Assembly: GCA_027484965.1 (NCBI GenBank)
Contig: JAIXRY010000015.1
Coordinates: 91,807-155,806 of the forward strand
Reading direction: 5' to 3'
Source: a bacterium
GTDB taxonomy: Bacteria; Patescibacteriota; Minisyncoccia; Phycocordibacterales; UBA9973
DNA length: 64,000 bases
A program made the position numbers and the translations under genes. A model generated the notes under the pieces. It did no database searches. It was not told the DNA's origin and was given only the letters and a program-made list of their open reading frames with translations. Positions 1 through 64,000 of this stretch are shown one piece after another; position 1 is the stretch's first letter; every line of letters begins with the position of its first letter.

Positions 1-302
1 CAATTTTCATCATTAATAATTTCTTCTTTTTCCTTTTTAACAAGCAAAGTTCTGTCGTAAATACGTTTTTTTTCAAGTTCTAAATCTGATTGCTTATTGC
101 TCCAATACTTCTTTGTTTCCGATAAGTAATGATTTATGTCGGTCACTTGAAGGTGTGAATCTGATAATAATTTTTTTAGAATTTTTATATACAGAGTATG
201 AAGTTCGTCCTTTACTGGCTCCCTTTTGTTTTCTAATGTTTCTTTTGTTAGAAAATACCTAGCATACAACTTGATGGTTAAAGATTCAATGATTGTTTTC
301 AT
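1..302 (-). CDS. hypothetical protein, partial (runs off window start)
   Basis: Minus-strand ATG at 300-302 with open frame to position 1; translation begins MKTIIESLTIKLYARYFLTKE. Not in the ORF track because it is truncated. Confidence 0.3.
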   Translation of the reverse strand, partial: MKTIIESLTIKLYARYFLTKETLENKREPVKDELHTLYIKILKKLLSDSHLQVTDINHYLSETKKYWSNKQSDLELEKKRIYDRTLLVKKEKEEIINDEN

Positions 303-371
303 TCTTATTTTGTTTTAATTGTTCGTATATACTTTACTATTTTTGTTGATTTTGGTCAAACATGTGAATAT

Positions 372-3300
372 TTACTCAATATTTTTTACAGCCTCTATAA
401 TAATGCTTTTTTCATCATTTTTTAGAGAGACTTTTCCAGCAATTACAATAAGAGCGTCTTCAATAAGTATGGGTGCAAAGTCTTTGTAATTTTTAGGGAA
501 GAGGATTGTTTCAATACTTCCTGTAAGGTCTGTAATACGTACAAAAAGCATATAGTCGTTGTTTTTTGTTGTTATACGTTTAACTTCTTCAACAACACCA
601 CAAACCTTTATTGGGGCGTCTTTTTTGCCTTCTCTTTTAATACTCAAAATACTATTACACTTTGCAAGCTTTTCTTTGTAAGCTTCTAGAGGGTGACCAG
701 AAATATACAAACCAAGCAAATCTTTTTCCCAGGCCAGGCGAGTTTTTAGGTCTATTGGTTCTGTTGGACGAAGTCTTAGTTCTGGTGCAGACATGCCTCC
801 TAGGCCGAATAATGACGTCTGAGAATCACTTTTTTGTGCAAATGCTCTATTGTACTCAAGAAGCGCTTCGCTGTTAGCTAAGAGCAATCCACGCTCACCA
901 AACATATCCATCGCTCCAGCTTTAATGAGTGATTCGAGAGATTTTCTGTTGAGGTTTTTGTGAGTAATACGGTCGAGGAAGTTTCCAATAGAAGAGAAAG
1001 GTCCGTTCTTTTTTCTCTCTTCGATAATAGCGTCAGCAATATCCGTCCCGAGGTTTTTGATTGTGTAGAGTCCAAAACGAATTACTCTTGATTCTTCAAT
1101 AGTCTTATCTTCTTCTTTGATAACAGTAAATACACCAAAAGATTCATTGATATGTGGAGGAAGAACTTTTATTTTCATTCTTTCGCATTCATGAACATAA
1201 ATAGCGATCTGGTCTACATCGCCAGATTCAGCTGTCATACACGCACACATATAAGCAACAGGGAAGTTTGCTTTCATGAAAGCTGTTTGATACGCCACTA
1301 GTCCGTATGAAGCTGAGTGAGCTTTGTTGAAACCGTACGCCGCAAAAGGTTCGATCCATGACCATATTTCTGTAGCTTTCTTTTCACTCCATCCACTTGT
1401 TTTAACACAGCCTTTAATAAACTTTTCTCTTTGAGCTTGCATTTCTGCTGGAATTTTTTTACCAACAGCTTTACGGAATTTATCAACTTCACCCCAAGAA
1501 TACCCAGCCAAATGGTGAGCCATAAGTAGAAGGTCGTCTTGATATACAAGAATTCCATAGGTTGTTTTCAAAATATCTTCAAGTGCAGGGTCAAGATAAC
1601 TAATCAGTGCCGAGTTGTGTTTACGTGCAATATAGTCAGGAATGAATTGCATTGGACCTGGACGATAAAGCGCCACCATCGCATTGATGTCGTGAATTGT
1701 TGAAGGGCGAAGTTCTTTGAGCCATTTAGTCATTCCTGCGCCGTTTAATTGGAAAAGACCTTCTGTTTCTCCACGAGCAAGCATCTTGAAACTTCTTTCG
1801 TCAGCAAGATCTATATCATCAATATCAACTTTTATATTATAAATTTTATCTACGAGTGTGACAGCGTCTTTTAAAATTGAAAGGTTGCGAATACCAAGGA
1901 AGTCGAATTTTGTAAGTCCAGCCCCATCTTCACCCACAGAATACATATCGTACTGAGTAATAAGTTTTCCACCTTTAGGGTCGAACTGTAGAGGAGTATA
2001 GTCTGTAAGATCTGTTGGTCCAATAACAACACCTGCCGCGTGAACAGAGATGTGTCTTGCTCCACCTTCTATCTTTTTGGCCATGTCTATAATAATAGAA
2101 GTCTCACGGTCGTTATCGTACATTTCTTTGAGTTCAGGAACTTCTGCGAGTGCGCGTTCAATTGTCATTGGGAAACCCTGAGCTCCCATGGGAATCATTT
2201 TTGATATTCTATCTCCAACACCGTATGGATATCCGAGAGCACGTGCCACATCACGTACAGATCCACGTGCTGCCATTGTCCCAAAAGTTCCAATTTGTGC
2301 AACTTTTTTTTCTCCGTATTTATGACGCGCATAATCAATAATCTCATCGCGTCTGTTATCGGCGAAGTCCATATCAATATCAGGTGCAGAAGGACGTTCA
2401 GGGTTCAAGAAACGCTCAAAAGGAATGTTGTATAAAAGCGGATTAACTTTTGTAATACCAAGAGTATAAGTAGTCATTGATCCTGCAACAGATCCACGAA
2501 TGTTATAATAAATATCATTTTCTCGTGCGTAGCGGATAAGGTCGTGCACAACCAAAAAGTATGTTGCGTAACCTTTGAAAGCAATAATTCCAAGTTCGTA
2601 TTCCAATCTTTCTTTTGCTTTTTCATCATCTTCAAGCCCTCGAACAGTGAGTCCTTCTACACACAATTCATGAAGACGCATATCGGGTGTTACGTCTGGT
2701 GGTAGAGGGAAAATAGGGAAGACGAATTTACCTAGAGTTAGTTCTAGGTTGCACATATCCGCAACTTTTTTTGTATTTTCGTACGCTCCGGGAATATTTT
2801 CAAATGCTTTTTTAGCTTCTTCTGATGTAATGAAAGAATAATTTCCTTTCATTTTCATTTTATTGCTTTGGACATCTCCTCCTGTATTGATAGCGACAAG
2901 CGTTTCTTGAGCTTCCCAGTCTTCTTTGTGCATGTAGTGAGCGTCCCACGTACCAACTATCGGCAGATCAAATTCTTTTGAAAGTGTTTTTATATCTTCT
3001 ACAACCTTGTCATAACCTTCCATTTCAAAATGCCCCATGACTTCGAGGAAGAAGTTTTCTTTTTCAAATATATCAATAAAACTTTTTACTATTTCACGCC
3101 CTTTTTCTAAGTCACGATTAAATAAAGCTTTTGCAAGTTCACCGCTAGGACAACCAGAAAGACAGATTATTCCTTCACTGTGTGTTTTGAGTATTTCCTT
3201 GTCCATTCTTGGTTTATAATAATATCCATCAATCTGAGATATAGTTACAAGCTTCATCAAATTTTTATACCCTTCAAAATTCTTTGCAAGTAAGGTGAGG

Positions 3301-3566
3301 TGATAGCGCTTATTATCTACTCCTGGTTCTTTGTCTCCTAGATTACGTACAGCCATATATGCTTCAACACCAATGATTGGTTTGATGCCTGCTTTAGTAC
3401 ATTCCATATAAAAATCAATAGCACCATACATTGCGCCGTGATCTGTTAGAGCGATTGCTTCCATCCCGTCTTCTTTTGCTTTTTCCACAAGGTCACTAAT
3501 CTTTGAAAGGCCATCCAAAAGTGAGTAGTGTGAGTGCGTGTGTAGGTGGGTGAATTTTTGGTCCAT
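372..3566 (-). CDS. dnaE: DNA polymerase III alpha subunit
   Basis: 1064 aa; N-terminal PHP motif HLHTHSHYSLLDG; polymerase core and C-terminal OB region. Confidence 0.9.
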   Translation of the reverse strand: MDQKFTHLHTHSHYSLLDGLSKISDLVEKAKEDGMEAIALTDHGAMYGAIDFYMECTKAGIKPIIGVEAYMAVRNLGDKEPGVDNKRYHLTLLAKNFEGYKNLMKLVTISQIDGYYYKPRMDKEILKTHSEGIICLSGCPSGELAKALFNRDLEKGREIVKSFIDIFEKENFFLEVMGHFEMEGYDKVVEDIKTLSKEFDLPIVGTWDAHYMHKEDWEAQETLVAINTGGDVQSNKMKMKGNYSFITSEEAKKAFENIPGAYENTKKVADMCNLELTLGKFVFPIFPLPPDVTPDMRLHELCVEGLTVRGLEDDEKAKERLEYELGIIAFKGYATYFLVVHDLIRYARENDIYYNIRGSVAGSMTTYTLGITKVNPLLYNIPFERFLNPERPSAPDIDMDFADNRRDEIIDYARHKYGEKKVAQIGTFGTMAARGSVRDVARALGYPYGVGDRISKMIPMGAQGFPMTIERALAEVPELKEMYDNDRETSIIIDMAKKIEGGARHISVHAAGVVIGPTDLTDYTPLQFDPKGGKLITQYDMYSVGEDGAGLTKFDFLGIRNLSILKDAVTLVDKIYNIKVDIDDIDLADERSFKMLARGETEGLFQLNGAGMTKWLKELRPSTIHDINAMVALYRPGPMQFIPDYIARKHNSALISYLDPALEDILKTTYGILVYQDDLLLMAHHLAGYSWGEVDKFRKAVGKKIPAEMQAQREKFIKGCVKTSGWSEKKATEIWSWIEPFAAYGFNKAHSASYGLVAYQTAFMKANFPVAYMCACMTAESGDVDQIAIYVHECERMKIKVLPPHINESFGVFTVIKEEDKTIEESRVIRFGLYTIKNLGTDIADAIIEERKKNGPFSSIGNFLDRITHKNLNRKSLESLIKAGAMDMFGERGLLLANSEALLEYNRAFAQKSDSQTSLFGLGGMSAPELRLRPTEPIDLKTRLAWEKDLLGLYISGHPLEAYKEKLAKCNSILSIKREGKKDAPIKVCGVVEEVKRITTKNNDYMLFVRITDLTGSIETILFPKNYKDFAPILIEDALIVIAGKVSLKNDEKSIIIEAVKNIE

Positions 3567-3635
3567 GTTTTTACATTATAACAATATTGCTGATATATAA
3601 AAATCTTTTTTAAATATTGATTTTTTAGGAATTTA

Positions 3636-4268
3636 TTGTTGTTTTGTTATACTGTGATAATGCAATATATTGTTGGTATTGATGAAGTAGGAAGGGGGCC
3701 TATTGCTGGTCCTGTGGCTGTGTGTGCTTTTTTGGTAAGCAATGATTTTCAAAAAGAAGTAGAAGAATTTTCTAAAAAAAATAAGCTCCCCATTCGTGAC
3801 TCAAAAAAACTCACCGAAAAAATGCGTGATAGATGGTATGAATTTTTAATTAAAAGTAAAAAAGAAGGGAAGTGTGATTTTTCTGTCTCTCTTGTGTCTG
3901 CAAGTGATATAGACTCGCATGGAATAGTTCCTGCAATCAAAAAGGCACTTACGACTTCTTTAAAAAAAGTCGCAATAGATACTTCTGTAAAGATTGTTTT
4001 GGATGGAGGGTTGAAAGCACCTAGTGAATATACAAATCAAGAAAGTTTTATAAAAGGGGATGAATTATATCCTGTAATCTCTCTTGCTTCAATTGTGGCA
4101 AAAGTTTCTCGAGATACGCTGATGAAAAAGTATGCCAAAGAATTCTCAGAATATGGATTTGATAATAATGCAGGCTATGGGACAAAAGCTCATTATGAAG
4201 CAATACAAAAATACGGCCTAACTACACTTCATAGGAAGACTTTTCTTAGAAAGATAAAAATAGTATAA
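3636..4268 (+). CDS. rnhB: ribonuclease HII
   Basis: Motif GIDEVGRGPIAGPV typical of RNase HII; the true start is probably the internal Met near 3660 (MQYIVGIDE). Confidence 0.85.
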   Translation: MLFCYTVIMQYIVGIDEVGRGPIAGPVAVCAFLVSNDFQKEVEEFSKKNKLPIRDSKKLTEKMRDRWYEFLIKSKKEGKCDFSVSLVSASDIDSHGIVPAIKKALTTSLKKVAIDTSVKIVLDGGLKAPSEYTNQESFIKGDELYPVISLASIVAKVSRDTLMKKYAKEFSEYGFDNNAGYGTKAHYEAIQKYGLTTLHRKTFLRKIKIV

Positions 4269-4276
4269 TATGTTTT

Positions 4277-4915
4277 ATGAAAAAAATAATTAGTTTCTTA
4301 ATAGTTTTTCTTGTTTCTGCAAATATTTCTTTTGCAAGTACTAATAATATTCCACAAACAATTTTTACTGACACAGTGACTACAGGTAAGCAAAAAAGTG
4401 TAATATTTAATGGACATATAGATACAAATACTGGCTACCTAGGTACAACTGTTGGTCCAAATTTCTATTTCGAATATGGTACTGATATTAATAAATATAC
4501 AAAGACTAATTCTCAGACAATCAATGAGGGTGTTGATGGAAAATTTTCTGCAACAGTTACAGGACTTAAAAAGAATACACTTTATTATTATAGATTTGTT
4601 CAAGAAACAGGAAGTACTATGAATTCAGAAATAATAAAAACTGGAGGAGAACTACGTATTTTTTATCTTACAAAAAGTAATAAGGTAGAAATACTCAATC
4701 TTTGTTCTATTACAAAAAATATTCGTTTTGGTTCTAAGGATAGTGGTCAAGTTTATTTGTTGCAAAAATTCCTTAATGAAGCAAACGTTCTCTCTGCTCG
4801 TCCTGATGGAAATTTTGGTCCAAAAACTCTTGTTGCATGGAAGAAATATCAAAAAGACAGTGGAATAAAAAAGATATCAGATCTGAATTTTTGCGGTCAG
4901 AATCATGGAATGTAA
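4277..4915 (+). CDS. secreted protein with FN3-like region and C-terminal peptidoglycan-binding-like domain
   Basis: N-terminal signal peptide (MKKIISFLIVFLVSANISFA); C-terminal segment LLQKFLNEANVLSARPDGNFGPKTLVAWKKYQ resembles PG_binding_1 domains. Confidence 0.5.
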   Translation: MKKIISFLIVFLVSANISFASTNNIPQTIFTDTVTTGKQKSVIFNGHIDTNTGYLGTTVGPNFYFEYGTDINKYTKTNSQTINEGVDGKFSATVTGLKKNTLYYYRFVQETGSTMNSEIIKTGGELRIFYLTKSNKVEILNLCSITKNIRFGSKDSGQVYLLQKFLNEANVLSARPDGNFGPKTLVAWKKYQKDSGIKKISDLNFCGQNHGM

Positions 4916-4932
4916 TTAAAATAATAAATAGA

Positions 4933-4961
4933 AAAAAACACCCTTAAAAGGGTGTTTTTTT
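4933..4961. terminator. bidirectional rho-independent terminator
   Basis: aaaaaacaccc-ttaaaa-gggtgttttttt hairpin flanked by A and T runs, between convergent genes. Confidence 0.6.
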
Positions 4962-5813
4962 CTATTTATTATTCAAATATATTTTATAATCAACTTCTTT
5001 TTTGCCTTCAGTGATAACTTTTTGTATTTCAATATTTTCTTCATCAAAAGACATTTCTGTAATTTTTACTCTTTTATTATTTTTATCAAAGTAGAATATT
5101 CCAGGCCATGGAGTGTAGGCGCGAAATTTGTTCCAAATTTCGCGCCCTTTGTCGCTCAGCTTTACTTCACCATTTTCCCTTTTGAGTTTGTGAGTGAACG
5201 TTGCCTCACTGTGATTCTGCTCTTTTCTTTCAGGGAAGTCTTTTGTTAGATTTGGAATAATATCTGCGAGTATTTCTCCACCACGAGTAAAGAGTGTTTT
5301 TGCTAATGTTTCACTATTGTCTTTGTCCTTTATCTCGTATGTTTCTTGATAGATAATCGGTCCATGATCTATGTCTTTGTCGAGTTCCATAATGCTTACA
5401 CCTGTTATTCTATCATTTGATAGAAAAGGGAATTCTATAGGACTTGGTCCGCGATATCTTGGTAGAAGGGAAGGGTGTACATTTATGGTGCCCAAACTAG
5501 ATAAATCAAGAAGTTTTTCTGGAAGAATTTTTCCATATGCTGCAACAACAAACAAATCGAAAAAAGTTTTTTTGATTTCTTCTATTGCTTCATCATTTAT
5601 TTTATTTGGCTGAAATACTTTAATATTGTTTTCTATTGCCCAAACTTTTGTCTGAGGAGGAGTCATTATCTGATGTCTTCCGACTTTTTTATCTGGAGAA
5701 CATACCACAAGTTCAGGTAATATGTTTTTTGATTTTAGAGAATCTAAAACATACACCGCTTCTTGAGGTGTACCGAAAAATACAAATTTTTTAGTGTTGA
5801 TGTTCTGGTTCAT
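4962..5813 (-). CDS. fmt: methionyl-tRNA formyltransferase
   Basis: Formyltransferase N- and C-domains; overlaps def start, the conserved def-fmt arrangement. Confidence 0.85.
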   Translation of the reverse strand: MNQNINTKKFVFFGTPQEAVYVLDSLKSKNILPELVVCSPDKKVGRHQIMTPPQTKVWAIENNIKVFQPNKINDEAIEEIKKTFFDLFVVAAYGKILPEKLLDLSSLGTINVHPSLLPRYRGPSPIEFPFLSNDRITGVSIMELDKDIDHGPIIYQETYEIKDKDNSETLAKTLFTRGGEILADIIPNLTKDFPERKEQNHSEATFTHKLKRENGEVKLSDKGREIWNKFRAYTPWPGIFYFDKNNKRVKITEMSFDEENIEIQKVITEGKKEVDYKIYLNNK

Positions 5814-6300
5814 GAGCTTCTATGTCTTTTGCTTTACTGTCGAACAATATACCGTTTAGGTGATCTGCTTCATGTTGGAATATATGAGCAAGCATTCCTC
5901 CTGACGTCTCTGTGAATTTTTCACCATGTTCGTCATACGCTTCGATTGTTACATTGGTATGTCTTTGGACTGTTCCATAGAGCCATCTTACAGATAGACA
6001 TCCTTCACCTTTTTTCCAAGATTTTTTATTAGATAATTTTGTAAAAATAGGATTTATATATATTCTATCAGCTTTTATCGGACCATTCTTTTTTGTGAAG
6101 AGTCTTCCAGAAACAATAAAAATACGAGAAGATACTCCAATTTGAGGTGCCGCAATAGCAAGACCATCATCTTGGCTTTCTAATGCTTCTTTCATGTCTC
6201 TTATTATTCCTTGCACTTTCTCGCTTGTGATTTCTTCAACAGCTACAGGTAATGCTTCTTTTGAGAGTGCAGGGTGTCCTTTTTGTACAATCTCTATCAT
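5791..6300 (-). CDS. def: peptide deformylase
   Basis: Motifs GLAIAAPQIG, EGCLS, HEADHLNG. Confidence 0.85.
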   Translation of the reverse strand: MIEIVQKGHPALSKEALPVAVEEITSEKVQGIIRDMKEALESQDDGLAIAAPQIGVSSRIFIVSGRLFTKKNGPIKADRIYINPIFTKLSNKKSWKKGEGCLSVRWLYGTVQRHTNVTIEAYDEHGEKFTETSGGMLAHIFQHEADHLNGILFDSKAKDIEAHEPEHQH

Positions 6301-6303
6301 AAA

Positions 6304-7596
6304 TTACTTTAATTTCTTTAAGTAGTCTAGTAGTTTTTCAAGTGGAACCGTTTCTTGAGAACGAGTTTGCATATCACGAACAATTACAGAATTTTCGAGA
6401 GCTTCTTTTTGTCCAAATATGAGAGCATAAGGAATGCCAATTTTTTCGGCAACACCAAGTTGAGCACTAAGACCGTCTTTTGATAGTGCTTGATGAATAG
6501 GAATGTGAGCTTTTCTTAGTATTTCAATAACGCTAAGAGATTTTAATTTTGCTTCAGCGCCGAGTTGAATGAAGTAATATTTTGGAGCTTTCATTATACG
6601 AGGAGAAAGCTTTTTGTACCAAGGCATAGATACTACACGGTCAACACCAAGAGCCATACCTATTGCAGGTACATCTTTCTTACTCCCAATTTGTTTTGCC
6701 AGGTAGTCGTATCTTCCACCTCCGGCAATTGTAATAGATTCTTCACCTTCTGTTTGAATTACTTCGAACACTGTACGAGTATAATAAGAAAGTCCTCTTA
6801 CAAGATTTTTATTTATTGTGTAAGGAATATCCATTTCATCCAAGTGTTCAAGAACTTCTTTCAAGTGTTTTTTACATGGACCACAGAGAGAAGATACTGA
6901 TTCTGGGGCGTTCTCATTAATCTCTTTTGTCTTTAGATCTTTTGAATCTAGAATTCTTAGAGGATTTGTTTTTAATCTCTCTTTATCGATTGCAGGTAGC
7001 TTGTCTAAGTGTTTTTTGTAGTAATTTGTAAGTTCGCGAATATATGTATTACGACAATCTTTGTCACCAATAGAGTTGATATCAACAGAGAGATTTTTTG
7101 CTCCAGCTTCTTCGAGTATTACCATTGTTGCTTTAATAACAAGAGCGTCCATGATAGCTTTCTCACTTCCAAGAACGTCAAGGTCAAATTGATAAAACTG
7201 TCGATAACGACCTTTTTGAGGATTGTCGTGACGGAAAGATGGTCCATATTGATAGAACATTAAAGGTTGTGGAAGATTGTTCATTCCATTTGAAATGTAT
7301 GAACGCATAAGTGAGGCAGTGTGTTCTGGACGTAGGGCGAGTTTGTCACCACCTTTTGTACGAAGACTATACATCTCTTTGTCTATCACATCGGTTCCTT
7401 CACCAATAGACGTCGTAAAAACAGACTCGAATTCGAGAACAGGTGTTTCTATTGGCTTAAATCCGTAATAGACTGCGACTTCTTGAGCTTTTTCAAAAAA
7501 GCCTTGAAACTCATAATATTCTTCATTCATTATATCTCGCATTCCTTTTGGATTTGCTAGCTCATCTTTTTTTGCAGTTTTCTTTGCGGTACTCAT
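6304..7596 (-). CDS. hisS: histidine--tRNA ligase
   Basis: Class II aaRS motifs (RPEHTASLMRSY, GGGRYD) and C-terminal anticodon-binding domain. Confidence 0.9.
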   Translation of the reverse strand: MSTAKKTAKKDELANPKGMRDIMNEEYYEFQGFFEKAQEVAVYYGFKPIETPVLEFESVFTTSIGEGTDVIDKEMYSLRTKGGDKLALRPEHTASLMRSYISNGMNNLPQPLMFYQYGPSFRHDNPQKGRYRQFYQFDLDVLGSEKAIMDALVIKATMVILEEAGAKNLSVDINSIGDKDCRNTYIRELTNYYKKHLDKLPAIDKERLKTNPLRILDSKDLKTKEINENAPESVSSLCGPCKKHLKEVLEHLDEMDIPYTINKNLVRGLSYYTRTVFEVIQTEGEESITIAGGGRYDYLAKQIGSKKDVPAIGMALGVDRVVSMPWYKKLSPRIMKAPKYYFIQLGAEAKLKSLSVIEILRKAHIPIHQALSKDGLSAQLGVAEKIGIPYALIFGQKEALENSVIVRDMQTRSQETVPLEKLLDYLKKLK

Positions 7597-7597
7597 A

Positions 7598-8194
7598 TTA
7601 TTTTGAATTTGTTAGTGATTGATCAAATTTTCCCGGTAGGAAATTTATTGATTTTGGAGGATAGAGTCTAACCAAGGCTCTCCCAACCATATCTCTTTTT
7701 GGAAGGAAACCCCAATTACGTGAATCATAAGAAGCTGTTCTGTTATCTCCCATAACAAAGTATTGATCTTCTGGGACTGTGAATAGTAGGTTATTGTCAT
7801 TTCCTTTGTTCTCTACATAAGGTTCATCTATTACTACACCCAAAGGGTGTTTACTGTTTGAAATTTTTACCTCACTTCCATTGATTGAGATAGTGTCACC
7901 AGGTAGTCCAATAAGACGCTTGATAAAATATTTACTTTCATCCATTGGTGGTTTTATAACAACAACGTCACCGCGTGATGGATTGCCTGTTAGATATGAT
8001 ATTTGGTCGACAATAAGATAGTCACCATTGTGAAATGTTGGGAACATTGATAAACCGTCTACTATGAATGGCTTTGCAATGTACATGCGAATAGGAATTA
8101 CGATTAAAAGTGAAATAATAATGAAGCGCAAAACATCACGCCAATCTTCTTTCTTTTCTACTTTTTCCTCAACAATTTCTTGGGTTTTTTCCAT
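7598..8194 (-). CDS. lepB: signal peptidase I
   Basis: N-terminal TM; GLSMFPTF Ser box; GDNRTASYDSR box. Confidence 0.85.
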   Translation of the reverse strand: MEKTQEIVEEKVEKKEDWRDVLRFIIISLLIVIPIRMYIAKPFIVDGLSMFPTFHNGDYLIVDQISYLTGNPSRGDVVVIKPPMDESKYFIKRLIGLPGDTISINGSEVKISNSKHPLGVVIDEPYVENKGNDNNLLFTVPEDQYFVMGDNRTASYDSRNWGFLPKRDMVGRALVRLYPPKSINFLPGKFDQSLTNSK

Positions 8195-8275
8195 ATATTC
8201 CCACCATTATACAAGAAAAAAACATTCGACACAAATTACATATTTTTTTATATTGTGTGTTAAAATTTAAAAATC

Positions 8276-8833
8276 ATGTATACAATCATAGGACTCGGGA
8301 ATCCGGGAAGTGAATATAAAAATACTCGTCACAATGTGGCTTGGATTCTTGTTGATAAGGCTTTTTCTGACATAGAATTCGAAAAGAATAAATATGTAAA
8401 TTCTCTTGTTGCAAGAGCAAATATTGGAGAGGGAATACTGTTTGTTAAGCCAGAAACATTTATGAATGATTCCGGGAGTGTTATATCTCTTTTGCAAAAA
8501 CAATATGAAATTGATTTAGAAAAATTAGTTGTTGTTCAAGATGATATTGATTTACCCCTTGGAACTATTCGTATTTCTTATGATAGAGGGAGTGGAGGGC
8601 ATAATGGAATAAAATCTATTATTGAACACTATGGTGGAAAGAATTTCATCCGAGTGCGCGTAGGTGTAGCGATCACTGATGAGGGTGGAAAACTTCGCAA
8701 ACCAGACGTTATGGGGAATTTTTCAGAATCTGAATCAGAGGCGCTCGCTATACTCACCCCTCACTTCTACAAAGTAATTGAGACTATTGTTGTAGAAGGA
8801 AAAGAGAAAGCAATGAATCTATATAATCAATAA
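8276..8833 (+). CDS. pth: peptidyl-tRNA hydrolase
   Basis: IIGLGNPGSEYKNTRHNVAW N-terminal signature. Confidence 0.85.
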   Translation: MYTIIGLGNPGSEYKNTRHNVAWILVDKAFSDIEFEKNKYVNSLVARANIGEGILFVKPETFMNDSGSVISLLQKQYEIDLEKLVVVQDDIDLPLGTIRISYDRGSGGHNGIKSIIEHYGGKNFIRVRVGVAITDEGGKLRKPDVMGNFSESESEALAILTPHFYKVIETIVVEGKEKAMNLYNQ

Positions 8834-8878
8834 TTTTTAATATAATTTTTTTTATTTTGAATTTATAGAAAATTAAAT

Positions 8879-8906
8879 AGCGGGACCCCGAAGGGTCCCG
8901 CTATTT
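8879..8906. terminator. bidirectional rho-independent terminator
   Basis: gcgggaccc-cgaa-gggtcccgc hairpin between convergent pth and rpsA. Confidence 0.6.
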
Positions 8907-8915
8907 ATGTTTTGA

Positions 8916-9989
8916 TTACTTATTCTCTACGAGTGTAAGTGTCATCTTTTGTTCTTTTGGTTCAAACAATGTAACTGTGAAGTCATATGTTTTTCCTAGA
9001 GAAAGATGTTTTTTGAGTTCTGCATCTCCACCAAATGAAGAGTTGTGTACTAGACCAGCAACACCTTCTTTGATTGATACGAGAGCACCGTGTTTGTTGT
9101 ATTTGATAACAACACCTGAGATTGTATCTCCTTTTTTGAGTTTACCTTCGAATGATGTCCAAGGGTTTTCTTTAAGAGCTTTGATAGAAAGAGAAACTTT
9201 TCCTTCTTTGATATCAATAACTTTTGCTTGAACTTTGTCACCGATTTTGAACATTTGGCGAGGATCTTCTACTAGACCCCAATCGATTTCTGAGATGTGA
9301 ACAAGTCCTTCTAGACCTTCTTCAACTTTCAAGAATACTCCGAAATCAACAAGTCCTGCAACAGTTGTAGTAACTTCGTCACCGATATTGTATTTTCCAA
9401 CCATTTCTTGGCGTTCTCCAGAATCAGATTCTTTTTCTGAGAAGATAAGTTTACCTTCTTTTGAGAGAGCTGAAATGATAGTAACAGAAAGAGATTGTCC
9501 AACGAGTTTCTTCAATTCTTTCAAGATTTTATCTTTATCTGAATCAAGAACACGAGGGTAGTGATCTGCTTTCAATTGTGATGCAGGAAGGAATCCTGGA
9601 ATACCTTGCCATTCAAGGATAAGACCACCTTTGTTTGCTTCTTTAACGATTAAGTCGATAGGAAGTTTTGCTTTGATAGCTTTTTCAGCTTCACTCCAAA
9701 TGAGGGCTTGTTTTGCTTCTTTCAAAGAAAGTTCAACATAACCTTCTTCGTTTTCGATATCTACTACTTTTGCTTTGATTGTATCTCCAAGATTAATCTT
9801 GCGGATAATATCACGAGCGTTTATAAATTCACGTCCATAGATGATACCTGTTCCTTGTGGTCCAAGATCAACATAAACTGATGATTTTTGAATTGATATA
9901 ACTGGTCCTTCGACTAATGCGTCAAGAACTGGTTTATCCATTATTTTTTCTGCAAATTGTTTCATATTGGTATAAAAAATACCGCACAT
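8916..9989 (-). CDS. rpsA: 30S ribosomal protein S1 (short form)
   Basis: Repeated S1 domains; likely true start at the second Met (MKQFAEK, about 9965). A small hairpin (ccgca-cata-tgcgg, 9985-9998) lies between the two candidate starts. Confidence 0.8.
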   Translation of the reverse strand: MCGIFYTNMKQFAEKIMDKPVLDALVEGPVISIQKSSVYVDLGPQGTGIIYGREFINARDIIRKINLGDTIKAKVVDIENEEGYVELSLKEAKQALIWSEAEKAIKAKLPIDLIVKEANKGGLILEWQGIPGFLPASQLKADHYPRVLDSDKDKILKELKKLVGQSLSVTIISALSKEGKLIFSEKESDSGERQEMVGKYNIGDEVTTTVAGLVDFGVFLKVEEGLEGLVHISEIDWGLVEDPRQMFKIGDKVQAKVIDIKEGKVSLSIKALKENPWTSFEGKLKKGDTISGVVIKYNKHGALVSIKEGVAGLVHNSSFGGDAELKKHLSLGKTYDFTVTLFEPKEQKMTLTLVENK

Positions 9990-10169
9990 ACTGCGGTGTA
10001 ATTGATTTCCTGGAGTTTATAAGTCAAAAAGGGATTCCGGGGGTTATTTCAATTACGACTTGGTAATAGAGAAATTCTATCACAAACCCGTTTGTTTTGC
10101 AATAAAATAGATTGACCTATTAGATTAAAAACTGTATAATGCATTACGGACAATTAAAATAAAATAAAA

Positions 10170-10514
10170 ATGAAAAAACAAGCTCAACAACCATTTAACT
10201 TAAAATTTTGTGTGTTAAATTCATACAGAAAATTAAAAGAATTAAATGAAAAGATTGCTTATCAATTTGCAGAACAAGTTGGATTAATCCATAAAGCTTA
10301 CAAAAAAATGATTACTGCTTTAGATAAGACGATTATTCTACCTGAACTATCTCACATTAGTCTCAAAGACAAAATTTCTTTTTTTGAAGAAAAAATGAGA
10401 GAGTTTAGTGCTTGGGCACAAGCGTCAATTGAAGCAACTTTTGATTTGTTGCTTTCTCTTGCAACAAAAAATAAAGACACTTCTGTTTTGGTATTTATTC
10501 CAATAGTGAAATAA
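10170..10514 (+). CDS. hypothetical protein
   Basis: 114-aa ORF followed by a strong terminator; no recognisable motif. Confidence 0.4.
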   Translation: MKKQAQQPFNLKFCVLNSYRKLKELNEKIAYQFAEQVGLIHKAYKKMITALDKTIILPELSHISLKDKISFFEEKMREFSAWAQASIEATFDLLLSLATKNKDTSVLVFIPIVK

Positions 10515-10523
10515 AACCAAATT

Positions 10524-10566
10524 AAAGCCGAATTTTCCCTTTGGGAAAATTCGGCTTTTTCTTTTT
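10524..10566 (+). terminator. rho-independent terminator
   Basis: aaagccgaattttccc-ttt-gggaaaattcggcttttt perfect hairpin plus T-run. Confidence 0.65.
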
Positions 10567-10595
10567 CTCTAAAAATTTGTTAGAATACATATATT

Positions 10596-11237
10596 ATGGT
10601 TATTACATATCTAGGAAAACAATTCTTTAAAATTACTCAAGGTGATTTAACTATCGCTGTCAATCCAATATCAAAAGATTCAGATCATAAAGAATCACGT
10701 TTTGGAGCTGATATTGTTTTGGTTACAACAAATTATCAAGACTATAACGGTGTTGAAATGGTAACTTTCGGAGAGAAAGAACCTTTTGTTATTAATGGTC
10801 CTGGATCTTATGAAATTAAGAATATTCCAGTAGAAGGGGTAGAAACAGAAGTTCTCATTAATAATAAAAAATATATCAATACCGTGTATACACTTATTAT
10901 AGATGGTATTACTCTTGGTTTCCTAGGATCTTTTGGAGAAAATTCAGAAATCTCTTCTGATGTTCGTGAGCTTCTCAGTGTTGTTGATGTTCTCTTTGTT
11001 CCGATTGGGGGAGAAGGTGTTCTTGATTCAAAAAAGGCTTCAAAATTTGCGGTATCTACTGATACAAAAATAGTGATACCTATGGACTACGGAACAGATC
11101 GCACAGAAAAATCTCTCCCTCAATTCTTAAAAGAAATGGGTCAAGAAGGTGTTGTAGGAGAAGATAAATTAACTCTCAAGAAAAAAGATTTAGACGGGAA
11201 GGAAGCTGTGGTTTTCGTTTTAGAAAGTACTAAATAA
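10596..11237 (+). CDS. hypothetical protein (possible degenerate MBL-like fold)
   Basis: 213 aa; no HxHxDH motif; weak resemblance to the UPF0173 family only. Confidence 0.4.
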   Translation: MVITYLGKQFFKITQGDLTIAVNPISKDSDHKESRFGADIVLVTTNYQDYNGVEMVTFGEKEPFVINGPGSYEIKNIPVEGVETEVLINNKKYINTVYTLIIDGITLGFLGSFGENSEISSDVRELLSVVDVLFVPIGGEGVLDSKKASKFAVSTDTKIVIPMDYGTDRTEKSLPQFLKEMGQEGVVGEDKLTLKKKDLDGKEAVVFVLESTK

Positions 11238-11245
11238 TATATTGT

Positions 11246-11503
11246 ATGGAATACATTAAAAGGATAAGAGAAAAACCTGAACATGTAAGAAAAAACTGGG
11301 CTCTAGGTATTACTTTTGTTTTTGGAGTGATAATATTCTTTATTTGGATTTTTGGATTTATTTCATCATTAAATGCTCCAAGCATAGAAACTAAAGTAAA
11401 AGCCAATATTTCACCTTTTAAAGTTTTGAAAGATAGCCTTGTAAAAACAACTGAACAAGTTGGCTCTGGTGTTAAAAATTTATCAGATTCGTTTAAAAAA
11501 TAG
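11246..11503 (+). CDS. small membrane protein
   Basis: 85 aa with one TM helix (ALGITFVFGVIIFFIWIFGFI). Confidence 0.4.
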   Translation: MEYIKRIREKPEHVRKNWALGITFVFGVIIFFIWIFGFISSLNAPSIETKVKANISPFKVLKDSLVKTTEQVGSGVKNLSDSFKK

Positions 11504-11562
11504 TTAAAATTACCTTATATTCTTTGGAAAAAAGCCAAAAAATGCTATAATAAATACCTATT

Positions 11563-14010
11563 ATGAAAGAAGAACAACCATTGATACCTAAGCACGAAGG
11601 AGTTATTTCTGTAAATATTACTTCAGAAATGAAGACTGCATATATTGACTATGCCATGTCTGTTATTACAGAACGTGCACTTCCTGATGTTCGTGATGGA
11701 TTGAAGCCTGTTCATCGTCGTATTTTGTTTGCGATGCACGAAATGGGTCTCACTGCCTCTTCTAAAGCTCGTAAGTCTGCAGCGGTGGTCGGAGACGTAC
11801 TTGGAAAATATCACCCTCACGGTGACGTATCTGTATATGATGCAATGGTAAACCTTGCTCAAGATTTCTCAACTCGCTACCCACTTATTATTGGGCAAGG
11901 TAACTTTGGTTCTATTGATGGTGATAATGCTGCTGCGATGCGTTATACCGAAGCTCGTATGTCTAAGCTTTCTGGTGAACTTTTGAGAGATCTTGAAAAA
12001 GACACTGTTGATTTTCGTCCAAACTATGACGGTTCAAAAAAAGAACCTACAGTTCTCCCAACAGCTGTTCCAAATCTTCTTTTGAATGGAACTCTTGGTA
12101 TTGCTGTGGGTATGGCAACAAATATTCCTCCTCACAATTTGAGTGAGGTTATTGATGCTTGTACTCATCTTATTGATAATCCTGACGCTACTACTGACGA
12201 TCTAGCCGAATTTGTACTAGGTCCAGACTTCCCAACAGGAGGAATTATCTACAACAAGCAAGACATCTTGCATGCATATGCATCTGGACGTGGAGGAGTT
12301 GTATGTCGCGGAGAAACCGAAATCATCGAAGCAAAAAATGGAACTTTTCATATTATCATTACTTCAATTCCATATCGTGTAAACAAGGCTGATTTGATTA
12401 TGAATATGGCTGACCTTGTTCATGAGAAGAAGCTCGAAGGTATCAAGGATATGCGTGATGAATCTGCAAAAGATATCCGCATTGTTATTGAACTCAAGAG
12501 TGGGGTGCATCCACAAAAAGTTTTGAACTATCTCTTCAAACACACACAACTCGAAAGTACCTTCCATTTTAATGTAGTAGCGCTTGTTGATGGTGTTCCA
12601 CAAACTCTTTCACTCAAATCTTTACTTTCAGAATTCATTAGCCACAGACAAGTGATAGTTCGTCGTCGTACAGAATTCGATCTTCGTAAAGCAAAAGAAC
12701 GTGAACATATATTGCTTGGTTTGAAAAAAGCTCTCGATCATATTGATCGTGTTATTACAATTATTCGTGAATCAAAAGACGCTGCACTCGCAAAGGTTAA
12801 CTTGATGAAAGAATTCAAATTCAGTGAATTGCAAACAATTGCAATTCTTGAAATGCGTTTGCAAAAGCTGGCTGGTCTCGAGAGAAAAGCAGTAGAGCTA
12901 GAACTCAAAGAGAAACAAGCTTTCATTGCAGAGTGTGAAGCGCTCCTTGCAAGCCCAAAGAAAATGCTCAAAGTTATTGGAGAAGAACTGACTGCAATCA
13001 AAGAAAAATATGGTGATGAACGTCGTACTCGCGTAATGAAAGGTGGTGTTGCAAGTATTTCTGATGAAGATTTAATTCCTGAAAAAGAAAGCCTTCTCGT
13101 GTATACAAAAGGTGGTTATGTAAAACGTACTGATCCGTCAGAATACCGTTCACAAAAACGCGGAGGTGTTGGTGTTATTGATATTGAAACAAAAGAAGAA
13201 GATTTTGTGACAATGTTACTTACTGCAAACACTCACAGTGAACTTCTATTCTTCACTAATCTTGGAAAAGCATACCAAATCAAAATGTATGAAATTCCAG
13301 AAGGAAAACGTGCAACAAAAGGAAAATCAATTATGAATTTCCTACAGCTTTCTGACGCTGAAAAAGTAACATCTATTCTTCCAATTTCAAAAGAAAAGAA
13401 AGCAAGTGTTGGTCAACTTGTCCTTATAACAAAACACGGTGAAGTCAAAAAGGTTTCAGCAGAATCATTCAAAGATGTTCGTCGTTCTGGAATCATTGCA
13501 ATCAAACTTGAAGCAGGTGATGAGCTCGTATCAGTAGTAACAGCCGAAAAGAATACAGAAGTATTGCTTGCAACTATGCAAGGTCAATCAATCCGTTTTG
13601 ATGTATCTGATGTTCGTGAAATGGGACGTGCTGCAGGTGGAGTACGCGGAATGAAACTTTCAAAAGGCGATGGAGTTATTGGAGTTGCTGCTATTAATGG
13701 TGACGAAAAAGACGGTTCACTTCTCGTGCTTTCTGCAAATGGTCTTGGAAAGAAAACACCTTTGAAAGAATACAAAGTTCAAAAGCGTGGTGGATCTGGT
13801 GTGAAGACTGCTAAGATTACAGCAAAGACAGGTCAGCTAATCGCTGCAGCTGTGGTGAATGAAGCAACAGAGCTTGTGGCTGTATCTCAAAAAGGTCAAA
13901 TCATCCGTACTGAAATTAAGAGTATTTCAACATCAGGACGCGACACTCAAGGTGTAACTATTATGAAAATGCGTGATGGAGACTCAATTGCGTCATTGGC
14001 GTTTTTGTAG
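11563..14010 (+). CDS. gyrA: DNA gyrase subunit A
   Basis: [11 protein letters not shown] active-site Tyr region, YHPHGD, C-terminal beta-pinwheel repeats. Confidence 0.9.
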
Positions 14011-14425
14011 AATGAAAAAATCATTTTCAATTTTAGGAATATTAATCTTGCCTGTCATTATTTTAGGTTATTTCTGGTATCAGAATCAAAAAGATATTAT
14101 TCGTGGAATTTTTGCGAGATGTGAGCGATCTGAGTATTTTGTTTATCCTGGTCAATCGCGTAAAGAAATAGACGGAAGTCCTAAGATAGTAACACCAGAA
14201 GTAATAGATACAATACCTCAGGTTACTGTTTATTCAGGGGAGAAAGTACTAGTAAAAGATACTCCCGTCGAAATTAGTTTGTATGGCTTTGCTCCAGTTC
14301 CAGGACAAGAAGGATTTATTGGTCCGCTATATGGTATAAAAGGAAATGATAATAAAGTGTATGATATATGGAAAAGAGGTTCTGTTGATAAATGTGGAGT
14401 TATTTTTGCAATAAAAAAACTATAA
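13973..14425 (+). CDS. membrane-anchored hypothetical protein
   Basis: Likely start at internal Met 14012 ([16 protein letters not shown]), which removes the overlap with gyrA; followed by a terminator. Confidence 0.45.
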
Positions 14426-14463
14426 AAGAACAGAGGCGCCCTTCGGCGCCTCTGTTCTTTTAT
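14424..14463 (+). terminator. rho-independent terminator
   Basis: aaaagaacagaggcgcc-cttc-ggcgcctctgttctttt hairpin. Confidence 0.65.
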
Positions 14464-14594
14464 AGTTTTTAAAACCTAAAAACTAATCCCTACCTCTTTT
14501 CCCTCATCCTTTGTTGTAATATAACTATAATATATAGTAATTTTACCACTTGAAAATGACACTAAAATAGTTATACTTATTCTAAAACATTAAT

Positions 14595-14789
14595 ATGAAA
14601 GTTAAAATAAGTTTAAAAGCCAGGGAATTGTTTAAAAACAAATTAATGACCCGTCAATTTTTGCGTGAACTTATGAGAGTTCAAAAAGAAGGTTTGGCAA
14701 ATCTAGAAGGCAATAATATAAAACAAAATAGTGGTTTATCTTATGAAATTAGACTAGGCAATACTGTCTATAAGGTAAAACAACTTTAG
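14595..14789 (+). CDS. small basic hypothetical protein
   Basis: 64 aa, Lys/Arg-rich, bracketed by two terminators. Confidence 0.3.
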   Translation: MKVKISLKARELFKNKLMTRQFLRELMRVQKEGLANLEGNNIKQNSGLSYEIRLGNTVYKVKQL

Positions 14790-14825
14790 TGTTCAGATTG
14801 TTTTTAGATGAAAAGTAAAAGAAAT

Positions 14826-14872
14826 AAAGGCGCCGTGTGAGATATTTACCTCGCTTGGCGCCTCTCTTTTTT
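14826..14872 (+). terminator. putative terminator
   Basis: aggcgcc ... ggcgcct stem then tctctttttt. Confidence 0.4.
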
Positions 14873-15446
14873 GTTGTTAACTTTTAACTTTTACCTTTTA
14901 ACATTATACTTAGAGTACATGTTTATAAATCCAGACAATATTGTAAATTCACTACCAATTCATCCAGGGATGGTTGTTGCTGATATTGGAGCGGGAAGTG
15001 GAGCTTTTTCTATTCCTTTTGCAAAAATAGTGGGTAATTCCGGAAAAGTCTATGCAGTGGATGTTCAAAGGGAATTACTTTCTCGTATTCAAAAAGACGC
15101 ACACTCACTCGGTCTTCGAAATATATCGATACTATGGGGTAATGCCGAACAGCATAATGGAACGCACCTAAAAGAAAAGAGTATAGACGTTGTTCTTGTT
15201 TCAAATGTCTTATTTCAAATAGAACACAAAGAAAATTTTGCAAAAGAGATTTTGCGCATACTTCGTCCAAATGGATTTGTCGTGTTAATAGATTGGTCAG
15301 AAAGTTTTGGTAATCTTGGTCCAAGATCTGATCACGTTTTTTCTGAAAAACAAGCAAAAGAGCTTTTTGAAAGTTCTGGATTTACTTACTCACAAAAAAT
15401 ATCTTCCGGCGCACATCATTATGGTATAATATTTAAACATGGATAG
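14871..15446 (+). CDS. class I SAM-dependent methyltransferase
   Basis: Motif I VADIGAGSGAFS; probable start at internal Met 14916 (MFINPDN). Confidence 0.7.
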   Translation: MLLTFNFYLLTLYLEYMFINPDNIVNSLPIHPGMVVADIGAGSGAFSIPFAKIVGNSGKVYAVDVQRELLSRIQKDAHSLGLRNISILWGNAEQHNGTHLKEKSIDVVLVSNVLFQIEHKENFAKEILRILRPNGFVVLIDWSESFGNLGPRSDHVFSEKQAKELFESSGFTYSQKISSGAHHYGIIFKHG

Positions 15447-16728
15447 TAAGAAATTTTCAATCATTCTTATTGTTATCTTCATTATTGGAGCAATATTTGC
15501 TGTACTTCTTTTTTCTGGTGCTATTAAGGTGGGAAAGTCTAAAACAGACACTACGCCAAGCGGTTCTGTTGTTATTTGGGGTACTCTTCCACAAGCATCT
15601 CTTTCTGATATCTTGGATAAAATAAATATGTCCACAAAGACTATTTCTGTTACATATATAGAGAAAGACGCTAATACTATTCCAAGTGACCTTACAAAAG
15701 CAACTTTAGGTGGATTTTCTCCTGATATTATACTTGCTCCAGAAGATACTATTTTTCAGATTTCATCATTAATTAAAAGCACTCCATACACGAGTTACCC
15801 AGAAAGTTTGTTCAGACAGTCTTTTATGGAAGCTGGGGAAGTCTTTTTGGATAAAGACGGTATTATTGCTTTTCCTGTTACTATTGATCCTCTTGTATTT
15901 TTTTATAACAGAGACGTGCTTTCTGTTTCTGGTTTTTCACAACCACCTCTAATATGGGATGAGTTGTTTATCATGAATGATTTAATCACTCTTAAGGATG
16001 CGAGTGGTACTATCACTCGCGCACTTATTCCTTTTGGGCAATTTGATAATGTATTTCACGCTAAAGATATATTAGCAGCGCTTATGCTTCAAAGTGGTAA
16101 TAAAATTGTAGACACAACAAGTGGTGTAAAAATATCAACACTCGCAGACACTACAGACACTTCTAAAGTAATAAACTTCTTCACTTCATTTAGTGATCCA
16201 ATATCTAATGTATATGCTTGGAATAGAGCTCTTCCTGAGGCACGCGATACTTTCTTGGTAGGGAAGCTTGCTTTCTATCCTGGTTTTGCAAGTGAAATTT
16301 ATACTCTTCGTGAAAAGAATCCCAATCTTAATTTTGCTCCAGGTCAACTTCCTCAAATAAGAGGTACAGAGCGTCCAATAACTCTTGCTCATGTTCTTGG
16401 AGTGTCTTTGACCAAGTCAGCGCCTAATCCAAACGCTGCGTATTCAGTAATGCTTTTATTGTCAGGGCAAGAATTTTCTGGAGCTCTCGCAGATACACTA
16501 GGTCTTCCGAGTGCTCGTCGTGACACTATAAACAAAGCTACAACATCTTCGTATGGAAACTTGTTTCTACGCTCTGCACTTATAGGACGCTCTTGGTTTG
16601 ACCCAAACAAAGATGCTACAAATTTAATATTTAAAAATATGATTTTAAATATTAATAGAGGTAGAAGTTCTGTTGACCAAGCAATCTCTCAAGCAAATAT
16701 TGAACTTAGAAGTCTTTTGAGTCAATAA
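15439..16728 (+). CDS. extracellular solute-binding protein (ABC transporter family 1-like), membrane anchored
   Basis: N-terminal TM; pattern VVIWGTLP ... SPDIILAP typical of SBP_bac_1 proteins. Confidence 0.5.
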   Translation: MDSKKFSIILIVIFIIGAIFAVLLFSGAIKVGKSKTDTTPSGSVVIWGTLPQASLSDILDKINMSTKTISVTYIEKDANTIPSDLTKATLGGFSPDIILAPEDTIFQISSLIKSTPYTSYPESLFRQSFMEAGEVFLDKDGIIAFPVTIDPLVFFYNRDVLSVSGFSQPPLIWDELFIMNDLITLKDASGTITRALIPFGQFDNVFHAKDILAALMLQSGNKIVDTTSGVKISTLADTTDTSKVINFFTSFSDPISNVYAWNRALPEARDTFLVGKLAFYPGFASEIYTLREKNPNLNFAPGQLPQIRGTERPITLAHVLGVSLTKSAPNPNAAYSVMLLLSGQEFSGALADTLGLPSARRDTINKATTSSYGNLFLRSALIGRSWFDPNKDATNLIFKNMILNINRGRSSVDQAISQANIELRSLLSQ

Positions 16729-16735
16729 TATTATT

Positions 16736-18970
16736 ATGAAAAAATATTCACCTATCATTACATTATGTCTTGCGCTTAGTTTGTTTGTTTTATTCCCAAA
16801 ACAAATACACGCATCATTTGATTTTACTGCTTCAGTATCTTCTGATATTGTTGAAAATGCCAAACCTGGAAATGATGGCACTAAATTAAACTTAAGATAT
16901 TCGGTAACAGCAGCTTCTGGAACAACTCAAACAAAGAGTATTAAAGTTTTCAAAAAAGACAATCCAACAGAAGTTGGTACTGTAAGTAATATTAGTACTA
17001 CTTATGTAAAACTTTACGATGAGGTTGGATGGGGTAGAAACGGCTCTCTGCCATATCATAACAAAGCGTTTTATGAACAAATAGGTACAAATCAGATTAC
17101 AAAAAGAAATTCTCTTTTTGTCTTGCTTTATAATGCTGTTCCAAAACAAGTTGATAAGCCAAATGAATTAATAAAAGGTACTCTTGTTTCTTGGCAAGAA
17201 ATACCTCTCAAAATAAATACTGTTTCAAATGATGGAAATATTGTTTTTGATTCTTTGATAAAAGATAAAAGTTACATTCCAGAAATTTTAGTCGTCAATA
17301 CTGGTTATGGTTCCAATTTAGTCGTCACTGGTAGTGCAATTAAAACAGGTAATACTGTAGGTGCTGGAAATACCTCAAGTGACGATCCTTTTGTGCAAGC
17401 TTCTATTAAGACTAAAGTGGTTTCTAATGTTACTCAATATAATATCTGTGTTGAGATAAATAAATACGCCAAAGCTGATAAGCCAATCAAAATAACAAAA
17501 GGAACTATTGTTGATGGAATTTTAGTCCCAAGCACTCCTTTGAGTGTTGTGAGTGTTACAGATCAAGTTCCAGAGACGCGTATTACTGATACTATGGCTC
17601 GTAGATTGCTTGACTGTACAGAACCTCAAGCGCTTCTTGCAAATACTTCATATGTCGCTGATTTTGATTTTTTAATTACAGATGACGATGCGTATGAACA
17701 AGATCCGGTAACAAGACCTTACTCAGTTCGTGTTTTAGTAAAGACTTATGCAAGTGGACTTGGAGCTGATATTAGTAGAGTGCCTTTATCTAATGGAAAT
17801 CCTGGTACAAATCAAACACCTTCAATCGGTAATTCTCCAAATCTAATTGCAACAAAATTAAGTAATGGTACACACAATGCTTGTGGTTATGTTGATCAAG
17901 CAGATAAGCTTTCAGATATAAACATATCTCTAACTATGGGGACACTAAGTCAGACAGGTAATGCAAGTCCTGTTATTACTCCTGATTATGATAATCGTAC
18001 AGTCACAAAAGCAAAAAGTGATATTAATGAGCAAATAAATCAAAGTACCAAGAGAGGTACTTACTGTACAAATTTTGGAGAACTACTTCCTGGAAACTAT
18101 GTCTTTAAAATGAGTACCATTTTTAATGGGCTTCCAAATATTACAGAATACAGAACTCTTTTTATTGGAGGGTTAAATCCTGGTAGAGTTCCTATGGTTG
18201 ACCCTGTAATTTCTGTTGTTTGGTCAAAAAAGAACAATGCATTTATTGTTACCGGAAAAATAACAAATCTTCCTCCTAATAATGGGGGTACAATAGTGCT
18301 TGTAAAAAAAGGTACTTTTCAAGAAATTAAGCCACTGCAAGCTGATATGGATGGATACTCTACTCCACAAAGAGAGTTTATTATTAGTGCGAAATTTAGA
18401 AATCTCGCCCCTGGTATCTATGTTGCTGTTGTGAGACCTTTACATTCAGATGCTACTCCATTTATTACACCTCAAGGTAGAATTGAGAGAGTTTCAGAAG
18501 AATTTGAAACCGAAAATATAAAAGCGATAAGTCCTGATGATACATTAGATCCGGGAACAGGTACAGGAACGGGAACTGGTTCCGGAACTGGTGGAGGTTT
18601 GTTTGATGATATTGGTGGAGATTTGCTTGAAATCCCAAAAAACGGACTTGTGTTGTGTGGAAGACCTGGTCAGCCTGCTTGTGATTTTAATATGTTGTTG
18701 ATAACTATAAATAAGGTTATTAATTTTGCACTTACGTTAATTGCTACTCCTATAATGCTCTATATGTTGTTTAAAACAGCATGGGAATTCTTTACAGCAG
18801 GAGGGAGTACAGATCAGATCAAGAGAGCAAAACAAAGACTACTCGCTATTGTTATTGGTTATGTGATTGCTCTTACTGCATGGCTTGTTATTAAGACAAT
18901 TATTATACTTCTGGTAGGTGAGGATAATATAACGGGAACTAACCCCATATTTAAGACATTCTTCAATTAA
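16736..18970 (+). CDS. large secreted protein with C-terminal VirB2/TrbC-like two-TM pilin module
   Basis: Signal peptide; about 640-aa extracellular region; Gly-Thr linker (GTGTGTGSGTGGG); C-terminal LLITINKVINFALTLIATPIMLYMLFKTAWEFF..GGSTDQIKRAKQ..LLAIVIGYVIALTAWLVIKTI has the same TM-loop-TM architecture as the four downstream small proteins. Confidence 0.5.
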   Translation: MKKYSPIITLCLALSLFVLFPKQIHASFDFTASVSSDIVENAKPGNDGTKLNLRYSVTAASGTTQTKSIKVFKKDNPTEVGTVSNISTTYVKLYDEVGWGRNGSLPYHNKAFYEQIGTNQITKRNSLFVLLYNAVPKQVDKPNELIKGTLVSWQEIPLKINTVSNDGNIVFDSLIKDKSYIPEILVVNTGYGSNLVVTGSAIKTGNTVGAGNTSSDDPFVQASIKTKVVSNVTQYNICVEINKYAKADKPIKITKGTIVDGILVPSTPLSVVSVTDQVPETRITDTMARRLLDCTEPQALLANTSYVADFDFLITDDDAYEQDPVTRPYSVRVLVKTYASGLGADISRVPLSNGNPGTNQTPSIGNSPNLIATKLSNGTHNACGYVDQADKLSDINISLTMGTLSQTGNASPVITPDYDNRTVTKAKSDINEQINQSTKRGTYCTNFGELLPGNYVFKMSTIFNGLPNITEYRTLFIGGLNPGRVPMVDPVISVVWSKKNNAFIVTGKITNLPPNNGGTIVLVKKGTFQEIKPLQADMDGYSTPQREFIISAKFRNLAPGIYVAVVRPLHSDATPFITPQGRIERVSEEFETENIKAISPDDTLDPGTGTGTGTGSGTGGGLFDDIGGDLLEIPKNGLVLCGRPGQPACDFNMLLITINKVINFALTLIATPIMLYMLFKTAWEFFTAGGSTDQIKRAKQRLLAIVIGYVIALTAWLVIKTIIILLVGEDNITGTNPIFKTFFN

Positions 18971-18988
18971 TAGGTTATAATTATTTAT

Positions 18989-19441
18989 ATGAAAAAGATA
19001 GTACCAACGTTTGGAATTTTAGGAATACTTTTTTTAGGAAGTATTTCACCTGTTTTTTTGTCTAACCAGAATCTTGTTCATGCTCAAGGAACATCGACAG
19101 GTACAACGACTGGGGGTGGGGGTGCGTCTACAGGGTCAGCATCTTCGAATACAAACAAATCATTCAACCTTTCTTTTACAATAGATAATCCTATTAAAGC
19201 AAACAACCTCCAAGAACTCATTGAAAGACTTTTAAAGCTTGTGTATCTTGTAGGTGTTCCAATACTTGTTTGTTTCTTGCTTTGGGCTGGGTTTCTATTT
19301 GTTGAAGCTCGCGGAAATGATAAGAAATTAGTTATTGCTCGTCAAAATTTATATAACGTCGTTATTGGGGCAGTTTTATTCCTCGGTGCATACACAATAG
19401 CAAAAGTTGTAATAGCAACATTAAAAGATATATTCAACTAA
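18989..19441 (+). CDS. pilin-like protein (TrbC/VirB2-like T4SS-pilin family resemblance)
   Basis: Signal peptide, Gly/Thr/Ser-rich linker, then two TM helices split by a short charged loop (WAGFLFVEARGNDKK). Confidence 0.5.
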   Translation: MKKIVPTFGILGILFLGSISPVFLSNQNLVHAQGTSTGTTTGGGGASTGSASSNTNKSFNLSFTIDNPIKANNLQELIERLLKLVYLVGVPILVCFLLWAGFLFVEARGNDKKLVIARQNLYNVVIGAVLFLGAYTIAKVVIATLKDIFN

Positions 19442-19445
19442 TAGT

Positions 19446-20264
19446 ATGAAAAATTTATTATACAAAATCATTGTTCCTTCATTACTTGTACTTGCTTTCA
19501 TAATCCCTATATTTCCCCAAAAAGCACAAGCTCTGACAGATCAAGAACAACAAGTAATTCTCCAGACAGCACTTTCTGCTATTATGATAGCTTTTCCGTA
19601 TATTTGTGGAGGTGCGTCTGTACCTACAGATACACCAGAGCAAGCGCAGCAACGTGAAAAAGTTAGACAAGCTTGTAGAAATACCGGGCAAATAAGTTCT
19701 CAAGTTATGTATATATTGATACAGTTATACCCTGAAGTATGTCAAAGAATGCCAAATGTTTGTTCTAGTATTATGCAAGTATTGGGTGCACTTGGTGGAA
19801 GTGGGGTTGTAGGTGGTTTTGGTGGTACAGGCCCTACAGTTATAGGAACTGGAGCGGGAGGAGCTATCTCTACTGGTCCAACTGCTGGTGGTGGTGGAGC
19901 TTTCGTTTCTACTGGCCCAACAGTTGCTAATATTACATACGCGTCCGGTCCTGCAAATGGAGGGTGCCCATCTGGTATATCTAATATTTCTGATATATAT
20001 CTACTCGCAAAATGTATTTTGGCTGGAATGGTTATTCCGATGATATTTATACTAGCATTCTTGGTATTTCTTTGGGGTGTGATGCAATTTATAAGAAAAG
20101 GAGACAATCAAGCAAAACGTCAAGAAGGTATTAATTTTATGTGGTACGGAATAGTTTCTCTTTTTGTAATGACTTCAGTGTGGGGAATTGTTAAGATTGC
20201 TACGACGACTCTCGGAGTAGATGGCACATATATACCAAAAGTAGAATCCCCAAAGAAAAACTAG
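19446..20264 (+). CDS. pilin-like protein (paralog)
   Basis: Same architecture; shared motifs FLWGVMQFIRKGDNQAKR and LFVMTSVWGIV. Confidence 0.5.
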   Translation: MKNLLYKIIVPSLLVLAFIIPIFPQKAQALTDQEQQVILQTALSAIMIAFPYICGGASVPTDTPEQAQQREKVRQACRNTGQISSQVMYILIQLYPEVCQRMPNVCSSIMQVLGALGGSGVVGGFGGTGPTVIGTGAGGAISTGPTAGGGGAFVSTGPTVANITYASGPANGGCPSGISNISDIYLLAKCILAGMVIPMIFILAFLVFLWGVMQFIRKGDNQAKRQEGINFMWYGIVSLFVMTSVWGIVKIATTTLGVDGTYIPKVESPKKN

Positions 20265-20356
20265 CACTTATATATATATATTTTGTATAATATGAAGAGT
20301 AGGCGCTGTCGTGTCTATGGACTATTAGTTTTTATTATTATTTATAATTTTTTATT

Positions 20357-20758
20357 ATGAAAAAGTTTATTCCTTTTGCAAGTGCACTTGCTCTTCCAGC
20401 TCTTGCTTTTGCACAAACTCGACCAGATTTTACTTATCTCGAATCTACATTTAATGCAGGTAAAGGTGTTTTAAGTGGTGCTATTAATGTGATAATGATT
20501 CTTGCATTCGTATATTTCCTTTGGACAGTTATTCAGTTTATTAGAGCAGAAGCTGGTAAAAAAGCAGATGCTCGTACAAATATGATTTATGCAATCATTG
20601 GTTTGTTTGTAATGACTTCTGTTTGGGGTATTGTTGGTATTCTTCGTCAAACAACTCAAGCAGGTCAAGGCGGTCAAGGTACTATTACTTGTCCTCCAGG
20701 AACTACTGCACAACAAGTAACTGGCGCTAATGGTCTTAGAACTGTTGTTTGTTACTAA
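20357..20758 (+). CDS. pilin-like protein (paralog)
   Basis: FLWTVIQFIRAEAGKKADAR and LFVMTSVWGIV motifs. Confidence 0.5.
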   Translation: MKKFIPFASALALPALAFAQTRPDFTYLESTFNAGKGVLSGAINVIMILAFVYFLWTVIQFIRAEAGKKADARTNMIYAIIGLFVMTSVWGIVGILRQTTQAGQGGQGTITCPPGTTAQQVTGANGLRTVVCY

Positions 20759-21087
20759 GTATGTTTTGGTTAATTCCTTTTACTCAAATAGCTCATGCAC
20801 AAGATGTGGGAGAAAAGTTGATTAATACTGTTTTAGACAAGATTATTAATCCACTAGTATTCTTCTTGTTCGTTGCAGCTCTTATATACTTTCTTTGGGG
20901 TGTCTTTATGTATCTCAAAGATGGTGATAAACAAGACGCTAGAACTACAGGTTCACGGCACATTCTTTGGGGGCTGGTGGGTTTGGTTATTATGATGAGT
21001 GTATACGGCATCATACGACTCGTTGTAAACACCTTCAACTTTCAAGCACCAAGTCGTACTGTAGACTTGAAGAGTATAGGGAAATAG
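20749..21087 (+). CDS. pilin-like protein (paralog)
   Basis: FLWGVFMYLKDGDKQDAR and VIMMSVYGII motifs. Confidence 0.5.
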   Translation: MLLSMFWLIPFTQIAHAQDVGEKLINTVLDKIINPLVFFLFVAALIYFLWGVFMYLKDGDKQDARTTGSRHILWGLVGLVIMMSVYGIIRLVVNTFNFQAPSRTVDLKSIGK

Positions 21088-21175
21088 AAATTCCAAAATC
21101 AGAATATTGAAATTTATATTTTGTCTTCGATTCGAATAATGTAAAAATATTTTTTACTTACTCCTCGCTCGACAA

Positions 21176-21212
21176 AATAAAAAAAGCCCCGCCGTAAGGT
21201 GGGGCTTTTTGT
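21176..21212. terminator. bidirectional terminator
   Basis: aaaaaaagcccc-gccgtaaggt-ggggctttttg between convergent genes. Confidence 0.55.
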
Positions 21213-21231
21213 TGCGAGTGCAACGAAAGAG

Positions 21232-21813
21232 CTAATCTAACAAAAATTTAAAATTAATCGGATTAATCCAAAATTTGAATTTGTTCCATAAAGATAATGG
21301 CTCTTTGGAAATTATTACAAATTGTGAGTCAGATGTTGCTTGTAAGTGATATAAGCCAACTCCATGTTCTCCTGCATTAATTGGAACATTTGGACAGAAT
21401 GTGTATTCTGCATAGTCTGGATAAATAACCTTAACACAATGTACTTGAGGATTAATCACAATCCTTTCGTTGTAAACATCGAAAGTGTAATCTTGTCCTT
21501 TTGTAACTGTAATCGTCTCAGAATAAGGAATATTCATTCTAATAATGAATCCGATAATTAAGATGATTATTCCTGGTCCTTTTATAAATTTCCATAAAGA
21601 AAATTTCTCAGTTTGTGTTTCAGAAGAATTGTTTACAGAATTTGTTGTCCCTGTACCTGATGTTGTGGTGGTTGTGGTAGTGTTTTGATTATCTCCACCT
21701 TGCTGATTTTGGTTTGTTGGTTTTTTGGTTATTTTATTAATCCAAAAAATTATCGCCCAAATTAGTAAAAAAAGAATAATTCCAACACTAAGCATTGTCG
21801 TCATCCTTTCCAT
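21232..21813 (-). CDS. membrane protein, possible NfeD-like partner of the SPFH protein
   Basis: Two TM segments, Thr-rich linker, C-terminal beta-rich domain; overlaps the upstream SPFH-like gene by 26 nt in the same order as qmcA-ybbJ. Confidence 0.3.
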   Translation of the reverse strand: MERMTTMLSVGIILFLLIWAIIFWINKITKKPTNQNQQGGDNQNTTTTTTTSGTGTTNSVNNSSETQTEKFSLWKFIKGPGIIILIIGFIIRMNIPYSETITVTKGQDYTFDVYNERIVINPQVHCVKVIYPDYAEYTFCPNVPINAGEHGVGLYHLQATSDSQFVIISKEPLSLWNKFKFWINPINFKFLLD

Positions 21814-22903
21814 CTAAAAGAATATTTGTACTTTTATCTCCCAATACCAATGTTTTGATTTTAGTTTCTTTTATTGCATCAGCTATAAGGATTATCTTAG
21901 TGTTAGGATTATCCTTCATTGCGTTGGCTAATTCAATTTTAGGTTTGTTTTTAGCTCTACCAACTTTTTCTTCATGATAAGCTAAACCATCAGCAGTTTT
22001 CTTTTTTTGCTTAAATTCTTCTTCAGCAATTTCTGTGTTTTTTCTAGCCTCATCTAGTTTAATCCTGGCTTCTTTTACAGCTTTGAAACTTTCATCAAGT
22101 TGGTAGCCAATAAAGTTTACCGAATTGATCCTAATACCAGTAGTATCTTCAATTTTTGGATTTCCTCCTTCACTTGAATGATCTTCGTTGATAGATAAGA
22201 TTCCTCCAATTAAATCATCGTTACTCGCAGAGCTTTTTGTTTCTGCTTTTGTTTCTTTTGTTACATCCTCTAATGATCTTCTTCCCACATATTCACGAAC
22301 CACGTCCGATACTCTTCCGGTTAGAAGAGCAAGATAATTACTTGACCCAAATAACGCTGTTCCAGCGTGAGTGAGCTCCACTCCAATTACTAGATCCATA
22401 TCAATAGCGATCTCATCTTCTGTTTCACACCCAGTAACTCTAACTGCGTAAGGATACAGTGCTTTGATTTGAGATACAGGTTCATCGCGAGGAATAAATT
22501 CATACTTCATTGTTGTCTTGTCTTTGATAGCATACTTCACCCAACTGTGTTTGTATGTGTGCTTACGATACATTGGGTATAGGTCCATCCATATAAAACC
22601 TTTGTTTGGCTTTGGGGTAAAATTAATACTACGATCAGTTTCTTTAAAAATTTCTCCTGTAGTAGGGTGTACAACTTTGCCAGAAATATTACCAATATAT
22701 TTTACTGGTGTATCTCCTTTTTTAATAACGATAACAGCTCCCGCAGGGACTGTTGTAAAAAATCTACTTTCCTTGCCATTTGCAAGATCTTCTCGCGAGA
22801 GATATTCTTGTAATAGAGGGAAGTAGTAGAAGTAGATAAGTAGGATCCCAATTATCAACCCAGTGATAATTACTGCCCAGACGATTGTGTTTATTGTTTC
22901 CAT
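21788..22903 (-). CDS. SPFH/band-7 (stomatin/flotillin-like) domain membrane protein, putative
   Basis: N-terminal TM then TVPAGAVIVIKKGD (compare IVPEGHVGVVERFGK), a conserved middle, and an Ala/Glu/Lys-rich coiled-coil C-terminus. Confidence 0.4.
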   Translation of the reverse strand: METINTIVWAVIITGLIIGILLIYFYYFPLLQEYLSREDLANGKESRFFTTVPAGAVIVIKKGDTPVKYIGNISGKVVHPTTGEIFKETDRSINFTPKPNKGFIWMDLYPMYRKHTYKHSWVKYAIKDKTTMKYEFIPRDEPVSQIKALYPYAVRVTGCETEDEIAIDMDLVIGVELTHAGTALFGSSNYLALLTGRVSDVVREYVGRRSLEDVTKETKAETKSSASNDDLIGGILSINEDHSSEGGNPKIEDTTGIRINSVNFIGYQLDESFKAVKEARIKLDEARKNTEIAEEEFKQKKKTADGLAYHEEKVGRAKNKPKIELANAMKDNPNTKIILIADAIKETKIKTLVLGDKSTNILLDGKDDDNA

Positions 22904-22966
22904 TTTTTTGTCAATTTTGTTTTAATATATTATACACCTTTTATATAAAAAAGTCAAGGAGTTCTC

Positions 22967-23060
22967 GGATTTACTTTCTGGAAGCACACGTAAAATCGTG
23001 CTCGATTTTCTGCTCTGCTCGCGCCGTCGCGCTCCGCAAGGCTTCCAGAAAGTAATATCC
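22967..23060. other. structured intergenic element, candidate small ncRNA
   Basis: 19-20 bp closing stem ggatttactttctggaagc / gcttccagaaagtaatatcc enclosing inner hairpin cacg-taaaat-cgtg and a GC-rich core. Confidence 0.25.
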
Positions 23061-23285
23061 TCGCTCGATAGTTAGTACAAAAAACCTTAATAAATAAAGT
23101 TTTAGGGGAGAGGGAGGACTTGAAACTTACAGTTTCAGTACACCTTTTGGATATTTTATTTCACTCTGTTCATAAAAGTATCTCAAAAGCTTTTCAAGTC
23201 CTACTCCTGTTTTTAGAAAAAAAACAGTTGCGTCTCCCAAGCAAAAAGTCCCTAAAAGGGACTTTTTTGTGCTGACAGGACTTTC

Positions 23286-23420
23286 CGACTACGTCGGCAG
23301 GTACTTTTCAATCTCGTAAACTCGATAATGAAAAGTCTTTCAAGTCCTCACGAAAAGTGTGCAGACATTTTTCTTCCCGAGCACAAAATAAAAAGCCTCA
23401 AAAATGAGGCTTTTTATTTT
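23286..23420. repeat. tRNA-associated palindromic repeat unit (copy 1, downstream of tRNA-Leu-TAG)
   Basis: cgac-tac-gtcg hairpin, ggtacttttcaat, ataatgaaaagtctttcaagtcc motif, gcag-loop hairpin, and inverted copy of the tRNA T-arm/acceptor (ttcaagtcctc...ttcccgagcac). Confidence 0.5.
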
Positions 23421-23503
23421 GTGCTCGGGAGAGGACTTGAACCTCCATGGATCACTCCACCTGTTCCTAAGACAGGCGCGGCTACCAATTACGCCACCCG
23501 AGC
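23421..23503 (-). tRNA. tRNA-Leu (anticodon TAG)
   Basis: Minus-strand 83-nt cloverleaf read by eye: acceptor GCTCGGG/CCCGAGC, anticodon loop CTTAGGA, long variable arm, T-loop TTCAAGT. Confidence 0.8.
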
Positions 23504-23643
23504 ATTACAATATCAATAATGATTTTGTATAGAAATAGTACCATAAGATTTATATTTTTCAAAGTGAAAGATAATCATATAATATAGACACTTTTCCACA
23601 AAATTATCTTATTAATTTACTGTGTTTATGAGACAATATAAAT

Positions 23644-26600
23644 ATGTTAAATAATTTTAAATATTTTATAACCAGAAGCTATACACTTTTTGTGGTATCT
23701 ATCTTCATCTTCACATTTTCTATATTAAAAGTATCAGCTGTATACTATCCTACAGACAACATAACTAATCCTACATGTGCACCAGGTGCAGTAGGATGTT
23801 ATGTATCTTTACTTCCTGATCAGGTAGGTAATGCAGGTAAACTTTTAATTACTAACGGTACAAATCCTTCTTGGTCCAATACTATTGGAAATGATCTTAC
23901 TATAAATACTCTGACTGTTGGCTTAGGTGGTGGAAGTGTTTCTACTAACACAGCTGTTGGTGTTGAGACATTGTTTAGTAATACTACTGGAGGTGCTAAT
24001 ACTGCTAATGGTTTTAGATCTTTAAGAGAAAATACTACAGGTGATATGAATAGTGCTCTTGGATATAATTCACTTAGATATAATACAACCGGATCTGAAA
24101 ATGTTGCTTTTGGATATAATTCAATGTTTGCCAATACTTCAGGAGGTAAGAATTCAGCTTTTGGTAAAGAAACACTTTCTAGTAATACTACAGGTACTTA
24201 TAATACTGCAATAGGATATCAATCTCTCTTGTCTAATACATCAGGTGCATACAATGTTGCAATAGGTAATAATGCGCTTGATGCAAATACTACAGGTATA
24301 AGTAATATTGGATTTGGTCATAACGCTCTAGGAGTTAACACTTCCGGCTCATACAATATTGCTTCAGGTTGGAATACTTTATCTGCAAATACTACAGGTA
24401 GTCATAATATTGCTTTTGGTTCAGACACTCTAGGTTTAAATACTACAGGTATTCAAAATATTGCACTGGGACAACAGGCGCTAGTTAATAATTTGTCTGG
24501 TCAATATAATGTTTCAATAGGGACACAGTCACTTTTTAATAATACTACCGGTGGCAACAATCTAGCTTATGGGTACTATGCTGGTTACAATAGTCAGACA
24601 GGTTCAAATAATATTTTTATTGGAGCACAAACTGGTCTTGGTATAACAACAGGTTCAAACAACACAATCATTGGTGCTAATGTTACAGGACTCTCTTCAT
24701 CTCTTTCAAATAATATTATTATTGCAGACGGTGCAGGGAATCAAAGAATTAATATAGATAGTAATGGTAATGCAGAAATAGGTGGAAATATTTATTCTGC
24801 TGGTTTGAAGTGGAGTACAACAGCCCCTGTAGCTGACAGGCAATGGGTTGATGTAGGTTATGGAAATGGACTCTTTGTTGCTGTAGCTCAAGGTTCTGGA
24901 ACAGACAGAATTATGACATCTCCTGATGGTGTAAACTGGACATTGAGAACTCACTCTACTTCATCATTAAAATCAATCACTTATGGTAATGGAATATTCG
25001 TAGCGGCTGGTCATTCTGGTACCCGTTTTTTAACCTCTACAGATGGAATAACTTGGACAGCCCGTACTGGTACAGGACAATCGTTTTATGTAACTTACGG
25101 TAATGGTCTTTTTGTTGCTTCAAAAATAGATAATGCTGGGCTTAGAATTATAACATCTCCAGATGGAATAACTTGGACAGATAGAGTAACTCCTGTAGGA
25201 GCTGATAAACCTTGGGTTGGAATAACTTACGGTAATGGTCTTTTTGTTACTGTGGCTGAGACGAATGGAACACAGTCTATTATGACATCTCCAGATGGTA
25301 TAAACTGGACACTACAGACACACCCATCTGTTTCTTCTGGTGGATTTGAAAACGTTGCTTATGGTGATGGTAAATTTGTAGCTGTCGGTATTGGTGGTTT
25401 AGTTATGACATCTCCAGACGGAGTAAACTGGACACAACAGTCTTTCCCAAATGCAGCCCTTCTTTATCGAATAACTTATGCTGAGGGCATGTTTGTTACA
25501 GCTGGAGCTTTCTCTACAACAAACAACAATATTTATACTTCACCTGATGGTATAACTTGGACAACAAGAGTTGTTCCTAAAAATGATTGGGCTGGAGTTG
25601 CTTATGGTAATGGACGTTTTGTAATGGTTGCCTTTTCTGGAACTCTCGGTAGTCGTGTTGCATACTCTGGTAAAATGTCTACACTAGACACTTTAACAGC
25701 AAATATATTCCACGGTAATCATTTCTTTACTGCTAACATCGGCATCGGCACAACCTCTCCCTTCGGCAAACTCGACGTTGCAGGCTCATCATCAAGTACA
25801 GACTTAGTAGCATTCGACACAAACAGAAGTATCTCTGTAATCAACACAAACACTACAACAAACAACGCACAAGGTATAGCACTCCGTTCATATGGTACAG
25901 ACGGAACAACTATCCAATCAGGTGTAAAACTCCTTGCAGTTAACACAGCAAGAACAGCTACAACAATAACTTCTGATCTTGCAATCCTTACCAACAATGC
26001 TGGTACGATAAGTGAGAAGATGCGTATTCTTGCAAATGGAAAAGTAAATATTGGAACGGGTAATGTTTATAATACTGATTCAAATACTCTTCTGAATGTT
26101 TATGGTAATATGGGGGTTGTTAGAGCTAATAATCCTGCCTCTGTTTTTGTAGGAAGAACTCAATCAGGAGGACTTCCTACAGCTAGTGCTACATTAGGTA
26201 GTCTCGGAGCTGCGCTTTTTGATGGGACAAATTGGGTGGCTGGTGGTAATAGATTTGCTTTCTTTGCTGCAGAAAACTGGACAAATAGTGCGCAAGGCAC
26301 TTGGATGAGATATGCAAGTGTTCCAGTGGGTTCGAATGCATCTGTTAATATTTTAGAAATAACACCTTCAGGACAATTTAATTTTGGTACAAGCACTCTC
26401 TATCCAGCTCTCACAGAAACATCTCGATTGATGGTTAATGGTCTAGGTTCAACATCATCTACATTTACAGCTCAATTTCATAATTCAACAGGAACTTCAA
26501 ATTCTTTAGTTGTTCGTGATGATGGTAGAGTAGGTATAGGAAACAACGCTCCATCACACACCCTCCACGTCGGCTCAGGCTCTGTAGTCGGCATCGTCTC

Positions 26601-27264
26601 CCGCTTCCAAAACAGTACCGGAACCTGTGACATCAACCCAACAACAACATCACTCTCATGTAGTTCAGATATCAACCTCAAGAAGAACATCACAACTCTA
26701 AAAGATAATCAACCTTTCGTACTAAACTCTCAAACTCCAGATACAAATGTCCTTAAGAATCTAAACAAACTAACACCAGTTATCTACAACTGGACTACAG
26801 AACAAGACACAGCTACAAAACAAACAGGATTCATCGCACAAGACGTAGAACAAATCTTCCCATCTCTTGTATCTACAGACCCTACAACAAACCTCAAGTC
26901 TCTTAACTACATAGGTCTCATCCCATATGCTATAGAAGGTATTAAAGAGTTAGATATCAAGGTTAATCAGTTGAGTTCTTTGGATGATACAGTTGAAGGA
27001 ACATTTGCTTCATTGATAAAATCATATTTATCTAATGCTACAAATCGTATAACTCGTATATTTACAGGAGAAGTTTGTTTGACTGATAGTGATGGAAGTT
27101 CTGAATGTTTGAACAAACAAGAACTACACCAGTTGAAGCAATTGCTTAATAATCAAGGAGTATCAAATAATACTAGTAATCCTGTAGTAGAAGAAGAAGT
27201 TGTAATTCCTGATGAGCCTGCAATTACACCTGAAAATCCTGTAATAGAAGAAGTAATTGAATAA
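23644..27264 (+). CDS. giant tail-fibre-like surface protein with C-terminal peptidase S74 intramolecular-chaperone domain
   Basis: 1206 aa. N-terminal signal anchor; about 20 repeats of a 14-15 aa N-x-A-x-G unit, Hep_Hag/tail-fibre-like; eight V-x-YGNGLFVAV...IMTSPDG(V/I)NWT Asp-box-like propeller repeats; C-terminal SSDINLKKNI...TGFIAQDVEQIFPSLV...LNYIGLIPYAIEGIKELDIKVNQL matches the auto-cleaving chaperone domain of phage endosialidase/tail fibres. Confidence 0.6.
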   Translation: MLNNFKYFITRSYTLFVVSIFIFTFSILKVSAVYYPTDNITNPTCAPGAVGCYVSLLPDQVGNAGKLLITNGTNPSWSNTIGNDLTINTLTVGLGGGSVSTNTAVGVETLFSNTTGGANTANGFRSLRENTTGDMNSALGYNSLRYNTTGSENVAFGYNSMFANTSGGKNSAFGKETLSSNTTGTYNTAIGYQSLLSNTSGAYNVAIGNNALDANTTGISNIGFGHNALGVNTSGSYNIASGWNTLSANTTGSHNIAFGSDTLGLNTTGIQNIALGQQALVNNLSGQYNVSIGTQSLFNNTTGGNNLAYGYYAGYNSQTGSNNIFIGAQTGLGITTGSNNTIIGANVTGLSSSLSNNIIIADGAGNQRINIDSNGNAEIGGNIYSAGLKWSTTAPVADRQWVDVGYGNGLFVAVAQGSGTDRIMTSPDGVNWTLRTHSTSSLKSITYGNGIFVAAGHSGTRFLTSTDGITWTARTGTGQSFYVTYGNGLFVASKIDNAGLRIITSPDGITWTDRVTPVGADKPWVGITYGNGLFVTVAETNGTQSIMTSPDGINWTLQTHPSVSSGGFENVAYGDGKFVAVGIGGLVMTSPDGVNWTQQSFPNAALLYRITYAEGMFVTAGAFSTTNNNIYTSPDGITWTTRVVPKNDWAGVAYGNGRFVMVAFSGTLGSRVAYSGKMSTLDTLTANIFHGNHFFTANIGIGTTSPFGKLDVAGSSSSTDLVAFDTNRSISVINTNTTTNNAQGIALRSYGTDGTTIQSGVKLLAVNTARTATTITSDLAILTNNAGTISEKMRILANGKVNIGTGNVYNTDSNTLLNVYGNMGVVRANNPASVFVGRTQSGGLPTASATLGSLGAALFDGTNWVAGGNRFAFFAAENWTNSAQGTWMRYASVPVGSNASVNILEITPSGQFNFGTSTLYPALTETSRLMVNGLGSTSSTFTAQFHNSTGTSNSLVVRDDGRVGIGNNAPSHTLHVGSGSVVGIVSRFQNSTGTCDINPTTTSLSCSSDINLKKNITTLKDNQPFVLNSQTPDTNVLKNLNKLTPVIYNWTTEQDTATKQTGFIAQDVEQIFPSLVSTDPTTNLKSLNYIGLIPYAIEGIKELDIKVNQLSSLDDTVEGTFASLIKSYLSNATNRITRIFTGEVCLTDSDGSSECLNKQELHQLKQLLNNQGVSNNTSNPVVEEEVVIPDEPAITPENPVIEEVIE

Positions 27265-27329
27265 TATAAATTAAGTCTCAGTAGGGATCTTTCGTTACAC
27301 GAACAGTAGACCTTTTGCATTTATTTAAA

Positions 27330-27445
27330 TCATAGATTTTCATAAATAAGCAAAAGCTTTTCGATCCCTACACGCATATGAAGCAGTTCATATGCTTGAG
27401 GGGACAAAAAAACAAAAACACCAATTTGGTGTTTTTGTTTTTTTG
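27330..27445. repeat. tRNA-associated palindromic repeat unit (copy 2, downstream of tRNA-Lys)
   Basis: aaaagcttttcgatccctac + gcatatgaa-gcag-ttcatatgc hairpin + ttgaggggac(a)n ... tgtcccctca long palindrome ending inside the tRNA acceptor. Confidence 0.5.
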
Positions 27446-27518
27446 TCCCCTCAGTAGGGATCGAACCTACGACATTCTCCTTAAGAGGGAGCTACTCTAC
27501 CAGCTGAGTTATGAGGGG
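27446..27518 (-). tRNA. tRNA-Lys (anticodon CTT)
   Basis: Minus strand; acceptor CCCCTCA/TGAGGGG (unusual C1-G72), D-loop AGCTGGTA, anticodon loop CTCTTAA, T-loop TTCGATC. Confidence 0.7.
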
Positions 27519-27628
27519 TCTTATATTATATTTTAAAACTTACTTTTACCCCACAATTCTTTTGTTGAAGCCACTACAGCTGAGTTATGAGGGGATTATA
27601 TTAAAAAAAATATGAAGGGGTCTCGCCT

Positions 27629-27727
27629 TAATGAAAAGTCTTTTGAAGCCCATCAAGGCAATAAGCTGGGCACCTGTGGACGGTCTTGGGCACAAAGTAA
27701 ATAAACCTAGAAGGTTTATTTACTTTG
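27629..27727. repeat. tRNA-associated palindromic repeat unit (copy 3, downstream of tRNA-Leu-TAA)
   Basis: aatgaaaagtcttttgaagccc motif then gcacaaagtaaataaacc-taga-aggtttatttactttgtgc hairpin running into the tRNA 3' end. Confidence 0.5.
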
Positions 27728-27809
27728 TGCCCAGAGTGGGGGTCGAACCCACATCCCTTGCGAGACACGATTTTAAGTCGTGCGCGTATACCAATTCCGC
27801 CATCCGGGC
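27728..27809 (-). tRNA. tRNA-Leu (anticodon TAA)
   Basis: Minus strand; acceptor GCCCGGA/TCTGGGC, anticodon loop CTTAAAA, long variable arm, T-loop TTCGACC. Confidence 0.8.
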
Positions 27810-27871
27810 AAATTATTTATTTTTAAATTATAGCATAAAATTCAGGGACAGGAATTAAATGGCGGGAATCT

Positions 27872-28002
27872 CGACTTACAGTCGCGGGTACTTTTCAATT
27901 TTTTACTTCATAAAAAATAATGAAAAGTCTTTCGATTCCCGCACGCAAGCAAAGCAGTTTGCTTGCTCCACGTCTCAAGAAAACCCCTAATGGGTTTTCT
28001 TG
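27872..28002. repeat. tRNA-associated palindromic repeat unit (copy 4, downstream of tRNA-Cys)
   Basis: cgact-tac-agtcg hairpin, ggtacttttcaat, ataatgaaaagtctttcgattcccgc, gcaagcaaa-gcag-tttgcttgc hairpin, ccacgtctcaagaaaacccc-taat-ggggttttcttgagacgtgg. Confidence 0.5.
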
Positions 28003-28074
28003 AGACGTGGGCGGGAATCGAACCCGCGCATGGCGGTTTTGCAGACCGCAGCGTTACCACTTCGCCACCACGTC
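28003..28074 (-). tRNA. tRNA-Cys (anticodon GCA)
   Basis: Minus strand; acceptor GACGTGG/CCACGTC, discriminator U, anticodon loop CTGCAAA, T-loop TTCGATT. Confidence 0.8.
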
Positions 28075-28107
28075 AATATTATATGTTCAATATATAATAT
28101 ATCTTAT

Positions 28108-28482
28108 TTAATCTTTTGTCACTTCTGTATCTTCTTCTGATGAGTTGTCTAAATGTGAATTGTCGTCGCGGAGTATTTGGTCAATTTTTTGCTTCATATG
28201 CTCTCCGTGATCAATCGAGACATCTAAGAAGGGAATTGTGTGAGTTTGGAGTCTCTTCTTTATTTCTTTTCTTATTTCACCTCTGTGGCGTTTTAGAAAT
28301 CCAAAAGCCGCATCTTCTTTGTCTTGAGGAAGACAGGTGAAATATATAGTCGCATTTTTTCCGTCATCAGATATTTCTGTACGAGTGATTGTAATAAGGG
28401 AAGTATTACCAGAGTTTGCTCCTATATATGAACTCGCTATTTCTTTTACGAGTATAGAGATTTTTTCGTTTCTATGTGCCAT
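28108..28482 (-). CDS. rbfA: ribosome-binding factor A
   Basis: 124 aa immediately downstream of infB, the conserved infB-rbfA order; the N-terminal KEIASSYIG...SLITITRTEISDDGKNATIYF fits RbfA. Confidence 0.6.
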   Translation of the reverse strand: MAHRNEKISILVKEIASSYIGANSGNTSLITITRTEISDDGKNATIYFTCLPQDKEDAAFGFLKRHRGEIRKEIKKRLQTHTIPFLDVSIDHGEHMKQKIDQILRDDNSHLDNSSEEDTEVTKD

Positions 28483-28483
28483 A

Positions 28484-29974
28484 TTATTTTTGTACCATAA
28501 TAAATGATTCTAAGATATCTCCAGACGCTATGTCGAGCTTTGCTTCTACAAATAGTCCACATTCTTCTCCTTCTATAGCGTCTTTTGTTTTTGACTTACT
28601 CTTTTGTACTTCAAGAATTTTTCCACGCCCAATTTCGTTTTCGCGACGGATAATTCTAACAATACTTCCTGATTCTATGCGTCCAGAAATAACTTTTCCT
28701 CCAACAACTTGTTTGTCGCGAGTTTGTGAAAATGTTTTTATTATTTTTAGTTGTCCGATAGATTCTATAGTCTCAACACGAGGTCTCTTTGCTTCGAGGT
28801 TTACTTCAAGCCATTCAGTGAGTTTGTAGATTATGTTGAAGAGTTCTATTGTGAGTCCAAGTTTTTCATTTGTGTCACGAGCAATAGGATCAATTTTTAC
28901 ATTAAATCCAACAATAACAGTGTCTTTGTCACTTGCAGCACGCTTGATATCTCCTTCAGAAATATTACCGACACCACAAGTCATTATTTTGTATGCAATT
29001 TTTTCTTGTGCAAGTTTCTTTACTTCTTTTTCAATAGCTTCAGCTGTTCCTAATACATCTGTTTTAATGATGAGGGGAATATATTTCTTTTCTGTGTCAG
29101 TAACTTCTACTGCAGATGATTCGTCTTGCCAATCAGCGATACTTTCTTCAGCTTCTTTCTTTGTATCAACAGTTGTAAATCTTGTTCCGACTTTTGGAAC
29201 ATTTGACCATCCAGAGACTCTTATGGCGTTTGAAAAACTTGCACTTTGAACAGGCTTACCCAAAAAATCTTCAAGCATCTTTGTACTTGCATATGCATTT
29301 CCAGCAACTATAAATTGACCTTTTTTAACAGTTCCATTTTTAATTATAAGAGTTGCTTGGGCGCCAATTTTAGAATCACTTTTTGATTCTATAATTAGTC
29401 CGTTAGCTGGGATTTCTGGCGTTCCTACAAATTCTTCCAAGTCAGCAACAAGACTGATTGTTTCAAAAAGATCTGGAACCCCTTCTCCTGTTTTTGCAGA
29501 AATGAGTACGAAAGGTGTTGTCCCTCCCATACCTTCTAGATACACTTCGTTTTCAGCAAGATCCATTTTTGTCTTGTCTACGTTTGCTCCTGGTTTGTCT
29601 ATTTTGTTTATTCCAACAATAAAAGGTACTTCATTTTCTTTGATTGTTTTTATTGCTTCAAGAGTTTGCATCTTTACACTATCTTCAGCAGACACTATAA
29701 GGATTGCAATATCGGCAACCTGAGCTCCACGAGAGCGCATACCAGAGAATGCAGCATGTCCTGGTGTGTCAATGAATGTTATTGCGCGTTCTTTTCCGTC
29801 AGAAGTTTTATGCTTTACTTCATAAGCAGATAAGTGTTGAGTTATTCCTCCAGCTTCTCCGTCTACGATGTTTGTTTTGCGAATGTAGTCGAGAAGGGTA
29901 GATTTACCATGGTCAACGTGTCCCATGATTACTACTACCGGCGCTCTTTCTTTTGTGGTTATTTTTATACTCAT
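28484..29974 (-). CDS. infB: translation initiation factor IF-2 (short form)
   Basis: G-domain VVIMGHVDHGKSTLLD, DTPGHAAF, NKID; only 496 aa, lacking the N-terminal extension. Confidence 0.9.
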   Translation of the reverse strand: MSIKITTKERAPVVVIMGHVDHGKSTLLDYIRKTNIVDGEAGGITQHLSAYEVKHKTSDGKERAITFIDTPGHAAFSGMRSRGAQVADIAILIVSAEDSVKMQTLEAIKTIKENEVPFIVGINKIDKPGANVDKTKMDLAENEVYLEGMGGTTPFVLISAKTGEGVPDLFETISLVADLEEFVGTPEIPANGLIIESKSDSKIGAQATLIIKNGTVKKGQFIVAGNAYASTKMLEDFLGKPVQSASFSNAIRVSGWSNVPKVGTRFTTVDTKKEAEESIADWQDESSAVEVTDTEKKYIPLIIKTDVLGTAEAIEKEVKKLAQEKIAYKIMTCGVGNISEGDIKRAASDKDTVIVGFNVKIDPIARDTNEKLGLTIELFNIIYKLTEWLEVNLEAKRPRVETIESIGQLKIIKTFSQTRDKQVVGGKVISGRIESGSIVRIIRRENEIGRGKILEVQKSKSKTKDAIEGEECGLFVEAKLDIASGDILESFIMVQK

Positions 29975-30432
29975 ATTAATTTCTTTTGATTAAGAAGAGC
30001 TGTTTGTTCTTCTTCTGTTAATTCTGTCTCACTTTCCCAAGCTGTAATCTTTTTTGCAAAAACTGTCATTCTGTCTCGTGCATAGAGTGTTGAAATTATT
30101 ACCCCTGTTCCTGTTTCATCAACAAGAGCAATTGCAAAACTCTGTGCGCCAGTAGTATCTCCCCAAGCATTAAAGCGAACAATATCTGTTCTCTTGATTG
30201 CTTGTTTTAATCTTTCTTCTATATCTGCCAAAAGTACATCATGGTTTTGTGTGTTCTTGTAGAGGATGTCTGTACGCTTTATAAGAAGCGAAAGTAATTC
30301 ATCTACACTACCTTCCTCTGTTTCTTTAAAAAGTCTCTGCCATTTTTTCTCAAGCTTCAAATTCCATATGAGTAAAGAGATACTCACAACCCCAAAAACA
30401 ATGAAAAACACACTGGAAATAGGTAATACCAT
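29971..30432 (-). CDS. hypothetical membrane-anchored protein
   Basis: 153 aa, N-terminal TM; sits upstream of infB in the same operon. Confidence 0.4.
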   Translation of the reverse strand: MVLPISSVFFIVFGVVSISLLIWNLKLEKKWQRLFKETEEGSVDELLSLLIKRTDILYKNTQNHDVLLADIEERLKQAIKRTDIVRFNAWGDTTGAQSFAIALVDETGTGVIISTLYARDRMTVFAKKITAWESETELTEEEQTALLNQKKLI

Positions 30433-30497
30433 GTAAAAACATTGTACTACAAAATAAGGATTTTTACAAATTTAGGACTTTATAAATACTCATTTTT

Positions 30498-31685
30498 GTG
30501 TATACTTCTTATATGAAAAGAATCTATTTAGATTACGCCGCACTAACTCCAATTTCATTTGGGGTACTTTTTCGTTCTTTTATTACAACCCTTACAGTAT
30601 ATGGAAATCCGGGCAGTCTCCACAGGGAGGGTGTTGTAGCGAAGAAAATGATAGAAAACACAAAAAAAGATATTGCAAAAATTCTCCACACTCAAAAAGA
30701 ACAGATTGTCTTTACTGGTGGAGGAACTGAAGGATGTAATTTGGTTATTTTTGGAGTCTTACACAAAGTAATCGCAAATGGTGTAGAAAGACCAGATATT
30801 ATAATAAGTGCAATTGAGCATCCAGCAGTTTATGACACCTGTATATCTCTTGAAAAAGAAAATAAAATCACACTTACAATTCTACCTGTTGATGAAAACG
30901 GTTTAGTGAAAGAAAAAGATTTGAGAGCTTCAATAAATGAAAATACAGTTCTTGTTTGTGTGCATTATGTAAACAATGAAATTGGTACAATAGAGCCAAT
31001 AAAAGATCTTGCACGTATAGTAAAAAAATATAGAAAAGAAAAAGAAAGTTCATATCCATTGTTTTTTACGGATTCTGCACAAGCTCCAAATTTATTTCCA
31101 ATTCATATAGATTCTCTCGGTGTTGATTTTGTAACTTTGAATGGTTCAAAAATGTATGGACCAAGATCTTCCGGAATACTTTTTGTAAAAGATAGAGAAA
31201 TGATTGACGGAATGATTCTTGGAGGTTCTCAAGAATATGGTCTTCGTGCTGGTACAGAAGATGTTGGTAAGATTGTCGGATTTACTCAAGCATTAATTAA
31301 TACTGACAAAAAGAGAATCTCTGAATATTCAAAAATAGAAAATCTTCAAAAAATAGCCAGAAAACTTTTAACAGAAAAGATACCTGAAGCACGTATTACA
31401 ATAGAGAGTGAATTTTGCTCTCCACATATACTACATATTACAATTCCTGGATTTGATAGTGAGACAGTTATTTTATATTTAGATCAAAAAGGATTTGCAG
31501 TATCTGCAAAAAGCGCTTGTAAGACAGATGATAAAGAAGTCTCACATGTTCTCAAAGCTCTTAATTTGGAAGAAAATAATTTGCTTTCAAGTGTTAGAAT
31601 TTCTTTTGGAAGAAAGACAAAAATTCGTGATATACAAAATTTTGTAAACGCATTGCGACAGACTTTAGACATTCTCAAAAAATAA
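30498..31685 (+). CDS. class V aminotransferase / cysteine desulfurase family protein
   Basis: GNPGSLHREG and PLP-lysine region LNGSKMYGP; probable start at internal Met 30513. Confidence 0.75.
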   Translation: MYTSYMKRIYLDYAALTPISFGVLFRSFITTLTVYGNPGSLHREGVVAKKMIENTKKDIAKILHTQKEQIVFTGGGTEGCNLVIFGVLHKVIANGVERPDIIISAIEHPAVYDTCISLEKENKITLTILPVDENGLVKEKDLRASINENTVLVCVHYVNNEIGTIEPIKDLARIVKKYRKEKESSYPLFFTDSAQAPNLFPIHIDSLGVDFVTLNGSKMYGPRSSGILFVKDREMIDGMILGGSQEYGLRAGTEDVGKIVGFTQALINTDKKRISEYSKIENLQKIARKLLTEKIPEARITIESEFCSPHILHITIPGFDSETVILYLDQKGFAVSAKSACKTDDKEVSHVLKALNLEENNLLSSVRISFGRKTKIRDIQNFVNALRQTLDILKK

Positions 31686-31731
31686 TGTATAAGTAACACT
31701 AAAATTTTATATTTTGGTATAATAAATAAAT

Positions 31732-34434
31732 ATGATGCCTGGATTTAACCAATTTACAACAAAAGCCAAAGAAGCTATTAAAAAAGCTCACGAATTCGCT
31801 ATTGAACGTGGTCAGAACCATGTTAGTGGACTTCATTTGCTCACAGCACTCCTTTTTCAAGAGGAGAGTGTTGTTATTTCTATACTAGATTCTCTTCAAG
31901 TAGATACTCTTCTTCTTTCTGATTCTGTTATTGAAAGTATAGAAGGACCAGAGGCAAAAAATACCATATCTCCTTCATATCAAATGTACCTTACACCTGA
32001 TATGGCAAAAACTATTGAAGATTCTCCAAAGCTGGCAAAAGCTATTGGTGATGAATTTGTAAGTACAGAACATCTATTTTTAGCTCTAGTTGAGACAGAA
32101 GGTCCTGCACAAGAATTGTTAAAACGTTTTCGTATTGAATCTGATTCTGTAAAACAGATAATAGAAAACTTCAAACATGATAAAGGAACACAAACTCAAG
32201 GCCCTAAGAAATTTCGTCTTCTTACAAAATACACTCGTAATCTTACAAAGCTCGCTCGTGAAGACAAACTCGATCCCGTCATTGGTCGTGATATTGAAGT
32301 GATGCGTATTATGCAAATACTTTCTCGTCGTACCAAGAATAATCCTATTTTGATAGGTGAACCGGGAACAGGTAAGACAGCTGTGGTAGAAGGGCTTGCC
32401 ACTCGTATTGCAAAAGGTGATGTTCCAGAATCTCTAAAAGATAAAGAAATGGTTTCTCTTGATCTCGGCCTTCTTATTGCCGGTACAAAATACCGTGGAG
32501 AATTCGAAGAGCGTCTTCGTGGAATAATGAAGGAAATAGAAAAAGCTGACGGGAAGATAGTTTTGTTTATTGACGAAATTCACACTATTGTCGGAGCAGG
32601 TGCTTCTGAAGGATCTATGGATGCTTCAAACATGCTAAAGCCAGCCCTTGCTCGTGGAGAATTAAAAGCAGTAGGAGCAACAACTCTCAAAGAATATCAA
32701 AAGTATATAGAAAAGGATCCTGCTCTCGCACGTCGTTTTCAGCCTGTATATATCGAAGAGCCAAGTAATGAAGATACAATAGCAATACTTCGAGGACTCA
32801 AAGATAAGTACGAATTATTCCATGGTGTAAGAATTACAGACGATGCAATACTAGCCGCTGTAAATCTCTCCACTCGTTATATTACAAACAGATATCTTCC
32901 TGATAAGGCTGTGGACTTGATCGATGAAGCGTCATCATCACTTCGTATGGCTCTTGAAAATAAGCCTGCAATTCTCGAAGAAACTCATCGCAAAATAATG
33001 CGTCTAGAAATAGAAAAAGAAGCCCTAACAAAAGAATCGTCTCTTTCTTCAAAAGAAAATAAAGATACAAAAAATCGTATAAAAGATGTAGAAAAAGAAA
33101 TCGCAAATCTAAAAGAAAAAACTTCAGAACTTGAATTGAAATGGCAAAATGAGAAGAGTGTTTTGGTGGATATTCGCACACTCAAGAAAGAACTCGACAC
33201 ACTCCGCGTTGAAGCTGAAAATGCAGAGAGTCGCGCTGACCTCACTCTTGCCGCAGAAATTCGTTATGGCAAAATTCCACAAGCCCAAAAAGAACTTGAT
33301 CACAAAATGGATAAGTTACAAAAACTTCAAAAGTCTCGTCGTATATTGAAGGAAGAAATTAATGAAGAAGATATTGCAGATGTTGTTGCACGTTGGACAG
33401 GAATTCCTCTTACAAAAATGCTTGAAGAAGAACGTGCAAAATTGGCTCGTATGGAAAGTGAACTCCAGGGGCGAGTTATTGGTCAAGAAAAAGCTATCAA
33501 AAGTGTGAGTGAGGTAATCAGAAGAAGTCGTGCAGGAATTTCTGATCCAAATCGTCCTATAGGTTCATTTATATTCTTGGGACCAACAGGAGTAGGTAAG
33601 ACAGAACTTACAAAATCACTTGCTTCATTTATGTTTAATGATGAGCGATCTCTCATACGTGTAGACATGTCTGAATACATGGAACGTCATAGTGTCTCTA
33701 AGCTTATTGGTTCACCTCCTGGATATGTAGGACACGAAGAATCAGGACAACTCACAGAAGCTGTGCGTCATCGCCCATACTCTGTAGTACTCTTTGATGA
33801 AATAGAAAAGGCTCATCCAGAAGTGTTTAATGTATTGCTTCAAGTTCTTGATGAAGGGAAGCTTACTGACTCAAAAGGTAGAACAGTAAACTTTAAAAAT
33901 ACAGTGATAATCCTTACTTCAAATATTGGTTCACAATATATTGAACAGATGGAATCTCTTGGTTTTGGATTAAAGAATGAAAAAGAAACATATGAAGGAA
34001 CTAAAGAAAATGTTTTGAAAGCTTTAAAAGATCATTTTCGTCCAGAATTCTTGAATCGTCTTGATGAGGTGATAGTCTTTGATATATTATCACCAGAATC
34101 AATCAGACAAATTGTAAAATTAAGAATTGATCAAGTCGCTTCTCGTCTAAAAGACAAAGAAATAGATTTGATTGTAAGTGATGAAGCCCTAGATATACTT
34201 GCAAAGGAAGGGTATGATCCACACTATGGAGCAAGACCTCTCAATCGCTTAATACAGAACAAAATTCTTAATCCTGTAGCAACATACATAATAGAGAATG
34301 GGTCAAATAAAGATTATACTGTTTATGTGACAATTTCAAAAGGTGAATTAGTTGTAGAGACGAAGAAAAAAAAGAAAGCAGTGTTAAGTATTAAAGTTAA
34401 AGAAGTTAAGAAATCAAAAGTTAAGACAAAATAG
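31732..34434 (+). CDS. clpB: ATP-dependent chaperone ClpB
   Basis: Two AAA+ modules ([16 protein letters not shown]) split by a long coiled-coil M-domain; Clp N-domain. Confidence 0.85.
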
Positions 34435-34467
34435 AAAGTGGGACCCGAAGGGTCCCACTTTCTATTT
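34431..34467. terminator. bidirectional terminator
   Basis: atagaaagtgggaccc-gaa-gggtcccactttctat palindrome between convergent clpB and topA. Confidence 0.65.
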
Positions 34468-36681
34468 TGTAACCTTTTTCTTTCTTGCGAAGCCTCTAGG
34501 TTTTTTCTCTATAGATAAGAGTTCGAGCGCTTGTTCAAGTGTGATTGTGTATGGATCAAGAGGAGTTTTAATTGATCGGAAATCTCTTTCGCATCCAACA
34601 TATGGTCCAAAGCGCCCTACATTTGCAATCACTTCAATATCATTTTTTGGATTAATACCGAGTGTACGAGGGAGGGCGAGATATTTCATTGCCATCTCAA
34701 CATTCACATTACTTGGGTCAACTGTTTTTGGAATAGAAGCCATTCTTGGTTTTTCAACTTTTTCTCCTTTTTTCTTTTTTGCTGCTTTCACTGGTTTTTC
34801 ACCGAGCTGTACGTATGGTCCGAAGCGTCCTACGAGCACATAGATAGGGAGTCCAGTTTCTGGATCAGTTCCGATAGGCTCATCTTTTTTGATTTCTGTA
34901 CCGTCTATCATGAGAGCTCCATCACATTCTGGATAGTTGTTACATGATAAGAATTTTCCTCCACGCCCAAGTTTTACAAGCATCTTGTTTCCACATTTTG
35001 GACAGATAAATTTATCGTCAGCTTCTTCGATTGTTGTAGCCTTGTCTAATTTATCTTTTTCTTTCACTTGTTTTTTGAATGGTCCGTAGAAGTCTTTGAG
35101 TGTCTTGCTGTATTCACGTGTTCCGTCAGCAATTTCATCAAGCTCGTTTTCCATTTCTGCTGTGAATGTGTCACTGATATATTGTTCGAAGTTTGTTTCG
35201 ATGAAGCGAGATACTACATCACCTGTATCTGTTGGCTTGAGAGATCTTCCTACTTTTTCTACATATTCACGGTCCTCGAGAGTTTTGATAATAGATGCGT
35301 ATGTAGAAGGTCTTCCTATACCACGAGATTCAAGCTCTTTTACGAGTCCTGCTTCAGAATATCTGTTTGGTGGTTGTGTTTGCTTTTCTGTATCTTTTAG
35401 TTCTATGAGAGCTAATTTTTCTCCTTCTGTTGTTTCTGGAAGGGTAACATCTTCACCACGAGCGTCAGGTTCTGCAAGAAGCCATCCAGCATAACGAACA
35501 ATAGAACCTGTTGTTGTAAAGTCGGGGATAGTACTACCTTCTATATTTGCTGTGATTTTTGTGCGAGATAAAATAGCATCCTTCATTTGAGAAGAAACAG
35601 TTCTCTCCCATATAAGAGAGTACAATTTTTTTTGCTCTTCAGTCATACCGAGAGATTTTTTCTCTACATGTGTAGGACGAATTGCTTCATGGGCTTCTTG
35701 AGCATTTTTTGATTTTGTTTTGTATTTGCGAATTTCCAAATGTTCTTTTCCAAAGTTTTTTTCTATAGCATTTGCAATTCCACCTATAGCAGTCTCGGCA
35801 ATATTTGTAGAGTCTGTACGCATATAAGTAATGTGTCCAGCTTCATAGAGTTTTTGTGCAATCTGCATTGTGCGAGAAGGAGAGAATCCTAGACGTGAAG
35901 ATGCTGTTTGTTGGAGTGTTGATGTTGTAAATGGTGCGCGAGGTGAACGTTTTTCTTCACTTTGTTTTACTCCAGAAATTATCCAAGTTCCATTTTTACC
36001 TTCTTTTAGTATACGATCAACCTCATTTCTATCTGTAGGTTCTTGTGTACAAGAAAGATTCAAATTTACTTTTTTGTTTGTTTTAAATTCACCCTCAAGT
36101 ACCCAATATGTTTCTGGGATGAATGCAGATATTTCTCTTTCACGTTCACAGAGTATACGAAGGGCAGGTGATTGAACACGTCCAGCAGAAAGTCCATAAC
36201 GAACTTTTTTCCAAATAATTCCAGATAGGTCATATCCAACAAGACGGTCTAGTACCCTGCGCGCTTCTTGAGCTTTACGCAGATTTGTATCGACTTCTCG
36301 TGGATGTTTTAACGCTTCTGTTATAGCTTCTTTTGTAATTTCGTTGAATGTTACGCGGCTTATAGGAGCTTTTACTTTTTTATCAGTTTTTAAGAGTTCT
36401 TCAATGTGCCAGGCTATAGCTTCTCCTTCGCGGTCCGGGTCGGGTGCAAGGAGTATTTCATTTGCAGAATGGGCAAGATCGCGTAATTCTTGTACTACGT
36501 GTTCTTTACCTTTTGAAATTTCATAACGAGGAATAAAGCCACCTTCTATATCGATAGCTGTTTTGTTTGATTTTGGGAGATCACGAATATGTCCTACAGA
36601 TGCGCGTACTGTGTATGCGCCAGCCAGATATTTTTCGATAGTCTTTGCTTTTGAAGGTGATTCAACGATTAGTAGTTTCAT
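34462..36681 (-). CDS. topA: DNA topoisomerase I
   Basis: TOPRIM N-terminus MKLLIVESPSKAKTI; C-terminal Cys4 zinc ribbon (CPKCGN...CNNYPEC). Confidence 0.9.
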   Translation of the reverse strand: MKLLIVESPSKAKTIEKYLAGAYTVRASVGHIRDLPKSNKTAIDIEGGFIPRYEISKGKEHVVQELRDLAHSANEILLAPDPDREGEAIAWHIEELLKTDKKVKAPISRVTFNEITKEAITEALKHPREVDTNLRKAQEARRVLDRLVGYDLSGIIWKKVRYGLSAGRVQSPALRILCEREREISAFIPETYWVLEGEFKTNKKVNLNLSCTQEPTDRNEVDRILKEGKNGTWIISGVKQSEEKRSPRAPFTTSTLQQTASSRLGFSPSRTMQIAQKLYEAGHITYMRTDSTNIAETAIGGIANAIEKNFGKEHLEIRKYKTKSKNAQEAHEAIRPTHVEKKSLGMTEEQKKLYSLIWERTVSSQMKDAILSRTKITANIEGSTIPDFTTTGSIVRYAGWLLAEPDARGEDVTLPETTEGEKLALIELKDTEKQTQPPNRYSEAGLVKELESRGIGRPSTYASIIKTLEDREYVEKVGRSLKPTDTGDVVSRFIETNFEQYISDTFTAEMENELDEIADGTREYSKTLKDFYGPFKKQVKEKDKLDKATTIEEADDKFICPKCGNKMLVKLGRGGKFLSCNNYPECDGALMIDGTEIKKDEPIGTDPETGLPIYVLVGRFGPYVQLGEKPVKAAKKKKGEKVEKPRMASIPKTVDPSNVNVEMAMKYLALPRTLGINPKNDIEVIANVGRFGPYVGCERDFRSIKTPLDPYTITLEQALELLSIEKKPRGFARKKKVTK

Positions 36682-36779
36682 AATGAGTTATAGATATTAG
36701 TATTACATATATATGTACGTTTATACAAAATATCAATCTGTGAGTTGTACTACAAATATATTTTTTATGCAAATTTTTC

Positions 36780-37640
36780 TTATTTTTTTATTATTTCCCC
36801 AAACTCTTCTTTAATCAAACCTTTTATCTCCATTAAGGACAAAAGTATAGAAGCTTTACTTGTTTCCATACCCAATTTGCTTATAAGAATATCTTTTGAT
36901 AAAGGTTCTTTTATTATCTCTAAAACTAATTTTTCTTCTGTATTTAAATTTATATTTTCTTGTTCATTTTGTTGATTATCTTTTTCAAATCCTAGTGCTT
37001 CAAGTAAGTCATCTGGCGAGGTGATAGGAGTTGCTCCAAGCCTAAGGAATTGGTTTGTACCTTTTGAATTATCAGAAAATATTGGTCCAGGTACTACTAG
37101 AACATCACGATTGTACTCTACAGCAAGACGGGCTGTGATAAGTGTTCCTGATTTTTCTTCCGCTTCTACTATGAGAATTGCTTTGCATAATCCAGCCATT
37201 ATTCTATTTCTTCTTGGGAAGCTCCAAAGAGTCGCTCGCATACTTGGCTCGAATTCAGAAAGTAAACATCCTCCTTTTTGAAGTATTTCTTCTGCAAGAC
37301 GAAAATTTGTTGCTGGATACAAGACATTTTTATCGAGTCCTGATCCTGGAATTGCAAGCGTAAGAATATTGTTCTCTATTGCGCGTTTATGTGCCAAACT
37401 ATCGATACCGAGCGCAAGTCCAGACACTATTACTACAGGATACCCTTTGAGTGAATCTACGAGTTTTTCTAAAACATCTTTTCCATATGATGTATATTTG
37501 CGTGAACCAACAATTCCTAAATAAATAAATTCTTCCGGATCTGGTATTTTCCCACGAATAAAAAGTTTCTTTGGTGGTTCTGGAATTTCTAAAAGACAAG
37601 GAGGGAATTCGGAGGGATCTAGTTTATAGATGTCTTCCAT
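36780..37640 (-). CDS. dprA: DNA processing protein DprA (Smf)
   Basis: Rossmann-like core GIVGSRKYTSYG ... AEEKSGTLITARLAVEYNRDVLVVPG. Confidence 0.8.
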   Translation of the reverse strand: MEDIYKLDPSEFPPCLLEIPEPPKKLFIRGKIPDPEEFIYLGIVGSRKYTSYGKDVLEKLVDSLKGYPVVIVSGLALGIDSLAHKRAIENNILTLAIPGSGLDKNVLYPATNFRLAEEILQKGGCLLSEFEPSMRATLWSFPRRNRIMAGLCKAILIVEAEEKSGTLITARLAVEYNRDVLVVPGPIFSDNSKGTNQFLRLGATPITSPDDLLEALGFEKDNQQNEQENINLNTEEKLVLEIIKEPLSKDILISKLGMETSKASILLSLMEIKGLIKEEFGEIIKK

Positions 37641-37914
37641 ATATCTATATTGTAATACTTTTTTGTATTGTGTACACTAGTAAAAATATTAAAATAATGA
37701 AAATGTCTGTTTTTTCGATTTATTGATGGTGTTCTTTATGTTCCATTCATACCTGGGTCCAAAGAATTAAAATGGGACCAAATGAGAAAAGATGATGAGA
37801 AAAGAAGAAAATTAAAAGAAAACCAAAAAAAACTTGAAGACCAAAAAAACTCTCAAAAATAGGGAGTTTTTATTTTTTTGAAAAAATATCTTTTTTCTTG
37901 TATACTCTATATAT

Positions 37915-39183
37915 ATGTTGGATATAAAATTTATTAAAGAAAATAGTGATCTTATTAAGCACGCGGTAGAAAAAAAGCATTTATCATTTGACGTGGATGC
38001 ATTTTTGAAGATTGACAGTAAGCGTGTTTCGATGCTTGAAGAGGTTGAAACTCTTCGTGCTCGTCAAAATAAGGCTACAGAAGAAATTCCAAACGCCGAC
38101 CAAGAACGTCGTAATATGTTGCTTAGTGAAATGCAGGTTTTAAAACTTGAGCTAGGTCAAAAAGAAGACGAACTAAAAGAAATAATGAAAGAATGGCAAC
38201 TGCTAATGCTTCAAGTACCAAACGTACCTGATATGTCAGTGCCAGAAGGTGAAAGTGATGAAGAAAATCTTGAAGTTTTTGTTTGGGGTGAAAAACCAAA
38301 ATTTGATTTTTCTCCAAAGAGTCATATAGAAATAATGGAAGAACTAGATCTTGCAGATTTTGAACGTGGAACAAAAGTTTCAGGTTTCCGTGGATACTTC
38401 TTGAAAAATGATGGAGCTCTTTTAGAGTTTGCTCTATGGCAATACTTCTTGGAAAAGTTAGTAAAAAAAGGATACAGCCCAATGATTGTTCCATCTCTTG
38501 TAAATCGTGAGACACTTTTTGGAACGGGATATCTACCACAAGGAGAAGATGATTTGTATAAAACTCAAGATGGAGATTATTTGGCTGGAACAGGTGAAGT
38601 AGCAACAATGTCATATTTTTCTGGTGAAATTATCGATAAGAAAGATTTACCAATGAAAATGGTGTCTTTCTCTCCATGTTTTCGTCGTGAAGCAGGAAGT
38701 CATGGTAAAGATGCAAAAGGTCTCTATCGTGTACATGAATTCTTCAAACTCGAACAAGTAATACTTTGTGAAGCGAGTCATGAAGAAAGTGTAAAACTTC
38801 ACGAAGAACTTGCTGAAAATGTAAAAGAATTATTACAAGAATTAAATCTTCCTTACCATGTTGTTGTAAACTGTGGAGGTGATCTTGGACTTGGACAAGT
38901 GAAGAAGTACGATATAGAAGTGTGGCGTCCAAGTGTAGAAAAATATGGAGAAACTCACTCTTGTTCATATTTTCATGATTTCCAAACACGTCGTTTGAAT
39001 ATTCGTTATCGTGATGAAGATGGTAAGATGCGTTACGTTCATTCATTAAATAATACTCTTGTTGCAACTCCTAGAATTCTTATTTCTATTTTGGAAAATT
39101 ACCAACAAGCAGACGGAACTATAAAAATTCCAGAAGTACTCCGTCCTTATATGATGAATAAGGAAGTAATCTCAAAAAAATAG
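37915..39183 (+). CDS. serS: serine--tRNA ligase
   Basis: N-terminal coiled-coil arm plus class II core (FRREAGS, GGDLGLG). Confidence 0.9.
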   Translation: MLDIKFIKENSDLIKHAVEKKHLSFDVDAFLKIDSKRVSMLEEVETLRARQNKATEEIPNADQERRNMLLSEMQVLKLELGQKEDELKEIMKEWQLLMLQVPNVPDMSVPEGESDEENLEVFVWGEKPKFDFSPKSHIEIMEELDLADFERGTKVSGFRGYFLKNDGALLEFALWQYFLEKLVKKGYSPMIVPSLVNRETLFGTGYLPQGEDDLYKTQDGDYLAGTGEVATMSYFSGEIIDKKDLPMKMVSFSPCFRREAGSHGKDAKGLYRVHEFFKLEQVILCEASHEESVKLHEELAENVKELLQELNLPYHVVVNCGGDLGLGQVKKYDIEVWRPSVEKYGETHSCSYFHDFQTRRLNIRYRDEDGKMRYVHSLNNTLVATPRILISILENYQQADGTIKIPEVLRPYMMNKEVISKK

Positions 39184-39186
39184 TAT

Positions 39187-40068
39187 ATGGATATTCGGCC
39201 GAAAACAACAAACCGGCACGAACTTCTTAAGGTTTCTAATGATAAGATTTTACGAGCAAGAAAATTAAGGAGAAAACGTCTTAGTATTATTTTTTTAATT
39301 ACAGGATTTTTAATTATTATTGGAGTCGTATTTCTTTTGAGAATGAAATTTATTCAGCTTAATAATATTGAAGTTTCTGGAAATGTTGTATTAGAAAAAA
39401 AAGATATACAAGATTTCATTAATAAAAAATACGAAGGAAAATATTTGTGGCTTATTCCAAAAAATAATACTCTTTTTGTATTGCCAAAAACAGTAACAAA
39501 ATCTCTCCAAAAAGAATTTCCTAGAATAAATAGTATTAACGTTAGACGTAATTTCCCAAGATCTTTATCTATTGAGATAACAGAGAGAAAGGGTGTATAT
39601 GTTTGGTGTGGAAATGATATTAGTATTTCTTCAACATCTAAAGACTTTCCTTGTTTTTTTGTTGATAAAGAAGGAATTATTTTTAGTGAAGCACCATATT
39701 TTTCTGGGACACCCTTCACTCTTTTTTTAGGTGGAGACAAAGATGTACCTAATATATTAGGTACACAATTGCTCGCACAAGATGATTTTAAAAATATACT
39801 ATTCATTTATGATATGGTAAATAAATTAAAATTATCTCCTTATACTGTCCGAATACTTACCGGAGGAGAATATGAAATATTACTTAGAAGTGATTCTGAT
39901 TTAATATCTTCAACGCGTATAAAATTAAGAGATATTAATGATCAAATAACTCTTTCTCAAAATTTAGCAGCAGCTTTAAATACAAAAGTATTCAAAGATC
40001 ATAAGATTAGTGAATTTGAATATATTGATGCGCGTTTTGGAAACAAAGTATTTTATAAATTAAAATAA
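39187..40068 (+). CDS. FtsQ/DivIB-like cell division protein (POTRA domain)
   Basis: N-terminal TM; IQLNNIEVSGN ... SINVRRNFPRSLSIEITER matches the FtsQ POTRA pattern. Confidence 0.45.
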   Translation: MDIRPKTTNRHELLKVSNDKILRARKLRRKRLSIIFLITGFLIIIGVVFLLRMKFIQLNNIEVSGNVVLEKKDIQDFINKKYEGKYLWLIPKNNTLFVLPKTVTKSLQKEFPRINSINVRRNFPRSLSIEITERKGVYVWCGNDISISSTSKDFPCFFVDKEGIIFSEAPYFSGTPFTLFLGGDKDVPNILGTQLLAQDDFKNILFIYDMVNKLKLSPYTVRILTGGEYEILLRSDSDLISSTRIKLRDINDQITLSQNLAAALNTKVFKDHKISEFEYIDARFGNKVFYKLK

Positions 40069-40069
40069 T

Positions 40070-41197
40070 ATGAACAACTTAGGGTTTTGGGAAAAATTTA
40101 CAAAAGATAAAAGAGGAGAAAATAATCCTTTTTTTGTTCTTGCTCCAATGGCAGATGTTACAGATCCAGCTTTTCGTCAAATCATTTGTAAATATTCTCG
40201 CCACGGAGAAGAAGGTGGTGGTCCTGATGTTGTTTGGACAGAATTCGTTTCAGCTGATGGTCTTACTCATGAAATAGGTAGAGAATCACTTCTTCGTGAC
40301 TTGGCTTTTACAGAAGCTGAACGTCCTATTGTGGCACAGCTTTTCTCTGCTCATCCAGATAAGATGCGAAAAGCTGCTGAAATAGTAGCAAGTCTCGGAT
40401 TTGATGGTGTTGATATTAATATGGGTTGCCCTGATAGGACTATAGAGAAGCAAGGTGCAGGTGCGTGCATGATGAAGACTCCAGATGTGGCAGTAGAAAT
40501 TATTCGCGCTGCAAAAGAAGGTATAAAAGACGCAGGTAAAAATATTCCAATATCTGTGAAGACTCGTGTTGGTTACAATAAAGTAGAAATAGATACTTGG
40601 ATACCGACAATCCTTAAAGAAGGTGTTGCTGTACTTACTGTGCATGCCCGTACTCGCAAAGACCTTTCTCTTGTTCCTGCAAATTGGAATTATATAGAAG
40701 AAGTTGTGAAGCTTCGAGACTCTCTTGGTGTAGAAACTTTAATCATAGGAAATGGTGATGTTAGAGATATAAAAGATGGTATAGATAAATCAAAAAATAC
40801 AGGTTGTGATGGAGTTATGATCGGACGTGCAGTGTTTGGTAATCCATGGATATTTGATAGAAGACAAACAAAAAAGACAGTTTCAAAATATGTAAAAATA
40901 AAAGAATATGTCGGAGGGGTATTGCTTCGTTTTGGATGGAAAACTAACGCTCACAAATATTGGCTCCACCAAGAAGAAATTATTCCGCTGTCAGAAAAAC
41001 TAAAAGTTCTAATAGAACACTCAGAACTTTTTGAGAAATTACTCGGAGATGTAAAACATTTTTCAATAATGAAAAAACATTTCAAAGCTTATGCACATGG
41101 ATTTAAAGGTGCAAAAGAACTCCGCACAGAACTTATGGATAATGGGAACAACTCAAAAGCTGTAAAAGAAATAGTAGATAAATTTCTAAACAAATAA
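40070..41197 (+). CDS. dus: tRNA-dihydrouridine synthase
   Basis: LAPMADVTDPAFRQI, DINMGCP and catalytic-Cys region of Dus family. Confidence 0.8.
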   Translation: MNNLGFWEKFTKDKRGENNPFFVLAPMADVTDPAFRQIICKYSRHGEEGGGPDVVWTEFVSADGLTHEIGRESLLRDLAFTEAERPIVAQLFSAHPDKMRKAAEIVASLGFDGVDINMGCPDRTIEKQGAGACMMKTPDVAVEIIRAAKEGIKDAGKNIPISVKTRVGYNKVEIDTWIPTILKEGVAVLTVHARTRKDLSLVPANWNYIEEVVKLRDSLGVETLIIGNGDVRDIKDGIDKSKNTGCDGVMIGRAVFGNPWIFDRRQTKKTVSKYVKIKEYVGGVLLRFGWKTNAHKYWLHQEEIIPLSEKLKVLIEHSELFEKLLGDVKHFSIMKKHFKAYAHGFKGAKELRTELMDNGNNSKAVKEIVDKFLNK

Positions 41198-41198
41198 T

Positions 41199-41236
41199 GA
41201 AAGAGATGCCTCCCTACGGGAGGCATCTCTTTCATT
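41199..41236 (+). terminator. rho-independent terminator
   Basis: aaagagatgcctccc-tac-gggaggcatctcttt hairpin. Confidence 0.6.
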
Positions 41237-41243
41237 TGTAAGA

Positions 41244-41774
41244 TTGACATTTATTTCAAAATCTATAAAGTATAGAAAAACAATTATAAAGATGAATACA
41301 GTACAAAACGAGGAACTTTTTGAGATAGTCTTAGAAAGTCAGGTTATAGGAATTCTTGAAGGAGTTCAGTTTAAAGAATCAGTGAAAGAATTTATTGTAA
41401 AACACTGGGGCAAAGAATTTTTGAGTAAAAATTTTGATATCTTGTTTGATGAGGTAAGTCTAGGAAAGAAGATCGTCATTATTAAGCTTTTGAGAGATTC
41501 TAATACTTCACAGATTATTAAAAGAATAAAAAAAGAAGGTTTAATATTAGGTAATTCTCTTGCTCTCGCTTTTGCAACTCTTTCAGCAAAAGATAATCTT
41601 CCAAAAAATGTTTACATCCGCTCTCTTGATGAAGCAGAAAATCTACCACCTGCTTTTGATGGTGACAGAAAAATCCCTTCAGTGTTTATAACAGAAGAAG
41701 GAGATATTTTTGATTTTTGTTATCTGAAACAAGGATTCCTAAAAGGTAAATGTTTTATTGTGTTTTCTGACTAG
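41244..41774 (+). CDS. hypothetical protein
   Basis: 176 aa; possible start at 41292 (MNTVQNEELFEI); followed by terminator agccctc-gtat-gagggttttcttttt. Confidence 0.4.
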   Translation: MTFISKSIKYRKTIIKMNTVQNEELFEIVLESQVIGILEGVQFKESVKEFIVKHWGKEFLSKNFDILFDEVSLGKKIVIIKLLRDSNTSQIIKRIKKEGLILGNSLALAFATLSAKDNLPKNVYIRSLDEAENLPPAFDGDRKIPSVFITEEGDIFDFCYLKQGFLKGKCFIVFSD

Positions 41775-41814
41775 CCCTCGTATGAGGGTTTTCTTTTTGG
41801 TATAATATAAACCT

Positions 41815-42852
41815 ATGTCATCAGTATCACTTTATCGCAAATATCGTCCATCTGTCTTCTCTGAAGTTCTTGGGCAAGAACACATTGTTTCCGTACTCGA
41901 GACTTCTATTAAGAATAATAAAGTAGGGCATGCATACCTCTTCTCTGGGACTCGTGGTACAGGCAAGACTTCTATTGCACGTATCTTTGCAAAAGAGCTT
42001 GGTACAGCACCTGAAGATATTATAGAGCTCGACGCTGCTTCAAATCGTCGTATTGATGATATTCGTGAAATTCGTGATGGGGTAAACACTCTTCCTTTTT
42101 CTTCAAAATACAAAGTATATATTATTGATGAAGTGCATATGCTTACAACAGAGGCATTCAATGCACTTCTGAAAACTCTCGAAGAGCCACCAGCTCATGT
42201 CATATTTATTCTCGCAACAACAGAGCTCGACAAAGTTCCAGACACAATCCTTTCACGTTGTGAATCATATCGTTTTAAAACTCCAACAACTGCAACTTTG
42301 AAAGATGTTGTATTGTCTGTATCAGAAAAAGAAGGCTATGTTGTAGACCAAAGTACTGCAGAGACTATTGCACTTCTTGGTGATGGATCATTTCGTGACA
42401 CTCTCGGAACACTACAAAAAATATTAGTTATATCAAAAGACAAGAAAATTGATCCAGAAGAAGTTACTCTTATTACAGGTGCACCAAATCAATCTCTTAT
42501 AAATGAATTTTTGGAAAGCCTTATTGATCGTGATCAAGAACGCGCACTCTCTATCGTAAAAAAAGCAGAAAACAACAAAATGAATCCAGAGCTTTTCCTT
42601 CGTCTTTCTCTTGAGAAATTTCGTACAATTCTTCTATTACGCATTGCACCTACAACAGGGAAGACTTTCGCTGGAAGTTATAGTGTGACAGACCAAGAAG
42701 TCTTGAAGAATCTTTCAGAGAAGAAGAGTTCTGTTCTTGTGTCAAAGTCGCTTGGTCTATTCTTGGATACAGATGAAAGAATTAGAAAAATTTCTCTTCC
42801 TTGGACACTCTTTGATTTATTGGTGATGGAGATATTGGAAGATAATAAATAA
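41815..42852 (+). CDS. dnaX: DNA polymerase III gamma/tau subunit (short)
   Basis: GQEHIVSVLETSIKNNKVGHAYLFSGTRGTGKTS Walker A; sensor motifs. Confidence 0.8.
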   Translation: MSSVSLYRKYRPSVFSEVLGQEHIVSVLETSIKNNKVGHAYLFSGTRGTGKTSIARIFAKELGTAPEDIIELDAASNRRIDDIREIRDGVNTLPFSSKYKVYIIDEVHMLTTEAFNALLKTLEEPPAHVIFILATTELDKVPDTILSRCESYRFKTPTTATLKDVVLSVSEKEGYVVDQSTAETIALLGDGSFRDTLGTLQKILVISKDKKIDPEEVTLITGAPNQSLINEFLESLIDRDQERALSIVKKAENNKMNPELFLRLSLEKFRTILLLRIAPTTGKTFAGSYSVTDQEVLKNLSEKKSSVLVSKSLGLFLDTDERIRKISLPWTLFDLLVMEILEDNK

Positions 42853-42855
42853 TAT

Positions 42856-43395
42856 ATGATTGATATTAAAGATAATCCTTCACTTGTTTCTTATTCAAAT
42901 ACAGTCACAGAAATAAAACCAGAAACTTTAGAAAAGGTTAAGTATTCTAAATTTGGATTAGTTTTGGATATATTGTTAGAATCATTATGGATTTTTGCTA
43001 TTTTATTTGTTTTTACATATCTTAAAATAAACAAAGAAACCCTTGGTGGTTTCGGTGGAATAATGGTTTTATATTTTGTAATGTTTTTTGTTGTTGTTTC
43101 TGTGTTTTTTGGAGTTTTTGGTTTTTTTACATCTGAAAAGATAATAATAAAATTAAAAAATAATAACGAAAAAATACCAAAACTTTTAAAATTTCAACAT
43201 ATTTTATCTTCTTTGATTTTTTATTCAACTTTATCTTTAATGGTTTCTTTAATAGTATTATTACCCTTATCTTTTATTAAAGATATTAGAAATATTTCTG
43301 AAGTTTATGGAAGAATTATATTTGCTATACCTTTTATTTTGTCACTGTACATTTTTCTGAAGCATCATTTTAGAGAGATTTTTAAACAAAATTAA
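42856..43395 (+). CDS. multi-pass membrane protein, hypothetical
   Basis: 179 aa, four or more hydrophobic helices; followed by a terminator at 43394-43430. Confidence 0.4.
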   Translation: MIDIKDNPSLVSYSNTVTEIKPETLEKVKYSKFGLVLDILLESLWIFAILFVFTYLKINKETLGGFGGIMVLYFVMFFVVVSVFFGVFGFFTSEKIIIKLKNNNEKIPKLLKFQHILSSLIFYSTLSLMVSLIVLLPLSFIKDIRNISEVYGRIIFAIPFILSLYIFLKHHFREIFKQN

Positions 43396-43443
43396 AGAGC
43401 GGTGCCGTATGGCGCCGCTCTTTATTTTTCTAAATCCTTTAAA

Positions 43444-43767
43444 CTATTGTTTCGGAGGAAGTGTAGTGTCTGTATTTTCTGGTGATACCACTGGTTGTTC
43501 CATTTGAATATTTTTCATCATTCCATCTTTGTTCCATTGTCCTTTTTCCATTTTTTGCATCTTCATCATTTTTCCACGCATATCATTTCCACGCATTTCG
43601 TGACGGAAACTTTTCACCATTCCAACTTGTACACCAAGCCAGAAAATAAAAAGAACGAAAATAATTTTTATAATACTTTTTCCAAAATGACAGTGCATCA
43701 TCTTAGAATTCTTCATCCATGTGCAACCTTTGCAGTCGCATGTATTTGTTTGTTCTTTTTGTTCCAT
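43444..43767 (-). CDS. small membrane protein with Cys/His cluster and Met-rich tail (possible metal binding)
   Basis: CDCKGC...HCH near the N-terminus; MRGNDMRGKMMKMQKMEKGQWNKDGMMKNIQM Met-rich region resembling Cu(I) Met-motifs. Confidence 0.4.
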   Translation of the reverse strand: MEQKEQTNTCDCKGCTWMKNSKMMHCHFGKSIIKIIFVLFIFWLGVQVGMVKSFRHEMRGNDMRGKMMKMQKMEKGQWNKDGMMKNIQMEQPVVSPENTDTTLPPKQ

Positions 43768-43863
43768 ATATATAAATTAACGTTATTAAATGGCTTTTAT
43801 GTGCCTTACTATATTATACGCTAAAGTATGGTATTTTATTTCAAATAGTTACTTTATTTTTCT

Positions 43864-44898
43864 ATGTGTTACACTTTGTATATGAATGGTTCAAAAATAA
43901 TCGAGAAATACTTCTTCTTTTTCCTTCTCCTTGTCACGGCGTCTTTTGTGGGGATGATACTTTTCCCATTTTTTAGGGTTATTGTGATTGGAATATCTAT
44001 TTCAGTCGTTCTCTATCCTTTGTATTTATGGATAGAAAAATACACCTCAAAAAAACACAACTGGATTCCTTCGTTACTAACAACCTTAATTTTTCTTGTA
44101 GGTCTTTGTATTCCTCTCTATATACTAGGCTCAACACTATTCAATCAATTTCAAAGCTTTTATTATTCTCTTAATACAACGAGCGCTCAATCAATTCTAA
44201 CAACAGTAGGGAACTCTCTGAATAATTTTCTTCCAAATGGGATAGCTTTTGATGTTCAAAAAGAAATTAGCACTATTACTTCTTCTTTTTCAAGTAATAT
44301 ACAAGGTATATTTTCTGCAACAGCCAAGACTGTCTTAATGTTCGTAATATTTTTACTTATCATATTCTATTTCCTTAAAGAGGGAAGTTCCTGGAAGAAG
44401 AAATATATACAAATGAGTCCACTGAATGAAAAACACAATGAAAAAGTTCTAAGTACTCTATCAAATACAATCAATGGCACCATAAAAGGGTACCTGATTA
44501 TTTCAGTGGTTCAAGGATTACTTATGGGTGTAGGGCTTGCAATATTTGGTGTACCTCACGCCGTGCTTTGGGCTTTTGTGACTAGCATTGCTTCTCTTAT
44601 TCCAACTATTGGTACAGCTTTAGTATCAGTACCAATTATTCTTTATTTATTCAGTATAGGTGAAACAGGAAATGCTGTAGGGCTCGCTGTCTGGTCAGCA
44701 ACTTTCGTGGGTACAATAGACAATTTCTTGAGTCCTTATATTGTGAGCAAACAAATAAAGATTTCTCCGCTCTTTATACTCCTTTCAGTTCTTGGAGGTA
44801 TTACACTTATGGGTCCTGTTGGAATAATTATAGGACCACTTGCAATAAGTCTTTTAAATGAACTTATTATTATATATAGAGAGGATAGTATTGAGTAG
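43864..44898 (+). CDS. AI-2E family (UPF0118/PerM-like) transporter
   Basis: 344 aa, about 8 TMs, ASLIPTIGTALVSVPIILYL motif. Confidence 0.55.
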   Translation: MCYTLYMNGSKIIEKYFFFFLLLVTASFVGMILFPFFRVIVIGISISVVLYPLYLWIEKYTSKKHNWIPSLLTTLIFLVGLCIPLYILGSTLFNQFQSFYYSLNTTSAQSILTTVGNSLNNFLPNGIAFDVQKEISTITSSFSSNIQGIFSATAKTVLMFVIFLLIIFYFLKEGSSWKKKYIQMSPLNEKHNEKVLSTLSNTINGTIKGYLIISVVQGLLMGVGLAIFGVPHAVLWAFVTSIASLIPTIGTALVSVPIILYLFSIGETGNAVGLAVWSATFVGTIDNFLSPYIVSKQIKISPLFILLSVLGGITLMGPVGIIIGPLAISLLNELIIIYREDSIE

Positions 44899-44903
44899 TA
44901 ATT

Positions 44904-45524
44904 TTATAGAATTATATTCTCTATTTCCGCTAATACTTTGAATTCAGCTTCTGTTTCTGGGGTTTTGTCAAAGTGCATAGGGATAACTTGTCCTATAGAT
45001 TTGAATTGTTTTACGAAATCAATCGCTTCTTGTGGTCCGAATGTATAGTGTCCTCCGACAGGAATAAGAGCTATATCTACTTCAAGTGTGCTTACATCTA
45101 TTCCAGATGAGTAGAACATATCACCGGCAAAGTATATTTTTTCTCCATCGAATTCTATAAGAAATCCAAAGTTTTCTTTTGGCCTTACTGTTGCATTTGG
45201 TCCATGATCAACATCAAAAAATAAGACTTTGAAATCTGGTGTTTCTAATAGGTCTCCAACCTTCACTTCTTCAACATCAAAAAACACAGCTTCTTCGGCA
45301 AGTAAATCAATACATTCTTTATTCAAATATAATTTGAGAGGGGAAAGTGCTTTTATGTGTTCAGCAGAGAAGTGGTCTCCGTGAATATGTGATACTAACA
45401 TTGCGTCCACTGACAATTTCTCTAGTTTTTCTAGTGGAGTAAATCCGGCAATATCTATCGCTATTTTATAGCCACTTGTGGATTCAAGTATGAACCCAGA
45501 TTGTTCAAATTTTTGTATCTTCAT
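44904..45524 (-). CDS. MBL-fold metallo-hydrolase
   Basis: LVSHIHGDHF (HxHxDH) motif. Confidence 0.7.
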   Translation of the reverse strand: MKIQKFEQSGFILESTSGYKIAIDIAGFTPLEKLEKLSVDAMLVSHIHGDHFSAEHIKALSPLKLYLNKECIDLLAEEAVFFDVEEVKVGDLLETPDFKVLFFDVDHGPNATVRPKENFGFLIEFDGEKIYFAGDMFYSSGIDVSTLEVDIALIPVGGHYTFGPQEAIDFVKQFKSIGQVIPMHFDKTPETEAEFKVLAEIENIIL

Positions 45525-45770
45525 ACTGAGATTATATCATATTGAGTTTTTTTCGAAATTCTTGTATTATAGTGGAGTTACGTTAAAAATATTGGAAATG
45601 TCTGAATTTGAGTTTTTAAAGAACAATTTATTGTTGCTTTAAAAAGCTCAAATTCACTTCGCGGATTGCCGTCTTTGGGCAACCAAGAAGCGAATGGTAG
45701 GAATAAAAAGTAATCTTCTTTACTTTTTATCTGATCCAAAGGAATTTCTTTTAATTCTTATGTTTATTGC

Positions 45771-45841
45771 TGGGGAATCGTCTAATGGTAGGACTTCGGA
45801 TTTTGGTTCCGACTATCTAGGTTCGAGTCCTAGTTCCCCAG
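45771..45841 (+). tRNA. tRNA-Gln (anticodon TTG)
   Basis: U1-A72 acceptor TGGGGAA/TTCCCCA, D-loop TAATGGTAG, anticodon stem TCGGA/TCCGA with loop TTTTGGT, T-arm CTAGG-TTCGAGT-CCTAG. Confidence 0.75.
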
Positions 45842-45866
45842 CTATATACGGAAGAATTAAGAAATA

Positions 45867-45961
45867 GGGGATTTTGGTTCCGTTTATCTAGGCGCCTATT
45901 TTTAAAGAACTGAGTGATTATAAAAATAGTGCGTTTCGAAGAGGCGAGTCCTAGTTCCCCA
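45867..45961 (+). pseudogene. tRNA-Gln 3'-fragment copy interrupted by a ~50-nt palindromic insertion
   Basis: ggggattttggttccgtttatctagg + [cgc-ctattttta...tataaaaatag-tgcg tttcgaagag] + gcgagtcctagttcccca mirrors the anticodon-to-3' part of the adjacent tRNA-Gln but lacks the 5' half. Confidence 0.35.
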
Positions 45962-46118
45962 ACCAATAAGAGTTAGAACAAATACGTCTAGTCGATTGAT
46001 AGATAAAAGCTTTCCACAAAATAGGTATTTATTTGTATTACGCACCGGGATATAATGTAACTTATATGAAAAAGTGTTTTATAATAGATAAATTAACGAT
46101 TACATTTGCACTCCTCTC

Positions 46119-46442
46119 ATGGTTTGTACCTTTATTTGTCAGTTTTTTTTAGTAGATCCAGAAACAAAAGTAACCATTATTAATCCAATACTTTTTAAAG
46201 TATTGATGATTGTAATTGTTACTATCATAACTTTTTATGGTTATAGTAAAATAAATACAAAAACTGGTATAAGTATTCAGACGTCTAATACTTTTTTGGC
46301 TCTTAATTTTTTACTAGACATTGTAGTTCTAATAGTGTTGTTTAGTGTTCCTTTTATGGTATGGGCTACAACCATACTACCTGTATATATACTAGTGTTT
46401 TACGGAGTGTGCTTTATCATTAAAGGACATGGTATTCAGTAG
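46119..46442 (+). CDS. small membrane protein, hypothetical
   Basis: 107 aa, three TM helices; contains a T8 tract at 46143-46150. Confidence 0.35.
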   Translation: MVCTFICQFFLVDPETKVTIINPILFKVLMIVIVTIITFYGYSKINTKTGISIQTSNTFLALNFLLDIVVLIVLFSVPFMVWATTILPVYILVFYGVCFIIKGHGIQ

Positions 46443-46815
46443 TTTTAATCCACCGTTTACAAATAAAACTCTAGAGGACTTTTTTGAATTTTATACAAAA
46501 CATACTAATGACGCTAATACTCTTAGAGACTGGATTTTAGATACTTACCCAGATTTAGATATAGGTCTTTCCTATCACGTTCCTTTTTTCTATATAAACA
46601 AAAAGAAGTTATTTTACTTATACTATTTCAAAAATGAAGACGAAGAACTTGCTCTTGAAATCAGTTTTATTAAAGGTGTAAATATAAAAGATAAATATGT
46701 TTTGTTTCAAGAAAAAAACAAAGAGACTAAGTCTATAATTATTACAAATGTATCTGCGCCATTTTTGGATAAACTAAGGTATTACATAGATACTGTAATT
46801 GAACAAAATATTTAA
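46429..46815 (+). CDS. DUF1801/YdhG-like protein, putative
   Basis: About 128 aa; LRDWILDTYPDLDIGLSYHVPFFYINKKKLFYLYYFKN pattern resembles YdhG family. Confidence 0.4.
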   Translation: MVFSSFNPPFTNKTLEDFFEFYTKHTNDANTLRDWILDTYPDLDIGLSYHVPFFYINKKKLFYLYYFKNEDEELALEISFIKGVNIKDKYVLFQEKNKETKSIIITNVSAPFLDKLRYYIDTVIEQNI

Positions 46816-47085
46816 TATATACTCTCAAGTACCGTCGAAAGTGAAGGCATCAACGACAGCCTTACAGAGCTTGACCAACCACGATTCTAGCTCAAGTACT
46901 CCAGCAATACTATATAAAAACACCCGCGATAAAGTGGGTGTTTTTATATAGTATATTGTTGCTGTGTGGACTCGAACTGTGGGTCGCAATCCTCGTCGAG
47001 AGGATGAAGGTCTCGAACTCAGCATAGTGAGAGAAGAGTCCTAGTTTCTCAGTATTATGTAAAAAATTATTCAAGAGTTAAAAAA

Positions 47086-47119
47086 TAAAAAAGTCTCCAT
47101 TATTAATGGAGACTTAAAA
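47086..47119 (-). terminator. rho-independent terminator for the 47120-47629 gene
   Basis: aaaaaagtctccat-tatta-atggagactt; the T-run is on the minus strand. Confidence 0.5.
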
Positions 47120-47629
47120 TTATTGTACTTGATGTGGAACTATATTTAATAGCGTGTCAAGCGGTTGTTTTAAAAGTTTGTGCAAATCTTTGATTATTTC
47201 TTTGCAATTTTTTCCTTTAATGGAGATAGAACGTGCTTCCATTATTTCTCTATCTTTACCTGAAAATATGTCAGCAGCTATAATCTGAACTTTACCACCT
47301 TTTTTAAGTACAGCTCTCATATATCCTCCATTTAAATGTTCTCGTTTAATTGTAAAAATAAAATCTTGAAAAACTATTGTAATCTCAAGTCTCAATACAC
47401 CCCAAAGTGTTTTCCTCTTTTTCTCTGAAGTAGGGTTATGACATCCTGTTCCATGAATATTGTAATTTTCTAGCCTATTTAATTTCCCAGGTCTGTTTTC
47501 ATAAAAAATTAAAGAAGTAAGTAGTGTTGCAATAACAATATCATTTTCAGAAGGCTCTTCTTTCTCTAATAAAGATTGAAGGTTTTTAATTTGGTCAGGA
47601 CTGTCCCGATTTTTAAAATCTATTTTCAT
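47120..47629 (-). CDS. orphan hypothetical protein
   Basis: 169 aa soluble protein, sole minus-strand gene in an AT-rich island-like stretch. Confidence 0.4.
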   Translation of the reverse strand: MKIDFKNRDSPDQIKNLQSLLEKEEPSENDIVIATLLTSLIFYENRPGKLNRLENYNIHGTGCHNPTSEKKRKTLWGVLRLEITIVFQDFIFTIKREHLNGGYMRAVLKKGGKVQIIAADIFSGKDREIMEARSISIKGKNCKEIIKDLHKLLKQPLDTLLNIVPHQVQ

Positions 47630-48012
47630 ATTATTTAATTTTTTAATTTACTTTATAATATAGTATTTTTTTTAATCTGTCAATATATACTATATGTATA
47701 GATTGTATAGTTTAATTTTCTTTCAACAGGTATTTCAAAATCAGAAATTTTTCCATGTTAAAATTATTAAGAACAACAAATTAATAAGTAAATGAGAAAA
47801 ATAAAATATTATAGTAAAATTTTTTTCTGAATATTTTTATTTATGTTTATTTTTAAACAAAATAAAATTATGCCTAATCCTAAAATGAGGAGGGGAAGAA
47901 AAGTAGAAAGAATTCACTCATAAAGCCGCAAGTATGCGGCTTTTATAATTACTTGCTTTTTTGTCTTAATGTGTTAAAATTGTATCGAAACCTTTAAAAA
48001 TATTTTATTATT

Positions 48013-48219
48013 ATGAAAAAGTTCTTTTTATTATTGATTGTTTTTATGTTGTTTGTTCCTGGGTCATACGCTCAGACAGGTCCAGGTGAGGATGACCTTG
48101 AAGAAACAGGAGATGATGTGCCTATATCAGGAGTTGAATTTCTTGTTCTTTCAGCTGTTGCTTTTGGATTTTATTCTGTAAACAAAAAACAAAAAGAATT
48201 GAAAAGCATTACTGCTTAA
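48013..48219 (+). CDS. small exported peptide with C-terminal TM anchor and basic tail
   Basis: Signal peptide, acidic stretch, VPISGVEFLVLSAVAFGFYSV-NKKQKELK; terminator immediately downstream. Confidence 0.35.
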   Translation: MKKFFLLLIVFMLFVPGSYAQTGPGEDDLEETGDDVPISGVEFLVLSAVAFGFYSVNKKQKELKSITA

Positions 48220-48225
48220 TTACTA

Positions 48226-48257
48226 AAAAGCCGCGTTAGACGCGGCTTTAATTTTTC
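48226..48257. terminator. bidirectional terminator
   Basis: aaaaagccgcg-ttaga-cgcggctttaattttt. Confidence 0.6.
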
Positions 48258-48260
48258 TAA

Positions 48261-48758
48261 TTAATGAACGTGTTTTTTCTTTTTCCAAAAATGATAGAAG
48301 ACACACCCTAGTATTCCACTTATCACTACCGCTTCTATTGGTTCATGTGTGTTTTCTGGAATTTCTAATCCGACAGCTTTTGAAATTATAAATATTCCAA
48401 CCAAAAGAATTCCTGTTAGAATTATTGTCTTTTTTGGGTTCTTTGTATGGGTTAAGCTCTCTTCATAAAGAAAGACTATATCCATTCCAATGTGGAGGAT
48501 TCCAAATAGATAATCTTGTAATTTGTAAGTTTCTAAATATATTCCATGAGTTATCATGTCTATTCCCATATGTATCATTAATAAGAAAAGGGCTACTCTC
48601 CCGTGATATGAGTGTGATATAAGTGCAAGAAGAAGACCTGCAATAAGTCCTATTATTACAAGCGGATTTAAAAAAGGTAACTCTATTGCGTGGAATATTA
48701 AAACACCCGCATATATTACAAGGAAAGCTTTAAAAAATTTGTGATGATGATGTTTCAT
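48261..48758 (-). CDS. His-rich multi-pass membrane protein (possible metal transporter)
   Basis: MKHHHHK start; His residues within predicted TMs (HSYHG, HMGIDMITHG, HIGMD); divergent from a Fur-family regulator. Confidence 0.45.
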   Translation of the reverse strand: MKHHHHKFFKAFLVIYAGVLIFHAIELPFLNPLVIIGLIAGLLLALISHSYHGRVALFLLMIHMGIDMITHGIYLETYKLQDYLFGILHIGMDIVFLYEESLTHTKNPKKTIILTGILLVGIFIISKAVGLEIPENTHEPIEAVVISGILGCVFYHFWKKKKHVH

Positions 48759-48784
48759 ATTTATTTTTTTTATTCATTCTACTC

Positions 48785-48807
48785 TATTTGCAAGTGGCTT
48801 GCAAATA
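48785..48807. promoter_or_regulatory. perfect 10-3-10 palindrome, candidate Fur-family operator
   Basis: tatttgcaag-tgg-cttgcaaata in the divergent promoter region between the His-rich membrane gene and the Fur-family regulator. Confidence 0.4.
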
Positions 48808-49164
48808 AGGTACCATAAAATACATATGAAGACTAACAAATGTAAACAAAATATATTGTCTGTATTGTCTCAAAATCACTTACTTAGTATTAAAGATATG
48901 CAAAAGAAGTTGGGTAATAATGATTTCTCTACCATTTTTAGGAATGTTCTAAATCTCGAAAAAGAAGGATATATAAAGAAAGTAATTATAGAAAAAGATG
49001 TTACTATGTATGAGCTTGTATCTCATAATCACAATCATTTTATCTGTAATAAATGTAAAAAAATTGAAGAAATATTTTTATCTGGTTTTTCAGGGTTCAT
49101 TTCTAAAGATTTTAATGTTCAAGATATTACAGTCAGGGGACTTTGTAATGGGTGTAATAAATAA
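48799..49164 (+). CDS. Fur-family transcriptional regulator (Fur/Zur/PerR-like)
   Basis: N-terminal winged helix, HNHFICNKC...CNGCN metal-binding Cys motifs; the true start is probably 48826 (MKTNKCKQ), which places the palindrome upstream. Confidence 0.7.
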   Translation: MQIRYHKIHMKTNKCKQNILSVLSQNHLLSIKDMQKKLGNNDFSTIFRNVLNLEKEGYIKKVIIEKDVTMYELVSHNHNHFICNKCKKIEEIFLSGFSGFISKDFNVQDITVRGLCNGCNK

Positions 49165-49179
49165 TATAATCTATCTTAC

Positions 49180-50283
49180 ATGAATATTTTTAATAAAGTA
49201 ATTGGTTTATTTTTTCTTTTGATTTTTATTCCTCAAATATCTTTTGCTTTAGAAAAAAATGAAATTCAAAGAGCTAGAGTTTTAGAGATTGTAAATGAAC
49301 AAAAAACAACAGTATTTGGAAGTAATAGTGATTTTACTGAACAAGAATTAAATATAGAGATAATTTCTGGTTCTGAAAAGGGGAAAAAAGTTATTATCTA
49401 CAATGATTATATAAATCTCAAAAAGGGAGATAAGATATTTATTGATAGACATATAGATACAGGAGAAACATTTTATAAAATTTTAGAAAAAGATCGAAGA
49501 TTAAACCTCTTTTTGTTTGTTGTATTTTTTATTGCAATGATACTTTTTTTTGGAAAAAAACAAGGATTAAGATCTCTCTTGTCTTTATTTGGAAGTATTT
49601 TATTGATAGCTTATATTTTATTACCTCTTATATTAAAAGGTTATAATCCTCTTTTTGTTAGTATCGGTATCTCGTCTCTAATTTTATTTTTTGCTATATA
49701 TTTTACCCATGGTTTTAAAAAGACTTCGACAATAGCATTTTTAGGAACTTTAATCGCTGTCTGTTTTACTAGTATTCTTTCTTATATTGCGAGTATTACT
49801 TTGGGATTTTCAGGTTTTGGAAGTGAAGAAGCTACTTTTCTAAGTCTAAAAGCTGATTCGTATATTGATTTTTCAGGACTTCTTTTAGGTGGGATTATAA
49901 TTGGAGTTCTCGGTGTTTTAGATGATATTGCTATTACTCAAGTCGCAATAGTTCGTGAGTTGTATAGTGTTGGTAATATATCAAAAAAAGAAATATACAA
50001 GAAAGCAATTTCTGTTGGTCAGGAGCATGTTGGTGCTTTAGTAAATACTTTAGCACTTGCATATACTGGAGCATCTCTACCTCTATTACTACTTTTGTCT
50101 ATGTCTGACGCTCCTTTGTCAGTTATTATTAGTCAAGAAAAATTTTCTGTAGAGATTATAAGGACTATTGTTGGTAGTGTTGGACTTGTGTTGACCGTAC
50201 CTATAACTACATTTTTAGCTGTTTATTTTGTAAAAAAAGAAGACAAATTGGAGAGCGTATGTAATCACAAGCACTTTCATTAA
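49180..50283 (+). CDS. multi-pass membrane protein (YibE/F-like?)
   Basis: 367 aa, N-terminal signal plus extracellular domain then about 7 TMs. Confidence 0.4.
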   Translation: MNIFNKVIGLFFLLIFIPQISFALEKNEIQRARVLEIVNEQKTTVFGSNSDFTEQELNIEIISGSEKGKKVIIYNDYINLKKGDKIFIDRHIDTGETFYKILEKDRRLNLFLFVVFFIAMILFFGKKQGLRSLLSLFGSILLIAYILLPLILKGYNPLFVSIGISSLILFFAIYFTHGFKKTSTIAFLGTLIAVCFTSILSYIASITLGFSGFGSEEATFLSLKADSYIDFSGLLLGGIIIGVLGVLDDIAITQVAIVRELYSVGNISKKEIYKKAISVGQEHVGALVNTLALAYTGASLPLLLLLSMSDAPLSVIISQEKFSVEIIRTIVGSVGLVLTVPITTFLAVYFVKKEDKLESVCNHKHFH

Positions 50284-50301
50284 TTTATATTTAATTAAAT
50301 A

Positions 50302-51768
50302 TTGTTCTATAATAGAATTATGAAATTTTTTAATTTTTTTACATCTCTCAAGAAAGTATTGTTGTTAAATATATTTATCGCATTTCTTATATTAGTATCA
50401 CTGATTATAGGGATTTTTTTTCTATATAAAGACACGAAGGTTGTATTAAAGGAGCAGCTCTTTAATTCTTTAAATTCTGTTGTTTCTAGCTATGTTAAAG
50501 ATATAGATTATAGAGATGTTGAAAAGCTTTCAAATCCAGAGATGTATACTTCTGATGAGTACAAGAGGGTGGTAAGCACACTTTCAAAAATAGTGAATTA
50601 CTATCCCGAAGTATCTTTTGCTTATATTGAAAAAATACAAAAAAATAAAGAAGGTTCTGAAGAAGTTGTGTTTTTGGCAGATGGATGGTCTTTAAATCCC
50701 TATGCAAATACTGATTCTGATAACACTAACAATATAGATATAAACAGAGATGGATTAATTAGCGAAGATGATGAACTTACTTATATTACAGAAATATATG
50801 AAAATGCTCCAATAAAATCTATAAAAGAGGGTTATAAAAATATTTACATTGATAATACATTTCATACTGATGAATGGGGGAGGTTCATTACTGGATACGC
50901 ACCAATAAAAAATGATATCGGAGAAACTGTAGCTGTCTTGGCTGTAGATATTCGTGATGTTACTTTTGATAAAATACTGGGAAATATATCTCAATTATTT
51001 TTTATATTTTCTTTGGTTGTACTTGGGTCTGTTTTAATATTGCTTAGCTTGTTTTTGGTTGTTTTTATAAAAAAAGAAAATCTAAATAAAACACTTGATG
51101 AAGAGAAATCTCTCGTTATAGGTCTTGTTGGACATGAAATGAAAACACCTCTTGCTCGTATTCGTTGGCTCTTATCTGCTGCGCGTGAAGAGTTGGCTAA
51201 TGGGGATCCTAAGGTTAATAAACATATTAAAGAAGCTTATGATGAGTCAGTAAAAGGTTCAGACTTCTCAAAAATAATACTCGATGTTTCTAGAATTCAA
51301 TTTGGTAAATTAAAATTAAATTTTGAAAAAATAGAATTAAATACAATGGTTCAAGACATAAGAGAAGATGTTGAATTTATGTTTAGAGAGAAAAATGTTC
51401 TTTTTAAGAATGAAGTTCCTGGAATAATTTTTTCTGCTGATCCTTATTATTTCTTACTTGCACTTAAAAATATTATAAGCAATGCTATTAAATATAGTCA
51501 TGATGGTGGGGAAGTTGTTGTATCTGCAAAAGAAAATAAAGACACGCTTGAAATTTCTGTTACTGACTCTGGTATTGGAATTCCAAAAGAAGAAAGAGAA
51601 AAGATTCTTTCTGGGTTTTATCGTGCAATGAATACGAAAGAGACCACAGGGCATGGTTTGGGTATGTATCTTGCTTATCAGATAATAAAACACCACGAAG
51701 GAGAGTTAGAGATCTATTCAGAAGAAGGTAAGGGTTCTAGATTCACTATCGTAATACCAAAAAAATAA
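50302..51768 (+). CDS. sensor histidine kinase
   Basis: Two TMs flanking an extracytoplasmic domain; HisKA LVGHEMKTPLARI; HATPase_c DSGIGIP...GHGLGMYLA. Confidence 0.8.
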   Translation: MFYNRIMKFFNFFTSLKKVLLLNIFIAFLILVSLIIGIFFLYKDTKVVLKEQLFNSLNSVVSSYVKDIDYRDVEKLSNPEMYTSDEYKRVVSTLSKIVNYYPEVSFAYIEKIQKNKEGSEEVVFLADGWSLNPYANTDSDNTNNIDINRDGLISEDDELTYITEIYENAPIKSIKEGYKNIYIDNTFHTDEWGRFITGYAPIKNDIGETVAVLAVDIRDVTFDKILGNISQLFFIFSLVVLGSVLILLSLFLVVFIKKENLNKTLDEEKSLVIGLVGHEMKTPLARIRWLLSAAREELANGDPKVNKHIKEAYDESVKGSDFSKIILDVSRIQFGKLKLNFEKIELNTMVQDIREDVEFMFREKNVLFKNEVPGIIFSADPYYFLLALKNIISNAIKYSHDGGEVVVSAKENKDTLEISVTDSGIGIPKEEREKILSGFYRAMNTKETTGHGLGMYLAYQIIKHHEGELEIYSEEGKGSRFTIVIPKK

Positions 51769-51784
51769 GTATAATTCTAATAAT

Positions 51785-52177
51785 ATGGAAACAAAAAATA
51801 AACATAAAATACTTTTAGTTGAAGATGATCAAACTTTTATTGATTTATTAAGAAATAAATGTCTTGATTCTGGAATCGAAGTCTTTGTTGCTGAAAATGG
51901 TGAACAAGGAATAAAAATTGCTCTTGAAGAAAAACCTGACGTTATTATTACAGACTTAACAATGCCGATAATGGATGGTTTTGAATTTATTAAACAATTA
52001 AGAAATGATGTTTGGGGTAAAAAAGTACCAGTGATCATTCTTTCTAATTATGGTGACTTTGACAGGATTTCAAAGGCTTTAGAGACAGGAGCATTTTATT
52101 ATTTAGTAAAATCTGATGTCGATCAGAATGATGTATTATCTTATATAAATAAAGCTATAGTAGAATCTAAGTCTTAA
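51785..52177 (+). CDS. response regulator, receiver domain only
   Basis: ILLVEDD...DLTMPIMDGFEF...K; no output domain. Confidence 0.8.
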   Translation: METKNKHKILLVEDDQTFIDLLRNKCLDSGIEVFVAENGEQGIKIALEEKPDVIITDLTMPIMDGFEFIKQLRNDVWGKKVPVIILSNYGDFDRISKALETGAFYYLVKSDVDQNDVLSYINKAIVESKS

Positions 52178-52184
52178 TCTCTTT

Positions 52185-52781
52185 ATGAAATTAGCATTAC
52201 TTCAGATACTATATATTTTTGTAGTACCTATTGTACTTATCTATACGGGTATTTTACCTGTTGATTTTAGGGTTTTATTATTATTTTTTGTTACCTTACT
52301 TACTGTAGGGATTATGCGTCATGAGAAAATGACTCATGAAGAATCTGGTCTAATAAAACCTTGGTGGAAATATTGGGAATGGTATTTATTGGTACTTGTT
52401 GTTGGATTAGCTTTTACTGTGTATCTTTCTAATTTTATACCAGAGAGAAAAATTATACCTATCTGGAAAAACGTAAGACTTCTAACTCTCTTTATTCCCA
52501 TATCAATTCTTCAAGAAGTTTTATATAGAAGTTTTTTGATGCACAAATTAAAGAGTCTGTTTAATAATATGTGGACAGTTATTCTTGCTAATACATTTTT
52601 ATTTACTTTACTCCATATTATTTATCCACATAAAGAAATAATGCTACCTTTTGCATTTTCTGGTGGTATTGTTTTTGCTTATATATATTACAAAAAACCA
52701 AACATTGTTTTGATTTCAATTCTGCATGCAATACTTAATTTCACGGCTGTATATTTAGGGTTTTTTGTTATACCTTCTTAG
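52185..52781 (+). CDS. CPBP family intramembrane metalloprotease (CAAX/Abi-like)
   Basis: QEVLYRSF (EExxxR-like), FTLLHIIYP (FxxxH), HAILN (HxxxN) motifs in TMs. Confidence 0.7.
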   Translation: MKLALLQILYIFVVPIVLIYTGILPVDFRVLLLFFVTLLTVGIMRHEKMTHEESGLIKPWWKYWEWYLLVLVVGLAFTVYLSNFIPERKIIPIWKNVRLLTLFIPISILQEVLYRSFLMHKLKSLFNNMWTVILANTFLFTLLHIIYPHKEIMLPFAFSGGIVFAYIYYKKPNIVLISILHAILNFTAVYLGFFVIPS

Positions 52782-52800
52782 ATTTTTCTTGTGATATAAT

Positions 52801-53628
52801 ATGTCCATGCGTTTCATAAAAAATACTTTTTTATGTAGTATTATGTTTTTCTCTGTCTTGAGTACCACTCAAGTTTTTGCTAGTGATAATACATCTGTCG
52901 GATTTATACAAAATCCAATATGGTTTTCAAAAGACTATATTGTAAGTGGTGATGGTGTTAAAATATATACACTAATCTATAATGGTAGTTCTGATCAATT
53001 AAAAGGAATGGTTGTCTTTTATAATGGAAAAGTAGTCTTGGGTAGGAGAGAAATTATTGTTCCTGGTAAAAGCGTAAAAGACGTTTCTATTGATTGGAAG
53101 CCTGTTTCGGGAACATACAAAGTCAGAGCTCTTCTTGAGAATCCACGATTGATAGATCTGCGCGGAGTAGAATTAAAAACTGTCGATATTTCAGAAGAAA
53201 CAAAAGAAAATGTTGTCGAAGTAAAAGAAAAAGAATTAGTTAAAGCTGAGCAAAATATAAAAGATTCAGGAACAGAAAATATTTCAAAACAATTTAGCGA
53301 TCTTGGGACAAGTCTTGCTACTGATATACCAAAAACAGCTTCGAATATATTTACAAAAATAGACAGAGCTCGGTCTGATAGTGCGGACTTTTTAGAAAAA
53401 CAAAAAGATATTGCAGAACAAGAAAAAAATAAACCAGTAGTAAAGAGTGATTCTGTAGAATCAAAAAAACCTTCATTTATACCTGACAATCCGTTCGCAA
53501 TTGCAAAATATTACTTATATACAGTAGCTCTCTTTGTTTTTAATATAAAAGTTATATTTTTTAGCTTACTAATCTTAATACTATATTTCTTAATACGTTT
53601 TGTATACAGAAAAATAAAAAACAGATAA
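52801..53628 (+). CDS. secreted hypothetical protein with C-terminal TM anchor
   Basis: Signal peptide (start likely 52807), beta-rich N-terminal domain, Lys/Glu-rich middle, C-terminal TM LFVFNIKVIFFSLLILILYFLI. Confidence 0.4.
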   Translation: MSMRFIKNTFLCSIMFFSVLSTTQVFASDNTSVGFIQNPIWFSKDYIVSGDGVKIYTLIYNGSSDQLKGMVVFYNGKVVLGRREIIVPGKSVKDVSIDWKPVSGTYKVRALLENPRLIDLRGVELKTVDISEETKENVVEVKEKELVKAEQNIKDSGTENISKQFSDLGTSLATDIPKTASNIFTKIDRARSDSADFLEKQKDIAEQEKNKPVVKSDSVESKKPSFIPDNPFAIAKYYLYTVALFVFNIKVIFFSLLILILYFLIRFVYRKIKNR

Positions 53629-53632
53629 ATAT

Positions 53633-54760
53633 ATGAATCCACTAGAATTCCATCAAAAAAATAAAGGGAAAATACAAATATCTCTTATAGAACCTTTAAC
53701 AAAAGAAAATTTACCACTTGCATATACTCCTGGAGTTGCGGAAGTGTCTCTTGCTATATCAAAAAATAAAGAATTGGTTAATGAATATACTTGGAAAAAT
53801 AGAGTCGTCGCTGTTGTTACTGACGGTTCTGCAGTGCTCGGTCTTGGCAATCTTGGTCCAGAAGCATCTTTTCCTGTTATGGAAGGAAAAGCTGCCTTAT
53901 TTAAACAATTTGCAAATGTAGATGCTGTTCCGATCTGTCTTGATACTCAAGACACAGAAGAGATAATAAAAGCAGTTATTGCGATAGCACCATCATTCGG
54001 AGGAATTAATTTGGAAGACATATCTGCTCCTAGGTGTTTTGAGATAGAAAGAGCTCTTAGAGAGAAACTATCTATTCCAGTAATGCATGATGATCAGCAT
54101 GGCACAGCCACTGTTGTTTTAGCTGGACTCATAAATTCTCTCAAGCTTCGAGATTCTAAAATCGATGAAATTAAAATCGTACTTTCTGGTGCAGGCGCTG
54201 CTGGAATTGCTATCACAGAACTTCTTGTTGTAGCAGGTGTAAGACATATAGCACTTGTCGATAGTCATGGAGTTATGACAAATACTCGAGAAGATTTAAA
54301 TTTAGAAAAGAAAAAACTTCTTGAAAAAATAGGCGAACCTTGGACAACTGGAAGTCTGTCAGATATTCTTGCTGGCGCAGATGTTTTTGTGGGTGTAAGT
54401 AAAGCAGGAGTTCTTACTGAAGATATGATAAGAATAATGGCTAAAGACCCAATCATTTTTGCTCTTGCAAATCCAACTCCAGAAATATTCCCAGAGCAAG
54501 CGATAAGTGCTGGAGCTCTGATCGTATCTACTGGACGTTCAGATTTTCCAAATCAAATAAACAACGTTCTTGCTTTCCCGGGTATTTTTAAAGGAGCTCT
54601 AGAAAACAGGCTTTCACAGTTTACAGACGAACATTTCTTGAAAGTAGCGCACGCTTTAGCTTCTCTTGTAGAAAATCCTACAAGAGAAAATATTTTACCT
54701 GGAGCGTTTGATGAGCGTGTAGTGAGTGCTGTGTCTTCTATATTTAAAGATGAAAAATAA
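53633..54760 (+). CDS. NAD(P)-dependent malic enzyme (short form)
   Basis: [38 protein letters not shown], Rossmann GAGAAG. Confidence 0.8.
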
Positions 54761-55029
54761 TAAACTTAATACAAATAATAAATTATTAAAAACCATTCTG
54801 TTGGCTATCAGTGGAATTATTTTTCCTTTTTATGTTGGATCTCTTTTTTTGTTTGGAGGTATTATAATGAATTGGTTTGGTTTAACAACTGCATTGTTTT
54901 TTGCTCTTTTGAGAGTTTCTTTATTTGCAAGTGGTGCCCGCAATTTTTTCTTTGAAGGTTTTTTGATTATAGGTGCATCTTTGTGTATTTTAATTATTAA
55001 AAAGTATACAAGAAAAAATACTACTTCAT

Positions 55030-56706
55030 ATGAGTTTATTTAGGAAAAAAAGAAAAAAATATAGGGATGTTGATCCAGATGAAATATTGATTGACGCACA
55101 AAATCTCCCAAACTTTAATAGGCAACAATTTGAAGGGAGACTAGAAAAAGCAATTAAAGAAAAACCTTTTTTTATTTTTGGATTTTTTGTTACTGTCGTA
55201 TTTATTATTTTTTCCGGTAGGCTTTTTTACATTCAAGTTATACAGGGTGACGAATATTTGGCCAAGAGTGAAAGAAATAGTTTAAACACTACTCCTATTT
55301 TTGCTGACCGTGGAATTATATATGATAGAAATAAAGTAGAACTTGCTTGGAATGAAAGACTTATTCCAGAACAACCTTTTGCTGATCGTGTATACATAAA
55401 ACAACCCGGATTCGCTCATTTGCTTGGCTATATAAAATATCCAGAAAAAGATAGTTCTGGTAATTTTTGGAGAGATTCTTTTATTGCAAAAGATGGAATT
55501 GAAAAGATATACAGCAAACTTCTTGAAGGAAAAAATGGTGTAAAAATATTTGAGGAAGATGTTTATGGAAATACATATTCAGAAAACACAATCAATCCAC
55601 CAATTCATGGTACGGACCTTATGCTCTCTATCGACTCTAAAGTGCAAGAGGGTCTTTATAAAGGAATTGAAAATCTTGCCCAAAGTTCTGGATATCGTGG
55701 AGGAGGAGGAATTATTATTGATGTAGATACTGGTGATGTCTTAGCAATGACAAGTTATCCAGAATATGACCCTAATATTTTATCAAAAGGTGAAGATCAA
55801 AATATTATTAAAGGTTATTTAGAAGATTCAAGAAGGGTTTTTATTAATCGTGTCTTGTCTGGTGTTTATACTCCAGGATCTATTGTTAAACCTTTTGTAG
55901 CTATAGGTGCTCTTAATGAACGTATTATAGATCCTCGTACTCAGATTTTGAGCACAGGAAAACTCGTCATTCCAAACATATACGGAGGTCCAGATAGTAT
56001 TTTTAAAGACTGGAAAGCTCATGGATATGTTGATATGAGGGAGTCTATCGCAGTTTCTTCTAATATATATTTTTATGAAATCGGTGGGGGGTATAAAGAC
56101 CAAAAGGGTCTAGGAATTGCAAACATTGAAAAGTATTCAAAAGCTTTTGGTATTGGTAAGAAGAGTGGTATTGATTTACCAAATGAACTTTCTGGTGTTA
56201 TTCCAAATATCGAATGGAAAAAGAAAAACTTTCCAAATGATCCTTGGAGAATTGGAAATACATATCACACAGCTATTGGTCAGTATGGTTTTCAAGTAAC
56301 ACCAATACAAATGGCTCGTGCTACAGCAGCTATTGTAAATGGAGGTAATCTTGTAACCCCTGGTCTTATCTTGAATGCGGCCAGACCAAAAGAACATATT
56401 GATATAATAAAAGACGAAAATGATTACAAAGTTGTGCAAGAGGGAATGCGACAGGTTGTGACAGATGGTACAGGTACTTCAATGAAAGCTTTTTCTGTGG
56501 CTGCTAAGTCAGGAACGGCTCAAGTTGGAGTTTCTAAAGATAGAGTCAATTCTTGGATAATTGGATTTTTCCCTTATGAAAACCCAAAATATGCATTTGC
56601 TATTTTGATGGAGAGTGGAACAGCAAATCAAGTTGCAAGTGCTTCTAATGCGATGAAATATACTCTTGAATGGATGCAGATGAATACTCCTGAGTATTTG
56701 AAATAA
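55030..56706 (+). CDS. mrdA: penicillin-binding protein 2 (class B transpeptidase)
   Basis: N-terminal TM, dimerisation domain, SIVKP / SSN / KSGTA motifs; lies outside the dcw cluster, so PBP2 (mrdA) rather than ftsI. Confidence 0.7.
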   Translation: MSLFRKKRKKYRDVDPDEILIDAQNLPNFNRQQFEGRLEKAIKEKPFFIFGFFVTVVFIIFSGRLFYIQVIQGDEYLAKSERNSLNTTPIFADRGIIYDRNKVELAWNERLIPEQPFADRVYIKQPGFAHLLGYIKYPEKDSSGNFWRDSFIAKDGIEKIYSKLLEGKNGVKIFEEDVYGNTYSENTINPPIHGTDLMLSIDSKVQEGLYKGIENLAQSSGYRGGGGIIIDVDTGDVLAMTSYPEYDPNILSKGEDQNIIKGYLEDSRRVFINRVLSGVYTPGSIVKPFVAIGALNERIIDPRTQILSTGKLVIPNIYGGPDSIFKDWKAHGYVDMRESIAVSSNIYFYEIGGGYKDQKGLGIANIEKYSKAFGIGKKSGIDLPNELSGVIPNIEWKKKNFPNDPWRIGNTYHTAIGQYGFQVTPIQMARATAAIVNGGNLVTPGLILNAARPKEHIDIIKDENDYKVVQEGMRQVVTDGTGTSMKAFSVAAKSGTAQVGVSKDRVNSWIIGFFPYENPKYAFAILMESGTANQVASASNAMKYTLEWMQMNTPEYLK

Positions 56707-56714
56707 AAATCCTA

Positions 56715-56754
56715 AAAAGGCCTGATTTTGCTTCGCAAAATCAGGCCTTTTTTC
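56715..56754 (+). terminator. rho-independent terminator
   Basis: aaaaaggcctgattttgc-ttc-gcaaaatcaggcctttttt. Confidence 0.65.
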
Positions 56755-56786
56755 TGTAAACATTTTTATTTGAACTTAGTATCGTT

Positions 56787-57272
56787 TTGATGTACTATAC
56801 CTCTATGGAATACGAAAAAGACTATATCACTAAAGAAAAGAAAGCAGCTCTAGAAGAGGAGCTGGAATTTCTTCGTAGTACAAAAAGACGCGAAATTTTA
56901 ACGCAACTTGAGTATGCGAAAGCTTTAGGTGACTTATCAGAAAATGCTGAATATCACGAAGCTCGTGAACTCCAAGGAAAAAATGAAGATCGTATAAAAA
57001 TTATCGATCACGTTTTAAGAAATTCTATTGTAATGTCAGACAATCGCGTAACGGATATTGTTGTTATGGGTTCTACAGTTACTGTTATTGCTGATGACGG
57101 GAAAGAAAAAACTTTTCAAATTGTAGGAAAAGAAGATGCTGATATTTTAGAAGGAAGGATATCTCACCACTCACCACTTGGGACTGCATTGTTTGGAGGA
57201 CGTGTTGGAGATAATGTTGAATTCTCAACACCTAGAGGAACTACACTATATAAAATAAAAGAAATAATGTAA
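56787..57272 (+). CDS. greA: transcription elongation factor GreA
   Basis: N-terminal coiled coil with DLSENAEY acidic tip, C-terminal FKBP-like domain; likely start 56805. Confidence 0.8.
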   Translation: MMYYTSMEYEKDYITKEKKAALEEELEFLRSTKRREILTQLEYAKALGDLSENAEYHEARELQGKNEDRIKIIDHVLRNSIVMSDNRVTDIVVMGSTVTVIADDGKEKTFQIVGKEDADILEGRISHHSPLGTALFGGRVGDNVEFSTPRGTTLYKIKEIM

Positions 57273-57283
57273 TATAGAGTATT

Positions 57284-58771
57284 ATGGCATCACTCGAAGA
57301 ATTACGTTTAGCTCGTTTGCAAAAAAAGTCGCTTCTAGAACAATCTGGAATGTCTCCTTATGCAACACAAGTAGAAAGAACTCATACAACAAATGAAGCT
57401 TTAGAGCAGTTTGATATGCTCTCATCACAAAATTCAATTGTTACTGTGGTTGGAAGAGTTATGGCGCTTCGTGGTCAAGGTGCAATCATGTTTTTCAATG
57501 TTAAAGATGGAAGTGGTATTATCCAATGCTGTATTAAGAAGGATGAAATTTCAGAACTTCTTATGAGTCTTTTTGTAGATACTGTTGATATTGGAGACTT
57601 TGTTCAAGTTTCTGGAACTTTGTTTGAAACAAAAACAGGACAAAAGACAATTCTTATTACTGACTGGATAATGCTTACAAAGACACTCAGGCCACTTCCT
57701 GATAAATGGCACGGTCTTCAAGATGTAGAAGAAACATATCGCAAAAGATATCTTGATGCACTGATGGATGATTCTGTTCATAATCGTTTTATCGTTCGTG
57801 CAAAAGTCATAAAGGCCATTCGTGCATTCTTTGATGATCTTGGTTTCTTAGAAATAGAGACTCCAATACTCCAAACACAAGCAGGAGGTGCAATGGCTCG
57901 CGTTTTTGAAACTTTCCATAACGATTACCAAATCCCAATAGTTCTTCGTATTGCGCTTGAACTTGATCACAAGATTTTGACTGCTGCAGGATATGAACGT
58001 ATTTATGAAATAGGAAAGAACTTTAGAAATGAGGGTTCTGATCCTACACATATTCAAGAATTTACAATGATGGAATGGTACGCAGCTTATGCGTCTCTCG
58101 AAGAAAATCTAGATTGGACAGAAGCGCTTCTTCGTCATCTCGCTCAAGACATTGTTGGTAAAACAACATTTAGCGTTTTTGATAAAGAGGGAAATGAGCA
58201 TACTGTATATTTTGATGGTGCGTGGACTCGTATAAAATTCGCTGATCTTTTGAAAGAGTATGCAGATTTCGATATGAATTCTTCTACACTTGATGATATT
58301 CGTGACAAAGCAATACAACTTGGTCTTGATAAAAATGAATCACTAAAAATAGGAAAGGGAAACTTGCTTGATTATATTTTTAAAAAGACCGCTCGTCCAA
58401 AACTTATTCAACCAACATTTGTTCTTGACTATCCAAGTGACTTGAAACCTCTTGCTCAGCAAAATGAAAATGGTACAGCTCGTGTTGCACAGCTCGTGAT
58501 TGCAGGTGCCGAGATTACAAATCAATATGCCGAACTCGTTGACCCAATACTAGAGAGAAATCTTCTCGAAGAGCAAGCTAGTGCAAAAGAAGGTGGTGAC
58601 GATGAAGCGATGTCTGTCGATGAAAGATTCCTTACAGCAATGGAGCATGGTATGCCTCCAATGACAGGTTTTGGAATGGGGATTGATAGACTGGTAGCAC
58701 TTTTCACTGAACAGCGAAATCTGCGCGATGTTATCTTCTTTCCAATAATGAAACCAAAAAGTGACGAATAA
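57284..58771 (+). CDS. lysS: lysine--tRNA ligase (class II)
   Basis: OB anticodon-binding domain plus class II motifs (FRNEG, GGAMAR, GMGIDR). Confidence 0.9.
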   Translation: MASLEELRLARLQKKSLLEQSGMSPYATQVERTHTTNEALEQFDMLSSQNSIVTVVGRVMALRGQGAIMFFNVKDGSGIIQCCIKKDEISELLMSLFVDTVDIGDFVQVSGTLFETKTGQKTILITDWIMLTKTLRPLPDKWHGLQDVEETYRKRYLDALMDDSVHNRFIVRAKVIKAIRAFFDDLGFLEIETPILQTQAGGAMARVFETFHNDYQIPIVLRIALELDHKILTAAGYERIYEIGKNFRNEGSDPTHIQEFTMMEWYAAYASLEENLDWTEALLRHLAQDIVGKTTFSVFDKEGNEHTVYFDGAWTRIKFADLLKEYADFDMNSSTLDDIRDKAIQLGLDKNESLKIGKGNLLDYIFKKTARPKLIQPTFVLDYPSDLKPLAQQNENGTARVAQLVIAGAEITNQYAELVDPILERNLLEEQASAKEGGDDEAMSVDERFLTAMEHGMPPMTGFGMGIDRLVALFTEQRNLRDVIFFPIMKPKSDE

Positions 58772-58780
58772 AAAAACCTC

Positions 58781-58809
58781 CCAATTGGGAGGTTTTTTGT
58801 AGATAATTT
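58781..58809 (+). terminator. rho-independent terminator
   Basis: aaaaaacctccc-aatt-gggaggttttttg. Confidence 0.65.
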
Positions 58810-58846
58810 ATAAAAAATAAAACCTTATTTGTTAAACAAATAAGGT

Positions 58847-59092
58847 TTAATAATTAAATTCGTACTGAGCTTTGTCATCCACAATTTCTTCGTGTATCTT
58901 GGATATTATCCAAGATTTAATGCCGTGACATTTTTTTATCATTTTTAGGAAAGCTTTCCTTTTTCTAGATAAAAGCATGCGTGCTTTTTTTTGATATGCT
59001 GCGATAAGGTCTTTTACTGAACCATCATCTATTGTAGAGTGTGTTTTTTTAAGCTCATTAAGAATTTCTGTTTCCAAAAATCTTTTTTTCAT
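58847..59092 (-). CDS. small basic hypothetical protein
   Basis: 81 aa; hairpin aaaccttatttg-ttaaa-caaataaggttt downstream. Confidence 0.35.
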   Translation of the reverse strand: MKKRFLETEILNELKKTHSTIDDGSVKDLIAAYQKKARMLLSRKRKAFLKMIKKCHGIKSWIISKIHEEIVDDKAQYEFNY

Positions 59093-59376
59093 GGCGTTAT
59101 TTTTTCTATATTAATCATATATTTTATATATTTTTTGTCAAATGAATATTTGTATTTTACCAAAGAATGAGGTTTCTACTTTTAAAATACATTACGGAGG
59201 CAAAATTTCTTAAATATTTAATTGGTAGTTTTTGTATTTTACTATCAAGCGAGGTTACTCCTCTAGAACGACATTTCGCAGCCGGGCAGGCGAGAATAGT
59301 AATTTCGTAGCAACAAAATATACGCGTCCTTCTAGAGGAGTGGCCGAGCGCCACTTATCCACACAGATTCTTTTGA

Positions 59377-59425
59377 AAGTGGGGTACAAGTGGTGTAAAA
59401 TGGTAACAAGTGGGATGAAGTGGGA
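59377..59425 (+). promoter_or_regulatory. MraZ-box direct repeats upstream of mraZ
   Basis: AAGTGGGG / AAGTGGTG / AATGGTAA / AAGTGGGA / AAGTGGGA starting at 59377, 59388, 59398, 59408 and 59418 (10-11 bp periodicity), 44 bp upstream of the mraZ start. Confidence 0.5.
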
Positions 59426-59468
59426 AATTTGACGGCATCAATTTTCTCCAAATCTTGCGAAGAATTAT

Positions 59469-59903
59469 ATGCTTATTGGCGAATACACACACACCCTTGA
59501 TGAAAAAAAACGCATTTCGCTTCCTATAAAGTTCCGAAAGGAGCTTGGGAATGAAGTGGTTATTACTCCAGGGCTTGATCAATGTTTATTTGTCTTTCCA
59601 ATAAGTGAATGGGAAAAGATTTCTTTAAAGTTATCAGATACATCAATTCTTCAAAAAGACCCACGAAGTTTTAATCGTCATTTCTTTGGGCAAGCCTCTG
59701 TTGTAGATGTGGATACGAATGGTCGTATTCTTCTACCAGAACGTCTAAAAGGAAAAGCAGGTTTAAGTAAAAATGTTGTCTTTATTGGCGTTCAAAGCCG
59801 TGTCGAAATGTGGGATGAAGCAACGTGGATATCTTACCGTGATGAAATAGAAAAAGGTGCTGACGATCTTGCCGAGAAGCTTGGCAGTGTCGGTATCTTA
59901 TAG
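59469..59903 (+). CDS. mraZ: transcriptional regulator MraZ
   Basis: MLIGEYTHTLDEKKRISLPIKFR duplicated-MraZ-domain protein. Confidence 0.85.
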   Translation: MLIGEYTHTLDEKKRISLPIKFRKELGNEVVITPGLDQCLFVFPISEWEKISLKLSDTSILQKDPRSFNRHFFGQASVVDVDTNGRILLPERLKGKAGLSKNVVFIGVQSRVEMWDEATWISYRDEIEKGADDLAEKLGSVGIL

Positions 59904-60804
59904 AAGGAATATGACACATATTCCTGTACTTTTAAAAGAAGCTGTTCTCGGACTTGACCTTAAGTCAGGGAACACTTATCTCGATGGAACACTTGGTTCT
60001 GGGGGTCATGCACGTTTTGTGTGTGAACATTTTGGCCCGTCAATTCGTGTTATTGGTATTGACCGTGACTTAGATGCGATTAATCGTGCAGAGGGAACGT
60101 TCAAATATCTTCCAAACGAACACCATTTTGTTCTTGATGAATTTCGCAACTTAGACAATGTGCTTTCAAATTTACATATTGAAAAAGTTGACGGAATTCT
60201 TTTCGATTTAGGTATAAGTTCTCCTCATGTTGATACATCAGGTAGAGGATTCTCTTTTATGAGAGATGAACCTCTTCTTATGACTATGCAAAAAGATCCA
60301 AAAGAGGATGTAATGACCGCATACGATATTGTAAATACATGGGCGGAAGAGAACTTGGAAACTATACTTCGATATTATGGCGAAGAAAAATATTCACGTC
60401 GTATTGCTCGAAATATAGTCTCAAAAAGAGAAGAAAAACCAATCAAAACAACCTTTGAATTAGTTGCCATCATTAAAGAAGCTGTTCCTGCTCTGTATCG
60501 TTTTGGGAGAATACATCCAGCAACAAGAACTTTCCAAGCAATAAGAATCGCTGTTAATGATGAATTAGAGAATATAAAAGAAGGTTTGAAAAAAGGTTTT
60601 GATTCTCTTGCACCAGGAGGCACATTCGCAGTTATTAGTTTTCATTCTCTTGAAGATAGAATTGTAAAACATTTCTTTCAAGATAAAGTAAAAGAAGAAA
60701 CTGCATTTTTAATACAACGAAAGCCTATCATTCCGACAGATGAAGAAATAGAAAGTAATCCAAGGTCACGAAGTTCGAAGTTGCGCATTATTAGAAAATT
60801 ATAA
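59857..60804 (+). CDS. rsmH: 16S rRNA (cytosine1402-N4)-methyltransferase RsmH
   Basis: HIPVLLKE, DGTLGSGGHA; likely start at internal Met 59911. Confidence 0.85.
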   Translation: MLTILPRSLAVSVSYRRNMTHIPVLLKEAVLGLDLKSGNTYLDGTLGSGGHARFVCEHFGPSIRVIGIDRDLDAINRAEGTFKYLPNEHHFVLDEFRNLDNVLSNLHIEKVDGILFDLGISSPHVDTSGRGFSFMRDEPLLMTMQKDPKEDVMTAYDIVNTWAEENLETILRYYGEEKYSRRIARNIVSKREEKPIKTTFELVAIIKEAVPALYRFGRIHPATRTFQAIRIAVNDELENIKEGLKKGFDSLAPGGTFAVISFHSLEDRIVKHFFQDKVKEETAFLIQRKPIIPTDEEIESNPRSRSSKLRIIRKL

Positions 60805-60816
60805 CCACTATTATTT

Positions 60817-61155
60817 ATGTCACTATCACAAACAAAAGAAAGAGTAATAGATATCTTTAATGGATCTCTTGAACGATTTGTTCGTTCTGCTATGATTCTA
60901 TCTGCTGCTTTATTTTTTGTGTACGTGATTGTAGTCGGGCTAATTACTTTTAGTGTGGTTCACCGAAAAACCGTTCAAGGGCAAACAAAACAACTTCGCT
61001 CTGATATTGCTTCACTTGAGCTTTCATATCTTGCACAAGCAAATACTATTGATATGGCGTATGTACAAACACTTGGTTATACCGAGGTTAAAAATCCTAC
61101 ATATACCAATCGCACAGAAGGTCTAGCATTGCTTAGTACTCATGAATCTCTCTAA
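60817..61155 (+). CDS. ftsL: FtsL-like cell division protein
   Basis: 112 aa, single TM, positioned between rsmH and ftsI as in dcw clusters. Confidence 0.45.
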   Translation: MSLSQTKERVIDIFNGSLERFVRSAMILSAALFFVYVIVVGLITFSVVHRKTVQGQTKQLRSDIASLELSYLAQANTIDMAYVQTLGYTEVKNPTYTNRTEGLALLSTHESL

Positions 61156-62860
61156 AATCAAAAACAACTCCAGAACAAATTTTCTATCCTATGGAATTGT
61201 TCTCATAGGCTTCCTTATTGTAGTGAGGCTTTTTTCTTTGCAGATAATACATAAGTCTGATTATGCTGATAAGGCTGATAGGCAATATACAACCCCTAAA
61301 GGTTCTATTTTTGATAGAGGAACAATATTCTTTACCAAAAAAGATGGAAGTCTCGTATCTGCAGGAACTGTTATGACGGGTTTTAAAGTTGCAATAAATC
61401 CAAAACAAATCGTTGAACCAGAAAAAACTTATGAAGTCATTAATGCTATTACTCCTATAGATAAAAAAGATTTTATAGACAGAACAAAAAAGAAAAATGA
61501 TCCATACGAAGAAATAAAAGTACATCTCACAAAAGAGGTGGCTGATAGAATAGACTCACTAAAAATAACAGGAGTCTCTATTTATCAAGATAAGTGGCGT
61601 TTTTATCCCGGAGGAACGCTCGCATCCCACGTGATAGGTTTTGTTTCTTTTAAGGGAGACGATCTTCTTGGGAGATATGGAATAGAAAGATCCTATAACG
61701 ACACACTTTCTCGTGGCAAAAAAGATCCTTATATAAATTTCTTTGCTGAAGTTTTCTCTAACATTAGAGAAACTCTGTTTAGTCGTGATGATATTGAAGG
61801 TGATATTGTGATGAGTATTGAACCAACAGTCCAAGCGTATGCAGAAAAAAGTTTGCAAAATTTGAATACAAAATGGAGTCCAGATAGTGCTGGTATTATA
61901 ATCCTTAATCCTAATACTGGGTCTATTTATGCGATGGCTGCAACTCCAGATTTTAATCCTAATGAATTTAACAAATTAAAAACAGGATTTTCTTTTTCAA
62001 ATCCTCTTGTAGAAAGTGTTATAGAAATGGGGTCTGTAATCAAACCTTTAGTTATCGCTGCTGGTCTTGATACTGGTGTTGTAACAGCTACTACGACTTA
62101 TTTAGATACTGGTTCTGTGCGTGTTGCAGATAAGGTTATAAATAACTTTGATAAAAAAGGTAGAGGTACGGTAAATATACAAGAAGTTCTTAATCAGTCT
62201 CTTAATACAGGGATGGTGTTTGTTGAACAAAAATTAGGGAAACAAAAGTTTCGTGACTATATGCTCGGATACAAAATAGGTGAGAAAACTGGTATTGATT
62301 TACCGGGAGAGGTTTCTGGTATTGTTTCAAACTTGAAAGCTCCTGGAGATGTCGAATATGCTAATGCTGCTTTTGGACAAGGTATCGCGCTTACACCGGT
62401 AGCAGCAGCTCGCGCTTTCTCTGTTATTGCAAACGGTGGTAATCTCATAACTCCTCATATTGTTGATAGAATAAACTTTAATATGGATAAAGATAAGAAA
62501 GTTGGAGCAGAGCCCACTCCTCTAGGACTTCTAAAGCCAGAAACAACAAAAGAAATAACTCGTATGCTTGTTGATGTTGTAGATAATTATGGAAGTGGTT
62601 CTTATAAACTTGATCGCTATACAATTGCAGGTAAGACAGGAACAGCTCAAGTAGCTGATCTCAATAATGGAGGATATTACAAAGATCAGCATACTCACTC
62701 TTTCTTTGGATATTTCCCAGCATATCAGCCAAAGTTTTTAATTTATTTATACGTAAAAAATCCTAAAGGTGCTCAATTTGCATCACAATCCGTACTTCCT
62801 GTATTTATGGAAAATACAAAATTTCTTTTGAATTACTATGAAGTTCCTCCTGATAGATAA
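61142..62860 (+). CDS. ftsI: peptidoglycan transpeptidase FtsI (PBP3-like)
   Basis: N-terminal TM, PBP dimer domain, SVIKP / SLN / KTGTA motifs; dcw position. Confidence 0.8.
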   Translation: MNLSKIKNNSRTNFLSYGIVLIGFLIVVRLFSLQIIHKSDYADKADRQYTTPKGSIFDRGTIFFTKKDGSLVSAGTVMTGFKVAINPKQIVEPEKTYEVINAITPIDKKDFIDRTKKKNDPYEEIKVHLTKEVADRIDSLKITGVSIYQDKWRFYPGGTLASHVIGFVSFKGDDLLGRYGIERSYNDTLSRGKKDPYINFFAEVFSNIRETLFSRDDIEGDIVMSIEPTVQAYAEKSLQNLNTKWSPDSAGIIILNPNTGSIYAMAATPDFNPNEFNKLKTGFSFSNPLVESVIEMGSVIKPLVIAAGLDTGVVTATTTYLDTGSVRVADKVINNFDKKGRGTVNIQEVLNQSLNTGMVFVEQKLGKQKFRDYMLGYKIGEKTGIDLPGEVSGIVSNLKAPGDVEYANAAFGQGIALTPVAAARAFSVIANGGNLITPHIVDRINFNMDKDKKVGAEPTPLGLLKPETTKEITRMLVDVVDNYGSGSYKLDRYTIAGKTGTAQVADLNNGGYYKDQHTHSFFGYFPAYQPKFLIYLYVKNPKGAQFASQSVLPVFMENTKFLLNYYEVPPDR

Positions 62861-62886
62861 ATATTAATACATAAAACAAAATAAAA

Positions 62887-62926
62887 ATACAAGAGCGGAA
62901 CCCTTCGGGTTCCGCTCTTGTATTTC
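62887..62926 (+). terminator. rho-independent terminator
   Basis: aatacaagagcggaaccc-ttc-gggttccgctcttgtattt. Confidence 0.65.
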
Positions 62927-62967
62927 TCTAACACTTTTCCCCACAAAAACCTATAAAATCTATACTA

Positions 62968-64000
62968 TAATAAACACATGTTAAGTACTCTCAAGTACTT
63001 CTTGAGCCGAGCCTACACGATAGTATCTATCGTGCTTTTTGTACTATCTTACGGAGCTCTCAAAGTATCAGCTATATACTATCCTACAGATAATATAACA
63101 AACCCTACATGTGCACCAGGGGACTCTGGTTGTTATGTATCTTTACTTCCTGACCAAACATCTAATGCAGGGAAGTTTTTGACTACAAACGGCACTACTA
63201 CATCTTGGGCTACGGTGTCTGGTGGTATTTCAAGTTTCAACACTAGAACAGGTGCTATCACTTTAACATCTGGTGATGTAACTGGAGCTCTAGCGTACAC
63301 ACCTTTAAATAAAACTGGAGATACGATGACTGGAGACTTGAATTTGTTAAATATTCAAGCATCTACTTCTTCTGGAATTAATCTAAAAAATATCGGGGGT
63401 ACAACAATTTTTAATGTTGGGTCTGGTAGTGGAGTAAATGCAACAATCACTGCTCCATTAGCTTTAACGGGTGCTTTAACTCAAACAGGAAACGCAGACG
63501 CAGTTCAACTTCGCGTTCGAGGACACAGCACTCAAACTTCAGACTTGACTCAATGGGTGAATTCTTCTGGAACAGTTCTTAATTCAATCAGTGGAGCTGG
63601 TAACGCTGTTTTTGGGCCATCTATCGCACAAGTTCCAAAGGTAGGAATTAGTACAACTAACATCAATCAACCTCTTTTAGTTTTAAAAGCTCCTACTTCT
63701 TTCGCATCATTTTTATTTTTTGCTTTAGATTCTTCTGGGGTTCAAGTTGCTACTATTCATAATTCTGGTGAAAGTATTTTTAAATCTATTACAACAAGGA
63801 GTTCTTTAAACATTGAATCTACAGGAGATGCAACTATTTTTGTCGGTTCTCCAGACGGTGCTACATCTTCGATTGATTTTTTTTCAGATGGTAATGCAAA
63901 TTTTAAGGTTTTAGTAGAACCTTCAACAGATAATTTTATTATAAAGGATGAGGAGACTAATACTCCTTGGTTTAATATTGATAGAGCTAATCGTCGTGTT
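62968..64000 (+). CDS. tail-fibre-like surface protein paralog, partial (runs off window end)
   Basis: ATG at 62968, open to the window end; N-terminus VSAIYYPTDNITNPTCAPGDSGCYVSLLPDQ is near-identical at DNA level to 23720-23840; contains the GDTMTGDL motif common in phage tail-fibre proteins. Confidence 0.5.

Follow-up and report, generated by a model that had tools for sequence, protein, structure and literature searches.

A second tail-fibre-like gene with a conserved N-terminal module, a probable member of a small family of exported fibres in Paceibacterota

Gene B is located at the 3' end of the window, the stretch of 64,000 nucleotides that was analysed as a whole. It is a partial coding sequence on the plus strand (62978-64000) for a secreted tail-fibre-like protein, as assigned by translation and homolog searches; its 341 codons are free of stops and run past the window end. 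Neighbouring genes are lysS, mraZ, rsmH, ftsL and ftsI. The stop codon of ftsI (61142-62860) is at 62860, upstream of gene B, and is followed by a strong hairpin terminator (62884-62926, no strand assigned) with a 20-bp stem, nine GC pairs and T-runs, a structure for which 0 occurrences are expected in shuffled sequences. This hairpin sets gene B apart from the mraZ-rsmH-ftsL-ftsI unit. The original prediction of an open reading frame that follows the ftsI terminator and leaves the window is upheld, but not its start at 62968, which is no start codon; the ATG is at 62978. The peptides quoted at that time for gene B and for the gene at 23644 were found correct when the sequence was re-read, and the motif GDTMTGDL occurs in gene B as stated (residues 114-121, 63317-63340).

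The 3' end of gene B lies outside the window, and no continuation was found in Logan contigs, GTDB genomes or JGI metagenomes. The four SRA-derived contigs with ftsL-ftsI that are shown (L001, L024, L025 and L026) end inside ftsI or at the terminator, L001 at window position ~62918, and none of them reaches gene B; assemblies may break near the terminator because of the hairpin or because gene B varies between strains. Within the region coding for the signal peptide of gene B, at 63016-63034 on the plus strand, lies another hairpin (CACGATAGTATCTATCGTG CTTTTTGT) that resembles a terminator and has a T-run; it is probably due to chance, or could serve transcription attenuation. A further gene of the PBP_dimer/Transpeptidase type is located at 55030-56706, 6 kb upstream of ftsI, and the two class B PBP genes of this small genome share a 56-nt stretch of 77% identity (repeat D9).

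Gene A, the full-length paralog, is an open reading frame of 1206 aa on the plus strand (23644-27264) and is 100% identical to the database protein P0138, which is encoded on an NCBI contig of 156,834 bp. Its layout consists of an N-terminal module (N-module), beta-helix-type repeats, six Asp-box-like repeats, a Peptidase_S74 domain, and a Cys pair with a Pro/Glu-rich tail. The Peptidase_S74 domain (residues 1008-1076, 26665-26871) matches PF13884 with E = 7.6e-14 and carries SDINLK. The six repeats are ~40 aa long, occupy residues ~400-670 (24830-25650) and contain an Asp-box-like S-P-D-G-x-x-W-T each; in Pfam this region is matched by DUF6242 only, and weakly. Together with the S74 end, the Asp-box repeats suggest an endosialidase-like layout. 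PHROG matches of gene A are to virion structural and tail spike proteins.

Four tRNA genes, rbfA and infB are the neighbours of gene A. All four tRNA genes are on the minus strand, with that for Leu upstream (23421-23503) and those for Lys, Leu and Cys downstream (27445-27518, 27727-27809 and 28002-28074); such a tRNA-bracketed position is typical of insertion or rearrangement sites. At a distance of 2.5-7 kb upstream of gene A, five consecutive plus-strand ORFs (16736-21087), one of them of 744 aa, end in a C-terminal membrane segment of the T4SS_pilin (PF18895) type. Two pairs of these ORFs share DNA repeat D10, and the encoded proteins may form a surface filament.

The N-module of gene B comprises residues 1-80 (62978-63217, plus strand) and is the counterpart of residues 1-80 of gene A (23644-23883, plus strand) in the alignments. 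By its sequence the module is composite, consisting of a predicted signal peptide, a motif with two cysteines and one copy of a widespread motif of ~25 aa. The predicted Sec signal peptide of gene B (residues 1-32, 62978-63073, plus strand) begins with MLSTLKYFLSR, continues into a hydrophobic core and ends with KVSA, with a predicted cut before I33. Inspection of 17 family members revealed a basic n-region, a hydrophobic core of 17 residues and the cut-site pattern (V/A/S)-x-A, the last Ala of which, at position -1, is invariant; to judge from this pattern, the leader is probably cleaved behind it.

The predicted mature N-terminus of gene B is formed by the family-specific two-cysteine motif (residues 33-56, 63074-63145, plus strand; IYYPTDNITNPTCAPGDSGCYVSL). 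In the 17 members its consensus is (V/I)YYPTDNITNP(T/S)CAPGxxGCYVS, with both Cys invariant and P-x-C-A-P-G invariant or nearly so. Sequence searches of PDB, Pfam and NCBIfam gave no match to this motif or to the N-module. A weak three-finger-toxin match to TCAPGxxxCY (E = 0.94) was treated as chance.

The third part, with the consensus LPDQxxNxGKxLxTNGxxxSW, is present in one copy each in genes A and B at residues 54-80 (63137-63217 in gene B, plus strand; LPDQTSNAGKFLTTNGTTTSWATV). In an exhaustive HMM profile search of 1.84 billion representatives, the profile positions 54-80 matched 2356 proteins, often with 4-19 tandem copies, as in P0001 and P0019. By this distribution the ~25-aa unit is a generic fibre repeat that is not confined to N-termini, and only ~25-45 mature residues of the N-module are specific to the gene A/B family. 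Proteins with tandem LPxQxGNxGKxLTTxGxxxSW repeats (P0001, P0019 and P0123; precomputed assignment PF27179 / DUF6824-like) carry the unit that corresponds to residues 54-80, and genes A and B, with one copy of the motif each, resemble them in this respect. The tandem-repeat proteins differ in having 3-19 units and neither signal peptide nor two-Cys motif, whereas the single unit of A and B is fixed behind the Cys motif. P0255 is a family member without the ~25-aa unit. When the N-module profile was used for a homolog search of a word-indexed database, the matches were confined to short repeat proteins, and known members were not recovered.

P0014-P0032 represent a conserved family of 226-aa proteins with three tandem copies of GNxGK-L-T-T-x-G-x-x-x-SW each; one source calls them 'azurin', a label that is probably wrong. 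An AF2 model of mature residues 33-141, calculated as a monomer (pLDDT 70.7, pTM 0.34), contains a beta-hairpin at FLTTNGTTTSWATV with pLDDT ~90 as its sole confident element and is otherwise uninformative.

Over residues 1-80, genes A and B share 63% amino acid identity. BLASTP aligns the two proteins with E = 5e-34 over residues 1-122 of gene B only, and no similarity was found by BLASTP beyond residue 122. This confirms gene B as the second fibre gene, paralogous to that at 23644, with a common N-terminal module and an unrelated distal part. The DNA blocks, which align at an offset of 39334, are indeed shared but had been overrated as 'nearly identical': 23727-23840 and 63061-63174 agree in 94 of 114 nt (82.5%), and the extended repeat (23728-23874 and 63062-63208) has 80% nucleotide identity, with a longest exact run of 23 nt. 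It is the sole long repeat that joins separate loci in the 64-kb window.

Conservation between the two genes is distributed unevenly. The signal-peptide codons (residues 1-32) show 45-52% nucleotide identity with saturated dS, whereas mature residues 33-78 show 78% nucleotide identity with a dS of 0.85, a dN of 0.14 and a dN/dS of ~0.16. The mature N-terminus of A and B is under purifying selection. With a dS of 0.85 the two genes are old paralogs, and a recent duplication or gene conversion as the source of their similarity was rejected on the same value. A likeness limited to the signal peptide, named beforehand as an outcome that would speak against a shared module, was likewise rejected, as the signal peptide is the weakest part (52% nucleotide identity) and the mature N-terminus (residues 33-78) the strongest (78%). 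On the whole, the observation is real with small corrections, and its modular interpretation is largely right.

Behind the N-module, gene B contains a second widespread fibre segment (residues 84-121, 63227-63340, plus strand; SSFNTRTGAITLTSGDVTGALAYTPLNKTGDTMTGDL). Its stretch FNTRTGAITLTSGDVTGALAYTPLNKTGDTMTGDL has more than 100 matches among database proteins, many of which possess Peptidase_S74, and residues 84-121 are matched by one annotated phage tail fibre, StenR_269. The distal part (residues 126-341, 63353-64000, plus strand) is made up of ~40-aa units such as QLRVRGHSTQTSDLTQWVNSSGTVLNSISGAGN and is unrelated to gene A. It shares 35% identity with repeats of a collagen-containing fibre ORF of 1233 aa on the viral contig L027, where this ORF adjoins a gene that is predicted, from its translation alone, to be capsid-like; P0076, P0083-85 and P0092 are matched as well. 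The matches to StenR_269 and to the L027 repeats agree with the phage-tail-fibre-like character assigned earlier to the distal sequence. The L027 fibre (3648-7349) has a long G-x-y tract of the collagen type, behind which (R/K)GAxSQTxDLxQWQxSxGxxLAxV units are repeated many times; no other viral relative of gene B's distal part was found. Sequence searches of PHROGs, NCBIfam and PDB gave no match to gene B, and no enzyme signature from Pfam, PHROGs or NCBIfam was detected in its distal part.

Upstream of gene B, a conserved motif is located at 62932-62946 (plus strand; CACTTTTCCCCACAA), which is shared with gene A (23589-23603, plus strand; CACTTTTCCACAAAA) and with the fibre genes of contigs L002, L019 and L010. 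In the form TTTTCC(A/C)CA(A/C)AA it has only two matches in the window, those of A and B, at an expectation of 0.25. The motif TTTTCCCCA(A/C)AA was found in five of eight fibre loci, ~30-45 nt further upstream of a TATAAT-like box, and may be a shared promoter or operator element. The TATAAT -10-like box of gene B (62966-62971, plus strand) is situated 6 nt before the ATG, without a Shine-Dalgarno sequence, and a consensus scan of the plus strand detected no matching -35 element. In A, B, L002, L019, L020, L023 and L010 alike, a TATAAT-like box precedes the ATG by 6-8 nt and a Shine-Dalgarno sequence is lacking (box regions 62966-62980 and 23630-23646 in the window, 12580-12601 in L002). Because the box is so close to the ATG and no Shine-Dalgarno sequence is present, the fibre mRNAs look leaderless, which hints at a shared promoter type of the fibre genes.

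At least 15 cluster representatives among the best 150 matches carry the whole N-module, always N-terminally at residues 1-80; P0138 is one of them. The contigs with the N-module belong to Paceibacterota or are unassigned, and are never viral; a search of 2.9 million IMG/VR viral contigs did not detect the module. All 14 full-length members (14/14), and gene A too, possess a C-terminal Peptidase_S74 with SDxxxK. The C-terminal block of the family consists of SDxxxK, Peptidase_S74, a conserved IKELDIKVNQLSSLD helix, a Cys pair and a Pro/Glu-rich tail. This conservation of the S74 chaperone and the tail is new relative to the original prediction, and to judge from its relatives gene B probably ends in S74 itself. 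The centres of the family members are mutually unrelated; among them are repeats of the YadA-head-like or beta-helix type, GxxGIGT repeats and, in gene A, Asp-box-like ones. No Pfam match to a YadA anchor, head or stalk was obtained for gene A or its relatives at E < 0.1; they end in S74 and the Pro/Glu-rich tail and thereby differ from trimeric autotransporter adhesins, the C-terminal membrane anchor of which is a YadA-type beta-barrel.

The nearest genome found in a scan of GTDB genomes is the Candidatus Paceibacterota MAG DALYDY01, the FtsI of which is 83% identical. Two paralogs each are present in the 64-kb window and in DALYDY01. In the MAG, a 996-aa member is located downstream of ftsI with a Nudix gene in between, and a second member (P0004 plus the next ORF), apparently frameshifted, is located beside a ribosomal-protein operon. 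On contig L020 (2316-5079), P0004 comprises 332 aa and has an odd end rich in Cys and Trp; 22 nt behind it comes a 580-aa ORF with S74, and a frameshift or an assembly error has probably divided a single fibre gene into these two.

Several pairs of family members are mosaics. The L002 protein and P0142 agree at residues 1-90 (100%), 510-600 (100%) and 720 to the end (93-100%), but diverge at residues 100-500 (10-30%) and in a second replaced segment. Gene B and P0137 are 99% identical over residues 1-60, and the remainder is unrelated. A block of ~200 nt, reaching from -35 to +165 relative to the ATG, is 96-100% identical between L020 (2280-2480) and L023 (328-528), whereas flanks and gene bodies are ~40% identical. 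This block contains the -10 box together with the codons of the signal peptide and of the Cys motif, and the neighbourhoods of the two genes differ (rpsS operon versus adk-map); it looks like a recently exchanged cassette. The two paralogs of DALYDY01 share 92% nucleotide identity in the mature N-module against 64% in the signal peptide, which suggests gene conversion. From these four comparisons it follows that central cassettes and the 5' block are exchanged by recombination. The swapping of distal parts that the original prediction read from A and B is thus also seen, for distal or central parts, between otherwise identical genes (L002 protein/P0142, gene B/P0137, L020/L023).

The context of A and B is cellular and non-viral, to which the terminator and the promoter-like elements testify along with the housekeeping neighbours and the absence of the N-module from IMG/VR. 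Apart from the fibre genes, no phage structural genes were found in the ORF translations of 22000-30000 and 58000-64000 or in a Pfam scan of ten ORFs at 8916-22903. For the examined regions a prophage context was rejected on the basis of the housekeeping neighbours, the lack of virion genes and the absence of the N-module from IMG/VR. Judged by neighbours, signal peptide and IMG/VR absence, A and B are not part of a phage or prophage structural module.

Full-text literature searches yielded no description of the gene A/B family. The closest known system is the mosaic adhesive trimer (MAT) fibres of Bdellovibrio bacteriovorus, for which surface display and glycan binding have been demonstrated (Caulton et al. 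2024, PMC10769870). MAT proteins possess a signal peptide, a conserved N-domain and mosaic tips, and 13 of 21 members carry a C-terminal S74 with SDxxxK; their N-terminus was proposed to bind an unidentified element of the predator surface, and for Bd3182 the autoproteolysis of the chaperone was examined by expression with SDS-PAGE or by an S-to-A mutant (PMC10769870). The MAT-like proteins listed for other taxa do not include a member from CPR/Paceibacterota (PMC10769870). Like MAT, the gene A/B family is cellular, has a signal peptide (recognized by inspection) followed by a conserved N-terminus, an S74 end and, in each genome, more than one paralog with exchanged, mosaic distal parts, and occurs in organisms whose lifestyle depends on contact with other cells. 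The two differ in the conserved domain, which is ~130 aa long and beta-rich in MAT but comprises ~45 mature residues with the two-Cys motif in the gene A/B family, where conservation stops ~45 residues behind the predicted cleavage site, and in the number of paralogs, of which only two were seen in the 64 kb of the window. The family is likened to MAT by architecture, and membership is not established.

Phage fibres of the K1F endosialidase and T5 pb1 type (PF13884) have in common with the full-length members of the gene A/B family the C-terminal S74 with SDxxxK, and with the family as a whole a modular layout of a conserved N-terminal part and exchangeable parts, which in the family would likewise serve attachment and receptor binding. 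The motifs FNTRTGAVTLTSxDV and GDTMTGxL occur in both groups, and endosialidases share with gene A the combination of an Asp-box propeller and S74. Unlike these phage fibres, the gene A/B family has a Sec signal peptide, a housekeeping context and an N-module that is not found on viral contigs. For CPR genomes, a preprint of 2026 refers in passing to a tail fibre-like gene that adjoins the pam pilus operon and is uncharacterised (bioRxiv 10.64898/2026.03.03.709456). It can be set beside A and B as likewise tail-fibre-like, from CPR and in the context of a surface filament; no pam operon was found in the Pfam-scanned part of the window, where the T4SS_pilin-type cluster lies upstream of gene A instead. 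Phylum and N-terminal module are new here, and the kind of protein is known, namely phage-derived or MAT-like cellular fibres.

We consider it probable, with moderate confidence, that the gene A/B family consists of cellular, exported trimeric fibres that are displayed on the surface and work like the MAT adhesins of Bdellovibrio and, jointly with this mechanism, that gene B is the second representative of a small family of proteins in Paceibacterota (CPR) that are exported via Sec and resemble tail fibres or tailspikes. The signal peptide would carry the chain across the membrane via Sec and would probably be cleaved after (V/A/S)-x-A. In full-length members the C-terminal Peptidase_S74 would act as an intramolecular chaperone that drives trimer folding and then cleaves itself off at the SDxxxK serine. 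The ~45 mature N-terminal residues, with the two-Cys motif and the GNxGK-L-T-x-G-x-x-x-SW hairpin, would hold the fibre on a conserved cell-surface partner; as the sole conserved part left on the mature fibre they are the best candidate for surface retention, and the N-module may in this sense be the anchor that the original prediction called it. The variable central and distal part would project outward and bind its target, most likely a glycan or protein of the host-cell surface, and the conserved 5' and 3' ends would serve as homology handles for the replacement of central cassettes by recombination. Cleavage, trimerisation, surface retention via the N-module and host binding are thus proposed by analogy. 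Against this reading stand the truncation of gene B at the window end, the length of 45 residues, which is short for a docking domain, the generic repeat that makes up part of the module and occurs within many fibres, and the small size of the family with one frameshifted-looking member (P0004).

Retention on the surface could also be achieved if the hydrophobic segment stayed uncleaved and was itself the anchor, as a signal-anchor transmembrane helix, with the two-Cys motif and the hairpin as a juxtamembrane stalk or export element. At 17 residues the hydrophobic core exceeds that of typical cleaved signal peptides, which would suit such a helix, as would the short conserved mature stretch and the fact that no partner protein of the N-module was found. 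The invariant Ala at -1 and the small residue at -3, which are retained in divergent members, point instead to a signal peptidase I site, and conservation is lowest in the hydrophobic segment (52% nucleotide identity, saturated dS) and highest in the residues directly behind it; we therefore regard an uncleaved anchor as unlikely.

Still less probable is a role away from the cell, in which the proteins would be released and attack polysaccharide of the host or the environment, as enzymes (such as glycan depolymerases comparable to endosialidase tailspikes) or as other factors; the N-terminus would then be conserved only for export, processing or folding. The six S-P-D-G-x-x-W-T repeats and the S74 of gene A, with their endosialidase-like layout, are in line with this role, but strong purifying selection on ~45 mature residues (dN/dS ~0.16) in front of unrelated bodies is hard to explain via export alone, and the distal part of gene B has no enzyme signature. 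That A and B are domesticated or decaying phage tail-fibre genes (prophage, tailocin or GTA-like) with an N-terminus attached to the baseplate of a particle is very improbable in spite of the S74 chaperone, the PHROG matches to tail fibres and tail spikes and the tail-fibre motifs, as a Sec-type signal peptide is unexpected on virion fibres assembled in the cytoplasm, the genes occur singly amid housekeeping genes with no phage structural genes in the examined parts of the window, and a search of 2.9 million viral contigs did not find the N-module.

Starting from the preferred reading of exported, surface-held fibres, a more specific proposal can be made tentatively. The genes might supply episymbionts among the Paceibacterota with a set of fibres for recognizing their hosts and thus be the CPR equivalent of MAT in Bdellovibrio. 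The two-Cys N-module would dock on a conserved surface structure, possibly a filament of the T4SS_pilin-type proteins encoded 2.5 kb upstream of gene A, and the ~200-nt 5' block and the 3' S74/tail region would be the recombination handles for cassette swaps and, with them, changes of host range.

For the way in which CPR/Patescibacteria find and attach to their hosts, the literature examined points to type IV pili and, more recently and as a preprint, to the Pam pilus. By analogy, members of the gene A/B family are good candidates for host-cell recognition by these tiny uncultured CPR bacteria. If the proposed mechanism is true, exported fibres that are constant at the cell-proximal end and recombine their distal cassettes would provide concrete candidate genes for host specificity, and the turnover of cassettes between strains could be used to follow these genes in metagenomes. 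The principle known from Bdellovibrio, that cells borrow the receptor-binding architecture of phages for the recognition of other cells, would then reach a very different phylum and envelope type.
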